The position numbers and the translations under genes were made by a program. A stretch of 16,117 bases of DNA. It comes from a virus (lineage: Duplodnaviria; Heunggongvirae; Uroviricota; Caudoviricetes). Below are positions 1 through 16,117 of this stretch, one piece after another (positions within the stretch are counted from its first letter, which is position 1; each line of letters begins with the position of its first letter). The DNA is taken from positions 1 through 16,117 of IMG/VR virus record IMGVR_UViG_2740892235_000017. One strand, written 5' to 3'. Below the pieces are notes generated by a model. That model saw only the letters and a program-made list of their open reading frames with translations, was not told the origin of the DNA and searched no databases.

Positions 1-198
1 TCAGGACTGAAGGCGTCTGTAACAACCGAACTGATAGTCTGCCAGACCCGCCATAACAAGCTGGGTCAGTATTAGCTGGCAGCGTTCGCGTGAAAGGTAC
101 GTATTCTGTGCAATCTCCCCGACTGTCGCCGGTTCGGTGGCACTTAATTCATTAAAAACTGCTCTGGCGGTTTCTGTCATATCCTGCTGTTTCAGCAT
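1..198 (-). CDS. Hypothetical small protein (about 65 aa)
   Basis: ORF 1..234 on minus strand ends with a stop at 1..3. Preferred start is the ATG of MLKQQDM (196..198), preceded by AGGGA about 8 nt upstream. No family recognised. Confidence 0.35.
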   Translation of the reverse strand: MLKQQDMTETARAVFNELSATEPATVGEIAQNTYLSRERCQLILTQLVMAGLADYQFGCYRRLQS

Positions 199-371
199 GT
201 CTTTTTCCCTTTTCCGGTTAACGTGACACACCAATAACTCTTGTCAAAAAAGCCAGCAAGCTGAAAGACCGGTATTAATAACCACCTGCACATTTTATGT
301 ACTGCACCATTTTTCTGGCATAAAAAAACCGCTCAATGCCGGGCAGTAAAATCTTTATTACTCAGGAAATT

Positions 372-1085
372 TTAACGTACTCTGACAGTATTAATTTCAA
401 AATCATTAATATTTCCGCTATTAAATATAACGAATTTCTTACCCCCACTCCTGTATGATTTCGATAACACCAGACGATCATCATAGCGCGCAATAATGTA
501 ATACCATACATTCTCATAGTGGACCGCCTGATATTCCCTCTTAAACTGTGGTTTGTACCAACCGGCAATAAGAGAGAATGCCCAGAAATAAATCATAAAC
601 CCAGCCATCATGAACTCAATTCGGTGATGGCGAATAACAGACATTTCCGAAAAACATTTGACTGAAACAAGTCTTCTTCCAGACCTGACAAAAAGCGTGA
701 TTGCAAAGGCAGCAAGAACGCAGAAAATCAGTACATCTGGCTCAACATGCTGATGAATTACAGAAAACTCCAGAACAGGTGGAATAAAAAGCAGCAATAT
801 CGCGAGAAAAAGCCGGATAAAACTCAAATTTTGTATATTGCGCTTTTGTTTTATGCCCAAAAAGAAAACAATACCAACTCCCCATCCAATAAGGAATATA
901 ACAATAACTGTCACAGCATAAAACAAACTTCGTGCTACATCATCGACACCAGCCCCGACAACCCACCATGGAAAGCCATAGTAAAATGAAGTACCCCATC
1001 CATAGAAATAAGCGCTCCCCCATCCGAGACAGCCCATATAAGCAACAAAAAGTGAAGAGTTTCTGAGCAGAGCACTGTCATCCAT
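372..1085 (-). CDS. Multi-pass membrane protein, aromatic-rich, in a visibly AT-rich block; function unknown (cargo/moron candidate)
   Basis: 237-aa ORF with several long hydrophobic segments (e.g. VTVIVIFLIGWGVGIVFFLGI, LFLAILLLFIPPVL, MMAGFMIYFWAFSLIAGW) and a C-terminal soluble tail. Region about 360..1100 is clearly more AT-rich than the rest of the window. Lies just downstream of the Q-like gene. Confidence 0.5.
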   Translation of the reverse strand: MDDSALLRNSSLFVAYMGCLGWGSAYFYGWGTSFYYGFPWWVVGAGVDDVARSLFYAVTVIVIFLIGWGVGIVFFLGIKQKRNIQNLSFIRLFLAILLLFIPPVLEFSVIHQHVEPDVLIFCVLAAFAITLFVRSGRRLVSVKCFSEMSVIRHHRIEFMMAGFMIYFWAFSLIAGWYKPQFKREYQAVHYENVWYYIIARYDDRLVLSKSYRSGGKKFVIFNSGNINDFEINTVRVR

Positions 1086-1226
1086 AGTAACACCATTAAC
1101 AACTCAAAAATATCAACACACATTACATAACAAATTGGATTCCATGCAGTCAAGGGGCGTCATTGATGGAGAAAGTATTGGCACAATCGTCATCACGTTT
1201 AATGTCTATGCCATTTTTTGGGGGGT

Positions 1227-1250
1227 AAAAAACCCGCTCGGTCACGGGTT
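1227..1250 (-). terminator. Rho-independent terminator on minus strand (candidate tR'-like late terminator)
   Basis: Minus-strand hairpin AACCCG-tgaccgag-CGGGTT followed by a T-run (plus strand 1227..1250, A-run 1227..1230 plus stem). Sits about 90 nt downstream of the Q-like stop. Confidence 0.45.
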
Positions 1251-1292
1251 TTAGTGGCTTTGCCATCACGTATAATAACGGCAAAATATCAG

Positions 1293-1322
1293 ATTTACAC
1301 GAAATATATGCCTTTTTATCTA
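1293..1322 (-). promoter_or_regulatory. Candidate sigma70 promoter on minus strand (pR'-like late promoter?)
   Basis: On minus strand: -35 TTGCAA (plus 1317..1322), 18-nt spacer, -10 TATATT (plus 1293..1298). Located between the Q-like stop (1339) and the terminator at 1227..1250. Confidence 0.3.
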
Positions 1323-1338
1323 CTTTTGCAATACTTTG

Positions 1339-2010
1339 CTATGAAAATGCCGCCTTTTGTTTTGAACGTGTTCCCTCCACCAACAATAAAGCTTCACTAT
1401 CCAGCCGATGAAAAATGTGTTTCATTGCAACCCAGTGACCAGTAAATGTCTTGGACCAGTTTTTGGTTGTTACTCCCACCAGTAACGCCAGTTCCTGGTA
1501 TTCGTAACCTTCCCCACCAAAAAGCTCAGCTTTTACCGCCTGCGCCGCCAACCAGATCAACGTCTTCAGGCGCACCAGAGTTTTTCCTGCAATTTTTCTG
1601 GTACCGGATTGAGCATTAAATTCAGTCCACGCCCACTGCGTTATCGCGATCTGATGCTCCCAGCAAATGCTACCGCTGTAACACCACAGCAGCCAGGCTT
1701 TATGATGTTCTTCAAGAGACAGAACGGCGCGTCGCCATGATGATGTCGAAAACTCAACCGGACTGACCAGGGCAATTGATGAGCCTTTCGCCAGTGATTG
1801 TTTACCCGGGATCGGGGGATTATCCCGCGTGATCATTTTTCCGGTTACCTCATCGCGGTAACGAATTTTTTTGCGTCTGTAACGCCCTGTATCGAACAGG
1901 GCATTTTCCTGCCAGACTTCCAGCTGGCCTTTTGTCGACCCACTAAGATCCGCAGTGGCAATCATGAGTTGCTCACGAACAAACTGTAAATACTGGTTAT
2001 TCATGCACAC
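1339..2010 (-). CDS. Probable late-gene antiterminator Q-like protein (assignment by position, not by recognised motif)
   Basis: 223-aa ORF immediately downstream of rusA-like and DUF968-like genes, the position Q occupies in lambdoid and Qin-type prophages. Followed by a promoter plus terminator pair. No direct similarity to lambda Q recalled. Confidence 0.4.
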   Translation of the reverse strand: MCMNNQYLQFVREQLMIATADLSGSTKGQLEVWQENALFDTGRYRRKKIRYRDEVTGKMITRDNPPIPGKQSLAKGSSIALVSPVEFSTSSWRRAVLSLEEHHKAWLLWCYSGSICWEHQIAITQWAWTEFNAQSGTRKIAGKTLVRLKTLIWLAAQAVKAELFGGEGYEYQELALLVGVTTKNWSKTFTGHWVAMKHIFHRLDSEALLLVEGTRSKQKAAFS

Positions 2011-2359
2011 CCACCTCTGTAATTCTTATCTCCAGCCGTCCACCAGATACTGGCTTGCCACGTACAATATTGATTTCATCAAACTGCTCATCGTCCATTA
2101 ACAACCCCGCGTGCGTCAGCGCATCCAGCGGTGCTTTCAGAATATTGTCCAGGTCACGGCGGCGCTTATCCGGTGGCTCTGCAATAATTTTTATTGCCAG
2201 CCGTCCGGACAGGCTTAATTTCAGTCGCTGCTGGCGAACAATAAGCACCACTGCCCGGCGATAACGCTCCCCGGCTTTTGATACAAAATATGTGCTGCCA
2301 CGGCGTCGCCAGTAAGTGTTCACCGTCGGCGGGTAAGGTAAAACCAAATCTATGAGCAT
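1997..2359 (-). CDS. rusA: RusA-type Holliday junction resolvase
   Basis: 120-aa ORF. Matches recalled RusA features: N-terminal LPYPPTVNTYWRR, central PDKRRRDLDNILKAPLDALTHAGLLMDDEQ (compare RusA PDRRRRDLDN...DALT...DD), C-terminal GGRLEIRITE. Confidence 0.8.
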   Translation of the reverse strand: MLIDLVLPYPPTVNTYWRRRGSTYFVSKAGERYRRAVVLIVRQQRLKLSLSGRLAIKIIAEPPDKRRRDLDNILKAPLDALTHAGLLMDDEQFDEINIVRGKPVSGGRLEIRITEVGVHE

Positions 2360-2371
2360 CAGTCACCTCTT

Positions 2372-3421
2372 TTACCCGAGCACGCCAGTCGCAAAGGCGT
2401 GATCAAGAAAACGAAAAATTAACTCAATCTGAGAGCCGTACTTTTTCTCAAACTTCAGCGGGTCTGCATGAAGTTCGTTGTGGTGCTCCCGGCACAACGG
2501 TAGCGTGAAAATATCGTGGGCCTTTGTTCCCACTCCCCCCTGACCATGACCAATCAGGTGATGCGGATCGTCAGCTGGCTTACCACAACACGCACACGGC
2601 TGTGTCTTTACCCAGCGCGTGTATTTCTCATTAACCCAACGGCGACGTTTAGGCCGCCTCATGAACGATTCAGGAGACTCCGGATCAACGGCGATACTGA
2701 CAACCGTTTTTTTCTGTGGTGGATTTTGTTGCTGGTGGACGTGAAGTGGCAGCGCAATATTTTTTGTGCGCTGCTTCAGTATGCTGATGGCTGTCTGTTC
2801 TCCCGGTACGATGTCACTCTCACGGTATACGGAGCGGATTTTTTCCACTGGTAATCCCAGCGAACGACGCGCTACTGCCTCAGGTAGTGCATCCACCACC
2901 TGATTGCAGGCCGCCCACCAGGATAATTCGGCCAGCGATAACTCCCTCTCCTGCGTACCGCTTATTGCGTGACGGATGACATCAATCATCCAGGCAACCA
3001 GATTCTGCTGAGCAAGTTGATCGAGTGATTCTGATGTCTGGTCGCGCAGCTGGTTGTCACAGTGCCAGCACAACACCATCGCGCCGGTACCATAACGGTG
3101 AATGGCTGTTTCGCTGTGATGATAATCGCCGTGTGGCCACTGGCAGGATTTCACGTGACGTAATAACCAGTCAGACAGTGCACCTGCACCACCTGCTGCA
3201 CGAATAACCTGCTCATCGCTGAAAAATGGCAGTAATGTTTTATCCTCTGCCAGCGGCTGGCGAACGGCAGGAACGACTCCGGACGGCAGACCGCGCATGT
3301 TTTTCGGTTCCGGCTCCATCAATATTCTGCCGTTATGGAATGCTGACATTGATTCACGGCCCGGCTTAAGGAGCACCATCCCGAGTTCCGGTACCAGAAC
3401 AGGTCGAAGTAATACCCGCAC
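2372..3421 (-). CDS. DUF968-family nin-region protein (YdfU-like, 349 aa)
   Basis: 349-aa ORF with a Cys/His-rich C-terminal block (CACCGKPADDPHHLIGHGQGG...CREHHNELH). Length and position (between rusA/Q and a hok locus) match Qin YdfU as recalled. Confidence 0.55.
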   Translation of the reverse strand: MRVLLRPVLVPELGMVLLKPGRESMSAFHNGRILMEPEPKNMRGLPSGVVPAVRQPLAEDKTLLPFFSDEQVIRAAGGAGALSDWLLRHVKSCQWPHGDYHHSETAIHRYGTGAMVLCWHCDNQLRDQTSESLDQLAQQNLVAWMIDVIRHAISGTQERELSLAELSWWAACNQVVDALPEAVARRSLGLPVEKIRSVYRESDIVPGEQTAISILKQRTKNIALPLHVHQQQNPPQKKTVVSIAVDPESPESFMRRPKRRRWVNEKYTRWVKTQPCACCGKPADDPHHLIGHGQGGVGTKAHDIFTLPLCREHHNELHADPLKFEKKYGSQIELIFRFLDHAFATGVLG

Positions 3422-3422
3422 G

Positions 3423-3710
3423 TTACCTCCAGATGCGCTGCTGGAATGTGCGGGACGGACGCGGTGGGCGTTCGGAATAAGGGAGCCTGACGGAGATTAT
3501 CCAGTGACGACGATCGAAGCTGAGGGCTTTCTCAAACTCATATCCGCGCCTGCGGTAACACTGGATCAGCCATTCGGCCTGTTCTTCAGTGCATGGGGGA
3601 TGCTGGAACCAGTCGGTTTTAAATACGTGCGAACACCGCCCTTGCCTACTGGCAAGGGCGGCAGAATTGTGCAATCTGCTATCGTGCGCCATCGGGATCT
3701 CCGGTGGCAC
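3423..3710 (-). CDS. Hypothetical nin-region protein (95 aa)
   Basis: ORF whose stop abuts the start of the DUF968 gene; coding-like composition. No family recognised. Confidence 0.35.
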   Translation of the reverse strand: MPPEIPMAHDSRLHNSAALASRQGRCSHVFKTDWFQHPPCTEEQAEWLIQCYRRRGYEFEKALSFDRRHWIISVRLPYSERPPRPSRTFQQRIWR

Positions 3711-3745
3711 GGTGTTTCTCAGCGACGGTTCAAGTCAGCCTGATT

Positions 3746-3973
3746 TTATAGCTGCTTCTGAATATCATCAACAGGTAGTCCTGCCAACTCTCTTACCTCA
3801 GAAAGAAGAGAAAGGCTTACAACAACCTCATTACTTCGCATAACAAAACCACATTGAAAAGAACCATCACTGTTTCTGTAAACAACAACCGGGCGCGTGC
3901 TCTCATAAAACCCCGGGATCAAACTGGCTGGGATTTTCACAACACCTCCTGACGTAAAGGAAATGAAATGCAT
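3746..3973 (-). CDS. Hypothetical small protein (about 75 aa; possibly Rem-like by position)
   Basis: ORF 3746..4018 begins with GTG. Preferred start is the ATG at 3971..3973 (MHFISF...) with GAGAAG 5 nt upstream. Position between the DUF968 gene and the hok locus parallels rem in Qin. Confidence 0.35.
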   Translation of the reverse strand: MHFISFTSGGVVKIPASLIPGFYESTRPVVVYRNSDGSFQCGFVMRSNEVVVSLSLLSEVRELAGLPVDDIQKQL

Positions 3974-4152
3974 TATCGCTTCTCTCGGACTATAACCATG
4001 AAAAGAGACGCATTTCACTCAGTAAATCTGAGGATTTTATGCGCAAGAACAATGACTTTTTCTGTCTGCCGTTTATACAATCTGAATTACGTCTGTTTTT
4101 TGAACACCGATAAATCAGCAAGCATTCTCAAATAAAGATTGCCTCCATAGTC

Positions 4153-4173
4153 CACATAGTGTAACACTATGTG
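4153..4173. promoter_or_regulatory. Perfect 21-bp palindrome (candidate operator) upstream of the HigB-2-like/HTH pair
   Basis: CACATAGTGT-A-ACACTATGTG is a perfect 10-bp inverted repeat about a central A, directly followed by TATATAAAAT and the SD GAGGCAGG before the ATG at 4197. Confidence 0.5.
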
Positions 4174-4196
4174 TTATATAAAATGCAGAGGCAGGT

Positions 4197-4569
4197 ATGC
4201 GAATTTTCAAAATCGCCTGGTTTGAACGTTTCGCCCGAAAACATCGGATTTCCGATAAATCGCTGCGCAAAATCGTGGAGCAGGCCGATAAGGGGGATCA
4301 TATCCGCAAATTTGGGTAGTGGTGTCATTAAACAAAGATTAGCCCGAAGTGGTGGCGGAAAATCAGGCGGTTACCGGACAATAATTTTTTACCGCGTTGC
4401 AGAAAAAGCCTTTTTCATCTACGCATACGCAAAGAATGAACGAGAGAATATCACTGCTATAGAGGAAAATGCTTTTCGAAAAGCCGCTCCCCATGTCCTC
4501 AATCTTACTGATGAACAGCTGGCACAATTGATTCAACAAGGCCAGTTCACGGAGGTACCCAATGAGTAA
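4197..4569 (+). pseudogene. HigB-2-like (RelE/ParE superfamily) toxin, interrupted by a +1 frameshift in a G-run
   Basis: Frame A from ATG 4197 (good SD) reads MRIFKIAWFERFARKHRISDKSLRKIVEQADKGDHIRKFG then TAG at 4317..4319. Frame B continues ...GSGVIKQRLARSGGGKSGGYRTIIFYRVAEKAFFIYAYAKNERENIT to 4569. Removing one G from GGG at 4314..4316 joins them in frame. The joined product resembles Vibrio HigB-2 as recalled (GKRGGSRIIYYF...YGKNE). Confidence 0.5.
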
Positions 4570-4879
4570 AAATTACCGCAGTGATGCACTTGCATCTGTA
4601 CATGAAATGATGGAGTCACTCCATGATATCGGTGCAATCACAAAACAAACTATGCGCGAATTCGATGAAACTTGTCTTCAGCCTGCGCCGGTAATGTCTC
4701 CAGAAAGGATCCGTGCACTGCGAGAACGAGAGCATCTGTCTCAACCTGTTTTTGCCAGATACCTCAACGTCAGTAAAAACCTGATATCAGACTGGGAACG
4801 AGGAGTGAAACGCCCGGGAGGTGCAGCTCTTCGGCTTCTTTCAGTTGTCGAGAAAAACGGGATCCAGGTAATATCCTGA
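4562..4879 (+). CDS. HigA-like antitoxin / XRE-type HTH regulator (105 aa)
   Basis: ATG at 4562 preceded by GGAGGT; overlaps the toxin stop by 8 nt. C-terminal HTH-like segment LSQPVFARYLNVSKNLISDWERGVKRPGGAALRLL. Toxin-first gene order is typical of higBA. Confidence 0.6.
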   Translation: MSKNYRSDALASVHEMMESLHDIGAITKQTMREFDETCLQPAPVMSPERIRALREREHLSQPVFARYLNVSKNLISDWERGVKRPGGAALRLLSVVEKNGIQVIS

Positions 4880-4981
4880 TATTCTAATACAACAAAACCC
4901 GCCGAAGCAGGTTAAGTGCGGGTGCGTTGAGGATGCCTGACACATCAGAGGTGGCGAGGGATTTCTCCCTCGCCAGGTCTC

Positions 4982-5137
4982 TTACTCCTCAGGTTCGTAA
5001 GCTGTGAAGACAGCGACCTCCGTCTGGCCGGTTCGGATTCGTACCTCGCAGAGGTCTTTCCTCGTTACCAGTGCCGTCATTATGACGGTTAAACAGATGA
5101 CAATCAGGGCGATTAACATCGCCTTTTGCTGCTTCAT
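4982..5137 (-). CDS. hokD: Hok/Gef-family type I toxin (HokD/RelF-like, 51 aa)
   Basis: MKQQKAMLIALIVICLTVIMTALVTRKDLCEVRIRTGQTEVAVFTAYEPEE closely matches recalled E. coli HokD (RelF). SD GGAGAAG lies upstream of the ATG at 5135..5137. The ORF-track 70-aa form is an in-frame upstream extension. Confidence 0.85.
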   Translation of the reverse strand: MKQQKAMLIALIVICLTVIMTALVTRKDLCEVRIRTGQTEVAVFTAYEPEE

Positions 5138-5400
5138 AGCCTGCTTCTCCTTGCCTTTCGGCACGTAAGAGGCTAACCTACATGTGCAAAGCATGAAATT
5201 GGCCTCAGATTAATGTTAAGCGTCCTGCAAGACGCGTAATGTTAACTGGGGCTTTTCTCTGTCTGCCTTACGGCGGCATGCCCGAGGCAGACAGCCTCAA
5301 GCACCCGCAGCAATTCTACTTAACTCTTCTTTCCCCGCAAATCATTTTATCCCCGATGGTAATGTTCTCCCGATATGGGAATTCCCATATCAAGGTTAAC
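5138..5400 (-). promoter_or_regulatory. hok leader region (mok/sok-type regulation expected); candidate antisense Sok RNA on the plus strand
   Basis: About 260 nt of untranslated leader upstream of hok, containing an inverted repeat TCTGTCTGCC...GGCAGACAG (about 5257..5292). Hok loci are known to carry a structured leader and an antisense RNA; exact ends cannot be set here. Confidence 0.35.
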
Positions 5401-5408
5401 TCAATCGG

Positions 5409-5960
5409 TTAAAGCTCCATTAATTTTCCGGCCAGTTCATCTCGTGGCATTACCAGCCATCCGCGCGATTTAAGCAAAGCCAGGGCTTCTTCAACCGTCA
5501 CCAGCTGGCCTGGCGCATAACTTCGGATGAAGGCGGTTTTATCGTCACGGATCGCCAGGTGAAAATCGATATTCATTTTTCCCATAGCCCGCTCTTTCTC
5601 GTACTGGTTGAAGTAACTGTCTTCGAGTTTTTCGAATACTTCCCACGCCTGATCGGTTTCGAGCATTTTTGCATGACGGGCTGCTCCGCGTTCTGTCCAG
5701 AGGATGAGAGTGCGGGTTTTGGGAGAAATTTTCACCTCATTTTGCGACTCGTTTAAAACTAGTCGCAAATTTTTGAGCTCATCACCAACAGCTTTAAAGA
5801 AGTGTTTTCCCTCAATAAATCGAGATTTATTTTCATGGTGATTCTGCTGTATACGGATTGCTTCTGTTCCGTAAAGGCGGGCGAGTAACTCAGTTGTGAT
5901 TACAGGAATCTGGTTATAAGTGACAGGGGAAAGGTTTTTGACAGTAACTTGAGTCGTCAT
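5409..5960 (-). CDS. ORF6N-domain (antirepressor-like) phage protein
   Basis: 183-aa ORF; N-terminal region YNQIPVITTELLARLYGTEAIRIQQNHHENKSRFIEGKHFF matches the recalled ORF6N signature (...RFIEGKHYF). Confidence 0.55.
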   Translation of the reverse strand: MTTQVTVKNLSPVTYNQIPVITTELLARLYGTEAIRIQQNHHENKSRFIEGKHFFKAVGDELKNLRLVLNESQNEVKISPKTRTLILWTERGAARHAKMLETDQAWEVFEKLEDSYFNQYEKERAMGKMNIDFHLAIRDDKTAFIRSYAPGQLVTVEEALALLKSRGWLVMPRDELAGKLMEL

Positions 5961-6121
5961 GATAACGCCCTCTGGTTGATGAATTTAACTATCACCACCT
6001 TCAGGTCTCAATCATCAGGTGGCGAGACGTACAGGGTTGAGACTACCGGATCAACCAACCGGCCAGCCTTTCGGCTGCCCCATACGCCTCACCATAATTC
6101 AGATGTGCGTGCGCATACGAC

Positions 6122-6145
6122 AATAAAAAACACGCTCGCGGCGTG
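6122..6145 (-). terminator. Rho-independent terminator on minus strand
   Basis: Minus-strand hairpin CACGC-cgcga-GCGTG (plus 6131..6145) followed by TTTTTT (plus A-run 6125..6130). Confidence 0.45.
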
Positions 6146-6301
6146 TGTCTGTCGCGGTTGAATATCCGGGGTCTCAATCCCGACGGTCAACTCGACCGTG
6201 CGGTGAATATAGCCCCGGATTAGTAATTACGTCAACCCCAGCGGCAAATCGAATAAACCACCAGCGCTACCGCCATTGCAACTCCTGCCGTTACGAATGC
6301 C

Positions 6302-6565
6302 TCAGGCCAGGTCATCGTAAACTATCTCAGCGCCAATCAGTCCGTTTCGCTTCAGGCAGTCCATCGCTTTATACGGTAATTTGGCTGACAGGCGAAAATC
6401 ACCCTGCAGCATCAGGCTTATTCCCTTATCCCGGGCTTTCGCTCTGACCGCTGCCTCGCTACGACCAATCAGACTGCCGATACTTTCGACAGTCATCGTT
6501 CCCGCGCACTGCCGGAGTATCAGAATTTCAGCCCGGCACCACGTCTTCCACCCACTCACCGCTGC
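6302..6565 (-). CDS. Small GcrA-like DNA-binding-domain protein (about 87 aa)
   Basis: Segment [46 protein letters not shown] aligns with the recalled GcrA N-terminal domain (W..ERVELLKKLWAEGLSASQIAAELGGVSRNAVIGKVHRLGL). Likely GTG start at 6563..6565 overlapping the upstream TGA as GTGA. Confidence 0.4.
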
Positions 6566-7290
6566 TGTTCTCTGGTGGCGGTAATATCCCGGAGAATATC
6601 CCGGCACTTGTTCAGCTCCCGCAGCGCGGCGCAGACTCGCTCCCACTTCTGAACCTGACCTTTTGCCCGGCGCAGCTCGCGGTTAGCCACATGCAGCGAT
6701 GGTAAAATCAGCCCATCCGGATGCTTTCTGGTGAACGACGGCTGTGACTGCACTGTGACCGCCACACTTTCCGTTTTTATTTCTTCCTGTGTTTCCGCTT
6801 CCCGGACTGGTAACGCAACACATGCTGGCTGAGGAAAGGCTTTACCATCGGTTTCCGCTACGGATGCAGCTTCCGGCTCTGCCGGTAAATCAGCGCCCGG
6901 TATGCAGTAACGAAATTTACCGCCCTGATTCACGCGAATCAGACGCCCTTTGCTGATTGCCATGGCCAGCGATGAATTCGCCCGGCGGGAGGTAATCCCG
7001 AACATCAGTGCCAGCTCATCCGCCGTTTGTGGGCCATGTTGTTCAATCGCCTCAGTCAGCATTTGCGCTGTCACTTTCGGTACCGGTGACACTGGTTCAC
7101 TTTCACCTGCCTGAGTCAGCCACCACATCGACCCCTTGTTATCCGCTTCACCACGGCGCTTCAGTTTCCACAGTTCGTTGACCGCATCTTCACGGCTGAT
7201 TCCAAGGCGGGCCGCCACTACCTGTGAAGAGGCTCTTTTCAGTGCTTTCAGTGCGTCAAATACGGTTTCCATTAAAATTTCCTCCGACAA
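6556..7290 (-). CDS. Hypothetical phage early protein (244 aa) with N-terminal winged-helix-like segment
   Basis: Long ORF immediately downstream of the P-like gene with coding-like composition. Family not confidently recognised (possibly DUF1627-like). Confidence 0.45.
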
Positions 7291-7305
7291 AATCGTTTCC
7301 CAGAT

Positions 7306-7968
7306 TCAAATAAAACCAGCTGCCTTCCGGCGTTCGTATTCCTGTTTCAGCCGTTCAATTGGCGTTGGGCCTTGAGGGTGTTTCGCCCCTTCCAGTTGTC
7401 GTCGCACTGGCGGAACACTCATCCCGTTACCAACATGCTTTGCCCATTTCGTCAGTTGCCGTTCCGCAAGTCGTTTTAACTCACCCTGCGTCATCTGGCG
7501 CTCAATCCCTCTGGTACGCATTTCGAGGCAGATGTGGTACAGCACAGGCTGTGGCCACGGGTATTTATCACTCCCGTCGTATCGCCAGGATTCATTGCGC
7601 CAGCGCCGGTACTCTTCCATCACGGCATCCACCGTAAGACCAAATGGATTTGCCCCACTCTCCGAAATCAGCGCAACAAACTCAGCCAGGTCCGGGGGCC
7701 ACGTTTCACCCGCCCGGCAGCGGTCCATGCACTGACGGCAGACCAGACGGATTTGCTGTTCAGTCATCGCACCAATCTGGGCAATCCAGAGCTTCGAAGG
7801 TGCGGCCCCGTTCTTCTGAGTCCAGCGGTTCGAATACACCTCCCCCATAAGCTCCCACAGCTTCCAGGCCGTTTCCGTTGCTGATAAATCCGTTGTCACG
7901 TTCCCACTGTTCGCGTGCTGCCCGGATTTCCTGAACTGCCCGTGATGCCGTGCCACCTGATGCTGCAT
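7306..7968 (-). CDS. Replication protein P-like (helicase loader); start uncertain
   Basis: C-terminal half (GLTVDAVMEEYRRWRNESWRYDGSDKYPWPQPVLYHICLEMRTRG...ELKRLAERQ) aligns with recalled lambda P (GLPNVSELVDMVYEYCRKRGLYPDAESYPWKSNAHYWLVTNLYQNMRA...ELRRKAADE). The ORF as drawn overlaps the O-like gene by 209 nt. Confidence 0.65.
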   Translation of the reverse strand: MQHQVARHHGQFRKSGQHANSGNVTTDLSATETAWKLWELMGEVYSNRWTQKNGAAPSKLWIAQIGAMTEQQIRLVCRQCMDRCRAGETWPPDLAEFVALISESGANPFGLTVDAVMEEYRRWRNESWRYDGSDKYPWPQPVLYHICLEMRTRGIERQMTQGELKRLAERQLTKWAKHVGNGMSVPPVRRQLEGAKHPQGPTPIERLKQEYERRKAAGFI

Positions 7969-8797
7969 GGCTTCCCCCCTTGCTGACTGGTTTTACCTGT
8001 GCCCTGACGTGCTGCACGTGGCGGGCAAATTTCTGCTCCCACTGAACCTGCGTGAAAACCTTCCCCTCCGCCATCCAGTAATCCCGGAATGCGGCAAGCT
8101 CTGCAGGTGTAAATTCCGGCTCAGGCAGAGCCATACCCCACACTGCTGCCCGTTGTCGAAAATCCGGCGACGGCTGCCAGACAGTAGTCATCGAAAATTT
8201 CCCGATCGGTTCGCTCAGGCCGTCCAGGTATTCAGGTTCGGCTGTCTGCAACGGCGCACCATTCGACTCACTGGTCGGAATACTCTCGCGCGCGTTATGT
8301 GTAGGGTTTAATTCTGTATCTGTATCTTTATCTGTCGTGACTTGTCGTGACAGATGCGTGACACGTCGTGACTCATCGTGACAATCAGCATTATGTTTCC
8401 GCAGCTTTTCCCGCTCCCGCTGCGCTCTCTTGCGCTCTGCCGGGGATTTTGCCGTTTGCGAAACGTTACCATTGTCCTCTTTCAGCACCTGACGTTTTTC
8501 CCATCCGGAAATAAGGTCACCATCCAGAACCCGCCCCTGCATTGCATGCAAAATTGAATCAATTACGTCTTCCGTCACATCAAGCGCACTTGCTAAATCT
8601 TCCGTCGTGACATCAATGTGACCACGTAGTGACACGCCGTGACATGTCGTGACATTTCGTGACGCGCTCACCAGAAGGTGTATATACACTGCCATCACTG
8701 TTGCGATTGGCTGTCCTGATACCCTGGCAATCGTTCGCCACTTGGGGTCATTTGGCATGTCATGCCACAATCTGAGCCAGGCATTAGCCATACTCAC
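7760..8797 (-). CDS. Replication initiator O-like protein (N-terminal wHTH, DnaT-like C-terminal region)
   Basis: 345-aa ORF upstream of the P-like gene. N-terminal WLRLWHDMPNDPKWRTIARVSGQ is typical of phage replisome-organizer N-domains as recalled. Contains two internal arrays of direct repeats (iterons). Confidence 0.65.
   Translation of the reverse strand: MSMANAWLRLWHDMPNDPKWRTIARVSGQPIATVMAVYIHLLVSASRNVTTCHGVSLRGHIDVTTEDLASALDVTEDVIDSILHAMQGRVLDGDLISGWEKRQVLKEDNGNVSQTAKSPAERKRAQREREKLRKHNADCHDESRRVTHLSRQVTTDKDTDTELNPTHNARESIPTSESNGAPLQTAEPEYLDGLSEPIGKFSMTTVWQPSPDFRQRAAVWGMALPEPEFTPAELAAFRDYWMAEGKVFTQVQWEQKFARHVQHVRAQVKPVSKGGSHAASGGTASRAVQEIRAAREQWERDNGFISNGNGLEAVGAYGGGVFEPLDSEERGRTFEALDCPDWCDD
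8335..8382. repeat. Iteron array 1: five TCGTGAC/GCGTGAC direct repeats at 10-11 bp spacing, inside the O-like gene
   Basis: Heptamers at 8335, 8345, 8356, 8366, 8376. An AT-rich stretch lies immediately 5' (about 8296..8334). Confidence 0.6.
8605..8663. repeat. Iteron array 2: six GTGAC-containing direct repeats at 10-11 bp spacing, inside the O-like gene
   Basis: Repeats at 8605, 8617, 8629, 8637, 8647, 8657 (TCGTGAC, TGTGAC, AGTGAC, CCGTGAC, TCGTGAC, TCGTGAC). Confidence 0.6.
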
Positions 8798-8859
8798 CTC
8801 TTCTGATACCGAACTTTACCCACGAACTTCCGGAAGAAATCCGGTATAAATATTGTTGG

Positions 8860-9285
8860 TCAATGCACAACAACAGCATTACCAGGCTGACCACCACTGT
8901 TAGTCAGGGTGCCCCAGGCGATCGCTACAGCGACAAAATCATCCACATCTTTCACCAGCCGATCCCGTCGTTCGACGATCTCCCGGTAATATTCAGAACT
9001 GTGACTGCGCATACGGGCCACCAGCAAAGGCGGCATCGCCTTTTCGATCGCCGGTAACAGCGCCTGAATTTTTTCAACAGCATCAGACGTGTCCTTCTCC
9101 ACCCAGCGGAAAATTTTCTGGGTATTACGGGCCAGGGCTTCCGGATGGCTGTCGTCATACAGTTCCGGGAACGTCATCCCCAGCTCGAAATAAGTCCGGG
9201 CTATTTCAGCTGCGGGAACTTTCTCACCATCAGGATATGCCCAGGCATTCATCGCCATACGGATGTGTTCATGCTTGATTTTCAT
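8860..9285 (-). CDS. YdaT-like protein (CII-position gene of Rac-type immunity regions)
   Basis: 141-aa ORF immediately downstream of the Cro-like gene, beginning MKIKHEHI, which matches my recollection of Rac YdaT. Assignment by position and partial recall. Confidence 0.45.
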   Translation of the reverse strand: MKIKHEHIRMAMNAWAYPDGEKVPAAEIARTYFELGMTFPELYDDSHPEALARNTQKIFRWVEKDTSDAVEKIQALLPAIEKAMPPLLVARMRSHSSEYYREIVERRDRLVKDVDDFVAVAIAWGTLTNSGGQPGNAVVVH

Positions 9286-9544
9286 GAATCACCCCCGTCT
9301 CTGGTTGTGTGTTAGCCTGACACTCGACAGGTAAGCCGTCGGTTGGGTTGGGATAAGAACTGCGATCAATCTCGTGCGGAGTTACTATCCAGCCAGTTGC
9401 TTCACACCAACGTAAAATTTTTTCCCCCGTAAGTTTCGCCCGCCCGGTAATGACATGGCTTACCATCCCCTGGGTTACCCCAACAATTTCAGCAAAATGT
9501 TTCTGAGTTATACCGGAATAACGCAAATATTCTCCAAGATTCAT
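9269..9544 (-). CDS. Cro-like / YdaS-like HTH regulator (91 aa)
   Basis: N-terminal HTH-like segment (ITQKHFAEIVGVTQGMVSHVITG). Divergent from the repressor gene. SD GAGGTG upstream of the ATG at 9542..9544. Confidence 0.6.
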   Translation of the reverse strand: MNLGEYLRYSGITQKHFAEIVGVTQGMVSHVITGRAKLTGEKILRWCEATGWIVTPHEIDRSSYPNPTDGLPVECQANTQPETGVIHENQA

Positions 9545-9574
9545 TGTTCACCTCATGTGATGTCATCACGATCA

Positions 9575-9603
9575 TTAATAGCATTGTTATTTTTAAAAGT
9601 AAA
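9575..9603 (-). promoter_or_regulatory. Candidate leftward promoter for the cro-like operon (pR analogue)
   Basis: Minus strand: -35 TTTACT (plus 9598..9603), 17-nt spacer, -10 TATTAA (plus 9575..9580). Overlaps operator candidates A and B. Confidence 0.3.
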
Positions 9604-9616
9604 TAGCGCCACTATT
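9577..9616. promoter_or_regulatory. Operator pair (OR-like): two 15-bp sites of form AATAGC-N3-GCTATT, centres 25 bp apart
   Basis: Site A 9577..9591 AATAGCattGTTATT; site B 9602..9616 AATAGCgccACTATT. Each has one mismatch to a perfect inverted repeat. Located in the cro-like/repressor intergenic region. Confidence 0.55.
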
Positions 9617-9644
9617 TCAAAGAGATTAATAATCTTATTAGAAT
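9616..9644 (+). promoter_or_regulatory. Candidate rightward promoter for the repressor operon (pRM analogue)
   Basis: -35 TTCAAA (9616..9621), 17-nt spacer, -10 TAGAAT (9639..9644). Predicted start would be close to the ATG at 9652 (near-leaderless, as for lambda cI from pRM). Confidence 0.3.
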
Positions 9645-9651
9645 TGAAGGT

Positions 9652-10152
9652 ATGAAAAGAAAATCCCTGTCAGAGATCGACCTGCAAGCCGCCCAGAGAC
9701 TAAAAGAAATCTGGACGGCGAAAAAAAATCAACTAGGGTTAACCCAAGAGCGTGCGGCAGAAATTCTGGGATTTTCGACACAGGGAGCTGTAAGCCATTA
9801 TCTAAATGGTCAGACACCTTTAAATCTTGAGGCTGTTATCAAGTTCGCAGGGTTACTGCAAGTTCCTCCCGAGTCAATCAGACCAGATATGGCCGAGTTG
9901 TTACAAATTGTAAGGATGTATCCCCAAGAATCTGGGGAGGACAATGTTGTCACTATATCTGCCGATATGGAACAATCGGAAAACGAACTTCCGTTTAATA
10001 TAGACCCCATGGAGCGGGATTTGCTCCAGACGTTCAGGGCTTTCCCCAAAGAAGATAAAGAGAAAATGCTTAAGGAAATGAAGGAGAAAAAAGAATCAAT
10101 TGAAGAAATCGTTGCGCGATGGCTAGCTGCGCAAAAAAGTCGTCGCGCCTAA
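9652..10152 (+). CDS. CI-like prophage repressor (XRE-family HTH, no S24 peptidase domain); PaaR-like first gene of a three-gene repressor-antitoxin-toxin operon
   Basis: 166-aa ORF with N-terminal HTH (LGLTQERAAEILGFSTQGAVSHYLNG) and a charged helical C-terminus. Divergent from the cro-like gene. Followed 17 nt later by the antitoxin gene. Confidence 0.65.
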   Translation: MKRKSLSEIDLQAAQRLKEIWTAKKNQLGLTQERAAEILGFSTQGAVSHYLNGQTPLNLEAVIKFAGLLQVPPESIRPDMAELLQIVRMYPQESGEDNVVTISADMEQSENELPFNIDPMERDLLQTFRAFPKEDKEKMLKEMKEKKESIEEIVARWLAAQKSRRA

Positions 10153-10169
10153 TCTGAGGAGGTCAAAAC

Positions 10170-10361
10170 ATGAGTACAGCCCTTTCCCCGATAATTTCTG
10201 AATTTGAAACGGTCGAACAAGAAAACAGCTATAACGAATGGTTGCGAGCCAAAGTGGCAGCAAGCCTCGCAGATCCCCGTTCTGGAATTCCGCATGATGA
10301 AGTAATGGCTGAAATGGAAAACCTTATTGCTCAATTAGCTACAACGAACAGGAGTGAGTAA
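10170..10361 (+). CDS. Small antitoxin of a ParE-family toxin (PaaA-like, 63 aa)
   Basis: Strong SD GAGGAGG before the ATG at 10170. Its stop overlaps the toxin ATG by 1 nt. Size and context match the PaaA2 antitoxin of paaR-paaA-parE modules as recalled. Confidence 0.55.
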   Translation: MSTALSPIISEFETVEQENSYNEWLRAKVAASLADPRSGIPHDEVMAEMENLIAQLATTNRSE

Positions 10362-10651
10362 TGCTGCCCATTTTATGGCTACCTTCTGCACGTGATGATT
10401 TACGTCAGATAGTAGCCTATATTGCTAAAGAAAACCCTCCCGCTGCACGTAGACTAAAAATACGCATTGAAACATCAGTTTTGTCACTTACTGAACACCC
10501 TTATCTGTACCCACCGAGCGAAAGAGTTCCAAGTCTTCGAGAGATAGTGACTCATCCTAACTACATAATACTTTACCGAGTAACAACATCTAACATCGAG
10601 ATCGTAAATGTAGTTCACTCACGAAGGCAGTATCCAAACAAAAGCTGTTAA
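10361..10651 (+). CDS. parE: ParE/RelE-superfamily toxin (96 aa)
   Basis: ParE-like features: N-terminal LPSARDDLRQIVAYIAKENPPAARRL and C-terminal IEIVNVVHSRRQYP. Translationally coupled to the upstream antitoxin. Confidence 0.6.
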   Translation: MLPILWLPSARDDLRQIVAYIAKENPPAARRLKIRIETSVLSLTEHPYLYPPSERVPSLREIVTHPNYIILYRVTTSNIEIVNVVHSRRQYPNKSC

Positions 10652-10662
10652 TCATTTCTGTC

Positions 10663-10688
10663 AAAAACCACCTTCGGGTGGTTTTTTT
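10663..10688 (+). terminator. Rho-independent terminator after the repressor-TA operon
   Basis: AACCACC-ttcg-GGTGGTT hairpin followed by TTTTTTT (10682..10688). Confidence 0.7.
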
Positions 10689-10699
10689 CTTGCCGTGAT

Positions 10700-10739
10700 A
10701 ATAGCGTTGCTATTTACATAATTAAATAGCAGTGGTATT
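10700..10739. promoter_or_regulatory. Operator pair (OL-like): two 15-bp sites AATAGC-N3-GCTATT, centres 25 bp apart
   Basis: Site C 10700..10714 AATAGCgttGCTATT (perfect); site D 10725..10739 AATAGCagtGGTATT (one mismatch). Same motif and same 25-bp spacing as the OR-like pair. Confidence 0.55.
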
Positions 10740-10741
10740 GT
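10713..10741 (+). promoter_or_regulatory. Candidate pL-like promoter for the early-left operon
   Basis: -35 TTTACA (10713..10718), 17-nt spacer, -10 TATTGT (10736..10741). Overlapped by operator sites C and D. Confidence 0.35.
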
Positions 10742-10919
10742 TTATGCATCAACCCACCCCGTCCCACAGAATGCAGGGCAATACTTCGAGTTACCCGGCA
10801 GTGGCAAGGGGTTAAGTAGCCAGCCCGAGGCGTATGAACATGACGGCGGGAACACTTTGTATAACAGCGCAGCAGGTTTTTAGTTCCGCTACCCGGCGTT
10901 AAGGGTAAATGAGGTCAAC

Positions 10920-11072
10920 ATGGATACGCTCAATCTTGGCAACAACGAATCTCTGGTATGCGGTGTGTTCTCTAACCAGGACGGCACGTTTACCGCGATG
11001 ACGTATACCAAAAGTAAAAAGTTTAAAACCGAAGCTGGCGCGCGTCGCTGGTTAGCCAGAAACACTAACTGA
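10920..11072 (+). CDS. Small early-left protein (50 aa; YdfA-like)
   Basis: ATG at 10920 with SD GAGGT 5 nt upstream; TGA at 11070..11072. Below the ORF-track size cutoff. Occupies the position ydfA holds downstream of dicA in Qin. Confidence 0.4.
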   Translation: MDTLNLGNNESLVCGVFSNQDGTFTAMTYTKSKKFKTEAGARRWLARNTN

Positions 11073-11324
11073 TTAGTACCAGTAAAAACAGGTTGCCACT
11101 GGTTAATTTACCCTGAAAAGTCAGGGCATAACACGAAAGCGCACGGCGAAGTTCGTATATCTGTACGGCGTCGTTAAATTTTCTTCGACCGTGCACTTCC
11201 GGTTGTGGCAATCCGCGAAATGGCGCGGCGGTAAGTATGGCTGGGGTTTCCTCCATTGCTCCAGAAAATGCACCGGGTTGTCAGGTTGACCATACGCTTA
11301 AGTGACAGCCCCGCCACAATACCC

Positions 11325-11380
11325 ATGTGTAGTCTTTGGTGGCATCAGTTCTACTCCGTGACTGCTCTGCCACCCTTTTT
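11325..11380 (+). ncRNA. dicF: DicF-like small RNA with intrinsic terminator
   Basis: Segment ...GGTGGCATCAGTTCTACTCCGTGACTGCTCTGCCACCCTTTTT closely resembles recalled E. coli DicF. Terminator stem GGTGGCA/TGCCACC (11338..11344 and 11368..11374) plus T-run 11376..11380. Lies immediately upstream of dicB as in Qin. The 5' end is approximate. Confidence 0.5.
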
Positions 11381-11547
11381 AAAGTGAATTTTGTGATGCG
11401 GTGAATGCGGCTAAGCGCACGCGGAACAGTTAAAGCTAAAAACAGCGTTATGGGTGATTCTGTATTCCGGCGTTAATTGTTAACTGGTTAACGTCACCTG
11501 GAGGCACCAGGCACCACATCACAAAATTCATTGTTGAGGACGCGATA

Positions 11548-11736
11548 ATGGAAACGTCACTACCAAACGTTAATACGTCTGAAGGGTGTTTTAATATTGG
11601 TATTCTGCTCAGTAACCGGGAGTTTACTGAGGACGCCATCAGGATGAGAAAATATGAGCCTTATCTTCTCAATGATAATTCCATACTCTCCAGAATTGCC
11701 CTTCTTGAACTTGGCATTTTCGGAGGGCAGCAGTGA
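11548..11736 (+). CDS. dicB: Cell-division inhibitor DicB (62 aa)
   Basis: METSLPNVNTSEGCFNIGILLSNREFTEDAI... matches recalled DicB (M.TLLPNVNTSEGCFEIG...FTEDAI), same length. SD GAGGA upstream. Confidence 0.75.
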   Translation: METSLPNVNTSEGCFNIGILLSNREFTEDAIRMRKYEPYLLNDNSILSRIALLELGIFGGQQ

Positions 11737-11872
11737 GTTCAGCGTTTACACTGATGATGACGGTTTTTCTGATAACAGGTGAGCCACAGAAAGTGATTAC
11801 CGGAATTTATGCCAGTAAAGAATCCTGCCATCAGGCAAGAGACGAGCAAAAAATTTCCGGTGAATGTCTCCC
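11733..11872 (+). other. ydfD-like ORF copy truncated by the assembly gap (probable artefact copy)
   Basis: GTG start overlapping the dicB TGA (GTGA). Encodes MSSAFTLMMTVFLITGEPQKVITGIYASKESCHQARDEQKISGECL and then runs into the N-run at 11873. Confidence 0.4.
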
Positions 11873-11882
11873 NNNNNNNNNN
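11873..11882. other. Assembly gap (10 N)
   Basis: Run of 10 n characters. Confidence 1.
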
Positions 11883-11940
11883 ATCATTCCATACTCTCCA
11901 GAATTGCCCTTCTTGAACTTGGCATTTTCGGAGGGCAGCA

Positions 11941-12129
11941 GTGAGTTCAGCGTTTGCACTGATGATGACGGTTTTTCTTATAACAGGTGAGCCACAGAAT
12001 GTGATTACCGGAATTTATGCCAGTAAAGAATCCTGCCATCAGGCAAGAGACGAGCAAAAAATTTCCGGTGAATGTCTCCCGTTAAACAAAGTATCGCTGT
12101 ACCTGAATAACGAAATACCGGCTGGATAA
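11941..12129 (+). CDS. ydfD: YdfD-like small membrane protein (62 aa; Qin lysis protein homologue)
   Basis: MSSAFALMMTVFLITGEPQNVITGIYASKESCHQARDEQKISGECLPLNKVSLYLNNEIPAG has an N-terminal hydrophobic helix. Position directly after dicB and size match Qin YdfD as recalled. Confidence 0.55.
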   Translation: MSSAFALMMTVFLITGEPQNVITGIYASKESCHQARDEQKISGECLPLNKVSLYLNNEIPAG

Positions 12130-12224
12130 CCCGCCAGCCATATTAACGCCATACCAACGGATTAAAAATGCCAGCAATGGCAGGGATTCGTTCACCCTGA
12201 AATCTGTAATGAGGTTTAAACACA

Positions 12225-14696
12225 ATGAGTAAAATATTTATTTGCGCCGCCATTCCTGACGAACAGGCAATAAAAAACGAGGGCGCTGTTGCTGTGGCCA
12301 CAGCCATTGAAGCCGGTGATGAACGTCGCGCCCGCGCAAAATTTCACTGGCAATTCCTTGAACATTATCCGGCTGCTCAGGACTGCGCTTATAAATTTCT
12401 TGTCTGTGAGGATAAACCCGGTACACCCCGCCCAGCCCTCGACTCCTGGGATGCTGAATATATGCTGGAAAACCGCTGGGATGAGGCGTCTGCTTCCTTT
12501 GTCCCGGTCGAACCTGAATCAGATCCGATGAACGTCACTTTTGACAAGCTGGCCCCTGAAGTACAGAACGCTGTCATGGTTAAGTTCGATACATGTGAAA
12601 ACATCACCGTTGATATGGTGATTAGCGCACAGGAATTGTTGCAGGAAGACATGGCAACCTTCGACGGACATATCGTGGAAGCTTTGATGAAAATGCCAGA
12701 AGTTAACGCCATGTATCCGGAGCTTAAGCTGTATGCCATCGGGTGGGTTAAGCATAAATGTAAGCCTGGTGCCAAATGGCCAGAAATTCAGGCAGAGATG
12801 CGCACCTGGAAAAAACGTCGCGAAGCAGAACGAAAAGAAACCGGGAAACATACTTCTGTTGTTGAGCTGGCCCGCGCCAGAGTCAACCAACAGCACACTG
12901 AAAACTCAGCAGCAAAAATCAACCCTGTCACTACTGCCATTCGTCGCGAATACAAGCAGACATGGAAAACCCTGGATGAAGAGCTGGCTTACGCTCTCTG
13001 GCCTGGTGATATTGATGCCGGAAACATTGACGGTACCATCCATCGCTGGGCTAAAAATGAGGTTATCGACAAGGATCGCGAAGACTGGAAGCGTATCTCT
13101 GCATCAATGCGCAAACAGCCTGATGCGCTTCGCTATGACCGTCAGACTATTTTTGGCCTTGTTCGTGAGCGCCCGATCGACATTCACAAAGATCCCGTTG
13201 CACTGAACAAATACATCAGCGAATACCTGACGACAAAGGGCGTGTTTGAACATGAAGAAACAGACCAGAGCTCTGCTGATGCTATCCTGTCGTCAGCAGC
13301 ACAAACTGATCCAGTGGAGACGGCGGAATCCAATTCTCAAAAAAATGAAATCCTGGTGGAAGCTGAACCATCTGTAGAGCGTGAAGGACCGTTTTATTTC
13401 GTCTTTACCGATAAGGACGGGGAAAAATACGGCAGGGCAAACAAACTTTCTGGCCTGGACAAGGCGCTGGCTGCCGGTGGTACCGAAATCTCAAAAGAAG
13501 AATATTTTGCCCGAAAAAATGGCACATATACGGGCTTACAGCAAAATACAGATACCGCAGAAGATTCAGAACAACCAGAGCCGGTAAAAGTTACCGCTGA
13601 CGAAGTAAACAAAATTATGCAGGCAGCCAATATCAGCCAGCCTGACACCGATAAATTGCTTGCTGCATCACGTGGTGAATTTGTTGAAGGGATTAGCGAC
13701 CCGAATGATCCGAAATGGGTTAAGGGGATTGAAACCCGCGATTCTGTGAACCAGAACCAGCCCGAATCGGAACAAAACGACCAGAAAGCGGAACAAAACA
13801 GTCCAAATGCGTTACAAAACGAGCCAGAAACGAAACTGCCTGAACCAGAAGTGCAACAAGAACCGGAAAAAGTTTGCACCGCATGCGGTCAGACCGGTGG
13901 CGGCAACTGTCCTGACTGTGGTGCGGTGATGGGGAACGCAACCTACCAGGAAACATTCGATGAAGAGAATCAGGCTGAAGCTCAGGAAAATGATCCGGAG
14001 GAAATGGAAGGCACTGAACATCTGCACAAGGAGAACACTATCAGCGATCAGTATCACGCCAGCGATAATAAAACTGGCGAGACAGCAAATCCCTTAATTA
14101 AAGTGAACGGTCATCATGAAATCACATCCACCAGCAGGTTGTGGCACCATCTGATGATTGACCTTGAAACAATGGGAAAAAATCCTGATGCGCCAATAAA
14201 CGCTATAGCCGGTAAGTTTTTTGATCCGGCAACCGGAGAGATGGGGCCAGAATTCAGCAAAACTATCGATCTGGAAACCGCAGGCGGGGTCATCGATCGG
14301 GGCACCATTAAGTGGTGGCTGAAACAGTCACGCGAAGCACAATCCGCCATTCTGACCGATGAAATCCCGTTGGATGATGCACTGCTGCAATTCCGGGAAT
14401 TTATCGACGAAAACTCCGGTGAATTTTTTGTTCAGGTCTGGGGTAACAGTGCAACTTTCGACAACGTGATTTTACGCCGTTCATATGAACGGCAGGGGAT
14501 CCCCTGCCCGTGGCGTTACACCAATGATCGCGATGTAAGAACGATGGTTGCTCTGGGACTGGTGATGGATTTCGACGCAAGAACGACTATTCCATTCGAA
14601 GGTGAACGCCATAACGCGCTGCACGATGCGCGTTACCAGGCAAAATACGTTTCAGCCATCTGGCAAAAACTGATCCCGAGTCAGGCTGATTTTTAA
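12225..14696 (+). CDS. Large prophage protein (823 aa) with C-terminal DnaQ-like (DEDDh) 3'-5' exonuclease domain
   Basis: SD TGAGG upstream of ATG 12225. C-terminal region has Exo I-like MIDLETMG and Exo III-like HNALHDARYQAKY. An acidic low-complexity linker (about 13740..13860) and a CxxC-x7-CxxC motif (CTACGQTGGGNCPDCG, about 13876..13923) precede it. Confidence 0.65.
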   Translation: MSKIFICAAIPDEQAIKNEGAVAVATAIEAGDERRARAKFHWQFLEHYPAAQDCAYKFLVCEDKPGTPRPALDSWDAEYMLENRWDEASASFVPVEPESDPMNVTFDKLAPEVQNAVMVKFDTCENITVDMVISAQELLQEDMATFDGHIVEALMKMPEVNAMYPELKLYAIGWVKHKCKPGAKWPEIQAEMRTWKKRREAERKETGKHTSVVELARARVNQQHTENSAAKINPVTTAIRREYKQTWKTLDEELAYALWPGDIDAGNIDGTIHRWAKNEVIDKDREDWKRISASMRKQPDALRYDRQTIFGLVRERPIDIHKDPVALNKYISEYLTTKGVFEHEETDQSSADAILSSAAQTDPVETAESNSQKNEILVEAEPSVEREGPFYFVFTDKDGEKYGRANKLSGLDKALAAGGTEISKEEYFARKNGTYTGLQQNTDTAEDSEQPEPVKVTADEVNKIMQAANISQPDTDKLLAASRGEFVEGISDPNDPKWVKGIETRDSVNQNQPESEQNDQKAEQNSPNALQNEPETKLPEPEVQQEPEKVCTACGQTGGGNCPDCGAVMGNATYQETFDEENQAEAQENDPEEMEGTEHLHKENTISDQYHASDNKTGETANPLIKVNGHHEITSTSRLWHHLMIDLETMGKNPDAPINAIAGKFFDPATGEMGPEFSKTIDLETAGGVIDRGTIKWWLKQSREAQSAILTDEIPLDDALLQFREFIDENSGEFFVQVWGNSATFDNVILRRSYERQGIPCPWRYTNDRDVRTMVALGLVMDFDARTTIPFEGERHNALHDARYQAKYVSAIWQKLIPSQADF

Positions 14697-14760
14697 TGTT
14701 CAACCCCGGTCGTCGCCCGCAAGCTATAGTGGCGGCGACCATGATTAGCGAACAACTCTC

Positions 14761-15009
14761 ATGGCAAGACTTATTCTTCTCACTGAGTGGGCAAAAGAGG
14801 AATTCAGTGACCCGGTCCCGACTCCGGGCACGTTAAGTAAATACGCTAAAGCCGGAATGATATTTCCTCTCCCCAAAAAAGTTGGAAGACACTGGCGAGT
14901 GGATCCTCGAGCTCGCTTTGTCGGAATGGTAAACAAGCCGGAAGTGATCGCCACAGATCACCCTGCTTTGAAGAGGATACTGGAAGATGGCGCGCCCACG
15001 AAAATATAA
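14761..15009 (+). CDS. xis: Excisionase-like protein (Xis)
   Basis: 82-aa ORF directly upstream of int, overlapping it by 23 nt. Segment GMIFPLPKKVGRHWRV resembles the lambda Xis DNA-binding region (RIFPPPVKDGREY). Confidence 0.6.
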   Translation: MARLILLTEWAKEEFSDPVPTPGTLSKYAKAGMIFPLPKKVGRHWRVDPRARFVGMVNKPEVIATDHPALKRILEDGAPTKI

Positions 15010-16117
15010 AACTGAAGTTCCGGGATTATCTCCGTATTTTGACAAAAGAAATAACAAAGTTTACTGGCGTTACAGGCATCCCATAACAGGAAAAAATCAC
15101 GGGCTCGGCAGTATTGACCAGAAACAGGCAGAAGCTATTGCAGCAGAAGCGAACAGCCGTCTTGCCAGGCAACAAATGGAACAAATGCTCACTCTGCAGG
15201 AGAAAATTATTCGTGATACCGGTGGTTCATCAACCGTTTCTGTTTTTCTGAATAGTTACCGAAAAATTCAACAGGAAAGATATGAAAACGGAGAGATCAA
15301 ACTCAACACACTGAAACAGAAAGCATCCCCTCTCAGGGTATTTGATGAACGTTTTGGTACCAGACCTTTAGATGCCATAACCGTAAAAGATGTGGTATCG
15401 GTGCTGGAAGATTACAAGGCAAAAGGACATAACAGAATGGGACAAATTTTCAGGAAAGTACTGATTGATGTTTTCCGGGAGGCCCAGCAAACGGGCGATG
15501 TCCCGCCAGGCTTTAACCCTGCAGAATCGGCAAAAAAACCACAGGTACGGATATCACGGCAACGACTGACCTTTGATGAGTGGATGATGATTTATAATGC
15601 AGCGGAAAAGGATGGTTACTTTTTACAGCGTGGTATGCTGCTGGCACTGATGACAGGCCAGCGCCTTTCAGATATTTGCAAAATGAAATTTTCGGATATC
15701 AGGGATGGTTATCTTCATGTCGAACAGCAAAAAACAGGAACCCGGATTGCCATCCCTCTGGCTCTGCGTTGCGATAAATTAAATCTCACCCTGGATGATG
15801 TGGTGTCATCCTGTCGCGATTGCGTTCTTAGTCCGTGGCTATTGCACCACCATCATGCTAAAGGGACAGCTAAGCGCGGCGGGATGGTTAAGCCAGCAAC
15901 GTTAACCGTTGCATTTAAAAAAGCCCGGGATTCTGTGGATTACAACTGGCGTGCTAATGGCACCCCACCCTCTTTCCATGAGCAGAGATCTTTATCAGAA
16001 CGATTGTTCAGAGAACAGGGAATTGATACCAAAATTTTGCTGGGCCATTCGAATCAAAAAATGACCGATATTTACAACGACGCACGCGGTAAGGAATGGA
16101 AAAAACTGGTCATTTGA
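14987..16117 (+). CDS. int: Tyrosine-type site-specific integrase
   Basis: 376-aa ORF with typical phage integrase N-terminus (MARPRKYKT...YWRYRHPITGK) and a C-terminal catalytic region (...LLGHSNQKMTDIYNDARG) containing the presumed active-site Tyr. Ends at the window edge with its stop. Confidence 0.85.
   Translation: MARPRKYKTEVPGLSPYFDKRNNKVYWRYRHPITGKNHGLGSIDQKQAEAIAAEANSRLARQQMEQMLTLQEKIIRDTGGSSTVSVFLNSYRKIQQERYENGEIKLNTLKQKASPLRVFDERFGTRPLDAITVKDVVSVLEDYKAKGHNRMGQIFRKVLIDVFREAQQTGDVPPGFNPAESAKKPQVRISRQRLTFDEWMMIYNAAEKDGYFLQRGMLLALMTGQRLSDICKMKFSDIRDGYLHVEQQKTGTRIAIPLALRCDKLNLTLDDVVSSCRDCVLSPWLLHHHHAKGTAKRGGMVKPATLTVAFKKARDSVDYNWRANGTPPSFHEQRSLSERLFREQGIDTKILLGHSNQKMTDIYNDARGKEWKKLVI

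Follow-up and report, generated by a model that had tools for sequence, protein, structure and literature searches.

A TfpB/STM1630-family membrane protein gene as cargo behind a putative Q-dependent late unit of a lambdoid STEC prophage

The Q gene and its surroundings

The window (the whole stretch of 16,117 nucleotides analysed here) holds, in this order along the minus strand, a Q antiterminator gene, a candidate sigma-70 promoter, a leader with an intrinsic terminator, and an ORF for a protein of 237 aa. The Q gene (1339..2004, minus strand) encodes 221 aa from the annotated ATG, which is the RefSeq start (mechanical ORF calling begins it at a GTG at 2010), and its beginning overlaps the end of rusA. 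The gene is intact: in a Pfam scan its product matches PF06323 (Phage_antiter_Q) with E=1.3e-90, the match covering positions 1-216 of the 220-position profile, in the PHROGs it matches phrog_304 ('anti-termination protein Q-like'), and in RefSeq it is named 'bacteriophage antitermination protein Q'. The record of phage 434 labels the homologous Q of that phage 'Q82-like'.

Downstream of the 237-aa ORF lie a 65-aa winged-helix gene and then about 8 kb of further cargo. The holin of this prophage is found about 8.4 kb past the ORF, and the interval contains a methylase, tRNAs, a TolA-like gene, an AraC-type gene and an esterase. A downstream gene for a 241-aa HTH protein was considered as a second Q and rejected, since it is of the AraC type.

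The late promoter, its leader and its terminator

The sequence-only reading had placed a promoter with the hexamers TTGCAA and TATATT just after Q. A late-promoter candidate of this kind, similar to pR', is located at 1303..1331 (minus strand), with the -35 at 1331-1326, a 17-nt spacer and the -10 at 1308-1303; the -35 begins 8 nt past the Q stop codon. In a consensus scan it matches 9 of 12 positions, a match that taken alone is at chance level, as the scan listed six promoter-like sites over 2.4 kb where shuffled sequences gave 4.6 +/- 2.4. The promoter block is, in addition, kept directly after Q in three other phages, namely 434, PPompW and vB_EcoS-689R5 (689R5). The candidate transcription start lies near A1296. 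Within the early transcribed region, covering roughly +6 to +14 if transcription begins there, is a -10-like element, TGaTATTTT (1283..1291, minus strand), whose form TGnTAT.TT is shared by all four aligned phages. By analogy with the established biology of the Q proteins of lambda and 82, this element is a candidate for the sigma-70-dependent pause site of the kind that Q proteins need.

The leader is about 70 nt long and folds into two hairpins. The first one, with a 12-bp stem in the RNA fold (1258..1286, minus strand), is present in PPompW and 689R5 and absent from 434, and is therefore probably dispensable. The second is the strong terminator that had been expected some 50 nt downstream of the promoter: a tR'-like intrinsic terminator (1226..1252, minus strand, from the RNA fold) with the 9-bp stem AAAACCCGU/GCGGGUUUU, in which the hairpin spans 1252-1229 and the U-run extends to 1226, about 50 nt past the -10 element. 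A simple terminator scan overlooked it because the T-run falls partly within the stem, which is kept in 434, PPompW and 689R5 around a variable loop. The 86-nt leader fold reaches -24.1 kcal/mol (z=-3.6), and none of 200 shuffled sequences was as stable. An Rfam search of positions 1-2400 at E<=1 gave no match; the short leader thus belongs to none of the RNA families described there. The conservation of this arrangement among phages with the same Q family, together with the terminator fold, supports the pR'/tR'-type layout that had been proposed, a unit following the Q gene in which Q would carry transcription through the terminator.

The 237-aa ORF as inserted cargo

The ORF located next (372..1085, minus strand) encodes a protein annotated as WP_000342737.1 ('hypothetical protein'), and exactly the same protein is found on at least 1000 contigs. 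Its composition is foreign to its surroundings, as anticipated for an AT-rich block: the ORF has 39.8% GC and a GC3 of 36.6%, whereas the window has 48.3% GC and the Q, RusA and DUF968 genes have about 48.7-53% GC and a GC3 of 50-53%. Only 2.2% of the 714-nt segments of the window are as GC-poor as the ORF, all of them at 111-771, which places the ORF within the most AT-rich part of the window.

The limits of the insertion can be seen in related phages. The block comprising pR', leader and tR' is about 85% identical to those of PPompW and 689R5, and this homology ends exactly at the terminator (query position 119, window position 1227). Past this point, PPompW and 689R5 continue directly with tRNAs or the holin and do not carry the 237-aa gene, from which it follows that the ORF is swapped-in cargo. 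Moreover, in other prophages a gene 81% identical to it has the holin on one side and, on the other, a Q gene of a different family (DUF1133/PF06530), and a gene with 56% identity (55.7%) occupies the equivalent slot in phage 434 and in O157:H7. The view of the ORF as a cargo gene at the junction between Q and the late genes, advanced before any comparison, is in this way well supported: the data describe a self-contained cassette (or 'moron') of about 880 bp, located directly after the pR'/tR' of a lambdoid STEC prophage, whose cargo status rests on the insertion boundary, the second Q-family setting, the slot in 434 and O157:H7, the composition, and the flanking repeats.

These repeats are imperfect. 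The sequence at 310-343 matches that at 1215-1248 over 34 nt with 74% identity, so that the two copies bracket the cassette, and no longer direct repeat occurs within 150-1400. The downstream copy belongs to a degenerate second tR' (CCCGgcattGAGCGGTTTTTTTATGCC..., 296..345, minus strand, from the direct-repeat search), whose counterparts in alignments are the tR' of 434 and the region preceding the homologue copies L043 and L046. Lying after the stop codon of the ORF, it would be a weak terminator, given its degenerate hairpin (fold z=-0.4), and the cassette may for this reason lack a working terminator.

The cassette also holds a promoter-like element of its own at 1124..1153 (minus strand), 39-68 nt upstream of the ATG, consisting of TTGACT, 18 nt and (TG)t-TATGTA. 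Two blocks of this element, CTTGAC(T/G) and TTTGTTATG, are conserved around a spacer of variable length in four settings (after the PF06323 Q, after the DUF1133/PF06530 Q, in the iro island and on the LT plasmid), in copies whose ORFs have diverged at synonymous sites (dS 0.5 to >2). The -10, TATGTA (TATGAG in 434), matches the consensus poorly, and the element is missing from the list of the consensus scan; since the usual final T is lacking, its activity as a promoter is uncertain, and the conserved blocks could instead be the site of a regulator. With a promoter-like element in the cassette, expression of the gene need not wait for the induction of the prophage.

Protein family and predicted architecture

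The sequence-only reading had described the product as an aromatic-rich multi-pass membrane protein, and both properties hold: 19.4% of its 237 residues are aromatic (24 F, 8 W and 14 Y), and the hydrophobicity profile shows four strongly hydrophobic segments in addition to a Gly/aromatic N-terminal helix. The remote homology search that it had called for led to a named family. The protein belongs to the TfpB/STM1630 family (Pfam PF27470; 'STM1630 family' at NCBI): representatives 95-97% identical to it carry precomputed PF27470 (TfpB) assignments, as do all the other homologs, one of which is called 'STM1630 family protein' by NCBI. A family profile search extends to Moraxella-type and Pasteurellaceae-type proteins (E 1e-40 to 1e-18), with full-length conservation from Enterobacterales to Moraxella and Pasteurellaceae, and the family is also found in Conchiformibius. 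It is small, with only 71 representatives among 1.8 billion proteins. The name TfpB is also borne by an unrelated ATPase from Acinetobacter.

Other searches provided no functional anchor. The protein had no match in NCBIfam or in a copy of Pfam-A that did not include the PF27470 model, a PADLOC scan gave 0 families at E<=0.1, and all its PHROG matches are of 'unknown function', none with an exclusion annotation. No holin, antiholin, spanin or lysis family was matched in Pfam or PHROGs, and structure and family comparisons revealed no structural relative or match that pointed to a function. Literature searches returned no match for PF27470 and no paper on the genome of phage 434, and for CP0168 (a family member discussed below) only accession prefixes.

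The family shares an architecture of about 235-250 aa, with a conserved Gly/aromatic N-terminal helix and loop, several TM helices, and a small C-terminal beta domain. Its alignments show the conserved blocks AY.YGWG...YG.PWW...ARSL and YF...G...P, and strands of the type YY(I/V)L at the C terminus. For the window protein, the predicted topology is N-in with five TM helices (at about 10-30, 52-78, 89-110, 118-133 and 158-177), and the aromatic loop at 31-51 and the five-strand beta domain at 184-235 are predicted to be periplasmic. The most conserved parts, TM1 and the aromatic/glycine-rich loop, would thus be found at the periplasmic face. These predictions come from an AF2 model built on a 61-sequence alignment (pLDDT 78.5, pTM 0.73); an alignment of 30 close sequences had given a model of poor quality (pLDDT 62.9). 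The positive-inside pattern agrees with the model, as the two loops assigned to the cytoplasm hold three and six K+R and the opposite loops hold none. The assignment of TM1 depends on a weakly hydrophobic helix, and with it the whole topology.

Variation is concentrated in a middle section (loop 3, TM4 and loop 4), where identity is 29-45% compared with 86-90% elsewhere. The protein shows no residue pattern typical of enzymes, and no obligate neighbouring partner gene is found. A lipoprotein nature, considered on account of an ...AYMGC motif, was ruled out, since many homologs have another residue in place of the Cys (AYLGG in Salmonella, for example).

Homologues in other genetic contexts

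Outside this prophage, the family is found on plasmids and chromosomes of several pathogens. The Salmonella protein STM1630 is 47% identical over 100% of its length; it corresponds to P0069, as a published primer encodes the N terminus of the latter, and its gene sits between steB and sseJ. Close copies lie beside eltAB (LT) and STb on ETEC plasmids, with the commonest E. coli variant adjoining the LT genes. Other copies occur on 106 Shigella plasmid records (including pCP301, where the gene is CP0168) and beside iroBC/bor in the iro island. The Citrobacter rodentium homolog adjoins LpxR, and that of Glaesserella adjoins a cdt-like gene. In Moraxella, tfpB lies within the pilin inversion region, next to piv, in an orientation that, according to the ORF map and Pfam, leads to expected co-transcription with one pilin variant and not the other; the copies of M. 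lacunata and M. equi look truncated, as their ORFs are 195-197 aa long whereas the match spans about 244 aa. A single E. coli genome can hold the family at as many as four sites, and Aggregatibacter has three copies or more, numbers which suggest paralog expansion. The link with virulence loci is drawn from a handful of contexts and may reflect shared mobility only.

For STM1630, experimental data have been published. Besides being bound by H-NS and co-regulated with the SPI-2 genes, it is expressed in macrophages and in medium that induces SPI-2. Signature-tagged mutants are reported, in work cited there, to be attenuated in calves and chicks. Deletion of the gene in strain 4/74 increased intramacrophage replication and caused no growth defect in LB. 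A hypermotility seen in one screen is absent among the phenotypes confirmed in its follow-up. Overall, the phenotypes of STM1630 are weak or inconsistent.

Between phage, plasmid and island copies, dN/dS ranges from 0.08 to 0.20, and it is as low as 0.02-0.17 over the N-terminal 78 codons, indicating that the gene is under purifying selection. Diversifying selection in the variable middle was considered and is unsupported (dN/dS 0.12-0.47 in that region). Truncated or frameshifted copies are numerous in databases and genomes.

Proposed role and alternatives

The best overall explanation, to which we give about an even chance, is that the cassette is a moron encoding an envelope factor of benefit to the lysogen. 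When the molecular role is considered by itself, a host-adaptation envelope factor is the tentative choice, with a probability somewhat short of even; other or unlisted roles share what is left after this role and the first two alternatives discussed below. According to this proposal, the cassette would bring a weak sigma-70-type promoter, probably silenced by H-NS, from which the protein would be made in the lysogen. After induction, RNA polymerase modified by Q would start from pR' and read through tR', raising the expression of both the cassette and the late genes. The protein would bind a conserved component of the envelope on the outer side of the inner membrane, an expectation derived from the lack of enzyme-type residues and of an obligate partner gene. 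The resulting change in the envelope or surface would favour the carrier bacterium on animal mucosa, through colonisation or host adaptation, and not phage lysis.

A rather unlikely alternative is superinfection exclusion or another anti-phage function, in which the inner-membrane protein, made in the lysogen, would block the DNA entry of other phages or abort infection, on the model of other prophage-encoded inner-membrane exclusion proteins. Such a function would suit a prophage cargo gene that holds a candidate promoter and requires no partner gene, and whose product is a multi-pass protein with conserved parts predicted to face the periplasm. The copy number in E. coli and Aggregatibacter, with its hint of paralog expansion, and the divergence of the middle of the protein point in the same direction. 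However, dN/dS stays below 0.5 even in that middle, which gives no regional sign of an arms race, and the PADLOC and PHROG searches yielded no credible defence family or exclusion annotation. Outside phages, furthermore, the neighbours are toxin, effector and siderophore genes instead of defence genes, and the induction of STM1630 with SPI-2 inside host cells fits phage defence poorly.

A role as an accessory of pilin fibres is improbable. The protein would in this case bind the membrane-embedded N-terminal helix of pilins or pseudopilins, of type IV pili or of type II secretion pseudopili, and tune their assembly, an action that has been proposed for TfpY/FimB-like proteins. This idea comes from the founding Moraxella gene, which lies inside an invertible pilin segment and is co-oriented with one variant, and from the occurrence of the family in Moraxella, Pasteurellaceae and Conchiformibius, groups known to make type IV pili. 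It is also consistent with the location of the commonest E. coli variant, since LT is a toxin exported by type II secretion, and with the likeness in size, N-terminal TM helices and beta-containing periplasmic C-terminal domain to TfpY-like proteins. Nevertheless, five TM helices are predicted instead of three, the C-terminal domain is much smaller, no pilin-accessory model of NCBIfam or Pfam is matched, most contexts have no pilin gene nearby, and the M. lacunata and M. equi copies are apparently truncated. Slightly less probable still is the broader possibility that pilin-like fibre systems (type IV pili and type II secretion pseudopili) have a class of inner-membrane partners that has gone unrecognised, the TfpB/STM1630 proteins, which phages, virulence plasmids and islands would carry and which would tune piliation, toxin export or pilus-dependent phage entry. 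If true, this would explain three placements of the family: at the Moraxella pilin switch, next to the LT genes, and at the site where lambdoid phages hold toxin cargo.

An accessory role in lysis (as an antiholin, holin regulator or the like, encoded first on the late transcript and absent until then) is very improbable. The gene is indeed the first ORF past pR'/tR', encodes a membrane protein and, in some prophages, lies 0.7-0.9 kb upstream of the holin. But no holin or lysis family is matched, the holin of the window prophage is about 8.4 kb away, and a protein of 237 aa with five predicted TM helices departs from the small holin-type architecture with one to three. Related phages with an equivalent pR'/tR' manage without the gene, and intact copies are under purifying selection on plasmids and chromosomal islands devoid of lysis genes. 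A routine holin or lysis-accessory identity, the outcome that would have spoken against the cargo reading, is thus disfavoured both by the family searches and by the close homologs outside phages. Least probable of all is a decaying or spurious ORF, a functionless AT-rich filler between modules, which the many truncated or frameshifted copies might suggest but which is at odds with the low dN/dS across contexts and in the N-terminal codons, the full-length conservation across bacterial groups, and the abundance of the exact protein.

The moron is real but fairly ordinary, because in other pathogens, too, members of the family adjoin genes for toxins, effectors or pilins: it is a further example at the cargo site that is best known in lambdoid phages, and its protein is already in RefSeq. 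The family itself deserves attention, as it has few members, is under purifying selection and recurs beside headline virulence genes, on LT and STb ETEC plasmids and the Shigella invasion plasmid, between steB and sseJ, in the iro island, near the Glaesserella cdt-like gene, and at the Moraxella pilin switch. It turns up as well in the classical phage 434 and in STEC prophages, where it occupies the Stx-type cargo site. A deletion in phage 434 or in an STEC prophage would offer an easy genetic handle on a protein repeatedly flagged in Salmonella work.

Comparison with known systems

The late unit resembles the pR'-6S-tR' of lambda and the late unit of phage 82 in having a promoter 10-40 nt past Q, a -10-like element, a short leader and a terminator. 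It differs from lambda in the length of the leader, which is 194 nt in that phage and about 70 nt here. As for the cargo, stx in Stx phages is the standard moron at the lambdoid junction between Q and lysis. The cassette shares with such morons its site past pR'/tR', a foreign composition and its absence from related phages, and its expression would likewise be expected to rise with Q-dependent late transcription. In contrast to stx, which encodes a secreted toxin, it specifies a predicted inner-membrane protein and holds a promoter-like element and tR'-like repeats.

The name of PF27470 derives from the TfpB proteins of Moraxella bovis and M. lacunata, which share with the window protein a profile-level family, length and architecture; Moraxella-type representatives are 22-29% identical to it. 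Their genes, on the other hand, lie in a phase-variable type IV pilin inversion segment and not in a phage, and several copies look truncated. TfpY-like proteins have been described as having 235-245 aa, three N-terminal TM helices and a periplasmic C-terminal mixed alpha/beta domain (PMC11841053). TfpY, TfpX and TfpZ (FimB-like) are similar to the window protein in size, N-terminal TM helices and periplasmic C-terminal domain, and Moraxella tfpB occupies a comparable slot next to a pilin gene. By that description, on which the comparison with TfpY is based, they differ in their three TM helices and larger domain, compared with five and a five-strand domain of about 55 aa; no relationship with TfpX/Y/Z or FimB was detected in NCBIfam and Pfam scans.

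A parallel in gene order is the 'putative membrane protein' gene of phage 434 (CPT_434_68) and of O157:H7 (WP_001302581.1), which also follows a PF06323-type Q and a terminator and whose upstream promoter-like blocks match those of the cassette. It represents a separate allele, however, with saturated dS, and is followed by a DUF3927 gene, with the holin within 0.9-2.8 kb. STM1630 (P0069) is alike in length (238 versus 237 aa), in its predicted helices and C-terminal beta domain, and in being a lone AT-rich gene that was acquired horizontally and has a promoter of its own. It differs in its chromosomal location, flanked by steB and sseJ, which are SPI-2 effector genes, and away from any prophage late region, and in that its regulation has been measured.

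A cargo gene between Q and the late genes

The ORF at 372-1085 (minus strand) encodes a 237-aa protein and, judged from sequence comparison, is cargo. An AT-rich membrane-protein gene of this kind had been noticed at the Q-to-late-gene junction (362-1338) in the sequence-only reading, and this observation is confirmed. The ORF is real, and with 39.8% GC and a GC3 of 36.6% it is the most AT-rich region of the window (lowest 2.2% of windows). Its junctions also mark it as an inserted unit: BLAST similarity to phages with a common pR'-tR' block (late-promoter candidate and intrinsic terminator) ends at query position 119, or window position 1227, where the U-run of the terminator ends, and these phages carry tRNA genes and then a holin or terminase gene in place of the ORF. 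Other E. coli prophages hold an 81%-identical copy between the holin-lysozyme-Rz genes and a Q gene of a different family (DUF1133/PF06530), while in phage 434 and an O157:H7 prophage a 56%-identical copy lies 3' of a Q82-like gene.

Related sequences flank the cassette on both sides: the intact tR' (1215-1248, plus-strand numbering) and, just past the ORF stop codon, a degenerate copy (310-343). The two match over 34 nt at 74%, or over ~50 nt with gaps. This degenerate copy is closer to the tR' of 434 than to the window's own, and such a terminator stub also opens the iro-island copy and the one that follows the other Q type. These flanking sequences and stubs point to recombination at the conserved terminator region as the process by which modules would be exchanged.

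In phage 434 (locus L002, 1459-2625) and O157:H7 (L036, 942-2116), a gene for the lipid A deacylase LpxR, adjoining a truncated lambda-type Q, is found just upstream of the YlcG-Q-TfpB-like block, and in Citrobacter rodentium (L005, 4863-5823) LpxR is directly beside the TfpB-like gene. These two envelope genes recur together.

The candidate late promoter and its terminator

A promoter candidate (TTGCAA-17-TATATT, 1331-1303, minus strand) was found by consensus scan 8 bases past the Q stop. Promoter-like matches were not enriched over shuffled sequences (6 vs 4.6 +/- 2.4), so the hexamers alone are no proof of a promoter. The promoter claimed earlier is supported instead by conservation across phages: from the Q stop to the terminator end, identity is ~85% in PPompW phages and vB_EcoS-689R5, the block is recognisably conserved in phage 434, and in all of them it lies directly 3' of a PF06323 Q. 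If transcription started at A1296 (minus strand), the sequence TGaTATTTT, conserved as TGnTAT.TT, would occupy about +6 to +14 of the transcript. In lambda and phage 82, a -10-like element at that place is needed for sigma-70-dependent pausing and Q loading; by analogy, TGaTATTTT is a candidate pause element for Q loading. The leader RNA folds into two hairpins (-24.1 kcal/mol, z=-3.6), the second of which is a classical intrinsic terminator (1252-1229 plus U-run, minus strand), as had been proposed.

A putative promoter of the cassette

Two blocks 5' of the ATG, CTTGAC(T/G) and TTTGTTATG, are conserved 18 nt apart (1153-1124) with varying spacer and flanks in the window, 434, the other-Q prophage, the iro island and the heat-labile toxin (LT) plasmid, where similarity begins ~10 nt before the first block. 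Their conservation despite a synonymous divergence between ORF copies of dS 0.5 to above 2 hints at a regulatory element under selection. The simplest reading is a putative promoter, TG-extended but with a poor -10 (TATGTA); the consensus promoter scan did not list this TTGAC-TATGTA element.

A small family in varied company

The 237-aa protein has no match in the local Pfam, NCBIfam and PADLOC libraries and matches phrog_1521, a family without known function. Remote homology placed it in the TfpB/STM1630 family rather than among routine holins: a large protein search gave 104 relatives, all with precomputed PF27470 (TfpB), and an exhaustive search with the family profile found only 71 members among 1.84 billion representatives. 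At least 1000 contigs carry the exact protein, under the name 'hypothetical protein' in every case, and one E. coli copy is labelled 'STM1630 family protein' in RefSeq. Public records (phage 434 annotation, RefSeq, Pfam) already contain both the arrangement and the protein. The Salmonella homologue (P0069, 47% identity) is STM1630, since a published STM1630 deletion primer encodes its N-terminus, NSSMLLAYLGGLGWG.

In complete E. coli genomes, blastn matched ~1197 of 5426, with 460 matched over 80% or more of the gene's length. The commonest E. coli variant (75% identical) lies ~870 bp from eltA, divergently oriented, on ETEC plasmids also carrying STb; an 80% variant adjoins iroB/iroC and a bor-like gene, and a 56% variant appears in 106 Shigella plasmid records (including pCP301 CP0168, L049), amid IS elements. 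A copy adjoins LpxR in C. rodentium, STM1630 lies between steB and sseJ in Salmonella, and a CdtA/C-like gene neighbours one Glaesserella copy; the remaining Pasteurellaceae copies stand alone amid housekeeping genes, and none of their neighbours is constant. Such varied settings indicate that the gene functions by itself, within phages and outside them.

The commonest variant (P0021, listed in 1285 index blocks; 4001-4714 of L040, with further ETEC plasmid loci in L038, L041 and L042) is the immediate divergent neighbour of eltAB, with STb ~3 kb off, and no paper was found to mention it. The Shigella copy is full-length and stands isolated on the invasion plasmids of S. flexneri, S. sonnei, S. 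boydii and S. dysenteriae.

Predicted structure and topology

An AlphaFold2 model from a 61-sequence alignment (pLDDT 78.5, pTM 0.73) shows helices at residues 10-36, 47-78, 89-111, 116-135 and 155-181, followed by a beta domain of five strands (184-235). Lys and Arg number 3 in loop 79-88, 6 in loop 134-157 and 0 in loops 31-51 and 111-117. By the positive-inside rule, the N terminus would be cytoplasmic, with five TM helices (TM1 being weakly hydrophobic) and with both the C-terminal domain and the aromatic loop (31-51) in the periplasm, in agreement with the multi-pass protein first noticed. Identity among close homologues peaks in TM1 and loop 1 (86-90%), the minimum (29-45%) falling in loop 3, TM4 and loop 4. 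Whole-family alignments contain no invariant acidic, basic or histidine residue, which makes an enzyme less likely and favours binding or scaffolding as its role.

Proposed role

The cassette is best read as a moron that benefits the lysogen. The protein would be autonomously expressed and H-NS-silenced, with Q read-through on induction additionally boosting expression, and would act from the inner membrane at the periplasmic face, helping the carrier bacterium to adapt to its host rather than aiding lysis. STM1630 is H-NS-bound and belongs to the regulon common to SPI-2, with expression seen both within macrophages and in SPI-2-inducing medium. In ST313 two -10 mutations silence it, and S. 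Typhi lacks it. Signature-tagged mutants are cited in that work as having been attenuated in calves and chicks. A 4/74 deletion mutant replicated more in RAW macrophages and had no growth defect in LB; hypermotility, seen in one screen, was not among the phenotypes confirmed later.

Superinfection exclusion by this prophage-encoded membrane protein is a rather unlikely alternative. Copies from phages, plasmids and islands differ at a pairwise dN/dS of 0.08-0.20 (N-terminal third 0.02-0.17, variable middle 0.12-0.47). Selection is thus purifying along the whole gene, and no region bears the mark of an arms race. A pilin or pseudopilin accessory is improbable; it is suggested by a loose analogy with TfpY-like proteins and by the Moraxella context. 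Members of 22-29% identity were found by genome scan in Moraxella bovis, M. lacunata, M. equi, M. oblonga, Conchiformibius and many Pasteurellaceae. The Moraxella gene has a partial pilin gene on one side and a complete one on the other and adjoins the IS110-type recombinase gene piv, in the pilin inversion region that gave tfpB its name. A lysis accessory, for which the neighbouring lysis genes of other prophages might speak, is very unlikely, and a protein with no function, under such selection, slightly more so.

In M. lacunata (L011, L012) and M. equi (L015), the tfpB match (~6001-6733) spans ~244 codons and the first-ATG frame 195-197 aa, so these copies look frameshifted or truncated in the pilin inversion segment.

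What makes the gene interesting is its small, unexplained family, which recurs in the company of toxins, effectors and pilins and for which phage 434 could offer an easy system of study.

The prophage and its likeness to Stx phages

The window holds the integrase end, immunity/replication region and nin-like region of a lambdoid prophage, and is 100% identical to a prophage carried by the STEC strain RM10466 and by many other STEC genomes. Toxin-antitoxin genes lie in the early region, in stretches 4171-5194 and 10361-10651: hokD (4982-5137, minus), a RelE/ParE toxin annotated in two pieces with an HTH partner (~4197-4879, plus) and a ParE-family ORF (10361-10651, plus). Adjoining the integrase gene (14987-16117), an 823-aa ORF (12225-14696, plus) ends in an Rv2179c-like 3'-5' exoribonuclease domain (E=4.6e-61), its N-terminal 640 residues having no Pfam match.

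The minus strand carries the rightward early genes, with DUF968 (2372-3421), RusA (1997-2359) and an intact Q (1339-2004; PF06323, E=1.3e-90) preceding the cassette. On its 3' side, a 65-aa winged-helix ORF (WP_000917733.1; 1-198, minus) matches phrog_331 (no known function), PADLOC SWIM_XIII weakly (E=4e-4), and Pfam TrmB/MarR-type families below threshold. Its upstream region (199-345) contains the second tR'-like sequence and has a perfect TTGACA ~45 nt before the ATG; the ORF may be another small cargo module.

Beyond the window, RM10466 continues with a DNA methyltransferase, tRNA-Ile, tRNA-Arg, a TolA-C-terminal-domain gene, an AraC-type gene, a SASA (nanS-p-like) esterase, DUF1378 and DUF826, the holin lying ~8.4 kb past the 237-aa ORF. 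Between the AraC-type regulator and the esterase, 1.8 kb (L001, 14940-16798) holds no annotated gene and only short ORFs (longest 128 aa), in the part of the late region where Stx phages carry stx. Stx phages have a long cargo region of similar layout.

Follow-up and report, generated by a model that had tools for sequence, protein, structure and literature searches.

The window, i.e. the whole stretch of 16,117 nucleotides analysed here, carries a toxin-antitoxin pair of a known family in which, very probably, the inherited insertion of a single G has killed a HigB-2-family prophage toxin and left the antitoxin gene unchanged; this would be an ordinary case of toxin-gene decay. The course of events that we propose starts from a bicistronic, toxin-first type II cassette that would have been carried as a moron between DUF968/ydfU and hokD in a Qin-like E. 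coli prophage. One G would have been inserted in a GGGG run (now at positions 4292-4296), shifting the frame past codon 33 so that translation runs into the stop codon at 4317-4319. The catalytic core would thereby be left untranslated from the toxin start, and the toxin would be dead. After this presumably single origin the allele would have split into at least three sub-haplotypes, and that of the window would have gained an N6I substitution as well as a G-to-A change that perfects an upstream palindrome. The antitoxin, having a ribosome-binding site of its own, would still be made, and by analogy with V. cholerae HigA-2 it is predicted to act both as repressor and as neutraliser.

The toxin reading frame starts at ATG 4197, which has GAGGCAGGT upstream, and ends at the TAG at 4317-4319, the stop given in the earlier note. 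This 5' part of the gene (4197..4319, plus strand) encodes 40 amino acids, MRIFKIAWFERFARKHRISDKSLRKIVEQADKG-DHIRKFG, i.e. 33 native codons followed by 7 out-of-frame codons (DHIRKFG) and the stop. The remainder of the gene (4297..4569, plus strand) corresponds to codons 34-123 of the intact protein and stands in the +1 frame with respect to the ATG. That frame is open from 4171 to the TAA at 4567-4569, and its translation includes ...IISANLGSGVIKQRLARSGGGKSGGYRTIIFYRVAEKAFFIYAYAKNE... and ...SGGGKSGGYRTIIFYRVAEKAFFIYAYAKNE.... A single uninterrupted toxin frame of ~120-125 aa is absent, since the frame is broken past codon 33. In the Pfam search both unrepaired pieces matched PF06296, the first frame (frame A) with 37.1 bits at profile positions 1-35 and the downstream frame (frame B) with 113.7 bits at positions 31-120, so the N-terminus encoded in frame A is part of the family. 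The GGGKSGGYR...YAKNE core sits within the 4297..4569 remainder. According to a structure model, the remaining strands and this conserved core are encoded 3' of the frameshift, and strand 1 and helices 1-2 are encoded 5' of it. Judged from the sequence, the toxin gene at this locus is a pseudogene of the PF06296 family and not a functional member. We infer that the toxin is dead, as the catalytic core lies wholly downstream and would be out of reach of translation that begins at ATG 4197.

The position of the extra G differs from the one first suggested. It had been placed in the GGG at 4314-4316, where the deletion of one G was thought to restore a full toxin. When the window is aligned with the intact DNA of O26:H11 11368 and O157:H7 PV15-279, there is a single gap, and it falls in the G run at 4292-4296 (plus strand), which reads GGGGG in the window and GGGG in the intact alleles, where it spans codons K32-G33-I34. 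The intact genes have the same GGG at 4314-4316 and the same TAG triplet after it, but in the other frame, ..TTG GGT AGT... Any one-base deletion across 4240-4319 reopens the toxin frame, so that frame restoration by itself cannot place the lesion. The resulting proteins are nevertheless different: intact proteins read ADKG-IISANLG-SGVIK, and a repair at 4314-4316 gives ADKG-DHIRKFG-SGVIK, i.e. a protein with 7 wrong residues. Against PF06296 the intact allele scores 161.3 bits and the toxin repaired in the G run 158.6 bits (cut-off 27; profile positions 1-120); the repair at 4314-4316 reaches 148.3 bits, about 10 bits below the G-run repair. The first reading missed the site by some 20 nt and 7 residues. 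This shows that choosing any homopolymer that restores the frame can misplace a frameshift, and here the comparison with intact homologues alone found the true site.

The closest intact relative is the allele of O157:H7, O26:H11 and O145 strains, which encodes toxin WP_001217944.1 and antitoxin WP_000042395.1. Over 801 bp it is 99.4-99.5% identical to the window at the DNA level and has the same flanks (DUF968 ... hokD). The antitoxin protein is identical in the two, and the differences are the extra G at 4292-4296, N6I and the G-to-A change at 4158. The search of a collection of 5,426 complete E. coli genomes found the 801-bp region in 215 of them. Many of these copies are 1 base shorter and have a single 372-bp toxin CDS, e.g. 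those of O26:H11 11368 and O157:H7 PV15-279. Of the complete genomes, 51 contain an exact 75-mer with five Gs (G5) and 3 more have it with one additional SNP, although several of the 51 are re-sequenced or closely related strains and the figure overstates the number of independent observations; the corresponding 74-mer with four Gs (G4) is found in 113.

The earlier note offered two readings of the broken frame, a toxin-dead relic or a homopolymer sequencing error, and of these the relic stands. For an error of sequencing or assembly, with GGGG as the true sequence and an intact toxin, speak the homopolymer run in which the lesion falls and the fact that the window comes from a scaffolded assembly (10 Ns at 11873-11882). 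Against it, the same G5 allele recurs in the 51 (+3) complete genomes, which come from many sources and countries. Among 14 sampled loci, moreover, all 9 with G5 have an A at position 4702, and the 4 closely related G4 loci all have a G. This SNP is 410 bp away from the G run, and a homopolymer error would not be expected to co-segregate with it. The two markers of the window sub-haplotype, 4158A and 4213T, occur solely together with G5, and across the 801 bp the window haplotype is identical to that of 11 complete genomes. Independent assemblies of public sequencing runs likewise yielded proteins of the frame-B reading frame (P0010-P0012). An error in the reads or the assembly is left with hardly any probability. 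The comparison of genomes indicates that the G5 frameshift is a real, inherited mutation. The sampled G5 copies form three nested sub-haplotypes. The insertion has most probably a single origin, with a later split into at least three such lineages.

The coexistence of the two run lengths raises the question of phase variation, in which the G run would expand and contract by slipped-strand mispairing and thereby toggle the toxin. Both G4 and G5 exist in the species, and strain ST130 has one copy of each, but these two copies sit at separate loci, with about 175 kb between them. In the 14 sampled loci the run length shows no homoplasy with respect to the flanking SNPs, and every sampled G5 locus has 4702A and belongs to one of the nested sub-haplotypes. 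The tract is, in addition, merely 4-5 G long, whereas known contingency loci have runs that are well longer than this. In our estimate a switch of this kind has only a very slight probability.

The toxin remnant of the window has decayed further than the frameshift itself. The comparison with homologues and with the sampled loci revealed an A-to-T substitution at 4213 (plus strand) that gives N6I. N6 is invariant in 46 homologues, and the 4213T base is restricted to the sub-haplotype of the window and RM10466. In terms of the PF06296 profile, the repaired protein scores 161.3 bits with N6 versus 158.6 with I6. Another G5 allele has Q29K. The correct repair of the G run still leaves N6I in the protein, and the repair first suggested would have carried it unnoticed. 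Other positions that are invariant in the 46 homologues are K45, G52, G54, S56, G58, K79 and N84, and R60 is conserved in at least 90% of them.

These substitutions also bear on the question whether the ribosome might rescue the toxin. A leaky or programmed +1 slippage would make the locus an attenuated yet active toxin-antitoxin system: the tRNA-Gly on GGG 4293-4295 would re-pair with GGG 4294-4296, and the product would have the wild-type sequence apart from N6I. Low-level slippage of ribosomes on runs of identical bases is well established. A +1 shift at AAG_GGG_GAT does restore the native K-G-I-I-S, and the +1 frame is open from 4171 on. On the other hand, no stimulator is seen, i.e. there is no SD-like element upstream, and the A-site codon, GAT, is a common one and neither rare nor a stop. 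A change at an invariant residue, together with Q29K in the sister allele, would be unexpected if the product were under selection. In addition, all other homologues are in-frame, and the shift is confined to one allele lineage of E. coli. Rescue by slippage thus appears very unlikely to us, and we continue with the inherited loss of the toxin as the preferred reading.

It is worthwhile to compare this reading with the current annotation. In RefSeq the 40-aa piece from ATG 4197 is a CDS (WP_024200932.1), and the remainder appears in one of two forms, as an 85-aa CDS that starts at TTG 4312 or as a 132-aa open reading frame that starts at GTG 4171. PGAP labels the pieces as ordinary CDSs, never as a pseudogene, and calls the 40-aa and the 85-aa products "RelE/ParE family toxin". 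One could take this literally and regard the pieces as functional, either as toxins of 40 and 85 aa or as a 132-aa protein, and both the 85-aa and the 132-aa products would indeed hold the conserved core. Inspection by eye, however, showed no Shine-Dalgarno sequence ahead of TTG 4312, GTG 4171 or ATG 4183, and GTG 4171 falls inside the palindrome. The downstream products would be without strand 1 and helices 1-2 (elements E2-6, H7-15 and H20-31 of the model). In the 132-aa frame residues 1-39 are out-of-frame and have no Pfam match, the match beginning at residue 40. It is highly improbable, in our judgement, that the pieces work as they are annotated. As RefSeq labels the dead gene as one or more toxins and never as a pseudogene, censuses of toxin-antitoxin systems in Shiga-toxin-producing E. 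coli will over-count functional toxins. The locus does not change the current view of toxin-antitoxin biology, and its value is mainly practical.

The description of the toxin as a HigB-2-like protein of the RelE/ParE type agrees with the family assignment, given that the repaired frame belongs to PF06296. This was the sole Pfam match of the toxin at E <= 0.01; PF05016, the family of the K-12 RelE toxin (PMC11980606), was not matched. Toxins of PF06296 have variously been named HigB2 or RelE, and they are described as ribosome-dependent mRNases encoded in toxin-first order (PMC11980606). NCBIfam has no model specific to this toxin, and PADLOC returned no match for it and hence no defence-system assignment. 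A literature search with the RefSeq accessions and with the terms HigB2, prophage and frameshift found no account of this frameshifted allele.

Bicistronic relE-yiaG modules of the PF_RelE family were described previously, including one in E. coli VREC0535 (SQP90372.1/SQP90371.1) with a -8 overlap (Gerdes 2025, PMC11980606). The pair of the window resembles the VREC0535 module in the Pfam family of the toxin, in the toxin-first order and in the 8-nt overlap. The antitoxins are about 87% identical (estimated by eye) and the toxin cores 89-92% (P0006/P0007). The two differ in that the VREC0535 example is intact and the window toxin is frameshifted. The 48-aa "disordered N-terminal extension" reported for VREC0535 results from the choice of a start codon further upstream, from which translation would run through the operator region; MRIFKN is the beginning in the other toxin annotations that we examined.

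The best matches among PDB sequences are V. cholerae HigB-2 for the toxin and HigA-2 for the antitoxin (PDB 5JA8, 5JA9, 5JAA; Hadzi et al. 2017, PMC5416850). This system shares the Pfam family of the toxin, as the HigB-2 fragment taken from the PDB alignment matches PF06296 with 30 bits, and it shares the toxin-first order. The likeness of the toxins is distant (E 5.5e-4, about 23% identity). The arginine of the GGSR motif in HigB-2 aligns with R60 of GGYR in the window toxin, and since Arg64 is catalytic in HigB-2 (PMC5416850), we infer that R60 is its counterpart. The E. coli toxins have an additional C-terminal helical segment with respect to HigB-2, as seen in the structure model. The V. 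cholerae toxin is not frameshifted and its host element is the superintegron, whereas the window copy is frameshifted and resides on a lambdoid prophage. "HigB-2-like" is a fair label, and the system is a published relE-yiaG module, so its novelty is low.

The second gene of the pair (4562..4879, plus strand) encodes a 105-aa HTH antitoxin of the HigA-2/YiaG type, as judged by Pfam and the PDB match. Its ATG at 4562 overlaps the toxin stop (TAA 4567-4569) by 8 nt, and it has its own GGAGG at 4551-4555, 6 nt ahead of the ATG. The Pfam matches are HTH_3 (32.3 bits) and HTH_31 (31.4 bits), and in the PDB sequence search residues 45-99 align to residues 39-93 of HigA-2 (5JAA) with E 6.7e-8, so that the HTH partner of the earlier note can be called HigA-2-like. 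The HTH domain is preceded by a conserved N-terminal segment of 44 residues. This is the layout of HigA-2, in which a C-terminal HTH follows an N-terminal segment of roughly 45 residues. In HigA-2 the N-terminal segment is a disordered, toxin-neutralising domain and the C-terminal HTH dimer binds the operator (PMC5416850). By this analogy the product of the window antitoxin gene is probably still a dimeric HTH repressor with the palindrome as its binding site, and it can probably neutralise homologous toxins by means of its N-terminal segment.

The antitoxin had been described as intact, which the comparison bears out: it is the same protein as in intact alleles, and WP_000042395.1 is found in the sampled loci with the frameshift as well as in the sampled intact ones that are closely related to them. 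JNEC-KY176, a more divergent intact allele, has antitoxin WP_032210935.1. Between the G4 and G5 alleles the antitoxin genes differ by one synonymous change in 318 bp, so there is no statistical power for detecting selection on the antitoxin since the split. Against divergent alleles the dN/dS is 0.01-0.05. We considered this low value as a possible sign of selection after inactivation and rejected it, as it cannot be dated with respect to the toxin loss and mostly reflects the time during which the toxin was intact. The data are compatible both with an antitoxin that is kept by selection and with one that has merely not decayed.

The region upstream of the toxin contains a perfect palindrome of 21 bp (10+1+10; CACATAGTGT-A-ACACTATGTG) at 4153..4173, 24 nt upstream of the toxin ATG. 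Perfect palindromes with arms of at least 10 bp number 5 in the window versus 0.13 expected from mononucleotide shuffles. From its position and by analogy we presume that the palindrome serves the HigA2-type antitoxin as operator. An allele that is 83% identical overall retains the right half together with the bases next to it (TGTAACACTATGTGTTAT), as would fit an operator. The palindrome had been regarded as intact, and it is indeed perfect in the window. This perfection is a derived feature: position 4158 is A in the window and G in all the intact-toxin alleles sampled, whose left arm therefore has one mismatch. The perfect version (4158A) was found in 35 complete genomes, and 35/35 are frameshifted. 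The last step thus took place after the death of the toxin; it may reflect either chance hitch-hiking or an adjustment to autoregulation without toxin.

As for promoters, the sole consensus match on the plus strand upstream of the toxin is a candidate sigma-70 promoter at 4052..4081 (ATGACT-18 nt-TACAAT). The divergent allele L007 has the corresponding two hexamers at the same distance (ATGACT-18-TATACT). The consensus scan found nothing overlapping the palindrome. A weaker candidate, an extended -10 element (TGT-TATATA, 4172-4180, plus strand), was read by eye directly after the palindrome.

Loss of the toxin is not limited to the G5 allele. A second, divergent group of alleles (P0008-type) is present in 38 complete genomes, and by match length about four of these copies are full length. 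In the lineage of the O104:H4 outbreak the toxin gene has two 1-nt deletions, in FORC_069 and its relatives it has one 1-nt deletion, and in NMBU-W12E19 a truncated toxin gene adjoins an IS66-family element. These sequences indicate that the second group lost the toxin independently of the G5 allele. Its antitoxin, WP_000042397.1, is intact in all copies examined. In comparison with the window antitoxin its gene has 24 synonymous differences and 1 non-synonymous difference (dN/dS 0.01). Taken over complete E. coli genomes, roughly 88 of ~207 copies (about 40%) appear toxin-dead, and no antitoxin-dead copy was seen among the loci that were inspected. The phage collection contained one related copy, on PhiR12_3 from ECOR13, with 79% identity. 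With its two frameshifts, the copy in the O104:H4 outbreak lineage is also open to the over-counting of toxins mentioned above.

One may speculate about why the antitoxin persists. An orphan antitoxin might be maintained because it shields the lysogen from the intact homologous toxin that related lambdoid prophages or incoming phages carry, which would amount to anti-addiction or cross-immunity. In that case the G-to-A change at 4158 would have adapted the operator to autoregulation in which the toxin no longer acts as co-repressor. If so, the recurrent loss of the toxin at homopolymers in two allele groups, with the antitoxin unchanged, would be the signature of this process. The chromosomal ccd of Erwinia chrysanthemi is an example of the orphan antitoxins that toxin decay leaves behind and of "anti-addiction" antitoxins. 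The present locus is similar in that a toxin-inactivated copy keeps its intact cognate antitoxin, and the second allele group shows the same outcome. The idea is a tentative one and, on the whole, we think it unlikely to be right. The ~40% of copies with a dead toxin and an intact antitoxin nevertheless offer a clean natural data set on selection of orphan antitoxins.

The pair is located in a Qin-like lambdoid prophage. The window contains genes for Q, RusA and DUF968/ydfU, the toxin-antitoxin pair, hokD, an ORF6N protein, replication genes and YdaT, and also cro/cI-like genes, DicF and dicB. The match to the ydfU region of K-12 Qin extends over 2372-3732, ydfU/DUF968 being 82% identical, and window positions 4894-5151 are 97.7% identical to K-12 hokD. 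Hence the backbone is the same as that of K-12 Qin (ydfU, hokD, dicA/dicC, DicF, dicB), and in both prophages a type II pair adjoins hokD. The pairs themselves are different. K-12 relBE is antitoxin-first with a RelB-type antitoxin; the pair of the window is toxin-first with an XRE HTH antitoxin. K-12 relBE, moreover, shares the strand of hokD and is situated 5' of it, replacing the sok/mok region, whereas the pair of the window is 3' of hokD and convergent with it, and the hok locus keeps sok.

The convergent arrangement with hok was noted correctly, then, hokD being on the minus strand at 4982-5137. The accompanying statement that the pair sits where relBE lies in Qin does not hold, as together with the unassigned ORF at 3746-4018 the pair fills the slot of rem in K-12. 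The suggestion of a hotspot for the exchange of toxin-antitoxin systems is supported in part. Toxin-antitoxin cassettes do collect in this region: in K-12 relBE flanks hokD on the opposite side, and other strains have a Doc-family toxin gene, with a small ORF ahead of it, between the pair and hokD.

The hok neighbour is a complete hok/sok type I locus (4982..5306, minus strand), with the hokD CDS at 4982-5137 (Pfam HOK_GEF, 82.3 bits) and the sok element at 5132-5306 (Rfam RF01794, 117 bits). Between the two convergent units there is a GC-rich hairpin (4896..4913, minus strand) which, with a T-run on the minus strand, reads as the terminator of hok.

Loss of the toxin is also found in the divergent allele group of the pair, where it arose independently of the extra G. 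In E. coli O104:H4 2011C-3493, of the outbreak lineage, the divergent toxin copy (locus L006, 3040-3410) carries two independent 1-nt deletions, and in its relatives (loci L018 and L019) the toxin gene either has a single 1-nt deletion or is truncated next to an IS66-family element. The O104:H4 copy and all the relatives examined retain an intact antitoxin. Judged by match length, the full-length toxin of this allele type is kept in only about 4 of the 38 complete genomes.

The way in which the toxin gene is annotated in databases deserves a comment. The frameshifted toxin (positions 8098-8470 of the homologous locus L001, corresponding to window 4197-4569, and 8072-8470 of L002, corresponding to window 4171-4569) appears in RefSeq/PGAP in two forms, either two ordinary CDS of 40 aa (WP_024200932.1) and 85 aa (WP_024173694.1) or a single 132-aa ORF in the +1 frame relative to the toxin ATG (WP_236940275.1), and among the loci examined none had it flagged as a pseudogene. 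Another point concerns the start codon. A 2025 survey of relE-yiaG modules (PMC11980606) modelled a 171-aa E. coli "RelE with an intrinsically disordered N-terminal extension", given as SQP90372.1 in its supplementary table. As represented by this entry, the protein is the product of the same toxin gene, called from an in-frame start further upstream (compared with 2950-3000 of L007, a divergent allele), and its 48 additional residues are translated promoter/operator DNA; the RefSeq start for the same allele is MRIFKN. In the case of SQP90372.1, at the least, the reported N-terminal extension probably reflects a miscalled start codon.

The neighbourhood of the pair contains further toxin-antitoxin genes. 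A complete type I hok/sok locus lies on the minus strand at window 4982-5306 (Hok, 82 bits; Rfam sok, 117 bits), and its hokD portion is 97.7% identical to hokD of the K-12 Qin prophage. In K-12, relBE replaces the sok/mok region, therefore the window represents the un-rearranged form of the hok locus. Several strains carry a gene for a death-on-curing (Doc) family toxin between the pair and hokD, preceded by a small unnamed ORF (L006 3770-4453; L012 930-1000; L018 921-1041), so that three toxin-antitoxin cassettes are adjacent in the same prophage region. In strain ST130 (NZ_CP043478.1) the pair is present on two prophages, separated by about 175 kb (2,006,449-2,006,820 and about 2,181,300-2,182,100); one copy is intact (G4) and the other is frameshifted (G5). 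This strain offers a natural setting to test cross-neutralisation by the orphan antitoxin.

Other regulatory elements were also detected in the window. The gene of an ORF6N-domain protein (5409-5960) is immediately preceded by C4 antisense RNA (6015-6099) and isrK (6125-6199), all on the minus strand, and the region 5409-6199 resembles the antirepressor modules under antisense control of P1/P7, here within a lambdoid prophage. The DicF sRNA (11324-11375, plus strand, 61 bits) is upstream of dicB, the same arrangement as in K-12 Qin. Besides the palindrome at 4153-4173, there are four other perfect palindromes whose arms are 10 bp or longer (3637-3660, 4952-4975, 5372-5391 and 10663-10686), i.e. 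5 observed vs 0.13 expected. The one at 4952-4975 is the hok 3' hairpin, and that at 10663-10686 is an A5...T5 hairpin resembling a bidirectional terminator. The 20-bp palindrome GATATGGGAATTCCCATATC (5372-5391), without a spacer and located between the ORF6N start and sok, looks like another protein-binding site. Finally, ten consecutive Ns at 11873-11882 mark a scaffold gap, therefore the assembly from which the window derives is scaffolded and not finished.

Follow-up and report, generated by a model that had tools for sequence, protein, structure and literature searches.

The window analysed here comprises 16,117 nucleotides of viral DNA (IMG/VR record IMGVR_UViG_2740892235_000017). Its positions 4153-10651, which lie in a lambda-like prophage of Escherichia coli, contain three toxin-antitoxin loci, one of them with a broken toxin gene (Table 1). 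This interval would be the stretch of a Qin/CP-933-type lambdoid prophage that covers early regulation, replication and the nin-proximal genes. The first-pass annotation had recognized a frameshifted HigB-2-like/HigA pair, a hok type I toxin and a repressor-linked PaaA/ParE-like type II pair, and all three assignments are upheld at these positions by Pfam, Rfam and PDB matches with strong statistics. It had also described the modules as being of different classes and as lying between the nin and immunity regions. The loci are indeed distinct, but two of the three are type II, and the third module is the immunity region itself, with its regulator at the cI position and divergent from a cro-like gene.

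Table 1. Positions of genes, signals and junctions in the window.
Feature	Position	Strand	Basis
Perfect palindrome CACATAGTGT-A-ACACTATGTG (10+1+10)	4153..4173		arms 100% complementary
N-terminal 40-codon remnant of HigB-2-like (PF06296) toxin, premature TAG at end	4197..4319	+	Pfam, allele alignment
G5 run, +1 frameshift site (G4 in intact allele)	4292..4296	+	alignment with O26:H11 11368 (L002)
Out-of-frame rest of toxin, profile positions 31-120	4312..4569	+	Pfam
HigA-2-like antitoxin, intact, 105 aa, HTH_3	4562..4879	+	Pfam, PDB
hok mRNA, predicted full-length	4893..5306	-	fold, Rfam
hok mRNA terminator hairpin	4896..4913	-	sequence scan
hok, 51-aa membrane toxin	4982..5137	-	Pfam HOK_GEF
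mok, 70-codon in-frame extension of hok	4982..5194	-	layout as mokW of phage 933W
sok antisense RNA	5186..5256	+	transferred from sokW annotation, phage 933W (91% identical DNA)
Weak promoter-like site for hok, TTGCGG-16-TAGAAT	5313..5340	-	by eye, under scan threshold
Left recombination junction	6379..7000		comparison with related prophages
ydaT, CII analogue	8860..9285	-	Pfam 'YdaT_toxin'; PDB 8BT1, E 1e-76
Cro-like HTH gene, YdaS position, divergent from paaR	9269..9544	-	Pfam
YdaT-box-like inverted repeat TTGATTTTCATGAATCAC, ydaS/ydaT junction	9275..9292		1 mismatch to TTGATT-N6-AATCAA (PMC9986795)
Two OR-like operators, AATAGC-N4-CTATT, 25 nt apart	9577..9616		repeat search
PRM-like promoter TTCAAA-17-TAGAAT	9616..9644	+	promoter scan
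paaR-type repressor, 166 aa, HTH	9652..10152	+	Pfam, PDB
paaA antitoxin, 63 aa	10170..10361	+	Pfam PaaA2 PF21217, E 8e-21
parE toxin, 96 aa	10361..10651	+	Pfam ParE_toxin PF05016, E 5e-18
Hairpin AAAAACCACC-TTCG-GGTGGTTTTT and T run, terminator of paaR-paaA-parE operon	10663..10692	+	sequence scan
OL/PL-like region, operators AATAGC-N4-CTATT at 10700-10714 and 10725-10739	10695..10741	+	repeat and promoter scans

A HigB-2/HigA-2-like pair with a frameshifted toxin

The first locus is a toxin-first operon with an adjoining HigA-2-related HTH antitoxin. Taken together, the two toxin frames cover positions 1-120 of the Pfam RelE profile PF06296, with positions 1-35 found in 4197-4319 (E 4e-9) and positions 31-120 in the open reading frame 4171-4569 (E 8e-33); the intact allele reaches 161 bits, where the cut-off is 27, and the NCBIfam search gave no model match for the toxin. 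The 3' remainder is annotated by PGAP as a separate 85-aa coding sequence or as the 132-aa frame 4171-4569. The antitoxin gene overlaps the toxin stop (ATGA, 4562-4569), has a GGAGG 6 nt upstream, and encodes about 40 N-terminal residues followed by a C-terminal HTH, which matches HigA-2 in the PDB (E 7e-8 over the HTH domain, with equal protein length). The 21-bp palindrome, 24 nt upstream of the toxin ATG, is a candidate operator for this antitoxin, an assignment that is positional only.

The label “HigB-2-like” holds, since the closest solved relatives of toxin and antitoxin alike, and the only ones found for either, are Vibrio cholerae HigB-2/HigA-2 (PDB 5JAA, 5JA8). That system has the same toxin-first order with overlapping genes, a 123-aa toxin with the core G-x-G-x-x-K-x-R...G-K-S-G-G-y-R, and an antitoxin about 104 aa long whose HTH is C-terminal. 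The similarity is however remote (E about 2e-4 for the toxin and 7e-8 for the antitoxin), and the V. cholerae pair resides in a superintegron, whereas the window pair is prophage-borne and its toxin frameshifted. PF06296 toxins, named HigB2/RelE, are described as ribosome-dependent mRNases encoded in the order toxin-then-antitoxin (PMC11980606).

The intact toxin, as encoded by the O26:H11 allele, is 123 aa long. In the window, one extra G relative to that allele shifts the frame at codon 33 and leads to a stop at codon 41, leaving no intact toxin reading frame and bearing out the frameshift noted at first pass. Residue 6 is also changed, being isoleucine here and an invariant asparagine in 24/24 homologues. 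The frameshifted sequence recurs unchanged (100% identity) in 10 or more complete genomes, and among 47 sampled close alleles 16 measure 691 bp and 31 measure 690 bp (the G5 insertion was checked in the window, L001, L003 and L009-L015, and the remaining alleles were judged by length); the O157:H7/O145 alleles are one base shorter and look intact. At the protein level, 274 contigs encode the exact 40-aa fragment; for the intact form and for the 85-aa fragment the number is in each case at least 1000. A sequencing error, which might be suspected at a homopolymer of a draft assembly, is virtually impossible and is refuted by the alignment, by the identity of at least 10 independent complete genomes, by the extra base seen by length in 16 of the 47 sampled alleles, and by fragment proteins on hundreds of contigs.

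Could the split gene still work, be it by programmed +1 frameshifting, by phase variation of the homopolymer or as a toxin made in two pieces? The shift falls within a G run, both pieces are annotated by PGAP as proteins, and the allele is widespread. Yet the G4/G5 tract is too short for efficient slippage, the sequence has neither an evident stall codon nor a stimulatory signal, and the invariant N6 is mutated too. Independent frameshifts are moreover found in alleles of 80-84% identity, in an O104:H4 prophage and in phage PhiR12_3, one of them being frameshifted twice, while the antitoxin of both reads through without a stop. Different frameshifts in divergent alleles make a pattern of decay and not of regulation, and a functional split toxin is thus very improbable. 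The comparison thus shows separate inactivations of the toxin, at sites that differ from one divergent allele to another, with the antitoxin kept intact.

The hok locus and the paaR-paaA-parE immunity region

The type I locus looks intact, with hok, mok and sok all in place, which agrees with the earlier identification of a hok toxin. Pfam HOK_GEF is matched on the minus strand at 4982-5137/5194 (E 4e-23, 81 bits, cut-off 22), with a Hok protein 96-98% identical to HokD of EDL933 and K-12 that scores under the NCBIfam cut-off. The Rfam sok model RF01794 is matched over its full length (positions 1-157) at 5132-5306 on the same strand, scoring 117 bits where the gathering score is 59. In the minimum-energy fold of the predicted mRNA, the 5' end GGGUGCUUGAGG pairs with the 3' segment CCUCAACGCACCC in a fold-back of the tac/fbi type (nucleotides 1-12 paired with the 3' region, z = -8.4), and the terminator hairpin lies 17 nt beyond the convergent antitoxin gene. 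The putative sok RNA has a 15-nt single-stranded 5' tail, a long hairpin (z = -4.4) and a U tail. The hok promoter-like site stands 6 nt before the mRNA 5' end; in a consensus scan, the hok and sok promoters both fell under threshold. The locus resembles those of plasmid R1 and of the Stx2 phage 933W in its in-frame mok extension of hok, its sok antisense to the leader, its fold-back mRNA and its full-length Rfam match. With 91% DNA identity, the mokW/hokW/sokW annotation of 933W transfers exactly onto the window, but in 933W the locus lies towards the right end of the genome, and in the window it is in the nin-proximal early region.

The third locus is headed by a separate HTH regulator, first in its operon, at the cI position and opposite ydaS-ydaT. 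The genes are tightly spaced (17 nt between paaR and paaA, 0 nt between paaA and parE) and are bracketed by the operators and the terminator. The AATAGC-N4-CTATT operators gave 15 matches in comparison against 3.8 expected, a number reached in 0/200 shuffles, and the OL-like pair overlaps promoter-like hexamers. Since the PRM-like promoter ends 7 nt short of the paaR start codon, the mRNA is expected to be leaderless, a geometry also present in PaaR2 (PMC8630535). ParE has the ParE fold (PDB ParE2, 5CW7, E 1e-36, 66% identity), and PaaA is of the PaaA2 type, devoid of a DNA-binding domain (PDB PaaA2, 3ZBE, E 1e-21, 70% identity); these matches, with those to Pfam PaaA2 and ParE_toxin, substantiate the repressor-linked pair proposed earlier. 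The ydaT gene was considered as a fourth toxin-antitoxin locus on account of its Pfam name and was rejected, as it matches the solved YdaT (8BT1) and as YdaS and YdaT are Cro and CII analogues (Jurenas 2021, PMC8630535; Prolic-Kalinsek 2023, PMC9986795).

The closest described system is paaR2-paaA2-parE2 of CP-933P, a homologue of which is carried by a second EDL933 prophage (Hallez 2010; Jurenas 2021, PMC8630535). It shares the three-gene operon at the cI position, the divergence from ydaS-ydaT, the OR-like and OL-like operators with leaderless promoter geometry, and a PaaA without DNA-binding domain. One EDL933 copy encodes PaaA and ParE 81% and 84% identical to the window proteins, whereas identity to the PDB PaaA2 and ParE2 is only 70% and 66%. 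The regulator also differs, with 166 aa in the window against 133 aa. Its N-terminal domain is lambda-CI-like (36% identity to the CI N-terminal domain in the PDB) and its C-terminus DicA/PaaR-like, and profile searches found no S24 peptidase domain. Compared with EDL933 PaaR (not the PaaR2 of CP-933P), identity is 44% overall, the last 50 aa being conserved and the N-terminal domain unaligned; orthology to PaaR2 across the DNA-binding domain is not supported. The operator sequence differs as well, so the window prophage would be heteroimmune. In lambda, too (cI-rexA-rexB), accessory genes share a transcript with the lysogenic repressor and stand between its gene and OL/PL, but the cargo there is the unrelated RexAB and here a toxin-antitoxin pair.

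How the three loci came together

The hok block (4891-5325) has constant edges, and among related prophages variable cargo is found on both sides of it, which supports turnover. In Qin of K-12, relBE lies beside hokD in the same slot. Qin (rem-hokD-relE-relB) shares the backbone order Q, DUF968 (ydfU), ..., hokD, ..., dicC/dicA, dicF, dicB, a HokD 98% identical, and a type II pair of the RelE superfamily directly adjoining hok. Its homology to the window hok region is however confined to 4894-5151, the leader with mok and sok being absent in Qin and complete in the window, and its relBE is on the 5' side of hok, whereas a different type II family occupies the 3' side here. The proposal of turnover at fixed insertion points is thus supported for the surroundings of hok, but not for the ParE module, which points to block exchange rather than cassette insertion.

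Up to about 6750 the window is nearly identical to RM10466-type prophages, and only 9 differences separate it from L001 over that stretch (1-6750). From about 7000 it follows 2014C-3097/Stx2-type prophages just as closely, its positions 7000-11076 being nearly identical to L006. This mosaic indicates that the ParE module came with a block of about 4 kb carrying immunity and replication genes, exchanged between two prophage lineages by homologous recombination. The event would have brought a paaRAE-bearing block of the type found in Stx2 prophages into another backbone that already had hok and the decayed HigBA-2-like pair. Both parental types are co-resident in OkiPb01682, OkiPb01698 and strain 4.

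That the loci belong to “one prophage”, as first stated, agrees with their presence on one contig, and its basis is that single draft contig (CCQJ01000094.1 of GCA_000753315.1), the window's own source and the only assembly in which the triple arrangement is seen. The contig might instead be an assembly chimera of two co-resident prophages joined through their shared segment of about 0.9 kb (6379-7286). The combination is absent from all 5,426 complete genomes, none of which covers at least 80% of the interval; the 24 longest contigs with the 40-aa fragment all have a DicA-type immunity region without PaaA/ParE; related strains hold both parental prophages 170-225 kb apart; and the two ends flanking a gap of 10 Ns in the scaffold overlap by 198 bp (98% identity). 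On the other hand, 4153-10651 contains no Ns and all three modules lie left of that gap, assemblers usually break at two-copy repeats instead of reading through them, crossovers inside shared genes are the typical origin of lambdoid mosaics, and neither parent is a good match for the flank 11077-11872 (about 93%), as a natural mosaic would predict. A chimera is therefore unlikely. Three loci of known families combined by homologous recombination make, as a whole, a highly probable account and the best explanation.

Addiction, defence and decay

All three families were previously described in related prophages, and hok and paaR-paaA-parE already co-occur in one prophage of O157:H7 EDL933, where hok likewise follows DUF968; the observation is correct and ordinary. 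Sequence identities, anatomy, polymorphism and mosaic structure are established directly, and the activities of the proteins and RNAs are those expected from their homologues.

The first-pass annotation had also suggested defence cargo. The loci would then serve mainly as anti-phage cargo (abortive infection or exclusion) that protects the lysogen, and not as addiction modules. The paaA-parE slot is that of rexAB in lambda, a related Stx2 prophage carries a Ser/Thr kinase and PP2C phosphatase pair 5' of hok, hok is enriched in prophages (bioRxiv 10.1101/2025.08.07.668861), and toxins of the RelE/ParE superfamily are present in defence systems (PMC11980606). Nothing in the window points to such a role, however: PADLOC gave no specific matches, its models matching no toxin or antitoxin there apart from generic HTH matches. 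The same Hok survey reports no enrichment near defence systems, the published phenotype of paaR2-paaA2-parE2 is plasmid stabilization (PMC8630535), and one toxin of the three is dead. A mainly defensive role is unlikely.

In the addiction-module reading, the three loci are independent members of known families, and every one of them occupies an accessory slot that is already known. The HigB-2-like toxin would have been a ribosome-dependent mRNA endonuclease; now dead through its frameshift and the N6I change, it leaves a module that can no longer kill, and the intact antitoxin/repressor, with its own ribosome-binding site, probably still binds the upstream palindrome. At hok, a short-lived Sok antisense RNA would keep the stable folded mRNA untranslated, so that loss of the locus would allow Hok to depolarise the membrane, but earlier work, cited in bioRxiv 10.1101/2025.08.07.668861, saw no post-segregational killing from some intact-looking chromosomal hok loci. 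The paaA-parE pair would be co-transcribed with the CI-analogue paaR from the leaderless PRM-like promoter, between the OR-like and OL-like operators, in line with the published model for CP-933P (PMC8630535); at that locus, Jurenas et al. detected no ParE2 activity in any expression state. The repressor state of the lysogen would thereby also supply the labile PaaA antitoxin against ParE, which would make the immunity region itself addictive.

The three modules and their prophage

The window is the early half of a Qin/CP-933-type lambdoid prophage of E. coli, and matches CCQJ01000094.1 (GCA_000753315.1) exactly. Its minus strand carries genes for the Q antiterminator, RusA, DUF968, two small ORFs, hok, an ORF6N antirepressor and DUF1627, as well as P-like and DnaT/O-like replication genes, ydaT and a cro-like gene, while the plus strand carries the cI-position repressor, paaA, parE, DUF1391, DicF, dicB, a RecE-like exonuclease, xis and int. 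This backbone order is common to the window, K-12 Qin and one EDL933 prophage. The first-pass annotation had placed three toxin-antitoxin modules between 4153 and 10651, an observation that Pfam, Rfam and structure matches bear out; its interpretation stands in part, since turnover is supported and the insertion of Module 3 as a cassette is not.

Coordinates of the features in the window
Feature	Position	Strand	Remark
Module 1 (HigB-2/HigA-2-like)	4153-4879	plus
Perfect 21-bp palindrome	4153-4173		just upstream of Module 1 toxin
Toxin, first frame	4197-4319	plus	Pfam PF06296 'RelE', profile positions 1-35
Toxin, second frame	ORF 4171-4569	plus	Pfam PF06296 'RelE', profile positions 31-120
Module 2 (hok/mok/sok)	4893-5340
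hok terminator	4913-4896	minus
mok	4982-5194	minus	transferred from 933W annotation
hok	4982-5137	minus	transferred from 933W annotation
sok	5186-5256	plus	transferred from 933W annotation
hok promoter, putative			TTGCGG-16-TAGAAT, read by eye; under scan threshold
sok promoter, putative			TTGCCT-17-TAACCT, read by eye; under scan threshold
ORF6N antirepressor gene	5409-5960	minus
C4 antisense RNA	6015-6099	minus	Rfam
isrK	6125-6199	minus	Rfam
Strong promoter-like site	6235-6206	minus
ydaT	8860-9285	minus	Pfam 'YdaT_toxin'
Module 3 (paaR-paaA-parE)	9577-10741
DicF sRNA	11324-11375		Rfam 61 bits
dicB	11548-11736
10-N scaffold gap	11873-11882		outside 4153-10651

The arrangement of all three modules occurs in none of 5,426 complete genomes, nor in the examined contigs carrying the 40-aa toxin fragment, the source contig CCQJ01000094.1 excepted. 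This solitary occurrence speaks for a chimeric assembly, an explanation that we nevertheless find unlikely, as the scaffold gap falls outside the three-module interval. The 198 bp before the gap recur after it with 98% identity (flanks 11675-12080), so that two contig ends have been scaffolded here, and the exo/xis/int part (11883-16117) may come from another prophage copy. DicF and dicB, both cell-division inhibitors, lie downstream of an OL/PL-like region, as in Qin.

The split toxin of the HigB-2/HigA-2-like pair

The first module had been described as a HigB-2-like/HigA pair with a frameshifted toxin, and so it is: PF06296 is matched in two frames, and alignment to O26:H11 str. 11368 places one additional G in the G run 4292-4296. 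The intact 11368 allele encodes a toxin of 123 aa, the usual length in the family. Among solved structures the toxin profile matches HigB-2 only (E 1.7e-4), and the 105-aa antitoxin, which overlaps the toxin stop and has a GGAGG 6 nt upstream, is equal in length and domain order to V. cholerae HigA-2, which it matches with E 7e-8. Since PF06296 toxins are also listed as HigB2/RelE, ribosome-dependent mRNases in toxin-first order (PMC11980606), the label holds. A relaxed-threshold Pfam scan of the intact toxin returned PF06296 and no second family, and no NCBIfam model covers the toxin. We infer that the palindrome is an operator candidate. An ORF at 3746-4018 (64/90 aa), which travels with the HigBA-like cassette, has no family in a Pfam search, and its identification as Rem was rejected (BLASTP E 0.31).

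Sequencing error is rejected as the source of the frameshift, because at least 10 complete genomes have the 1.3-kb region that contains it with 100% identity and because 16 of 47 close alleles, drawn from an even sample of the 215 genomes carrying the cassette, are 691 bp long (the other 31 being 690 bp). The G5 insertion was confirmed directly in the window, in an RM10466-type relative (L001) and in further relatives (L003 and L009-L015), the remaining alleles being assigned by length; likewise, the O26:H11 allele was confirmed intact, and those of O157:H7 and O145 were called intact by length. Programmed frameshifting of the split toxin was considered and rejected. In the protein collection, at least 1000 contigs have the intact toxin and at least 1000 the 85-aa fragment; the exact 40-aa fragment is found on 274, and an intact toxin 85% identical to that of O26:H11 on 654.

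The window toxin also has I6, where 24 of 24 homologues have N6. The frameshifted allele of 2014C-4587 still has N6, thus making I6 a second hit. The toxin alleles of the O104:H4 prophage and of phage PhiR12_3 (80-84% identical) are frameshifted elsewhere, at codon ~14, and the former again near codon 95; in both, the antitoxin frame is open and without a stop. An unlikely reading is that the orphan HigA-2-like antitoxin, repeatedly kept in this way, is an anti-addiction shield against the intact HigB-2-like toxins of incoming prophages.

The hok locus and its neighbouring slots

The type I toxin hok is well founded: Pfam finds HOK_GEF (E 4e-23) and Rfam matches the full length of the sok/hok leader (117 bits), which establishes a hok/sok locus; the Hok score is under the NCBIfam cut-off. 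Its DNA and that of hokW in phage 933W are 91% identical. In the predicted fold of the 414-nt hok mRNA the 5' end pairs with the 3' region (z = -8.4), and the Sok transcript consists of a 5' tail and a terminator hairpin; judged from sequence, hok/mok/sok is complete, unlike K-12 hokD, for which homology ends at 5151, at the start of relE. Codon 47 of hok (4994-4997, minus) is a Tyr UAC in a UACG context, the TadA A-to-I editing motif which is reported to change Tyr to Cys in hokC/D/E mRNAs (bioRxiv 10.1101/2025.08.07.668861).

Homology delimits the hok block (4891-5325) as a discrete unit, whose 3' edge is the same in EDL933 and Qin. The slot 3' of hok is empty in EDL933, OkiPb01682 and FORC_069, and holds rem in Qin and PPompW, a HigBA-2-like pair in the window and O26, and such a pair plus Doc and its partner in O104:H4. 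On the 5' side are found ORF6N with C4/isrK RNAs (window), a kinase and PP2C (OkiPb01682), an alpha/beta hydrolase (EDL933) or relBE (Qin). These varying neighbours support the proposed turnover around hok; Module 3, exchanged as a whole block, does not follow it. The further suggestion of defence cargo finds no support, a PADLOC scan of all toxin-antitoxin proteins giving only generic HTH matches and no named defence system.

In the O104:H4 str. 2009EL-2071 prophage (L019, 5001-6779), three toxin-antitoxin loci share 1.8 kb: a HigB-2-like toxin with two frameshifts whose antitoxin is intact, a Doc (Fic/DOC) toxin preceded by a partner of 59 aa, and hokD. They are packed more tightly than those of the window, whose density is thus not exceptional. 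The OkiPb01682 Stx2 prophage (L007, 5658-7152) has a eukaryote-like Ser/Thr kinase and a PP2C phosphatase in the antirepressor slot of the window. In the window itself, isrK and C4 RNA sit between the promoter-like site and the ORF6N gene (5409-6235, minus), in an arrangement that resembles, by analogy, a P1 immI-like or Gifsy isrK-type antirepressor control unit.

The paaR-paaA-parE region and its origin

The repressor-linked PaaA/ParE assignment is also sound, PaaA and ParE being 70% and 66% identical to the crystallised PaaA2 and ParE2. They are closer (81% and 84%) to a locus of EDL933 that encodes a PaaA other than the crystallised PaaA2; as EDL933 has two matching places, this is presumably the copy assigned to CP-933M in the literature. 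A tblastn search with ParE of 50,697 phage records found phage Evi alone (66%). The anatomy is that published for CP-933P, where PaaR2 is the CI analogue, YdaS is Cro and YdaT is CII, with an OL-like site and an addictive locus (PMC8630535; PMC9986795), whereas operator specificity differs in the window; paaA-parE occupies the slot of rexAB in lambda. AATAGC-N4-CTATT has four copies around the operon (15 matches, with 3.8 expected). One pair separates paaR from the cro-like gene; the other lies beyond a strong terminator 3' of parE and overlaps promoter-like hexamers. One promoter-like site ends 7 nt upstream of the paaR ATG, which is consistent with a leaderless paaR mRNA. A YdaT-box-like repeat lies at the ydaS/ydaT junction.

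The 166-aa regulator (9652-10152) lacks a peptidase domain. Its N-terminal domain is homologous to lambda CI (E 1e-9, 36% identity), while its last ~50 residues are common to EDL933 PaaR and DicA. The window repressor thus joins a lambda-CI-like N-terminus to a DicA/PaaR-like C-terminus, whereas PaaR2 was reported to lack sequence similarity to CI (PMC8630535). The same immunity module, with 100% protein identity, lies inside the Stx2-encoding prophages of OkiPb01682 (L007) and FORC_069 (L008), which makes these Shiga-toxin prophages with a repressor lacking the S24 autocleavage domain. A motif search found no LexA box (CTGT-N8-ACAG) in the entire window.

The ydaS/ydaT genes (8860-9544) were rejected as a fourth toxin-antitoxin pair, being Cro and CII analogues. 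Toxin-antitoxin finders would list them as a fourth module, and the literature refutes it: window YdaT matches the solved CP-933P YdaT (E 1e-76), a CII-type DNA-binding protein and no toxin (PMC8630535; PMC9986795).

Over 1-6750 the window differs from RM10466-type prophages, whose DicA-type immunity region lacks a toxin-antitoxin pair, at 9 positions in all; from ~7000 to 11076 it is near-identical to 2014C-3097-type prophages; and both types reside together in several complete genomes. Module 3 therefore came in with an exchanged block, by way of genes that both types share: DUF1627 on the left side and DUF1391 on the right. A DNA-binding-protein gene remnant (6302-6646 / 6380-6559), a pseudogene per PGAP in relatives, is cut exactly at 6379, where Stx2-type prophage homology starts, and is an older recombination scar. 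That the paaA-parE immunity/replication block of the co-resident Stx2 type overwrote the toxin-antitoxin-free DicA-type block of a second prophage by gene conversion, as the spread of an addictive module, with the orphan HigA-2-like antitoxin protective in parallel, is a scenario to which we give little credence; this toxin-antitoxin locus has been proposed to bias immunity-region recombination in this manner (Jurenas et al., PMC8630535).

All components fall into described families, and RefSeq already has annotated sequences identical to them; the result is chiefly that the annotation is sound, which will not surprise specialists and opens no long-standing question. In the Qin/CP-933-type prophages of Shiga-toxin-producing E. 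coli, toxin-antitoxin loci cluster in two places, beside hok and 3' of the repressor gene. The HigBA-2-like pair is a natural case of toxin-first decay with the antitoxin kept, in at least two independent frameshift lineages, and the toxin-antitoxin-bearing immunity block moves between prophage backbones.

Follow-up and report, generated by a model that had tools for sequence, protein, structure and literature searches.

Why would a prophage carry eleven copies of one short sequence, all in the same orientation and about one helical turn apart, inside the gene for its own replication initiator? The window considered here, a stretch of viral DNA of 16,117 nucleotides taken as a whole, corresponds to the early region of a lambdoid E. 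coli prophage, with strain 05-3629 as its best match (99.6% identity). An origin located inside the initiator gene is a textbook principle, and repeats of this kind are to be expected in an O-like gene. In this study, we argue that the two repeat arrays, together with the AT-rich stretch adjoining one of them, are likely to be the replication origin of this prophage, a prediction made from sequence comparison and from likeness to characterised origins. Below we describe the elements of this putative origin, how they are conserved, how they would work, and which other explanations have to be weighed.

A first-pass annotation of this DNA had described eleven GTGAC direct repeats of one orientation, in two clusters at intervals of 10-11 bp, and both the coordinates and the spacing were found again in our analysis. 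On the plus strand the GTGAC cores lie at 8337, 8347, 8358, 8368 and 8378 in the first array, and at 8607, 8618, 8629, 8639, 8649 and 8659 in the second, the cores thus spanning 8337-8382 and 8607-8663, with a single orientation throughout. The steps from core to core are 10, 11, 10 and 10 bp in the first array and 11, 11, 10, 10 and 10 bp in the second. With a mean spacing of 10.3 bp there is one site per helical turn, and the sites of one array therefore lie on the same face of the helix. On the coding strand the fuller site reads TGTCACGAC, a 9-mer which, at one mismatch or fewer, occurs within the 16-kb window only in the two arrays and in a single match at 12926. The GTGAC core by itself has 45 matches in the whole window, compared with 27 ± 5 in shuffles, and the biggest same-strand cluster that any 5-mer forms within a 60-bp span holds six copies, against a maximum of four in 200 shuffles.

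Read in the direction of the gene, the proximal array (8604-8664, minus strand) occupies codons 45-64 in the 5’ part of the initiator gene and consists of six copies of (T)GTCAC(GAC), with a coding-strand spacing of 10, 10, 10, 11 and 11 bp. The distal array (8334-8383, minus strand) occupies codons 139-154, consists of five copies of (T)GTCACGA(C) spaced by 10, 10, 11 and 10 bp, and abuts the AT-rich stretch. The orientation of the two arrays is identical and the gap between them measures 229 bp. This gap corresponds to some 21.8 helical turns, but as the spacing is set by protein domain length, we gave its phasing no weight.

Neither DnaA boxes nor IHF consensus sites were found in the window, and a scan for promoters and terminators gave nothing above chance, the sole promoter-like match in the arrays being a 9-of-12 match built of the repeats themselves. 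A search of Rfam returned no RNA element between 7700 and 9700, and a structured RNA in 8290-8400 was considered and rejected, the single-strand fold being no better than that of shuffles (z = 0.27).

Next to the distal array, GC content amounts to 35% at 8300-8339, compared with 50-65% in the surroundings, and positions 8294-8333 form the least stable 40-bp window of the initiator gene (-44.6 kcal/mol versus a mean of -57.4, sd 3.3). The AT-rich stretch that had been noted earlier beside the repeats is thus confirmed. This strand-asymmetric stretch (8294-8333) is a candidate DNA unwinding element. It includes a hexamer repeat that reads (GATACA/GATAAA)n on the coding strand and encodes a D-K/D-T linker, and which TRF reports as a period-6 repeat at 8313-8335.

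Both arrays fall inside the ORF at 7760-8797 (minus strand), in agreement with the earlier placement of the repeats within the coding sequence of an initiator-like protein. Counted from its GTG, this ORF encodes 345 amino acids; in homologues the annotated start corresponds to the ATG at 8791, giving 343 amino acids, and this ATG is likely the true start. The protein corresponds to PHROG 1408 and 3729 (‘replication initiation protein’), and its public names are ‘phage replisome organizer’ (NCBI, nr) and ‘DnaT-like ssDNA-binding domain-containing protein’. Directly downstream lies the gene for a lambda-P-like helicase loader (7306-7767, minus strand; PF06992 at E 1.3e-15; PHROG 109, ‘P-like helicase loader’), which starts with the ATG at 7767 and overlaps the initiator stop by 8 bp. 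On the other side, a CII/YdaT-like protein (8860-9285, minus strand) is encoded between the initiator and a Cro-like helix-turn-helix protein (9269-9544, minus strand) that lies upstream of it. The early region further includes a CI-like repressor on the plus strand (9652-10152), and the integrase gene is on the plus strand as well. Past the loader, the order on the minus strand is DUF1627, then antirepressor, DUF968, RusA and Q.

The initiator is composed of two domains. Its C-terminal domain (residues 201-267; 7997-8197, minus strand) is DnaT-like, matching PF17948 at E 2.9e-17 with 62.6 bits against a cutoff of 25, and the DnaT chains 6aep, 2ru8 and 9zbt in the PDB at about 1e-5; presumably it contacts the loader-helicase complex and/or single-stranded DNA. 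For the N-terminal domain (approximately residues 1-100; 8492-8791, minus strand) Pfam gave nothing up to E 10, which includes Phage_rep_O, RepA_N and PF09681. The model TIGR01714 matches this domain weakly (E 0.004, 17.3 bits versus a curated cutoff of 49.8), with model positions 1-118 of 119 covered, and a remote kinship to the TIGR01714 phage replisome organizers is plausible. In an AlphaFold2 model of residues 1-158, made from 44 sequences and with a mean pLDDT of 68.7 and a confident core (blocks of 85-92), the N-terminal domain is predicted to fold into three helices and a loop, followed by a helix-turn-helix with a beta wing. This predicted winged helix appears closest to the N-terminal domain of DnaD and to a plasmid iteron-binding initiator; fold matches in BFVD were weak, several of them being phage replisome organizers. 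We presume this putatively DnaD-like winged helix to be the iteron-binding domain. Furthermore, residues 48-54, a loop of low confidence that connects helix 3 to the winged helix, are encoded by the proximal array, and the distal array encodes the disordered linker between the two domains, where pLDDT is below 50 at residues 137-158. Since the array-encoded segments are these low-confidence ones, the DNA sites would sit at structurally tolerant coding positions.

How general is this arrangement? Relatives of the N-terminal domain were found by tblastn in phage records from Pseudomonas (60% identity), Aeromonas (67%), Ralstonia (38%), cyanobacteria (30-37%) and others. In Pseudomonas phita81A, GTCAC occupies gene positions 129-160 and 388-418; its copy numbers are 4 + 3 in Aeromonas pAEv1818 and 4 + 5 in E. 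coli phage Tritos. In Ralstonia phage Hennie, arrays of GCAACG instead of GTCACG are located at gene positions 130-182 and 401-431, and in Microcystis phage Mwe-JY25 no array was found. A genome scan of one-genome-per-species contigs yielded 80 loci, with identities of 34-92%, in Gamma-, Beta- and Alphaproteobacteria as well as some Acidobacteria. The first 620 bp of each gene were searched for the 5-mer with the largest number of copies linked at intervals of 9-12 or 20-22 bp, and an array was scored when this number reached 5 or more. The first-pass annotation had held that absence of the repeats from homologous initiator genes would count against an origin; we find arrays at the same gene positions, with at least five periodic copies in the initiator 5’ regions of 63 of 77 relatives, compared with 1 of 148 flanking 620-bp controls. 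The other 14 of the 77 have fewer than five periodic copies by this simple k-mer test.

Two arrays are present in 56 of the 64 array-bearing loci and one array in the other 8, and the distal array is found in nearly all relatives, including those with a single array. Both arrays of a locus have the same core and the same spacing, and these co-vary across the family. By consensus, the cores form the classes GTCACG, GTAACGC, CGAACGC, TGCAACGC and GTGACGC, which all have ACG in common; family-wide, site specificity has diverged repeatedly within the pattern NNNACG(C). The AT-rich element is retained too, as the 40 bp that follow the distal array are AT-richer than the gene in 63 of 64 relatives (mean AT 0.66 versus 0.44) and consist for 76% of purines on the coding strand. 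In these relatives the stretch is usually (GATAAA)n or (GATACA)n, and a D-K/D-T linker is encoded there. As such, judged at the level of sequence, the array layout is a property of the family, its position being conserved while the core sequence changes with lineage.

The two halves of the initiator gene also behave as exchangeable modules. By megablast the gene is covered in two blocks, the first (7703-8333) being similar to ydaU of the Rac type and the second (8313-8900) to the ‘protein O’ of other E. coli phages. Since the two blocks of homology overlap exactly at the hexamer stretch 8313-8333, we take this stretch to be the crossover joint between the modules. The ydaU of Rac-SA53 shares the DnaT-like half and the AT-rich joint, has a different N-terminal domain and has no GTCAC array, and SCU105 shares the N-terminal domain and the arrays, with an unrelated C-terminal half. 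From these two cases, in which the arrays accompany the N-terminal domain and are missing where only the DnaT-like half is shared, it follows that the arrays belong to the N-terminal domain. Such a segregation is what one would expect if this domain binds the arrays. The (GATAMA)n stretch, which is shared with the DUF1376-type initiator Rac ydaU, may serve both as a sequence-specific cassette for unwinding or loading and as a crossover joint for initiator domain swaps.

So how would this origin function? From the anatomy of the locus and from characterised analogues, we infer binding by the N-terminal domain, unwinding, recruitment of the loader, and origin activity. After induction, rightward early transcription, which runs leftward in the window, would express the Cro-like, CII/YdaT-like, initiator and P-like proteins and would cross the origin. 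The predicted DnaD-like winged helix of the N-terminal domain would then bind the TGTCACGAC sites, one per turn and all on one face of the DNA, with five sites abutting the AT-rich stretch and six more 229 bp upstream. The resulting oligomeric complex may bend or stress the DNA and thereby melt the (GATAMA)n stretch at 8294-8333. Finally, the DnaT-like C-terminal domain would bring in the P-like loader and host DnaB, while possibly holding the single strand, allowing the replisome to assemble.

This scheme borrows from several known systems, and the likeness to each is partial. In lambda, P22 and phage L, the origin is located inside the initiator gene, each with its own distinct iterons (PMC8022706). 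As in oriλ, the putative origin described here lies in the part of the initiator gene that encodes the linker between the domains and, as read from the lambda sequence, transcription of gene O likewise runs first through the repeats and then through a stretch rich in AT and skewed towards purines. The next gene is in both cases a P-type helicase loader, and in both the N-terminal half, which bears the specificity, and the C-terminal half are exchangeable. Homology to lambda O was nevertheless rejected, as hhalign with the 44-sequence profile of the N-terminal domain gave a probability of 0.1% and there is no match to Phage_rep_O. Moreover, the C-terminal domain here is DnaT-like, unlike that of lambda O, and where lambda has four 18-bp sites approximately 20-24 bp apart, this locus has 5 + 6 direct sites of about 9 bp in two arrays. 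The lambda sites, in the middle of the gene, also possess internal dyad symmetry, whereas those here are direct repeats at one per helical turn and no 18-bp palindromes. The earlier proposal that the locus mirrors ori-lambda within gene O hence stands as an analogy, in view of the in-gene repeats, the AT-rich stretch and the P-like loader, but not as homology.

A second parallel is found in the replisome organizers of phages of Gram-positive hosts. Gp38 of SPP1 binds direct repeats of oriL inside gene 38, beside an AT-rich unwinding element (PMC6316719), and at the sequence level the present locus has the same arrangement of repeats and AT-rich element within the organizer’s own gene. The hosts here, however, are Proteobacteria, and the place of gp39/gp40 is taken by a P-like loader or by other helicase genes. 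SPP1 furthermore has a second origin, oriR, elsewhere in its genome, whereas a further array was not found in this window. For Rep of plasmid pSK41, a DnaD-like N-terminal domain binds rep boxes in the middle of the gene, which encode a dispensable linker (PMC5703833). Here too the repeats lie within the protein’s own gene, those of the distal array encode a linker, and the N-terminal domain is tentatively predicted to be DnaD-like. In contrast to this RepA_N protein, the initiator has no RepA_N match in Pfam and belongs to a phage and not to a plasmid; its C-terminal domain is DnaT-like where that of pSK41 Rep interacts with primase, and it has two arrays instead of one set of four boxes.

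Host-derived and domesticated relatives of the C-terminal half make for a third comparison. The C-terminal domain of the initiator matches the DNA-binding domain of E. coli DnaT, but the protein is not an orthologue of DnaT, as NF002770 reaches 94.5 bits, short of its cutoff of 201, and covers model positions 82-156 only. DopC, of the domesticated DopC/DopE pair, is O-like as well; its C-terminus is of the DnaT type, a lambda-P-like gene lies downstream of dopC, and its authors reported finding no iteron-like sequences in dopC (PMC5509034). DopC thus resembles our initiator in its C-terminus and in its neighbouring gene, and differs in the reported lack of iterons, which in the form of arrays are the main feature here.

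Searches of the literature on the repeat, on ydaU/oriJ, on replication types of Stx phages and on replisome organizers returned no description of this origin, the search by sequence terms being swamped by primers, and found no experiment on this or any related element. The Eru replication types of Stx phages were considered as a match and rejected, being different modules. None of the phage records of relatives that we examined carries a rep_origin annotation at this site. The replication module is nonetheless common in E. coli, a close copy being present in 708 of 5426 complete genomes, with several copies per O157:H7 genome and roughly 1270 E. coli copies in all. The N-terminal domain family comprises about 1300 representative clusters at 50% identity, and no mapped or annotated origin was found for it. 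It is conceivable, and we put this forward tentatively, that a large family of initiators in Proteobacteria and beyond carries its binding sites in two coding segments of its own gene, a loop and a linker, that tolerate them. This would not overturn the current understanding of phage replication. What is of interest are rather the regularities seen family-wide, namely the dual coding in three frames, a copy number that changes by 21 bp at a time, a core that shifts between lineages, and the conservation of the hexamer joint. In practice, the origin and its specificity sites could be used to type prophage replication modules and to predict cross-activation or interference among co-resident prophages, and the origin sites are candidates for replication-based exclusion or for plasmid vectors.

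Control iterons are well known from P1, F and R6K, and one may ask whether both arrays, or else the proximal one alone (8604-8664), serve as control sites that limit initiation, either through self-titration, through looping (‘handcuffing’), or by blocking transcription or translation of the initiator’s own gene. The presence of two separate arrays 229 bp apart, with only the distal one touching the AT-rich stretch, would fit this explanation, as would the 8 of 64 relatives that make do with a single array. In three relatives from the Xanthomonadales, moreover, the proximal array is located in another loop of the protein, at residues of about 20-35, so that its exact position seems to matter less than its presence. 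The identical core and spacing of both arrays, and their co-variation, fit one protein acting on both, and this does not separate an origin from control. On the other hand, no array lies in the promoter region and there are no other copies in the 16-kb window. Taken by itself we consider this explanation rather improbable, and it refines the origin model without being a true alternative to it: the proximal array may be either a second half of the predicted origin or a control element, acting by looping or handcuffing, that is built into it.

Much less probable still is that the repeats are sites for another protein, such as the CII/YdaT-like protein, the Cro-like protein or a host factor, with a role in transcription control, packaging or recombination. 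It is true that some regulators also use direct repeats in helical phase, and that the AT-rich hexamer stretch is a demonstrable recombination joint between modules. However, from Enterobacterales to Burkholderiales, Xanthomonadales and Acidobacteria the arrays follow the N-terminal domain of the initiator, with neighbours that differ among the eight phage loci whose annotation was examined, and the core changes with the lineage of the initiator. Furthermore, Rac-SA53 possesses both the YdaT-like neighbour and the C-terminal half, without having the arrays.

Are the repeats then kept as DNA or as peptide? The eleven cores are read in all three frames (4, 3 and 4 copies in frames 0, 1 and 2), which results in V-T for four copies, C/G-H for three, and x-S-R or V-S-L for four. 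The first-pass annotation had placed the repeats on VT/VTT codons, and this holds for only 4 of the 11. Because copies are read in all three frames, a peptide repeat is ruled out. When synonymous codons were shuffled with protein and codon usage fixed (n = 2000), GTCAC was expected 3.3 ± 1.5 times with a maximum of 8, compared with the 11 observed. GTCAC is compatible with the protein at 19 positions; it is present at every one of the 11 that lie within the arrays and at none of the 8 others. In an alignment of nine E. coli variants with 84-100% identity, variable columns make up 2 of 66 (3%) in the CGTGAC cores, 14 of 43 (33%) in the array spacers and 82 of 348 elsewhere in the region coding for the N-terminal domain, with Fisher p = 3e-5 for the cores against either. 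The repeats are selected at the DNA level, and not as peptide. That they arose incidentally from a repetitive peptide or from low-complexity coding slippage, devoid of any function as DNA, for which one could point to the adjacent slippage-prone hexamer stretch with its D-K/D-T linker (always in one frame), is effectively refuted by a period of 10-11 bp that is no multiple of 3 and is read in three frames, by a count above that of every synonymous shuffle, by cores far more conserved than spacers, and by a peptide that follows the DNA core between lineages.

This last point can be made more precise. The protein columns that best track the class of the core are residues 45-62, which the proximal array encodes, and where the GTCACG class has V-T and the AACG classes have A-N or A-T instead. 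The local peptide is therefore dictated by the DNA site, which, along with the excess over synonymous shuffles, bears out the earlier claim that the DNA sites constrain the protein. Residues of the recognition helix co-varying with the iteron core were also considered, and were rejected, as the strongest columns are merely those encoded by the proximal array. The co-variation test, with its strongest columns being array-encoded, thus shows DNA driving peptide, and not co-evolution of protein and DNA. What emerges is a natural case of dual coding, in which an array with a predicted role in DNA binding is read in three frames and dictates the local peptide, and which is tolerated because the arrays sit in a loop and a linker.

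The frame also governs how the arrays change in size. Most relatives have four copies in the proximal array, and compared with most family members the protein of the window has a 7-residue insertion in each array. From the proximal array of ETEC1738 and SCU105 exactly 21 bp, or two sites, are missing. A length of 21 bp covers two sites, makes two turns of the helix and spans seven codons, and is the smallest change in site number that preserves the reading frame; as such, the arrays can expand only in frame-preserving pairs. Among E. coli variants, the arrays differ by exactly 21 bp and the hexamer stretch by 12 bp, with O157 variants carrying 12 or 24 bp extra in the latter.

Among the relatives of the initiator gene, the position of the proximal array is not fixed. 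In three distant relatives, from Stenotrophomonas, Lysobacter and Noviluteimonas (L090, L091 and L093), the proximal GTCAC/TCACG array is found at gene positions 57-105, within an insertion that separates helix 2 from helix 3, where it is read as ...VTSVTSVTNVT..., while in the remaining relatives it occupies the loop following helix 3. The placement in these three genes suggests that different loops can acquire an array, either as a new gain or by relocation. The ydaU gene of Rac-SA53 encodes a DUF1376-type initiator without GTCAC arrays, and carries an inverted repeat, GGTGTTCAAAC...GTTTGAACA, at gene positions of about 424-458, just upstream of the AT-rich joint that is also found in the window gene. 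This inverted repeat is a candidate for the initiator sites of the Rac-SA53 ydaU module itself. In the initiator gene of the window, the codons for WHDMP, located at the 5' end, form a near-perfect palindrome, TGGCATGTCATGCCA (8753-8767), which shows no variation in the alignment of the nine E. coli variants. The palindrome may simply be a by-product of the high conservation of the WHDMP peptide.

As for the P-like loader gene, the mechanical ORF (7306-7968, minus strand) has 201 bp of additional sequence on its upstream side, where it runs into the initiator gene. An ATG at 7767, together with the annotated homologue, points instead to a loader of 153 aa starting from that ATG, and this start overlaps the stop of the initiator by 8 bp. 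An O+P fusion seems to be what PHROG 15931 represents.

Rfam gives matches to several small RNAs in the window. A full-length match to the sok antitoxin RNA (5132-5306, minus strand; 117 bits versus a gathering score of 59) implies that the prophage carries a hok/sok-type toxin-antitoxin locus. Matches to C4 antisense RNA (6015-6099; 69 bits) and isrK RNA (6125-6199; 51 bits), both on the minus strand, are located immediately upstream of an ORF6N/Ant-type antirepressor gene (5409-5960, minus strand), a layout similar to the P1/P7-type C4-ant arrangement for secondary immunity. A match to the DicF sRNA is found in the early-left region (11324-11375, plus strand; 61 bits versus a gathering score of 48). 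Adjoining the CI-like repressor gene are an ORF for a ParE-family toxin (10361-10651, plus strand; PF05016, E 4.6e-18) and, upstream of it, a small ORF (10170-10361) that could encode its antitoxin.

Two further repeats are present in the window. The first is a 208-bp tandem duplication at 11678-12080 (2.0 copies, 98% identical), with 10 consecutive N (11873-11882) between its copies; this duplication may be an artefact of assembly or scaffolding rather than a real repeat. The second is a 21-bp tandem repeat (13768-13830; 3 copies, 75% match) inside the ORF at 12225-14696 (plus strand), which encodes 823 aa and ends in a C-terminal Rv2179c-like 3'-5' exonuclease domain.

What the first reader, a model, noticed from the sequence alone, without database searches (positions are those of the whole stretch)
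9577..10739. Two operator pairs with the same motif and the same 25-bp spacing bracket the repressor-TA operon
Four 15-bp sites of form AATAGC-N3-GCTATT occur as two pairs, at 9577..9591 and 9602..9616 (between the cro-like and repressor genes) and at 10700..10714 and 10725..10739 (just after the operon terminator). Centre-to-centre spacing is 25 bp in both pairs, and each pair overlaps a plausible -35/-10. This looks like an OR/OL arrangement for the CI-like repressor, read directly from the sequence.
Basis: seen in the sequence. Interest (0 to 1): 0.65.

Follow-up and report, generated by a model that had tools for sequence, protein, structure and literature searches.

The report
Prophage repressor operators OR and OL
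The four repeated 15-bp palindromes are real and are almost certainly the binding sites (OR and OL) of a lambda-like prophage repressor that also drives a toxin-antitoxin pair; this is a new sequence specificity inside an already published type of genetic switch, not a new kind of system.

Summary
There are four AATAGC-N3-GCTATT sites with at most 1 mismatch, in two pairs 25 bp apart. About 0.02 are expected per window, and 0 of 2000 shuffles gave two or more.

A weight matrix built only from 35 sites in nine other loci ranks these four sites 1-4 of about 16,100 window positions.

- **Repressor:** the N-terminal domain of the 166-aa protein is a sequence homologue of the lambda CI DNA-binding domain. 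Its C-terminal domain is of the PaaR2/DicA type and has no S24 peptidase domain.
- **Conservation:** in twelve related loci from Escherichia to Proteus, the motif sits at -75 and -50 from the repressor ATG. It appears again as a pair after the repressor operon, overlapping conserved -35 and -10 hexamers.
- **Specificity:** heteroimmune prophages with the same flanks carry different palindromes at these positions.

Two refinements:
- A weak third OR site lies at 9625-9639, inside PRM.
- Spacing in relatives is 23-27 bp, not strictly 25.

The architecture is already published for PaaR2 (CP-933P) and RacR (Rac). No binding experiment exists for this repressor. Verdict: new member of a known kind, modest interest.

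The parts
9577..9591 (.). OR1: the operator nearest PR, AATAGCATTGTTATT. It overlaps the PR -10.
   Evidence: PWM rank 1 of about 16,100. The position 75 bp before the repressor ATG is conserved in 12 related loci.
9602..9616 (.). OR2: AATAGCGCCACTATT. It overlaps the PR -35 by 2 bp and abuts the PRM -35. Its centre lies about -43 from the repressor ATG, which is the presumed start of a leaderless transcript.
   Evidence: rank 4. The position at -50/-49 is conserved in all relatives.
9625..9639 (.). Candidate weak OR3: ATTAATAATCTTATT. It lies in the PRM spacer and touches the PRM -10.
   Evidence: PWM rank 7 of about 16,100 at 9.5 bits. Relatives have a better site at the same offset, 23-24 bp after OR2: ATTAGCAATACTATT, ATTAGCAATCTTATT, ATTAGTAATCTTATT and ATTAGTAAAACTATT. 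The assignment is inferred from position; the site itself is degenerate.
10700..10714 (.). OL2: the operator further from the PL start, AATAGCGTTGCTATT (perfect match). Its last two T's begin the PL -35.
   Evidence: rank 2. The arrangement of site followed by TTGAC is conserved in all relatives.
10725..10739 (.). OL1: the operator nearest the PL start, AATAGCAGTGGTATT. It overlaps the PL extended -10.
   Evidence: rank 3; conservation.
9575..9603 (-). PR candidate, driving the cro-like and ydaT-like genes: -35 TTTACT (9603-9598), 17-nt spacer, -10 TATTAA (9580-9575).
   Evidence: Read. The geometry matches PL and the PR regions of relatives, for example TTGATT-17-TAATAT in Providencia. The consensus scan missed it because the last base of the -10 is A. 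Inferred.
9616..9644 (+). PRM candidate: -35 TTCAAA, 17-nt spacer, -10 TAGAAT. The -10 ends 7 nt before the A of the repressor ATG, which suggests a leaderless mRNA.
   Evidence: A -10-like element at a similar short distance from the ATG is seen in relatives. Leaderless PRM transcripts were shown for PaaR2 (PMC8630535) and RacR (PMC9638921). Inferred here.
10713..10741 (+). PL candidate: -35 TTTACA, 17-nt spacer, TG-extended -10 TATTGT. It reads into the ydfA-like gene, DicF and the exonuclease and integrase genes.
   Evidence: The hexamers are conserved in relatives. Downstream genes are identified.
9652..10152 (+). Repressor gene, 166 aa. The N-terminal domain is lambda CI-like; the C-terminal domain is PaaR2/DicA-like. 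There is no S24 peptidase domain.
   Evidence: HTH_3 only. (lambda CI N-terminal domain 1LMB, E = 1.5e-9, residues 2-90). (C-terminal domain 48% identical to the CP-933M-type PaaR-like protein). (PaaR2 primers encode matching peptides). (DicA C-terminal domain 27% identical, E = 2e-5).
9269..9544 (-). Cro-like (YdaS-type) HTH gene, 91 aa. It is the likely second protein reading the same operators.
   Evidence: Its HTH resembles the repressor's: TQGMVSHVITG against TQGAVSHYLNG. This recognition helix is conserved in all loci of the same immunity type and differs in the heteroimmune L002.
8860..9285 (-). YdaT-family (CII-analogue) gene. A YdaT-box-like site, TTGATTTTCATGAATCAC, lies at 9275-9292.
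   Evidence: PF06254. (1 mismatch to TTGATT-N6-AATCAA, the YdaT site given in PMC9986795).
10170..10651 (+). paaA-like antitoxin (10170-10361) and parE toxin (10361-10651), co-oriented with the repressor gene and immediately downstream of it.
   Evidence: PaaA2 PF21217, E = 8e-21; ParE PF05016, E = 5e-18.
10663..10689 (+). Intrinsic terminator that ends the repressor-TA operon.
   Evidence: -14.8 kcal/mol, z = -3.6, followed by a T-run.

Best explanation
The window holds the immunity region of a Rac/CP-933P-like lambdoid prophage of E. coli. The four palindromes, plus a weak fifth at 9625-9639, are the operators of its CI-type repressor.

Proposed mechanism:
- Dimers of the 166-aa repressor read A(A/T)TA(G/A)C-N3-G(C/T)TA(T/A)T through a lambda-CI-like N-terminal helix-turn-helix domain.
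- At OR, occupancy of OR1 and OR2 blocks the -10 and -35 of PR. This shuts off the cro-like and ydaT (CII-like) genes and the replication genes.
- The dimer at OR2 sits next to the PRM -35, centred near -43. From there it could stimulate the probably leaderless repressor-paaA-parE transcript.
- The weak OR3 inside PRM would give negative autoregulation at high repressor levels.
- At OL, two dimers cover the -35 and -10 of PL. This shuts off the ydfA-DicF-dicB-exonuclease-integrase arm.
- The PaaR2/DicA-type C-terminal domain probably mediates cooperativity between adjacent dimers, and possibly OL-OR looping over the 1.1 kb between them.
- The Cro-like protein probably uses the same sites with a different preference order.

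Shown here: the sites are real and statistically exceptional; they are conserved in position across genera; they co-vary with the HTH type of repressor and Cro; they overlap promoter hexamers; and the domain homologies hold.

Inferred: actual binding, order of occupancy, PRM activation, a leaderless start, and looping.
For: Statistics:
- Four sites with at most 1 mismatch, against 0.02 expected.
- A PWM built without the window's own sites ranks them 1-4 in the window.

Proteins:
- The repressor's N-terminal domain is homologous to the lambda CI N-terminal domain, including the N-terminal arm.
- Its C-terminal domain is homologous to the PaaR-like protein of L002 and weakly to DicA.
- Peptides encoded by published PaaR2 primers (AFPEDEQ, ARWIAA, QKCRRA*) match the window's AFPKEDKE, ARWLAA and QKSRRA*.
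- PaaR2 is reported to form octamers (PMC8630535).

Phylogenetic footprint:
- In the 10-locus OR alignment, 19 of the 24 invariant non-ATG columns fall inside the three sites. None falls in the first 29 columns, which cover the cro leader.
- In the OL alignment the invariant columns are the half-sites and the -35 and -10.
- Geometry is conserved in 13 loci, while the OR-OL distance varies from 0.57 to 3.0 kb and the cargo in between differs.

Specificity:
- L002 (CP-933M-type), Rac K-12, Rac-SA53 and Qin share flanks or architecture with the window. They have other HTH domains and carry other palindromes at the same places.
- The Cro recognition helix co-varies in the same way.

Precedent:
- PaaR2 and YdaS footprint OR and repress PR, PRM and PL in CP-933P.
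- RacR binds TAGGC-n3-GCCTA repeats.
Against: - No binding data exist for this protein.
- The PR -10 (TATTAA) is poor, and the scan did not call it.
- OR3 has 5 mismatches to the strict consensus. Two coding-region sites, at 408 and 4447, outscore it, so its function in this particular prophage is uncertain.
- Similarity to PaaR2 itself was checked only through primer-encoded peptides, not the full protein.
- The prophage may be defective, in which case the switch might act only as a bistable regulator of the TA pair and cell-division genes rather than as a lysis-lysogeny switch.
Confidence: 0.88

Rival explanations
1. The palindromes are autoregulatory operators of the toxin-antitoxin module. 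In this reading the PaaA-ParE complex binds them, as in classical type II TA systems, and the upstream HTH protein does not.
For: The first pair lies upstream of the operon that contains paaA-parE. Classical TA operons are autoregulated through palindromes in their own promoter (general knowledge, restated in PMC8630535).
Against: The motif keeps its positions in relatives that have no TA between repressor and OL (Yersinia L004, Rouxiella L005, L031). It also keeps them in relatives with unrelated cargo: HipA_2/DUF3037, HigBA and HicAB.

L002 carries paaA-parE homologues but lacks the motif.

PaaA2 has no DNA-binding domain (PMC8630535).

The second pair lies after the operon terminator, on a promoter reading away from the TA genes.
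Confidence: 0.02
2. The sites are bound only by the Cro-like (YdaS-type) protein, or by another phage or host factor. The 166-aa protein would then act elsewhere.
For: The Cro-like recognition helix also co-varies with the motif. Sequence analysis therefore cannot separate the two proteins.
Against: The repressor's HTH (STQGAVSHYLNG) is nearly invariant in exactly the loci that carry the motif. It is a lambda CI N-terminal-domain homologue.

In lambda, 434, CP-933P and Rac, the repressor and Cro share operators (textbook knowledge for lambda and 434).

A host factor would not change its motif between heteroimmune prophages within one species.
Confidence: 0.06
3. The resemblance is incidental: AT-rich promoter DNA, or a duplicated promoter segment, that happens to be palindromic and has no operator function.
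For: The regions are AT-rich. The OR and OL segments align over about 48 bp because both contain the sequence site, -35, site, -10. The tool also flags the OL pair as a 12-bp hairpin.
Against: 0 of 2000 shuffles give two or more sites.

Conservation across genera is concentrated in the half-sites, while the N3 centres and the linkers vary. Two differences from the 99.6%-identical L001 lie at the sites, and both fall in the N3 spacers.

The flagged hairpin is a by-product of two adjacent palindromes.
Confidence: 0.01

Closest known systems
paaR2-paaA2-parE2 / ydaS-ydaT immunity region of cryptic prophage CP-933P, E. coli O157:H7 (Jurenas et al. 2021, PMC8630535)
   Same: The gene order is the same: ydaT, then ydaS/cro, then the divergent OR, then the regulator, paaA and parE, then a terminator, then OL/PL, then the ydfA/dicB arm. 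The regulator has no S24 peptidase domain and has a homologous C-terminal domain. The repressor ATG sits right after a -10, as in the leaderless paaR2. OL/PL lies just beyond the TA genes. A YdaT-box-like site lies at the cro/ydaT junction.
   Different: The DNA-binding domain is unrelated in sequence: here it is lambda-CI-like, whereas PaaR2 starts MQKKEIRR. The operators also differ. Here they are 15-bp AATAGC-N3-GCTATT sites, 3 at OR and 2 at OL. CP-933P has four 18-bp inverted repeats with half-site GTTTAGTAA at OR, plus three OR and three OL operators. Nothing here has been tested experimentally.
Bacteriophage lambda CI / Cro with OR1-3 and OL1-3
   Same: The N-terminal domain is a detectable sequence homologue of the lambda CI N-terminal domain (E = 1.5e-9). 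The promoter logic is the same: PR and PRM are divergent, an OR2-like site abuts the PRM -35, and a weak OR3 lies inside PRM. Adjacent sites are 23-25 bp apart; lambda's 24 and 23 bp are from my own knowledge. A cargo slot between the repressor gene and OL matches the position of lambda rexAB. PL reads towards exo and int.
   Different: The recognition helix and the operator sequence differ. There is no S24 autocleavage domain, so RecA-mediated induction is not expected. OL has two sites rather than three. OL and OR are 1.1 kb apart, against about 2.3 kb in lambda.
RacR / YdaS of the Rac prophage, E. coli K-12 (PMC9638921, PMC11879457)
   Same: Operators have the same format, a palindrome with a 3-bp centre: (T/A)TAGGC-n3-GCCTA(T/A) there, AATAGC-N3-GCTATT here. 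There are three sites at OR, a site-TTGACA-site arrangement downstream of racR, and a leaderless racR promoter. The PL leader is also nearly identical.
   Different: RacR shows no significant sequence similarity to this repressor (E = 40). RacR's O3 overlaps its own start codon. There are no TA genes between racR and OL.
DicA / DicC of the Qin prophage, E. coli K-12
   Same: The C-terminal domain is weakly homologous (27% over 51 aa, E = 2e-5). The downstream PL arm is the same: ydfA, DicF, dicB.
   Different: The HTH domain and the operators differ: TGTTAGTCATAACTAACA-type sites in Qin.

Membership tests
Lambda CI-type phage repressor with OR/OL operators | N-terminal HTH domain homologous to the lambda CI DNA-binding domain | tested here: met
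   phmmer against PDB: 1LMB/1LLI/7JVT lambda repressor, E about 1e-9, query residues 2-90 aligned to CI residues 3-88.
Lambda CI-type phage repressor with OR/OL operators | C-terminal S24 (LexA-like) autocleavage and oligomerisation domain | tested here: not met
   Pfam finds only HTH_3 and HTH_31, with no PF00717. The C-terminal 76 aa align with PaaR-like and DicA C-terminal domains instead. The protein therefore works like CI but is not a full-length member of the CI/LexA family.
Lambda CI-type phage repressor with OR/OL operators | Repeated palindromic operators in the cI-cro intergenic region and at a second promoter beyond the cI operon, overlapping the promoter hexamers | tested here: met
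   conserved in 12 relatives.
Lambda CI-type phage repressor with OR/OL operators | The repressor binds the operators, represses PR and PL, and autoregulates PRM | not testable with these tools
   Needs EMSA, footprinting and reporter fusions.
PaaR-PaaA-ParE three-component TA embedded in a lambdoid immunity region | Operon order regulator, PaaA-type antitoxin, ParE toxin | tested here: met
   Genes at 9652-10152, 10170-10361 and 10361-10651, all on the plus strand. PF21217 PaaA2 E = 8e-21; PF05016 ParE E = 5e-18.
PaaR-PaaA-ParE three-component TA embedded in a lambdoid immunity region | Regulator homologous to PaaR2 | tested here: inconclusive
   Only the C-terminal domain is shared. It is 48% identical over 87 aa to the CP-933M-type PaaR-like protein. 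Short peptides decoded from PaaR2 primers also match it. The N-terminal DNA-binding domain is of a different type. The full PaaR2 sequence was not retrieved.
PaaR-PaaA-ParE three-component TA embedded in a lambdoid immunity region | Divergent ydaS(cro)-ydaT(cII) operon, with an OL/PL analogue beyond the TA genes | tested here: met
   Cro-like HTH gene and YdaT PF06254. YdaT-box-like site. PL and OL at 10700-10741.
RacR family | Sequence homology to RacR | tested here: not met
   BLASTP against K-12 RacR gives E = 40. Only the operator format and the locus architecture are alike.

The most novel reading that the evidence does not exclude
The repressor may define an undescribed, widespread immunity type of Enterobacterales prophages. 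It joins a lambda-CI-like DNA-binding domain to a PaaR2/DicA-type C-terminal domain that lacks a cleavage site.

Two features stand out:
- Its operator code, A(A/T)TA(G/A)C-N3-G(C/T)TA(T/A)T, and its site geometry are conserved from Escherichia to Proteus.
- Its PRM transcript serves as a swappable slot for toxin-antitoxin cargo: PaaA-ParE, HigBA, HicAB, HipA-like, or nothing.

This would make repressor-coupled TA expression a general prophage-addiction strategy. Variants with two HTH domains (244-250 aa) might read two operator types.
Probability: 0.35. Interest if true: 0.45.

Novelty: new member of a known kind. Interest (0 to 1): 0.3.

Why it matters
The finding gives a concrete, testable operator set for an uncharacterised prophage repressor. 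A near-identical (99%) version of that repressor is recorded on at least 1000 contigs. The immunity region itself is found nearly full-length in 72 of 5,426 complete E. coli genomes.

It extends the PaaR2 / CP-933P picture: the same switch-plus-TA architecture exists with at least one further DNA-binding specificity.

The conserved motif could be used to annotate the immunity type of Rac/Qin/CP-933P-like prophages across Enterobacterales. It could also predict which prophages cross-repress each other.

It does not change how such switches are understood.

Tried and rejected
- **Close phage matches.** Megablast of 9200-11000 against GenBank phages found no record covering more than 19% of the query. 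No characterised phage has this immunity region.
- **C-terminal domain search.** The word-indexed protein search with the C-terminal domain alone returned only fragments and did not recover PaaR2. I used primer sequences from the paper's Table S3 instead.
- **First related-loci attempt.** It failed because the alignment had no conserved stretch. It worked after trimming the first sequence to the N-terminal domain.
- **RacR as a homologue.** Rejected.
- **Extra sites at 408, 1520 and 4447** (2 mismatches each). All lie inside annotated coding sequences of the near-identical L001 and score about 10 bits or less. I treat them as chance.
- **Hairpin flagged as terminator-like at 10705-10734**. It is a by-product of two adjacent palindromes.
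- **Conserved PL leader, 10747-10920.** No Rfam family matches it, and it folds no better than shuffles (z = -0.12).
- **Literature search for the motif.** It found nothing relevant.
- **Pseudomonas and more distant relatives, L010-L022.** They have no sites within 2 mismatches. The motif therefore holds only down to roughly 55% identity in the N-terminal domain.
Full report
**Observation**

- 9577-9591 AATAGCATTGTTATT
- 9602-9616 AATAGCGCCACTATT
- 10700-10714 AATAGCGTTGCTATT
- 10725-10739 AATAGCAGTGGTATT

Each pair is spaced 25 bp start to start. No other site with at most 1 mismatch occurs in the 16,117-bp window. In 2000 dinucleotide-preserving shuffles the mean count was 0.0215, and no shuffle had two or more.

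The pattern was derived from these same sites, so I also built a weight matrix from 35 sites found in nine other loci, leaving the window out. That matrix ranks the four window sites 1st to 4th of about 16,100 positions, at 23.3, 22.9, 18.4 and 14.4 bits. The next best position scores 10.3 bits.

**Gene context**

The window is a lambdoid (Rac/Qin/CP-933P-like) prophage of E. coli. A 99.6% identical copy lies in strain FORC_069, next to an integrase and the host yccA gene.

Leftward of the first pair, on the minus strand:
- a Cro-like HTH gene (9269-9544)
- a YdaT-family (CII-analogue) gene (8860-9285)
- a DnaT-domain replication gene
- a lambda P-like gene

Rightward, on the plus strand:
- the 166-aa HTH repressor gene (9652-10152)
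- a PaaA2-family antitoxin gene (10170-10361, PF21217, E = 8e-21)
- a ParE toxin gene (10361-10651)
- a strong intrinsic terminator (10663-10689; -14.8 kcal/mol, z = -3.6)

The second pair follows the terminator. After it come a DUF1391/ydfA-like gene, the DicF sRNA (11324-11375), an 823-aa exonuclease gene and an integrase gene. This is the lambda map: cII and cro, then OR, then cI plus cargo, then a terminator, then OL/PL reading towards exo and int.

**The repressor**

Residues 2-90 are a sequence homologue of the lambda CI N-terminal DNA-binding domain (1LMB, E = 1.5e-9). The homology includes the basic N-terminal arm, but the recognition helix differs: STQGAVSHYLNG.

There is no S24 peptidase domain. 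The last ~87 residues are 48% identical to the C-terminus of the 133-aa regulator that precedes paaA-parE homologues in a CP-933M-type prophage (L002). They are also weakly similar to the C-terminus of DicA (27% identity, E = 2e-5).

I could not retrieve the full PaaR2 sequence. However, the PaaR2 primers in Table S3 of PMC8630535 translate to AFPEDEQ, ARWIAA and QKCRRA-stop. These match the window's AFPKEDKE, ARWLAA and QKSRRA-stop. The protein is therefore a lambda-CI-type N-terminal domain joined to a PaaR2/DicA-type C-terminal domain. PaaR2 is reported to form octamers in solution (PMC8630535).

**Promoters**

| Promoter | Strand | -35 | Spacer | -10 | Relation to sites |
|---|---|---|---|---|---|
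| PL | + | TTTACA (10713-10718) | 17 nt | TG-extended TATTGT (10736-10741) | The -35 starts with the last two T's of the first OL site. The -10 lies in the right arm of the second. |
| PR | - | TTTACT (9603-9598) | 17 nt | TATTAA (9580-9575) | Same geometry as PL. Read; the scan does not call it because the last base is A. |
| PRM | + | TTCAAA (9616-9621) | 17 nt | TAGAAT (9639-9644) | The -10 ends 7 nt before the A of the repressor ATG. |

The PRM geometry suggests a leaderless mRNA, as shown experimentally for paaR2 and racR. The site at 9602-9616 is centred about -43 from that start, next to the PRM -35. From my own knowledge, that is the position lambda OR2 holds relative to PRM.

**Conservation test**

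Homology searches found repressors with the same type of N-terminal domain, 56-94% identical over that domain and with a nearly invariant recognition helix. They occur in:
- E. albertii (L033)
- E. coli (L034)
- Shigella sonnei (L026)
- Salmonella diarizonae (L029)
- Citrobacter braakii (L003)
- Yersinia frederiksenii (L004)
- Rouxiella (L005)
- Providencia (L006)
- Proteus (L009)
- three metagenome contigs (L027, L031, L035)

In every one of these loci the motif occurs 73-75 and 49-50 bp upstream of the repressor ATG. It occurs again as a pair downstream of the repressor operon, in the order site, TTGAC(A), site, -10.

In the 10-locus OR alignment, 19 of the 24 invariant non-ATG columns fall within the sites. 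None falls in the first 29 columns, which cover the cro leader. In the OL alignment the invariant columns are the half-sites and the promoter hexamers.

The family consensus is A(A/T)TA(G/A)C-N3-G(C/T)TA(T/A)T, with A1, T3, A4 and C6 invariant or nearly so. Spacing is 24-25 bp for OR1-OR2 and 24-27 bp for the OL pair. The OR-OL distance ranges from 0.57 to 3.0 kb.

**A third OR site**

All relatives except Yersinia have a further, weaker site 23-24 bp after OR2, inside PRM. Examples are ATTAGCAATACTATT, ATTAGCAATCTTATT, ATTAGTAATCTTATT and ATTAGTAAAACTATT.

The window has ATTAATAATCTTATT at the equivalent position, 9625-9639. It has 5 mismatches to the strict pattern and ranks 7th by PWM. I read this as a degenerate OR3.

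**Specificity controls**

Prophages with similar architecture or flanks but other HTH domains carry other palindromes at the same positions:

| Prophage | Palindrome at OR and OL |
|---|---|
| L002 (same YdaT, PaaA-ParE homologues and PL leader) | AAAAACTGT...ACAGTTTTT |
| Rac K-12 | TAGGC-N3-GCCTA |
| Qin | TGTTAGTCATAACTAACA-type |

None of these has the window's motif in its operator regions. More distant relatives in the N-terminal domain (52-54% identity), a Stx2a phage and Rac-SA53, have drifted versions at the same offsets.

The Cro-like proteins tell the same story. All loci of the window's immunity type share the helix (T/S)QG(M/Y/F)(V/I)S(H/Q)(V/I). This resembles the repressor's TQGAVSHY. 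L002's Cro has AQQTVWQW instead. The motif therefore tracks the repressor/Cro pair.

**Not the TA module**

The cargo between the repressor gene and OL varies among loci that keep the motif:
- PaaA-ParE in the window, L026, L033 and L034
- HipA_2 plus DUF3037 in L027
- HigB-HigA in L029
- HicA-HicB in L035
- nothing in L004, L005 and L031

This rules out the rival reading that the palindromes are TA-complex operators.

**Mechanism (inferred)**

Repressor dimers at OR1 and OR2, and at OL1 and OL2, occlude PR and PL. The dimer at OR2 may activate PRM, and OR3 may give negative autoregulation. The PaaR2-type C-terminal domain may supply cooperativity and OL-OR looping. Cro probably competes for the same sites.

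All of these steps are shown for lambda. Several are shown for PaaR2/YdaS in CP-933P: footprints over OR, repression of PR, PRM and PL, and activation of PRM at low PaaR2 levels. None has been tested for this protein.

**Comparison and novelty**

The architecture is published for CP-933P (PMC8630535) and Rac (PMC9638921). Two things appear undescribed in the literature I could search:
- the particular operator sequence
- its pairing with a lambda-CI-like N-terminal domain on a PaaR2-type C-terminal domain

I file this as a new member of a known kind. The finding is correct and well supported, but of modest interest.

Noticed in passing
window 9275-9292: TTGATTTTCATGAATCAC has 1 mismatch to the YdaT recognition repeat TTGATT-N6-AATCAA described for CP-933P. 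It sits at the junction of the cro-like and ydaT genes, so it is probably a PRE analogue (about 1.4 matches at up to 2 mismatches are expected by chance in the whole window).
   Followed up: partly
window 10746-10905: The leader downstream of PL, before the ydfA-like gene, is 85-90% conserved in 3,793 of 5,426 complete E. coli genomes. These include heteroimmune prophages (Rac K-12, the CP-933M-type L002) whose repressors and operators differ. No Rfam family matches it, and it folds no better than shuffles (z = -0.12). Its function is unexplained.
   Followed up: partly
L026-L035 and L003-L009, between the repressor gene and OL; window 10170-10651: The slot co-oriented with the repressor gene and upstream of OL carries different cargo in loci of the same operator type: PaaA-ParE, HipA_2+DUF3037, HigB-HigA, HicA-HicB, or nothing. 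It looks like a swappable toxin-antitoxin slot, analogous in position to lambda rexAB.
   Followed up: partly
proteins P0014, P0018-P0022; loci L003, L006, L009, L027, L035: Repressor variants of 244-252 aa carry two HTH domains in tandem, the window type followed by the L002/PaaR-like type, ahead of the same C-terminal domain. Their loci show only the AATAGC-type sites at OR and OL. What the second HTH binds is unknown.
   Followed up: no
window 5132-5306, 6015-6099, 6125-6199, 11324-11375: Rfam matches above the gathering score: sok antitoxin RNA (the near-identical L001 annotates a Hok/Gef gene at the corresponding position), C4 antisense RNA, isrK, and DicF.
   Followed up: no
window 11873-11882: A run of 10 N's, either an assembly gap or masking, lies inside the PL arm.
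   Followed up: no
window 9623-9635: AGATTA-A-TAATCT is a perfect 13-bp palindrome that overlaps the candidate OR3 in a different register. It is kept in close relatives (AGATTAGTAATCT in L033) but not in distant ones. It might be a site preferred by Cro, or it might be chance in AT-rich DNA.
   Followed up: no
window 9602-9616 and 10700-10714, compared with L001: Two differences between the window and the 99.6%-identical FORC_069 copy lie at the operator sites, and both fall in the unconstrained N3 centres (GCC to ACC, GTT to ATT).
   Followed up: no

Follow-up and report, generated by a model that had tools for sequence, protein, structure and literature searches.

The gene for a 166-aa repressor and the two small genes behind it very probably form the immunity operon of a lambdoid E. 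coli prophage, laid out like cI-rexA-rexB, in which sequence and comparison with related loci place a PaaA–ParE toxin–antitoxin (TA) pair in the rexAB slot, where it would act as an addiction module. Stabilisation of the immunity region is the most likely role of the TA pair. Prophages of E. coli O157:H7 are already known to have this arrangement, so the system counts as an as yet uncharacterised member of a familiar group and not as a novelty. Within the 16,117-nt stretch of DNA that was analysed (the window), the operon is flanked by OR/PRM and OL/PL, with a Cro-like and a YdaT gene on the opposite strand (Table 1), in agreement with the immunity position given to it in the original prediction.

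Table 1. Features of the predicted immunity region (window coordinates).
Feature	Position	Strand	Basis or remark
YdaT-family gene (141 aa), CII analogue	8860..9285	-	Pfam YdaT_toxin 40.7 bits; phrog_163
Cro-like/YdaS-analogue HTH gene (91 aa)	9269..9544	-	HTH_3 26.7 bits; phrog_35; divergent from repressor
Candidate YdaT operator, TTGATTTTCATGAATCAC	9275..9292	.	cro/ydaT junction; expected PRE-type site
Predicted PR	9575..9603	-	-35 TTTACT 9603-9598, 17-nt spacer, -10 TATTAA 9580-9575
OR1, TAATAGCATTGTTATTT	9576..9592	.	AATAG-N5-CTATT, one mismatch; overlaps PR -10
OR2, AAATAGCGCCACTATTT	9601..9617	.	Perfect 17-bp palindrome; overlaps PR -35, abuts PRM -35
Predicted PRM, TTCAAA-17-TAGAAT	9616..9644	+	Promoter scan; -10 ends 7 nt before repressor ATG
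Repressor gene (166 aa)	9652..10152	+	Lambda CI NTD structures; HTH_3; DicA C-terminal match; BLASTP PaaR
paaA, antitoxin (63 aa)	10170..10361	+	Pfam PaaA2 PF21217; NCBIfam NF050103; PDB 3zbe
parE, toxin (96 aa)	10361..10651	+	Pfam ParE_toxin PF05016; PDB 5cw7 ParE2
Intrinsic terminator of the immunity operon (t_imm analogue)	10663..10688	+	Folding; conserved stem
OL1 (10699-10715), OL2 (10724-10740) and predicted PL (10713-10741, TTTACA-17-TATTGT)	10699..10741	+	

The ORF coordinates confirm that the repressor, 63-aa and 96-aa genes are co-oriented, with a gap of 17 nt between the first two and a 1-nt overlap of paaA with parE (stop and start read TAATG). They are not chance ORFs, since each has a significant family match (HTH_3 at 38.8 bits for the repressor, PaaA2 at 74.2 bits against a cut-off of 27, ParE_toxin at 66 bits against a cut-off of 23). 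In comparisons with diverged alleles for which dS was unsaturated, dN/dS lay between 0.05 and 0.2 for all three genes, indicating that each is under purifying selection. Reading of the sequence places a Shine-Dalgarno motif, GAGGAGG, before paaA (10156–10162) and AGGAG 6 nt upstream of the parE ATG, and the overlap of the two genes fits translational coupling. The single terminator that the original prediction had assigned to all three genes is borne out by folding energies and shuffled controls: a hairpin at 10663–10686 (AAAAACCACC-TTCG-GGTGGTTTTT) with a T-run up to 10688 has a folding energy of −16.3 kcal/mol (z = −4.3), which 0/200 shuffles matched. Its stem is kept in 20 alleles, in which only the loop and the length of the T-run vary. 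A consensus scanner missed this terminator; the A/T-extended stem probably consumes the T-run. An Rfam search of 9200–11200 at a permissive threshold returned only sub-threshold matches on this hairpin, and thus no known RNA element in the operon. From PRM to paaA the promoter scan gave nothing except a weak 9/12 consensus match within the repressor gene (9947–9976), and the conserved 3' part of that gene (10022–10169) contained no promoter-like site. From one predicted promoter, one terminal terminator and no internal terminator we infer that the repressor gene, paaA and parE are co-transcribed.

The 63-aa protein lies directly upstream of parE and belongs to the PaaA family, matching NF050103 at 92.9 bits and the solved PaaA2 structure 3zbe with E 9.5e-22; it is 81% identical to the allele of strain EC4115 and 62–70% identical to PaaA2. 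Of the Pfam and NCBIfam models it matched those of PaaA2 alone and none for ParD or RHH, which rules out a canonical ParD–ParE system. The 96-aa protein is a ParE-superfamily homologue of ParE1 and ParE2 (5cw7 ParE2, E 9.5e-37), with 84–87% identity to the EC4115 allele and 64–66% to ParE2. The proposed kinship with PaaR2, PaaA2 and ParE2 therefore stands in full for antitoxin and toxin, both of which match the solved structures, and for the repressor in its C-terminal part only; the module as a whole is of paaR-paaA-parE type, as the original prediction suggested.

The repressor is, judged by its matches, a chimera of a CI-homologous N-terminal domain (NTD) and a PaaR-homologous C-terminus. 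Its predicted domains are a CI-type DNA-binding domain (about residues 1–90), a linker and a PaaR/DicA-type helical domain (about 119–166), the last of which probably serves oligomerisation. Residues 2–90 match structures of the lambda CI NTD (7jvt, 1lmb and 1rio, E ~1e-9), and the alignment to full-length lambda CI ends at about residue 115. The NCBIfam DicA model matches residues 107–163 only (E 1.4e-7). By BLASTP, the similarity to PaaR2 covers the last 44 aa (E 2e-16, 55% identity) and that to EC4115 PaaR the last 76 aa (E 2e-23), with 73% identity in the C-terminal domain. The NTD shows no relationship to its counterparts in PaaR1 and PaaR2 (15–18% identity). Pfam and NCBIfam gave no Peptidase_S24 match in the repressor; despite its CI-type NTD it does not belong to the autocleavable lambda CI/LexA-like (S24) family. 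Since the S24 autocleavage and dimerisation domain is lacking, RecA-mediated induction is not expected; a LexA box (CTGT-N8-ACAG) is absent from the whole window. Acidic residues align with lambda E34 and D38, which we take to be the PRM positive-control patch of CI, and the basic N-terminal arm is kept. A PDB sequence search with the repressor matched lambda CI entries only and no PaaR2 structure. A single-sequence AlphaFold2 model (pLDDT 47.7) was too poor to support a domain model; suggestively, it shows five N-terminal helices, a linker and three C-terminal helices.

Candidate operators for this repressor were recognised as matches to AATAG-N5-CTATT. The window holds five such matches (0.34 expected), four of which flank the operon as two pairs of 17-bp sites spaced 25 bp centre to centre, and each pair overlaps the −35 and −10 elements of an outward promoter, PR or PL. 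Among 17 OR and 20 OL alleles the half-sites are constant and the central 5 bp variable, which is the signature of a putative dimer-bound operator. The island of operators is specific to the immunity type, and the DNA to either side of it is conserved between heteroimmune loci. There are two clear predicted operators per side; a third, OR3 over PRM, matched at 7/10 positions by eye, too weak to claim. We read PR from the sequence, the scanner having missed it since its −10 has no T at position 6; its layout is the same as that of PL, and it would drive the cro-like, ydaT and replication genes. Predicted PL reads into DUF1391-DicF-dicB-exo-xis-int. All 17 distinct alleles keep both PRM hexamers unchanged, as they do the 7 nt from the −10 to the repressor ATG, and about 43 bp separate the centre of OR2 from the predicted PRM start downstream of it. 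Because the −10 sits 7 nt from the ATG, transcription is predicted to start on the ATG itself and the repressor mRNA to be leaderless.

The flanking genes are those of a lambdoid prophage, with Cro-like, YdaT, DnaT-domain and P replication genes on one side and DUF1391, DicF, dicB, exonuclease and integrase on the other. The Cro-like protein matches phrog_35 (transcriptional repressor, E 4e-21), and its gene has the position of ydaS in CP-933P (PMC8630535). The YdaT protein matches phrog_163 ('CII-like transcriptional activator', E 2e-45) and is 84% identical to the YdaT encoded beside PaaR2 (locus L004). The candidate YdaT operator has one mismatch to TTGATTN6AATCAA, the published site that occupies the same position in CP-933P (PMC9986795); its genome-wide count alone is not significant, and position is what matches. 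Besides paaA-parE the window encodes hok/sok and a RelE-family toxin paired with an HTH protein, two further TA modules of a kind typical of prophage accessory genes.

We propose that an oligomer of the repressor would bind the 17-bp palindromes (half-site AAATAG), two at OR and two at OL, and so silence both PR (cro-like, ydaT, replication) and PL (DicF, dicB, exonuclease, xis, int). Repressor on OR2, beside the PRM −35, would probably sustain its own leaderless transcript, which would run on through paaA and parE to the single terminator just before OL. With one transcript covering all three genes, every lysogen would make repressor, labile antitoxin and stable toxin together. By analogy with the characterised CP-933P system, on loss or replacement of the immunity segment PaaA synthesis would stop, Clp proteases would degrade the remaining PaaA and ParE would poison the cell, and addiction would thereby keep the immunity cassette in place among prophages that are highly mosaic.

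Lambda cI-rexA-rexB shares with this operon a homologous repressor NTD (E 1e-9 over ~90 aa), 17-bp operators at 25-bp spacing, an OR2 centre ~43 bp upstream of PRM, a leaderless cI-type mRNA (predicted in the window) and a lysogen-expressed payload between the repressor gene and a terminator adjoining OL. Unlike lambda, the repressor here lacks S24, RexAB gives way to an unrelated TA pair as payload, the unrelated YdaS-like and YdaT proteins take the place of Cro and CII, and clear operators number two per side. DicA of Qin and DicA-like repressors resemble the window's repressor in combining an HTH domain with a short C-terminal helical domain; that of the closest backbone relative, FWSEC0010 (135 aa), can be aligned over its full length with 21% identity (E 8e-7). 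DicA-type loci without the TA pair differ in that the repressor gene is followed directly by the DUF1391 gene, with no paaA-parE.

The nearest described systems are those of O157:H7. The location of paaR2-paaA2-parE2 in the immunity region of CP-933P/Sp12 is already published (Hallez 2010; Jurenas 2021, PMC8630535), and PaaR2, YdaS and YdaT have been described as analogues of CI, Cro and CII (PMC8630535). PaaR2 octamerises and forms a bistable switch with YdaS, paaR2 and lambda cI mRNAs are experimentally leaderless, PaaA2 is degraded by ClpAP and ClpXP, and the ydaST-RAE2 region is as good as ccdAB at stabilising a mini-F plasmid (PMC8630535). ParE2 activity was undetectable in either state of the PaaR2 switch and appeared only after physical loss of the locus, as post-segregational killing (PMC8630535). 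In a later paper the TA pair is said to have taken the place of rexAB (PMC9986795). The window shares with CP-933P the gene order, the location between OR/PRM and OL/PL and the divergent ydaS-like and ydaT genes, and its repressor shares with PaaR2 a leaderless start (predicted here), the lack of S24 and the common C-terminal ~44 aa (55%). It differs in that PaaR2 (123 aa) has no detectable similarity to CI, whereas the 166-aa repressor is a true homologue of the lambda CI NTD, and in its operators, which are AATAG-N5-CTATT here and four 18-bp repeats of GTTTAGTAA type in CP-933P. The C-terminal tail of PaaA and the N-terminal half of ParE are also of another specificity type than those of PaaA2 and ParE2; PaaA1 and PaaA2 do not neutralise each other's ParE (PMC4803016).

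The closest TA alleles (PaaA 81%, ParE 84–87%) and the same flanking genes occur in the second O157:H7 paralogue, locus L002 of EC4115, which by elimination we take to be paaR1-paaA1-parE1 of CP-933M, making ParE1 the nearest toxin. Its 133-aa repressor has an NTD of a different class (18% identity) joined to a C-terminal domain 73% identical to ours, and its operators (AAAAACTGT...ACAGTTTTT) and cro-like gene differ from those of the window. Because neither PaaR1 nor PaaR2 has an NTD related to that of the repressor, activation at PRM and the number of operators may differ from CP-933P. We also considered tight co-evolution of the repressor C-terminal domain with the TA type, a hint of contact between them, and rejected it on account of one locus, L005, which combines PaaR1-like N- and C-terminal domains with a type-2 (PaaA2/ParE2-like) TA pair.

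The immunity type of the window is fairly common, its whole module being present in 72 of 5426 complete E. coli genomes. Five E. coli and 80 IMG/VR loci, their genomic context mapped by tblastn, all carry PaaA, ParE, the PaaR C-terminal domain and YdaT in the same layout, with the repressor C-terminal domain directly upstream of the TA pair in 85/85; the window's own type, a third beside the two of O157:H7, accounts for 38 of the 80 sampled IMG/VR loci. The module was seen only in prophages and IMG/VR contigs (in INPHARED no record spans it, and the best match covers 14% of the query), and it occupies several integration sites, including that of at least one Stx2a prophage (FORC_069). Beyond the enterobacteria, 34 of the 36 species genomes found carry a free-standing two-gene PaaA–ParE, the hosts being Alpha- and Betaproteobacteria (Bartonella, Acetobacteraceae, Sphingomonadales, Paracoccus and Burkholderiales). 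Where the two genes are adjacent, they overlap or lie up to ~70 nt apart, with PaaA 51–73% and ParE 46–71% identical; unlike the window, these modules have no PaaR C-terminal domain, YdaT or lambdoid context within 2.5 kb. The comparison thus marks PaaA–ParE as an ancient proteobacterial gene pair that E. coli prophages have acquired downstream of no fewer than three different repressor DNA-binding domains.

Other relations between repressor and TA pair can be envisaged. The pair could replace rexAB functionally as an anti-phage defence that aborts or excludes superinfecting phages, addiction being a side effect. Its place exactly in the rexAB slot, from repressor gene to t_imm/OL (PMC9986795), its predicted expression from the lysogenic promoter and the RelE-family/HTH and hok/sok modules in the same window would suit such a function. 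We nevertheless regard it as unlikely: the three proteins had no PADLOC match with E <= 0.01, PHROGs lists both the PaaA and the ParE family with function unknown, the cited PaaA–ParE literature reports no defence phenotype, and two-gene paaA-parE pairs are widespread outside prophage immunity regions. Those free-standing pairs would also fit a mere adjacency, with a repressor independent of a classical type II module autoregulated from its own promoter, for which the weak promoter-like match within the repressor gene could serve; the PaaA–ParE complex partially represses transcription in O157 (PMC4803016). This we hold to be very improbable, given the 17-nt gap, the absence of a terminator between the genes and the one after parE, and the repressor C-terminal domain retained upstream in all enterobacterial loci. 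PaaA, moreover, has no DNA-binding domain (PMC8630535), and in O157 PaaR acts as a repressor and the homologous operon was shown to be co-transcribed from a promoter upstream of paaR (PMC4803016, citing Hallez 2010).

Coupling to induction, a corollary drawn in the original prediction, would make the pair a commitment or dead-man switch during prophage induction or abortive induction, in which inactivation of the repressor leaves PRM silent, PaaA decays and ParE is freed. A single promoter does seem to serve all three genes, and no convincing one lies within the operon; PaaA2 is Clp-labile and locus loss kills cells (PMC8630535). In a CP-933P reporter, however, ydaST-on ('lytic') cells keep appreciable paaA2-parE2 transcription, and their SOS induction (0.88%) does not differ from that of RAE2-on cells (0.95%) and controls (0.84%) (PMC8630535). 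A YdaT-activated PRE-type promoter, with its candidate site at 9275–9292 here, can also feed the operon, and a topoisomerase-directed poison would probably hurt phage replication during lytic growth. We find toxin release on induction quite improbable. A little less credible still is a lambda-type switch blind to SOS, built from the CI DNA-binding domain and a non-cleavable PaaR/DicA oligomerisation domain, in which the TA pair feeds back on the lysis–lysogeny decision, either through a PaaA–ParE complex acting as co-repressor at PRM/PR or through ParE released once PRM is silenced.

These results are of use mainly for annotation. RefSeq labels the three proteins 'helix-turn-helix domain-containing protein', 'RelB family antitoxin' or 'hypothetical protein', and 'RelE/ParE family toxin', whereas together their genes can be assigned to the repressor operon of one particular lambdoid immunity type. 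A survey of the regulatory regions of Stx phages described YdaT-containing types and atypical CI proteins without the peptidase domain, left their function open and drew no connection to the PaaR–PaaA–ParE literature (PMC8951638). Were the SOS-blind feedback switch real, TA balance would influence the induction of Shiga-toxin phages in Stx2a prophages such as that of FORC_069. A repressor that is not expected to be cleaved with RecA would itself matter for the induction of these prophages and of whatever Shiga toxin they encode.

The three co-oriented reading frames and tight gaps of the original prediction were recovered at the coordinates tabulated below: 17 nt separate the repressor gene from paaA, and the paaA stop overlaps the parE start by 1 nt (TAATG). 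GAGGAGG lies ahead of paaA at 10156–10162, and an AGGAG 6 nt ahead of the parE ATG has a spacing compatible with paaA-parE translational coupling. The 63-aa protein matches Pfam PaaA2 (PF21217; 74.2 bits, cut-off 27), NCBIfam NF050103 (92.9 bits) and the solved PaaA2 chain 3ZBE (E 9.5e-22), and for the 96-aa protein the matches are Pfam ParE_toxin (66 bits) and the ParE2 structure 5CW7 (E 9.5e-37). In the 166-aa protein HTH_3 is the sole Pfam domain; residues 2–90 align with the lambda CI N-terminal domain (7JVT, 1LMB, 1RIO; E ~1e-9), residues 107–163 hit the NCBIfam DicA model in its C-terminal part (E 1.4e-7), and no S24 peptidase domain was detected with Pfam, NCBIfam or alignment to lambda CI in the PDB. 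RefSeq names the three products 'HTH domain-containing protein', 'RelB family antitoxin' (or 'hypothetical protein') and 'RelE/ParE family toxin'. Where dS is unsaturated, all three genes are under purifying selection (dN/dS 0.05–0.2).

Coordinates of the repressor-paaA-parE operon and its predicted control sites
Feature	Position	Strand	Basis or remark
Repressor ORF, 166 aa	9652–10152	+	ORF call
PaaA antitoxin ORF, 63 aa	10170–10361	+	ORF call
ParE toxin ORF, 96 aa	10361–10651	+	ORF call
Intrinsic terminator hairpin	10663–10686, T-run to 10688	+	fold −16.3 kcal/mol, z = −4.3
Upstream palindromes (OR)	9577, 9602		pattern count; 25 bp apart
Downstream palindromes (OL)	10700, 10725		pattern count; 25 bp apart
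Predicted PL, TTTACA-17-TATTGT	10713–10741	+	promoter scan
Predicted PR, TTTACT-17-TATTAA	9603–9575	−	read from sequence
Predicted PRM, TTCAAA-17-TAGAAT	9616–9644	+	promoter scan; −35 abuts OR2
Candidate YdaT site	9275–9292		cro/ydaT junction; 1 mismatch to TTGATTN6AATCAA

None of 200 shuffles folded as well as the terminator hairpin, which a simple terminator scanner did not list, probably because its A/T-extended stem uses up the T-run. The pattern AATAG-N5-CTATT (at most 1 mismatch) has five matches in the window, against 0.34 expected, and four of these flank the operon; taken as 17-mers, they overlap the −35 and −10 elements of two outward-facing predicted promoters, PL and PR. The −10 element of predicted PRM ends 7 nt before the repressor ATG, and therefore the predicted start is the ATG itself; leaderless mRNAs are known for lambda cI and paaR2 (PMC8630535). 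Among 17 distinct OR and 20 OL alleles of the window repressor class the half-sites and PRM hexamers are invariant and substitutions concentrate in the central five bases, the pattern that a dimer-contacted operator would give. The repressor retains a basic N-terminal arm (MKRKS) and has acidic residues where lambda CI carries E34 and D38, the PRM-activating patch, and from this alignment we infer that PRM activation from OR2 is plausible. The YdaT recognition sequence is found at the same position in the O157:H7 cryptic prophage CP-933P (PMC9986795).

The operon is set among genes of a lambdoid early region. To the left of the repressor are a Cro-like HTH gene (91 aa), divergently oriented, and a member of the YdaT family (PHROG 'CII-like activator', E 2e-45); farther left come a DnaT-domain replication gene and a homologue of lambda P, followed by RusA and Q; to the right are a DUF1391 gene, DicF RNA, dicB, a DUF1482 gene, exonuclease and integrase. 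The DicF (Rfam, 61 bits), dicB (PF05358, 115.7 bits) and DUF1482 set (11324–11375 and 11548–12129, +) lies downstream of PL, like the dicB operon of prophage Qin. A 10-N run at 11873–11882 is flanked by ~198 bp of duplicated sequence, window 11111–11872 corresponding to 14655–15421 and window 11883–12218 to 15224–15559 of the comparison locus L001; contig ends that overlap were probably joined here in scaffolding, and the duplication gives artificial duplicate ORFs (11733–11990 and 11941–12129).

Hallez et al. 2010, as cited in PMC4803016, defined paaR-paaA-parE as a three-gene operon with its promoter upstream of paaR, in which PaaR is the main and PaaA-ParE a partial repressor, and reported that a ternary complex was undetected and that the two O157 paralogues do not cross-neutralise. 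Jurenas et al. 2021 identified the locus as the immunity region of CP-933P, in which PaaR2 is a CI analogue with a leaderless mRNA, lacks an autocleavage motif and is unresponsive to mitomycin C, YdaS corresponds to Cro and YdaT to CII, and OL/PL equivalents are present (PMC8630535).

We compared the window with four diverged E. coli loci chosen by DNA similarity to the toxin-antitoxin genes. One, L004, is the paaR2-paaA2-parE2 allele, since its 123-aa regulator starts with MQKKE, the experimentally determined PaaR2 N-terminus (PMC8630535), and its PaaA and ParE are identical to the crystallised PaaA2 and ParE2 over the stretches shown; by elimination the other O157 paralogue, L002 of O157:H7 EC4115, is paaR1-paaA1-parE1. 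Window PaaA is 81% identical to that of L002 versus 62–70% for PaaA2, and window ParE 84–87% versus 64–66% for ParE2. The only part of the repressor common to all three is its C-terminal ~45 residues (73% identity to L002, BLASTP E 2e-23; 55% to PaaR2, E 2e-16), whereas the N-terminal domain is unrelated to those of L002 and PaaR2 (15–18% identity) and the operator sequence, present at both OR and OL, differs from one compared locus to the next. DNA similarity to these heteroimmune loci begins at ~10022, the start of the repressor C-terminal domain, and spans paaA, parE and the DUF1391-gene leader, its sole break being the immunity-specific OL island. That leader, ~170 nt of noncoding sequence separating PL/OL from the DUF1391 gene (10750–10919, +), hardly changes between the PaaR1, PaaR2 and window types, in contrast to the operator island beside it. 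Rfam gave no match for the leader, which may act as a regulatory RNA element, nut-like or otherwise, in the PL transcript.

Together, the PaaA2/ParE2 matches, the PaaR C-terminal homology and the lambdoid setting bear out the original prediction of a paaR-paaA-parE-like module at the immunity position. We consider it probable that this is a lambda-like immunity operon whose toxin-antitoxin payload would act as an addiction module holding the immunity cassette, and this is the best-supported reading; the CP-933P region stabilises a mini-F plasmid (PMC8630535). Independent transcription of the toxin-antitoxin pair is very unlikely. A corollary of the original prediction, that toxin is released once repressor expression stops, also appears improbable: it may hold where the genes themselves are lost, by post-segregational killing, but release on a switch of state is unsupported because of the CP-933P single-cell data, in which the switch is bistable and ParE2 activity undetectable in either state (PMC8630535), and because of the candidate YdaT-dependent promoter. 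As paaA2-parE2 replaces rexAB (Prolic-Kalinsek et al. 2023; PMC9986795), this position makes a defence role attractive; we nevertheless regard it as unlikely, the three proteins having no PADLOC match and published work on paaR-paaA-parE and YdaT/CP-933P lending it no support.

Toxin-antitoxin homologues occur in 842 of 5426 complete E. coli genomes. Among the best IMG/VR loci, PaaA, ParE, the PaaR C-terminal domain and YdaT are present in 80 of 80 and the window-type N-terminal domain in 38. The associated repressors cluster into three N-terminal classes, PaaR1-like (133–135 aa; 44 members), window-type (166 aa; 39) and PaaR2 (123 aa; one member, under-sampled as the query set favoured type-1 PaaA). 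In one locus, L005, a PaaR1-class repressor is paired with a type-2 toxin-antitoxin, so repressor N-terminal class and toxin-antitoxin type can be reassorted; the combination speaks against a specific contact through which the repressor C-terminal domain and the pair would co-evolve. Contigs sampled at one genome per species gave 36 PaaA loci (Bartonella, Acetobacteraceae, Sphingomonadales, Paracoccus, Burkholderiales and others), with ParE next in 34 and adjacent in nearly all, and a PaaR C-terminal domain or YdaT within 2.5 kb in none, which marks PaaA-ParE as an old two-gene module captured by E. coli prophage immunity operons. These two-gene pairs (L007–L042) are 46–73% identical to the window proteins and have no PaaR-type regulator nearby, and PaaA lacks a DNA-binding domain.

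The window comes from E. coli. Its 1.7-kb module matches a prophage of strain FORC_069 at 99.8% identity, and 72 of 5426 complete E. coli genomes have it at ≥80% coverage. Prophages with the module occupy differing attachment sites: beside yccA in FORC_069 (a Stx2a prophage), ompW in 08-00022 and mtfA/tRNA-Ser in FHI_NMBU_10, the last two with no annotated stx gene within the 27.7-kb stretches examined. The window backbone is 99.4% identical to ompW-site prophages such as the one in O113:H21 FWSEC0010, with a DicA-like repressor and no toxin-antitoxin pair, and the replication-immunity block (6379–11073) is 97.8% identical to the yccA-site prophage of FORC_069; the window is a recombinant, a mosaic of an ompW-site backbone and a FORC_069-type immunity block. 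In strain OkiPb01682 these two parts sit in separate prophages.

A second type II pair, toxin first (4171–4879, +), has a 132-aa RelE-family toxin (PF06296, 113.7 bits) overlapping a 105-aa HTH_3 protein in a HigBA-like arrangement; the FWSEC0010 relative has the toxin gene annotated as two fragments. A hok/sok type I module at 4982–5306 (−; Hok/Gef ORF, 81 bits; sok RNA, Rfam 117 bits) brings the number of toxin-antitoxin modules in the 16-kb window to three. On the − strand, isrK (6125–6199, Rfam 51 bits) and C4 antisense RNA (6015–6099, 69 bits), preceded by a TTGACG-17-TATATT promoter, lie directly upstream of an ORF6N-domain ORF (5409–5960), so that 5409–6199 looks like a P1/Gifsy-type RNA-controlled antirepressor module. 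The window has no LexA box. This module could be the induction route, the prophage repressor being unable to autocleave.

The finding is thus real and was read correctly, but systems of this kind have been described before. A survey of regulatory regions in Stx phages (PMC8951638) records types with YdaT and 'CI' proteins that lack the peptidase and have no assigned function, with the toxin-antitoxin pair unmentioned. What sets this case apart is a third, common immunity class, whose repressor joins a true lambda CI DNA-binding domain to a PaaR/DicA C-terminal domain and has its own predicted lambda-like 17-bp operators; the class occurs occasionally in Stx2a prophages.

Follow-up and report, generated by a model that had tools for sequence, protein, structure and literature searches.

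In Escherichia coli K-12, DicB blocks cell division via MinC, and protection from lambda is also ascribed to it. The small RNA DicF, typified as an Hfq-dependent RNA of about 53 nt that leads to filamentation, is cut from the polycistronic dicBF RNA. RNase E makes its 5' end (PMC9438474; PMC10448788), its 3' end is formed by a terminator or by RNase III, the RNase III product being 72 nt long (PMC9438474), and a 190-nt DicF precursor begins at an upstream RNase III site (PMC10448788). Among the K-12 targets, xylR is paired by the 5' end of DicF, and ftsZ, pykA and manX are paired by the 3'/loop region (PMC5069750; PMC5861419). The work on DicF so far has dealt with near-identical copies, with >99% identity (PMC5069750). 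The YdfD protein is a lysis protein that inhibits IspG, and its function is known only for K-12 (PMC8835842). Another K-12 sRNA, KilS (b4833), is located in the Rac prophage upstream of kilR (Bar et al., 2021, PMC8175672); DicF is not mentioned in the KilS paper (PMC8175672).

The locus described here is located in a viral DNA stretch of 16,117 nt (the window). One strand carries, in order, Q, RusA, DUF968, RelE/HTH, hok/sok, ORF6N, DUF1627, P-like, DnaT-like, YdaT and cro-like genes, and the opposite strand carries a cI-like gene, PaaA2-ParE, ydfA, DicF, dicB, ydfD, an 823-aa exonuclease gene, xis and int. The region is very probably the leftward early operon of a lambdoid prophage and the counterpart of the K-12 Qin dicBF operon. 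DicF, DicB and YdfD form an already known prophage module, and the DicF of the window is an uncharacterised allele of a known family. An earlier note on this DNA had described a DicF-like sRNA followed by DicB and a YdfD-like protein, and all three families were recovered above curated thresholds. Based on the alignment, the gene order ydfA-dicF-dicB-ydfD was the same as in K-12 Qin. The ydfB and ydfC genes, both of which lie between ydfA and the DicF upstream leader in K-12, were missing from the window. The first gene of the operon is ydfA-like (DUF1391, 50 aa; 10920-11072, + strand; PF07151, 99.6 bits) and aligned with K-12 ydfA.

The closest complete genome was that of E. coli O113:H21 FWSEC0010 (99.4% identity over the 75% of the window covered), in which ompW adjoins the prophage. 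Several accessory elements were also observed in the window. A PaaA2-ParE toxin–antitoxin pair (10170-10651, +), followed by a strong terminator (10655-10686), is placed between the cI-like gene and ydfA; this insert was not found at the corresponding place in K-12 Qin or in the O113:H21 prophage. The window also encodes a RelE-like toxin together with its HTH partner (4171-4879, +), hok with the sok RNA (RF01794, 117 bits; 4982-5306, −), and, ahead of the ORF6N antirepressor-like gene, a C4 antisense RNA (69 bits) next to IsrK (51 bits), both at 6015-6199 (−).

The DicF allele spans 11324-11380 (+). The Rfam DicF model, which the earlier note had proposed as a check, matched 11324-11375 over model positions 1-52 of 52 (RF00039, 61.1 bits against a gathering threshold of 48). 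The 5' single-stranded part (11324-11337, +) contains UGUGUAGUC. It is followed by a 7-bp outer stem with arms at 11338-11344 and 11368-11374 (+; GGTGGCA / TGCCACC), a 4-bp inner stem (11346-11349 with 11361-11364, +), whose loop bears ACUCCGUGACUG, and a UUUUU tail (11376-11380, +) read from the sequence. The outer stem had been given as GGTGGCA/TGCCACC in the earlier note, as found here, and the K-12 stem given there (GGCGG/CCGCC) agreed with that of MG1655 dicF (NC_000913.3, 1649382-1649434), which reads GGCGGTA / TGCCGCC. When the two hairpins were compared, pair 3 differed on both sides (C:G to U:A, T11340/A11372), pair 6 differed on one side (U.G to C:G, C11343), and one loop base was changed from U to C (11351). 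The proposal that paired substitutions preserve the hairpin was thus borne out for one two-sided pair (C:G to U:A), with an essentially unchanged predicted energy (−15.8 kcal/mol for the window and −15.9 kcal/mol for K-12; window z of −2.45 relative to shuffles, MFE).

To place these changes among related sequences, the stem was compared across 22 distinct DicF alleles, taken from IMG/VR prophage contigs and reference loci, in which 99.2% of the stem cells were standard pairs. Pair 18:50 was CG in 18 alleles, UA in three and C.A in one, and pair 21:47 was UG in 16 and CG in six; no two-sided change was found at any other stem pair among the 22 alleles. Since all of the U:A sequences belong to one allele lineage, the covariation represents one evolutionary event. 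It is real and fits selection on the hairpin, but it is slight and is weak evidence alone. Half-step stem variants were also observed on IMG/VR contigs, namely a K-12-type allele with C.A (L097) and a type-D allele with U.G (L144), and these may be intermediates, recombinants or sequencing errors. As described in the earlier note, the observation is of little importance: dicBF is a well-studied module, and compensated substitutions of this kind in a stem are textbook cases.

As judged from the alignment, the window allele departs from K-12 DicF more in its 5' single-stranded region, which has been replaced, than in its stem. The two alleles share their position between ydfA(BC) and dicB, the hairpin architecture, the U-tail and the loop segment ACUCCGUGACUG, and the processing leaders on both flanks are conserved in the window; the window stem carries the U:A and C:G changes, and its loop the change from U to C. 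In contrast, the 14 nt at the 5' end are unrelated (CAUGUGUAGUCUUU in the window and UUCUGGUGACGUUU in K-12). A 14-nt indel was found just upstream of the 5' part of the window DicF, and the sequence surrounding the K-12 RNase E 5' processing site was not conserved in the window alignment.

Target energies were predicted with duplexes restricted to the relevant segments, K-12 ftsZ being used in place of the host's own ftsZ. Full-length duplex prediction was dropped since it gave over-extended, unrealistic duplexes. With the loop segment, the predicted energies of the window and K-12 alleles were −18.7 and −18.4 kcal/mol for ftsZ, and −24.6 and −23.9 kcal/mol for pykA. With the 5' seed, which forms 13 bp with xylR in K-12, the predicted energy was only −6.6 kcal/mol for the window compared with −19.7 kcal/mol for K-12. 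The cofold energies for xylR (−5.0 kcal/mol for the window and −15.0 kcal/mol for K-12) agreed with the duplex prediction, and the full-length cofold with ftsZ was somewhat weaker for the window, within noise (−8.2 and −11.3 kcal/mol, respectively). These energy predictions are crude, and the cofold values are noisy apart from that for xylR; in the cofold control, shuffled sRNAs bound more strongly once their own hairpin was destroyed. The complementarity of the 5' seed to xylR was not found in the window allele, and it is a property of the K-12 allele and not of the Rfam family. Given that the loop segment ACUCCGUGACUG is conserved, the window allele most likely still blocks FtsZ synthesis. 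Based on these predictions, the window DicF would most likely retain the division-blocking function and lose the control of xylR.

An alternative is that the hairpin has been kept solely for intrinsic termination or attenuation in the early-left operon, so that the compensation preserves termination and the RNA has no trans-acting sRNA function. All alleles found at this position have in common just the stem base (GGCGG/CCGCC) and the U-tail, and the O113:H21 allele retains only a short terminator hairpin, as would be expected in that case. However, the 12-nt loop segment ACUCCGUGACUG is the same as in K-12, although termination needs no particular loop sequence, and it is this segment that pairs with ftsZ and pykA according to published mutational work. 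A role in termination only is therefore considered improbable, and a DicF that retains its loop-dependent targets is the preferred reading.

The sequences flanking DicF were structured on both sides. The upstream non-coding leader (11090-11323, +) aligned with the K-12, O113:H21 and O178:H19 prophages, folded with a predicted energy of −103 kcal/mol (z of −2.9), and is the counterpart of the K-12 region in which RNase III cuts to give the 190-nt DicF precursor. The leader between DicF and dicB (11376-11547, +) was identified from its fold and an inverted repeat. Its fold (computed for 11376-11560) had a predicted energy of −63.2 kcal/mol (z of −4.5), and its closing helix of about 20 bp is made by arms at 11385-11403 and 11512-11530 (19 nt, 95% complementary), ending just before the Shine-Dalgarno sequence of dicB. 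This leader is probably a candidate RNase III substrate that would give a longer DicF 3' end, and it may control the translation of dicB. Its membership in the STnc100 family (RF02076) was rejected (33.1 bits against a threshold of 47, E = 5e-5); the shape is related.

Upstream of ydfA, a candidate promoter that would serve the ydfA-dicF-dicB-ydfD operon as dicBp does in K-12 was located at 10695-10741 (+), where two sigma-70-like hexamer pairs, not above shuffle expectation, were found. It is overlapped by an operator-like perfect palindrome, TGCTATTTA-N6-TAAATAGCA (10708-10731). The divergent cro-like and cI-like genes are separated by a stretch that includes a copy of this palindrome with three mismatches (9585-9608), against a chance expectation of 0.01 matches there. 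The palindromes would be candidate operators of the prophage repressor, which fits a control like that of DicA at dicBp. For the expression, processing sites, targets and protein activities of the window cassette, we infer a scheme from the K-12 case. A promoter under repressor control, placed upstream of ydfA, would give a polycistronic RNA, the DicF hairpin and its U-tail would end part of the transcripts and form the 3' end of the sRNA, RNases would process the conserved structured leaders flanking DicF, and DicB and YdfD would be expressed from the read-through transcripts.

The replaced 5' part was found to resemble that of KilS. The window allele has UGUGUAGUC and GGCAUCAGUU in common with KilS, and each RNA lies in the equivalent slot ahead of a gene for a division inhibitor, with the same UUUUUAAAGUGAAUUUUGUGAUG leader coming after it. 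The gene downstream of KilS is kilR and not dicB, and the KilS hairpin has a different loop without the ftsZ-pairing segment, whereas the hairpin body of the window allele is of the DicF type. On the DicF model, KilS scored 39.1 bits, below the cut-off of 48. Assignment of the window RNA to KilS was rejected, given that only the 5' segment UGUGUAGUC and the start of the stem are shared. The window allele looks like a KilS/DicF mosaic. Since its 5' part has been replaced by a sequence common to KilS, the set of 5'-dependent targets is probably different. No exact complement of the shared seed was detected in yncL, the RIL-seq partner of KilS, and the predicted sites were not the same.

A survey of the slot was performed in IMG/VR with the conserved downstream sequence AAAGTGNATTTTGTGATGNGGTGAATGCGG as the anchor. 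This gave 120 loci, including 46 new ones that were not among the listed DicF-core matches; most of the 46 hold other sRNA-like sequences at the DicF position, and about 18 are of the K-12 Rac KilS type, the commonest non-DicF type. The non-DicF slot alleles (L131-L176 and other IMG/VR loci, including KilS at 4406-4503 (−) of L296) scored 29-39 bits on the DicF model, against the cut-off of 48. In the O113:H21 prophage (NZ_CP031898.1), the slot at 12030-12090 of the locus, corresponding to 11321-11375 of the window, is occupied by TCTGTTATCACTTTTCTGGTGATTCGGCGGAAATGGATATCCGCCATTTTT, which consists of a K-12-like 5' part and a short unrelated terminator. No Rfam DicF match was obtained for this cassette at the gathering threshold. 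The O113:H21 prophage is almost identical to the window on both sides of the slot, and the boundaries of the swap are sharp. Many exchangeable sRNA alleles occupy the slot in lambdoid prophages. A further reading, which we put forward tentatively as possible but short of probable, is that the DicF position is a modular slot shuffled by recombination, in which the seeds UUCUGGUGA, UGUGUAGUC and AUGUUGAUUACC are combined with varied hairpin bodies between near-identical flanks.

An assembly artefact was found inside the cassette. Ten consecutive N (11873-11882), interpreted as a scaffold gap, are followed by a redundant copy (11883-12080, +) of 11675-11872, a 198-nt direct repeat with 98% identity. 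The repeat comprises the final part of dicB and the initial two-thirds of ydfD, and the N run lies exactly at the repeat junction. In the 25 best complete-genome matches listed, the span was 786-808 bases for a 1001-base query, except for two records with 1675 bases, which carry an extra Rha family gene; no second dicB-ydfD copy was found in these 25 matches. When 11883-16117 of the window was compared with the O113:H21 prophage, the identity was 99.9% over 4235 bases, with four mismatches. All four lie no more than 118 nt to the right of the gap, the remaining 4.1 kb being identical, and the left repeat copy has the O113:H21 reference alleles at all four positions. With a single copy in complete genomes, the "second" dicB tail and ydfD are products of overlapping scaffold ends. 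Most likely, two overlapping contig ends were joined by the scaffolder, and the true locus has one ydfD with a GTG start at 11733.

The repeat (198 nt, or 208 nt as counted under this alternative) could instead be a real tandem duplication with a dicB tail and two ydfD genes, the N run masking real bases. The two copies differ at four positions, as diverged duplicates would, and some records of the collection do have masked stretches. Such a duplication is nevertheless very improbable: the copies meet precisely at the N run, a single copy is seen in each of the 25 best complete-genome matches listed, and the clustering of the four differences next to the gap is a pattern typical of a contig end. 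Because of the gap, it is the scaffolding alone that connects the DicF-dicB side with the ydfD-exonuclease-integrase side. The replication/immunity segment of the window (6956-11110) was not shared with the O113:H21 prophage, the flanks of which match at 99.7-99.9%, so the left and the right of the N gap have different closest relatives. This difference is ordinary lambdoid mosaicism. Left uncorrected, the scaffold artefact would mislead annotation: ydfD would be counted twice, and two residues of one YdfD would be doubtful.

The dicB gene (11548-11736, +) encodes a division-inhibitor homologue of 62 amino acid residues, matched over residues 1-62 (PF05358, 115.7 bits against 27; NF049927, 102.2 bits against 100). 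The protein is 58% identical to K-12 DicB and is the same as WP_000450222.1, annotated by RefSeq as DicB in two complete genomes (L001 and L010, the latter being the O113:H21 prophage). The genuine 5' part of ydfD (11733-11872, +) begins with a GTG start overlapping the stop codon of dicB, and the ORF is interrupted by the assembly gap. Its translation equals the O113:H21 YdfD as far as the gap, and when the repeat was collapsed, a full protein of 62 amino acid residues was obtained. The earlier note had named a 62-aa YdfD-like ORF at 11941-12129 (+). Its family was confirmed (PF07358/DUF1482, 53.8 bits against 25), but the coordinates belong to the right-hand artefact copy, the real start being at 11733. 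This copy is 47% identical to K-12 YdfD and differs from the left copy by T6A and K20N, both of which are doubtful residues. Compared with Qin, where DicB and YdfD have 62 and 63 amino acid residues, both window proteins have 62; the order is the same, with overlapping stop and start. The tested K-12 proteins are only 58% and 47% identical to the window variants, the activities of which are putative.

The frequency of the alleles was determined in complete E. coli genomes. The K-12-type 72-mer was present in 3975 of 5426 genomes (73%). The window-type 69-mer was found, always on the chromosome, in 296 genomes, of which at least 159 of the 5426 matched with ≥99% identity. About 4-5% of complete E. 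coli genomes carry the window-type allele, and no annotated feature was present at the allele among the matches listed. In deposited phage genomes, no full window-type allele was found, the matches covering the hairpin part only. A scan of genome contigs with the DicF core gave only seven loci, as each species is represented by a single genome there. Matches of the 14-mer TTTGGTGGCATCAG in a viral-contig scan, mostly due to chance, were set aside. That the cassette is an inactive, decaying remnant is highly unlikely: K-12 Qin is itself defective and the window lacks ydfB and ydfC, but every ORF is intact, the neighbouring prophage genes are intact as well (including the integrase, excisionase, Q and replication genes), the compensation maintains the hairpin, and the presence of the identical allele in at least 159 complete genomes argues against decay.

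If the DicF position is indeed a modular slot, the window RNA would be a natural seed swap, with a KilS-type 5' seed on a DicF body, in which the control of ftsZ, pykA and manX is kept and the xylR seed is exchanged for one directed at another host target. As a minority allele with a different 5' seed, it would offer a natural test of how prophage sRNAs come to change their host targets while the division block stays.

Follow-up and report, generated by a model that had tools for sequence, protein, structure and literature searches.

The window, by which we mean the whole stretch of 16,117 nucleotides analyzed here, carries two near-identical 198-nt copies of a dicB-ydfD segment on either side of an assembly gap. 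This duplication is very probably false, an artefact of the assembler or scaffolder, with a single dicB-ydfD junction at the real locus. The two contigs that meet at the gap map to one prophage with an overlap of exactly 198 nt, the segment is present as a single copy in the complete genomes sampled, and collapsing the overlap yields intact genes; the duplication is therefore interpreted as an artefact. The window corresponds to positions 196–16312 of the draft scaffold CCQJ01000094.1 (GCA_000753315.1; scaffold size 120,192 bp), to which it is identical over all 14,385 nt covered by the compared locus, and represents an Escherichia coli lambdoid prophage integrated beside ompW. The left contig, about 12.07 kb in size, is prophage-internal and lies at the end of the scaffold, and the right contig continues into the chromosome.

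Structure and Gene Content of the Gap Region

The window contains one run of Ns only, and the same run of ten is present in the source scaffold. The flanking copies A and B (Table 1) align without gaps over their 198 nt at an identity of 98%; the last base of copy A directly precedes the N run, and the first base of copy B directly follows it. The initial annotation had described ten Ns between two 198-bp copies with about four differences, a description that was accurate down to the count, which is exactly four (positions in copy A/copy B): A>C at 11677/11885, A>G at 11748/11956, G>T at 11771/11979, and A>T at 11792/12000. A repeat search found no long repeat other than this pair in the region 10500–13500. 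A repeat of 198 nt and 98% identity within 16 kb cannot be due to chance, and its boundaries coincide with the contig ends on both sides of the N run, which is the arrangement expected of a false duplication from an unmerged contig overlap.

Table 1. Features around the assembly gap (positions in the window).
Feature	Position	Strand	Description
DicF sRNA	11324–11375	+	Upstream of dicB; Rfam RF00039, 61.1 bits versus a gathering score of 48
dicB	11548–11736	+	Cell-division inhibitor DicB, 62 aa, intact on left contig; Pfam PF05358
Copy A	11675–11872		Last 198 nt of left contig; 3' end of dicB and first 140 nt of ydfD
Truncated ydfD (DUF1482), 5' part	11733–11872	+	GTG start overlaps dicB stop; cut by the gap after 46 codons
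Spurious 85-aa ORF	11733–11990	+	YdfD residues 1–46, XXXX from the Ns, out-of-frame read-through of copy B
Gap placeholder	11873–11882		10 N
Copy B	11883–12080		First 198 nt of right contig; four substitutions, all in 11883–12000
dicB 3' fragment, duplicated	11883–11944	+	62 nt at head of right contig; not a gene; placed from the register of the copies
Full-length ydfD (DUF1482)	11941–12129	+	62 aa; T6A and K20N relative to the copy-A allele; Pfam PF07358
YdfE-type 3'-5' exonuclease	12225–14696	+	823 aa; Pfam YdfE_N, YdfE_C, Rv2179c-like; unique sequence anchoring right contig

The dicB product matches PF05358 over its full length (E 7.4e-34, 115.7 bits, cut-off 27), and the gene is annotated as dicB in homologous complete genomes. 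The product of the ydfD gene on the right contig matches PF07358 (E 1.8e-14), and the DUF1482 matches of 53.8 and 51.2 bits are full-length and above the Pfam gathering cut-off of 25. The YdfD protein of the copy-B allele is annotated as WP_000092782.1 in EC4115, STEC1587, and FORC_041, and the exonuclease is annotated as such in complete genomes. In the 85-aa ORF that crosses the gap, a Pfam match is confined to residues 4–46, corresponding to positions 1–44 of the 57 positions of the DUF1482 profile; this ORF is a called gene on the public record.

When the overlap is collapsed, the 85-aa ORF vanishes, as it should if it is the spurious product of the gap that the initial annotation had taken it for. 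What remains is an intact 62-aa DicB, whose stop codon overlaps the GTG start of an intact 62-aa YdfD/DUF1482 protein, and exactly the same overlap arrangement is found in annotated complete genomes. The accompanying claim of a false second, partial ydfD copy needs amendment: a partial copy is indeed present, but the truncated one is the left copy, and the right copy is full length.

Comparison with Complete Genomes

Searches with each contig on its own, covering 5,426 complete E. coli genomes, placed both in one and the same prophage of finished genomes. The end of the left contig falls at position 2716636 of O113:H21 FWSEC0010 and the start of the right contig at position 2716439, an overlap of exactly 198 nt. 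Base-by-base comparison with the FWSEC0010 locus gave the same value: in locus coordinates, window positions 11388–11872 are matched without any difference up to 13198, and the match of the right contig begins at 13001. That two contig ends overlap but were joined with a gap, as initially proposed, is thus supported by coordinates that overlap by the length of the repeat. Copy A itself is 100% identical to many complete genomes.

The number of copies at the locus was assessed from the span of the matches. The best 30 complete-genome matches to the region 11300–12500 had a span about 193–208 nt below that of the query, with the single exception of 04-00955 (H4), whose longer span is caused by an insertion upstream of dicB. 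When the 1,241 ranked matching records were sampled evenly, each of the 49 matches that covered the query from position 1 to 671 or 683 had a span equal to the query length minus 208. Two tandem copies were seen in no sampled complete E. coli genome, and this single-copy state, together with the intact dicB and ydfD obtained by collapsing, supports the earlier expectation of one true dicB-ydfD junction.

These comparisons bear most directly on the possibility of a genuine tandem duplication, in which at least 198 nt comprising the 3' end of dicB and the 5' end of ydfD would have been duplicated by unequal recombination between co-resident prophage alleles and then hidden by the gap. The copies are non-identical and their differences are real alleles, as could be the case for a duplication born of recombination, and the ten Ns carry no information on the true distance between the copies. 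However, the two-copy span occurs in none of the 30 best records, the 49 sampled full-length matches are all single copy, and the contigs map with exactly overlapping coordinates. A search for the junction of copy A to copy B with a spacer of 0–30 nt also gave no match in IMG/VR or the GTDB species representatives, which is a weak test. Moreover, what a real duplication leaves behind, a truncated ydfD and a piece of dicB, would have no coding sense. We thus regard a genuine duplication as extremely improbable and retain the reading that the second copy is false.

Origin of the Four Sequence Differences

Over its 4235 nt, the right contig departs from FWSEC0010 at four positions only. These are the copy-B differences, and all fall in the first 118 nt, followed by 4117 nt of complete identity; for four randomly placed mismatches, the chance of all falling within the first 118 of 4235 nt is 6e-7. 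The bases G at 11956, T at 11979, and T at 12000 constitute the exact allele of another prophage lineage, found for example in O157:H7 EC4115, which is near-identical through dicB-ydfD and sharply divergent to the right of position ~12140. Copy B is matched at an identity of at least 99% by 125 genomes, always with one mismatch left at 11885, and the C at this position occurs in no complete genome, even the best copy-B match retaining the mismatch. Position 11885 lies three bases into the right contig; the C there would cause the exchange N44H in DicB if the contigs were merged in favor of copy B, and it probably is a contig-end error. The other three sites segregate among prophages with the same right flank, which carry G/T/T in 04-00955, G/G/T in STEC1587, and G/G/A in OkiPb01685. 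An explanation of all four differences as contig-end sequencing errors was rejected, since three of them match a natural allele (the 125 genomes at ≥99%) and segregate among close prophages. The probable source of these three is a further dicB-ydfD copy carried by the same genome.

The segregation of the three sites among very close prophages, together with the failure of the assembly at exactly this place, would also be expected if the culture had contained two variants of the same prophage and the assembler had kept one variant at each contig end. Such a mixed template is very unlikely, however: the variants occupy a stretch of 45 nt and the adjacent 4.1 kb are free of them, a pattern that a short shared repeat fits better, and co-resident paralogous prophages, which are common, explain the same data without a mixed culture.

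As to which allele belongs at the locus, the complete genomes with the highest bit scores against the right contig show no differences from it outside the copy-B sites (for FWSEC0010, this was confirmed at every base), and the four of these genomes that are also among the listed copy-A matches are 100% identical to copy A. Because of these matches, the copy-A version most likely represents the true sequence of the locus, as judged by sequence comparison. The right contig could nevertheless be correct as written, and the left contig end chimeric or foreign, because the G/T/T haplotype occurs naturally together with the same type of right flank (04-00955). A foreign left contig end, or an origin of the contigs from different prophages, likewise makes the tandem duplication false.

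A dicB-ydfD Core Shared between Prophages

Second copies of the segment are found in finished genomes. FORC_041 carries two prophages whose dicB-ydfD core is at least 99% identical over ~460 bp (11466–11924 in collapsed coordinates), and both contig ends of the window fall within this interval. Genomes that match the 1.2-kb gap region do so at a median of 2 places and at up to 9, and 2014C-4587 and STEC2017-197 have matching places at two loci each. The conserved dicB-ydfD block has sharp mosaic boundaries at ~11388, just after DicF, and at ~12133–12140, a few bases past the ydfD stop; outside these boundaries the prophage lineages diverge strongly.

The existence of genomes with two dicB-ydfD prophages also raises the possibility that the contigs stem from two prophages of the same genome, each with a single dicB-ydfD, and that both end in the shared repeat, where ambiguous read pairs led to their being joined. 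The duplication would be false in this case too, and the join itself would be chimeric. Several observations are compatible with such mis-scaffolding: the copy-B haplotype G/T/T occurs with this type of right flank in 04-00955, the left contig is short (~12 kb), prophage-internal, and placed at the scaffold end, and the region 6956–10880 is not found beside this right flank in the aligned genomes FWSEC0010, 2014C-3307, EC4115, and 2012C-4431. On the other hand, the left-contig segments 1–6955 and 11111–11872 are collinear with the right contig in the ompW prophage of FWSEC0010 at 99.1–99.7% identity and in 2014C-3307 at 98.5–99.7%, and the mismatches of the right contig all lie in its first 118 nt, the other 4117 nt being identical to a genome with allele A. 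A chimeric join is accordingly considered unlikely, and two overlapping contigs of one prophage are the preferred explanation.

Proposed Course of the Misassembly

In the preferred explanation, the two contigs of CCQJ01000094.1 would extend from both sides into the same dicB-ydfD segment of the ompW-adjoining lambdoid prophage and overlap by 198 nt. The sequenced genome presumably has at least two lambdoid prophages with a shared dicB-ydfD core, a repeat that the assembler would have failed to resolve. The break point would be this near-identical repeat of roughly 460–760 bp, common to another prophage of the same genome. The bases 11956 G, 11979 T, and 12000 T would be paralogue alleles recruited into the head of the right contig, and 11885 C would have been added as an error at the contig end. 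The overlap would have been left unmerged because the contig ends disagree at four positions, and the scaffolder would then have joined the ends with a minimal placeholder of ten Ns. In sequence submissions, a run of Ns counts as a gap from a length of ten upward, and it is common for scaffolders to replace gap estimates of zero or below by a fixed minimum. The real locus would accordingly consist of dicB (11548–11736) overlapping a single 62-aa ydfD.

Beyond the last variant site, the left contig continues for another 80 nt to its end, and 73 nt of the right contig precede the first of the three natural-allele sites. A plain de Bruijn overlap of k-1 was discarded as a poor fit to these distances and to a mismatch located as close as 3 nt to the end of a contig. 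As a guess, the assembler may have used read-based end extension or gap filling.

A gap that separates near-identical copies has been described as a hallmark of false duplications, and false gene gains resulting from them have been documented (Ko et al., 2022; PMC9516828). The present case resembles those described in that study in two ways: near-identical copies are split by an assembly gap, their merging having been stopped by sequence differences, and the annotation contains a false gene as well as a false partial gene copy. For vertebrates, the differences stem from two haplotypes or from read errors (PMC9516828), whereas here a haploid genome is concerned, and a paralogous prophage copy is the most likely source of three of the four differences. 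That work names a ‘heterotype’ and a ‘homotype’ of false duplication (Ko et al., 2022; PMC9516828), and the gap duplication may by analogy be regarded as a repeat-induced counterpart of the former.

Prophage Setting of the Locus

From left to right, the locus encodes, in order, a Q antiterminator, RusA, DUF968, a RelE-like module, and hok/sok, then the replication genes and an immunity region with a PaaA2-ParE pair. These are followed by DUF1391, DicF RNA, dicB, and ydfD/DUF1482, and then by the 823-aa YdfE-type exonuclease, xis, int, ompW, and chromosomal genes. Annotations of the DicF-dicB-ydfD module of lambdoid prophages exist for hundreds of genomes. In E. coli K-12, the same dicB operon is carried by the Qin prophage, in the order DicF, dicB, ydfD, and YdfE-type exonuclease. 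The collapsed sequence has this order as well, with DicF RNA (RF00039), dicB (PF05358), the overlapping ydfD (PF07358), and the exonuclease, as do the annotated complete genomes. In contrast to the Qin-type operon, which resides in a defective prophage, the copy analyzed here belongs to a prophage integrated next to ompW that carries xis and int and is apparently intact. The extra ydfD and dicB fragments are artefacts, and the module is otherwise ordinary.

The replication and immunity region at 6956–10880, which encodes DUF1627, lambda-P-like, DnaT-like, YdaT, and Cro-like proteins and a 166-aa helix-turn-helix (HTH) repressor, finds no counterpart in the ompW prophages of FWSEC0010 and 2014C-3307, which are 99% identical elsewhere. 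The full left contig occurs in none of the 5,426 complete E. coli genomes, the best coverage being 75%. By sequence comparison, the difference at 6956–10880 appears as ordinary lambdoid mosaicism, in a prophage combination that is absent from the 5,426 complete genomes. Within the immunity region, positions 9652–10651 encode the 166-aa HTH protein followed by PaaA2 (PF21217, 63 aa) and a ParE toxin (PF05016, 96 aa), an arrangement that we take to resemble a three-gene toxin-antitoxin module of the paaR-paaA-parE type.

A second toxin locus lies at 4197–4569, where an HTH gene is preceded by a neighboring, overlapping pair of RelE-family ORFs (PF06296; 40 aa and 85 aa). Annotated complete genomes also contain this arrangement as two CDS. 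Because of this agreement the locus is probably a toxin gene that is conserved in a frameshifted or split state, rather than an assembly error. On the minus strand, Rfam matches above the gathering score were obtained at 5132–5306, 6015–6099, and 6125–6199; these are the sok antitoxin RNA beside the hok gene, C4 antisense RNA, and isrK.

Implications

The duplication is not a real feature of this prophage and adds nothing biologically new, and its relevance is one of data hygiene only. The scaffold should be collapsed by 208 nt once the reads have been consulted. As the present case shows, mismatching bases in such an overlap are not always sequencing errors and may be alleles borrowed from a paralogous prophage; therefore, the first ~120 nt of the right contig are unfit for SNP typing or variant calls, and the changes to be distrusted include T6A and K20N in YdfD and the apparent N44H in DicB. 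The artefact has already given rise to a called 85-aa “protein” with XXXX on the public record, and the false truncated DUF1482 copy and the dicB fragment would inflate gene counts or suggest a pseudo-duplication of the prophage toxicity module.
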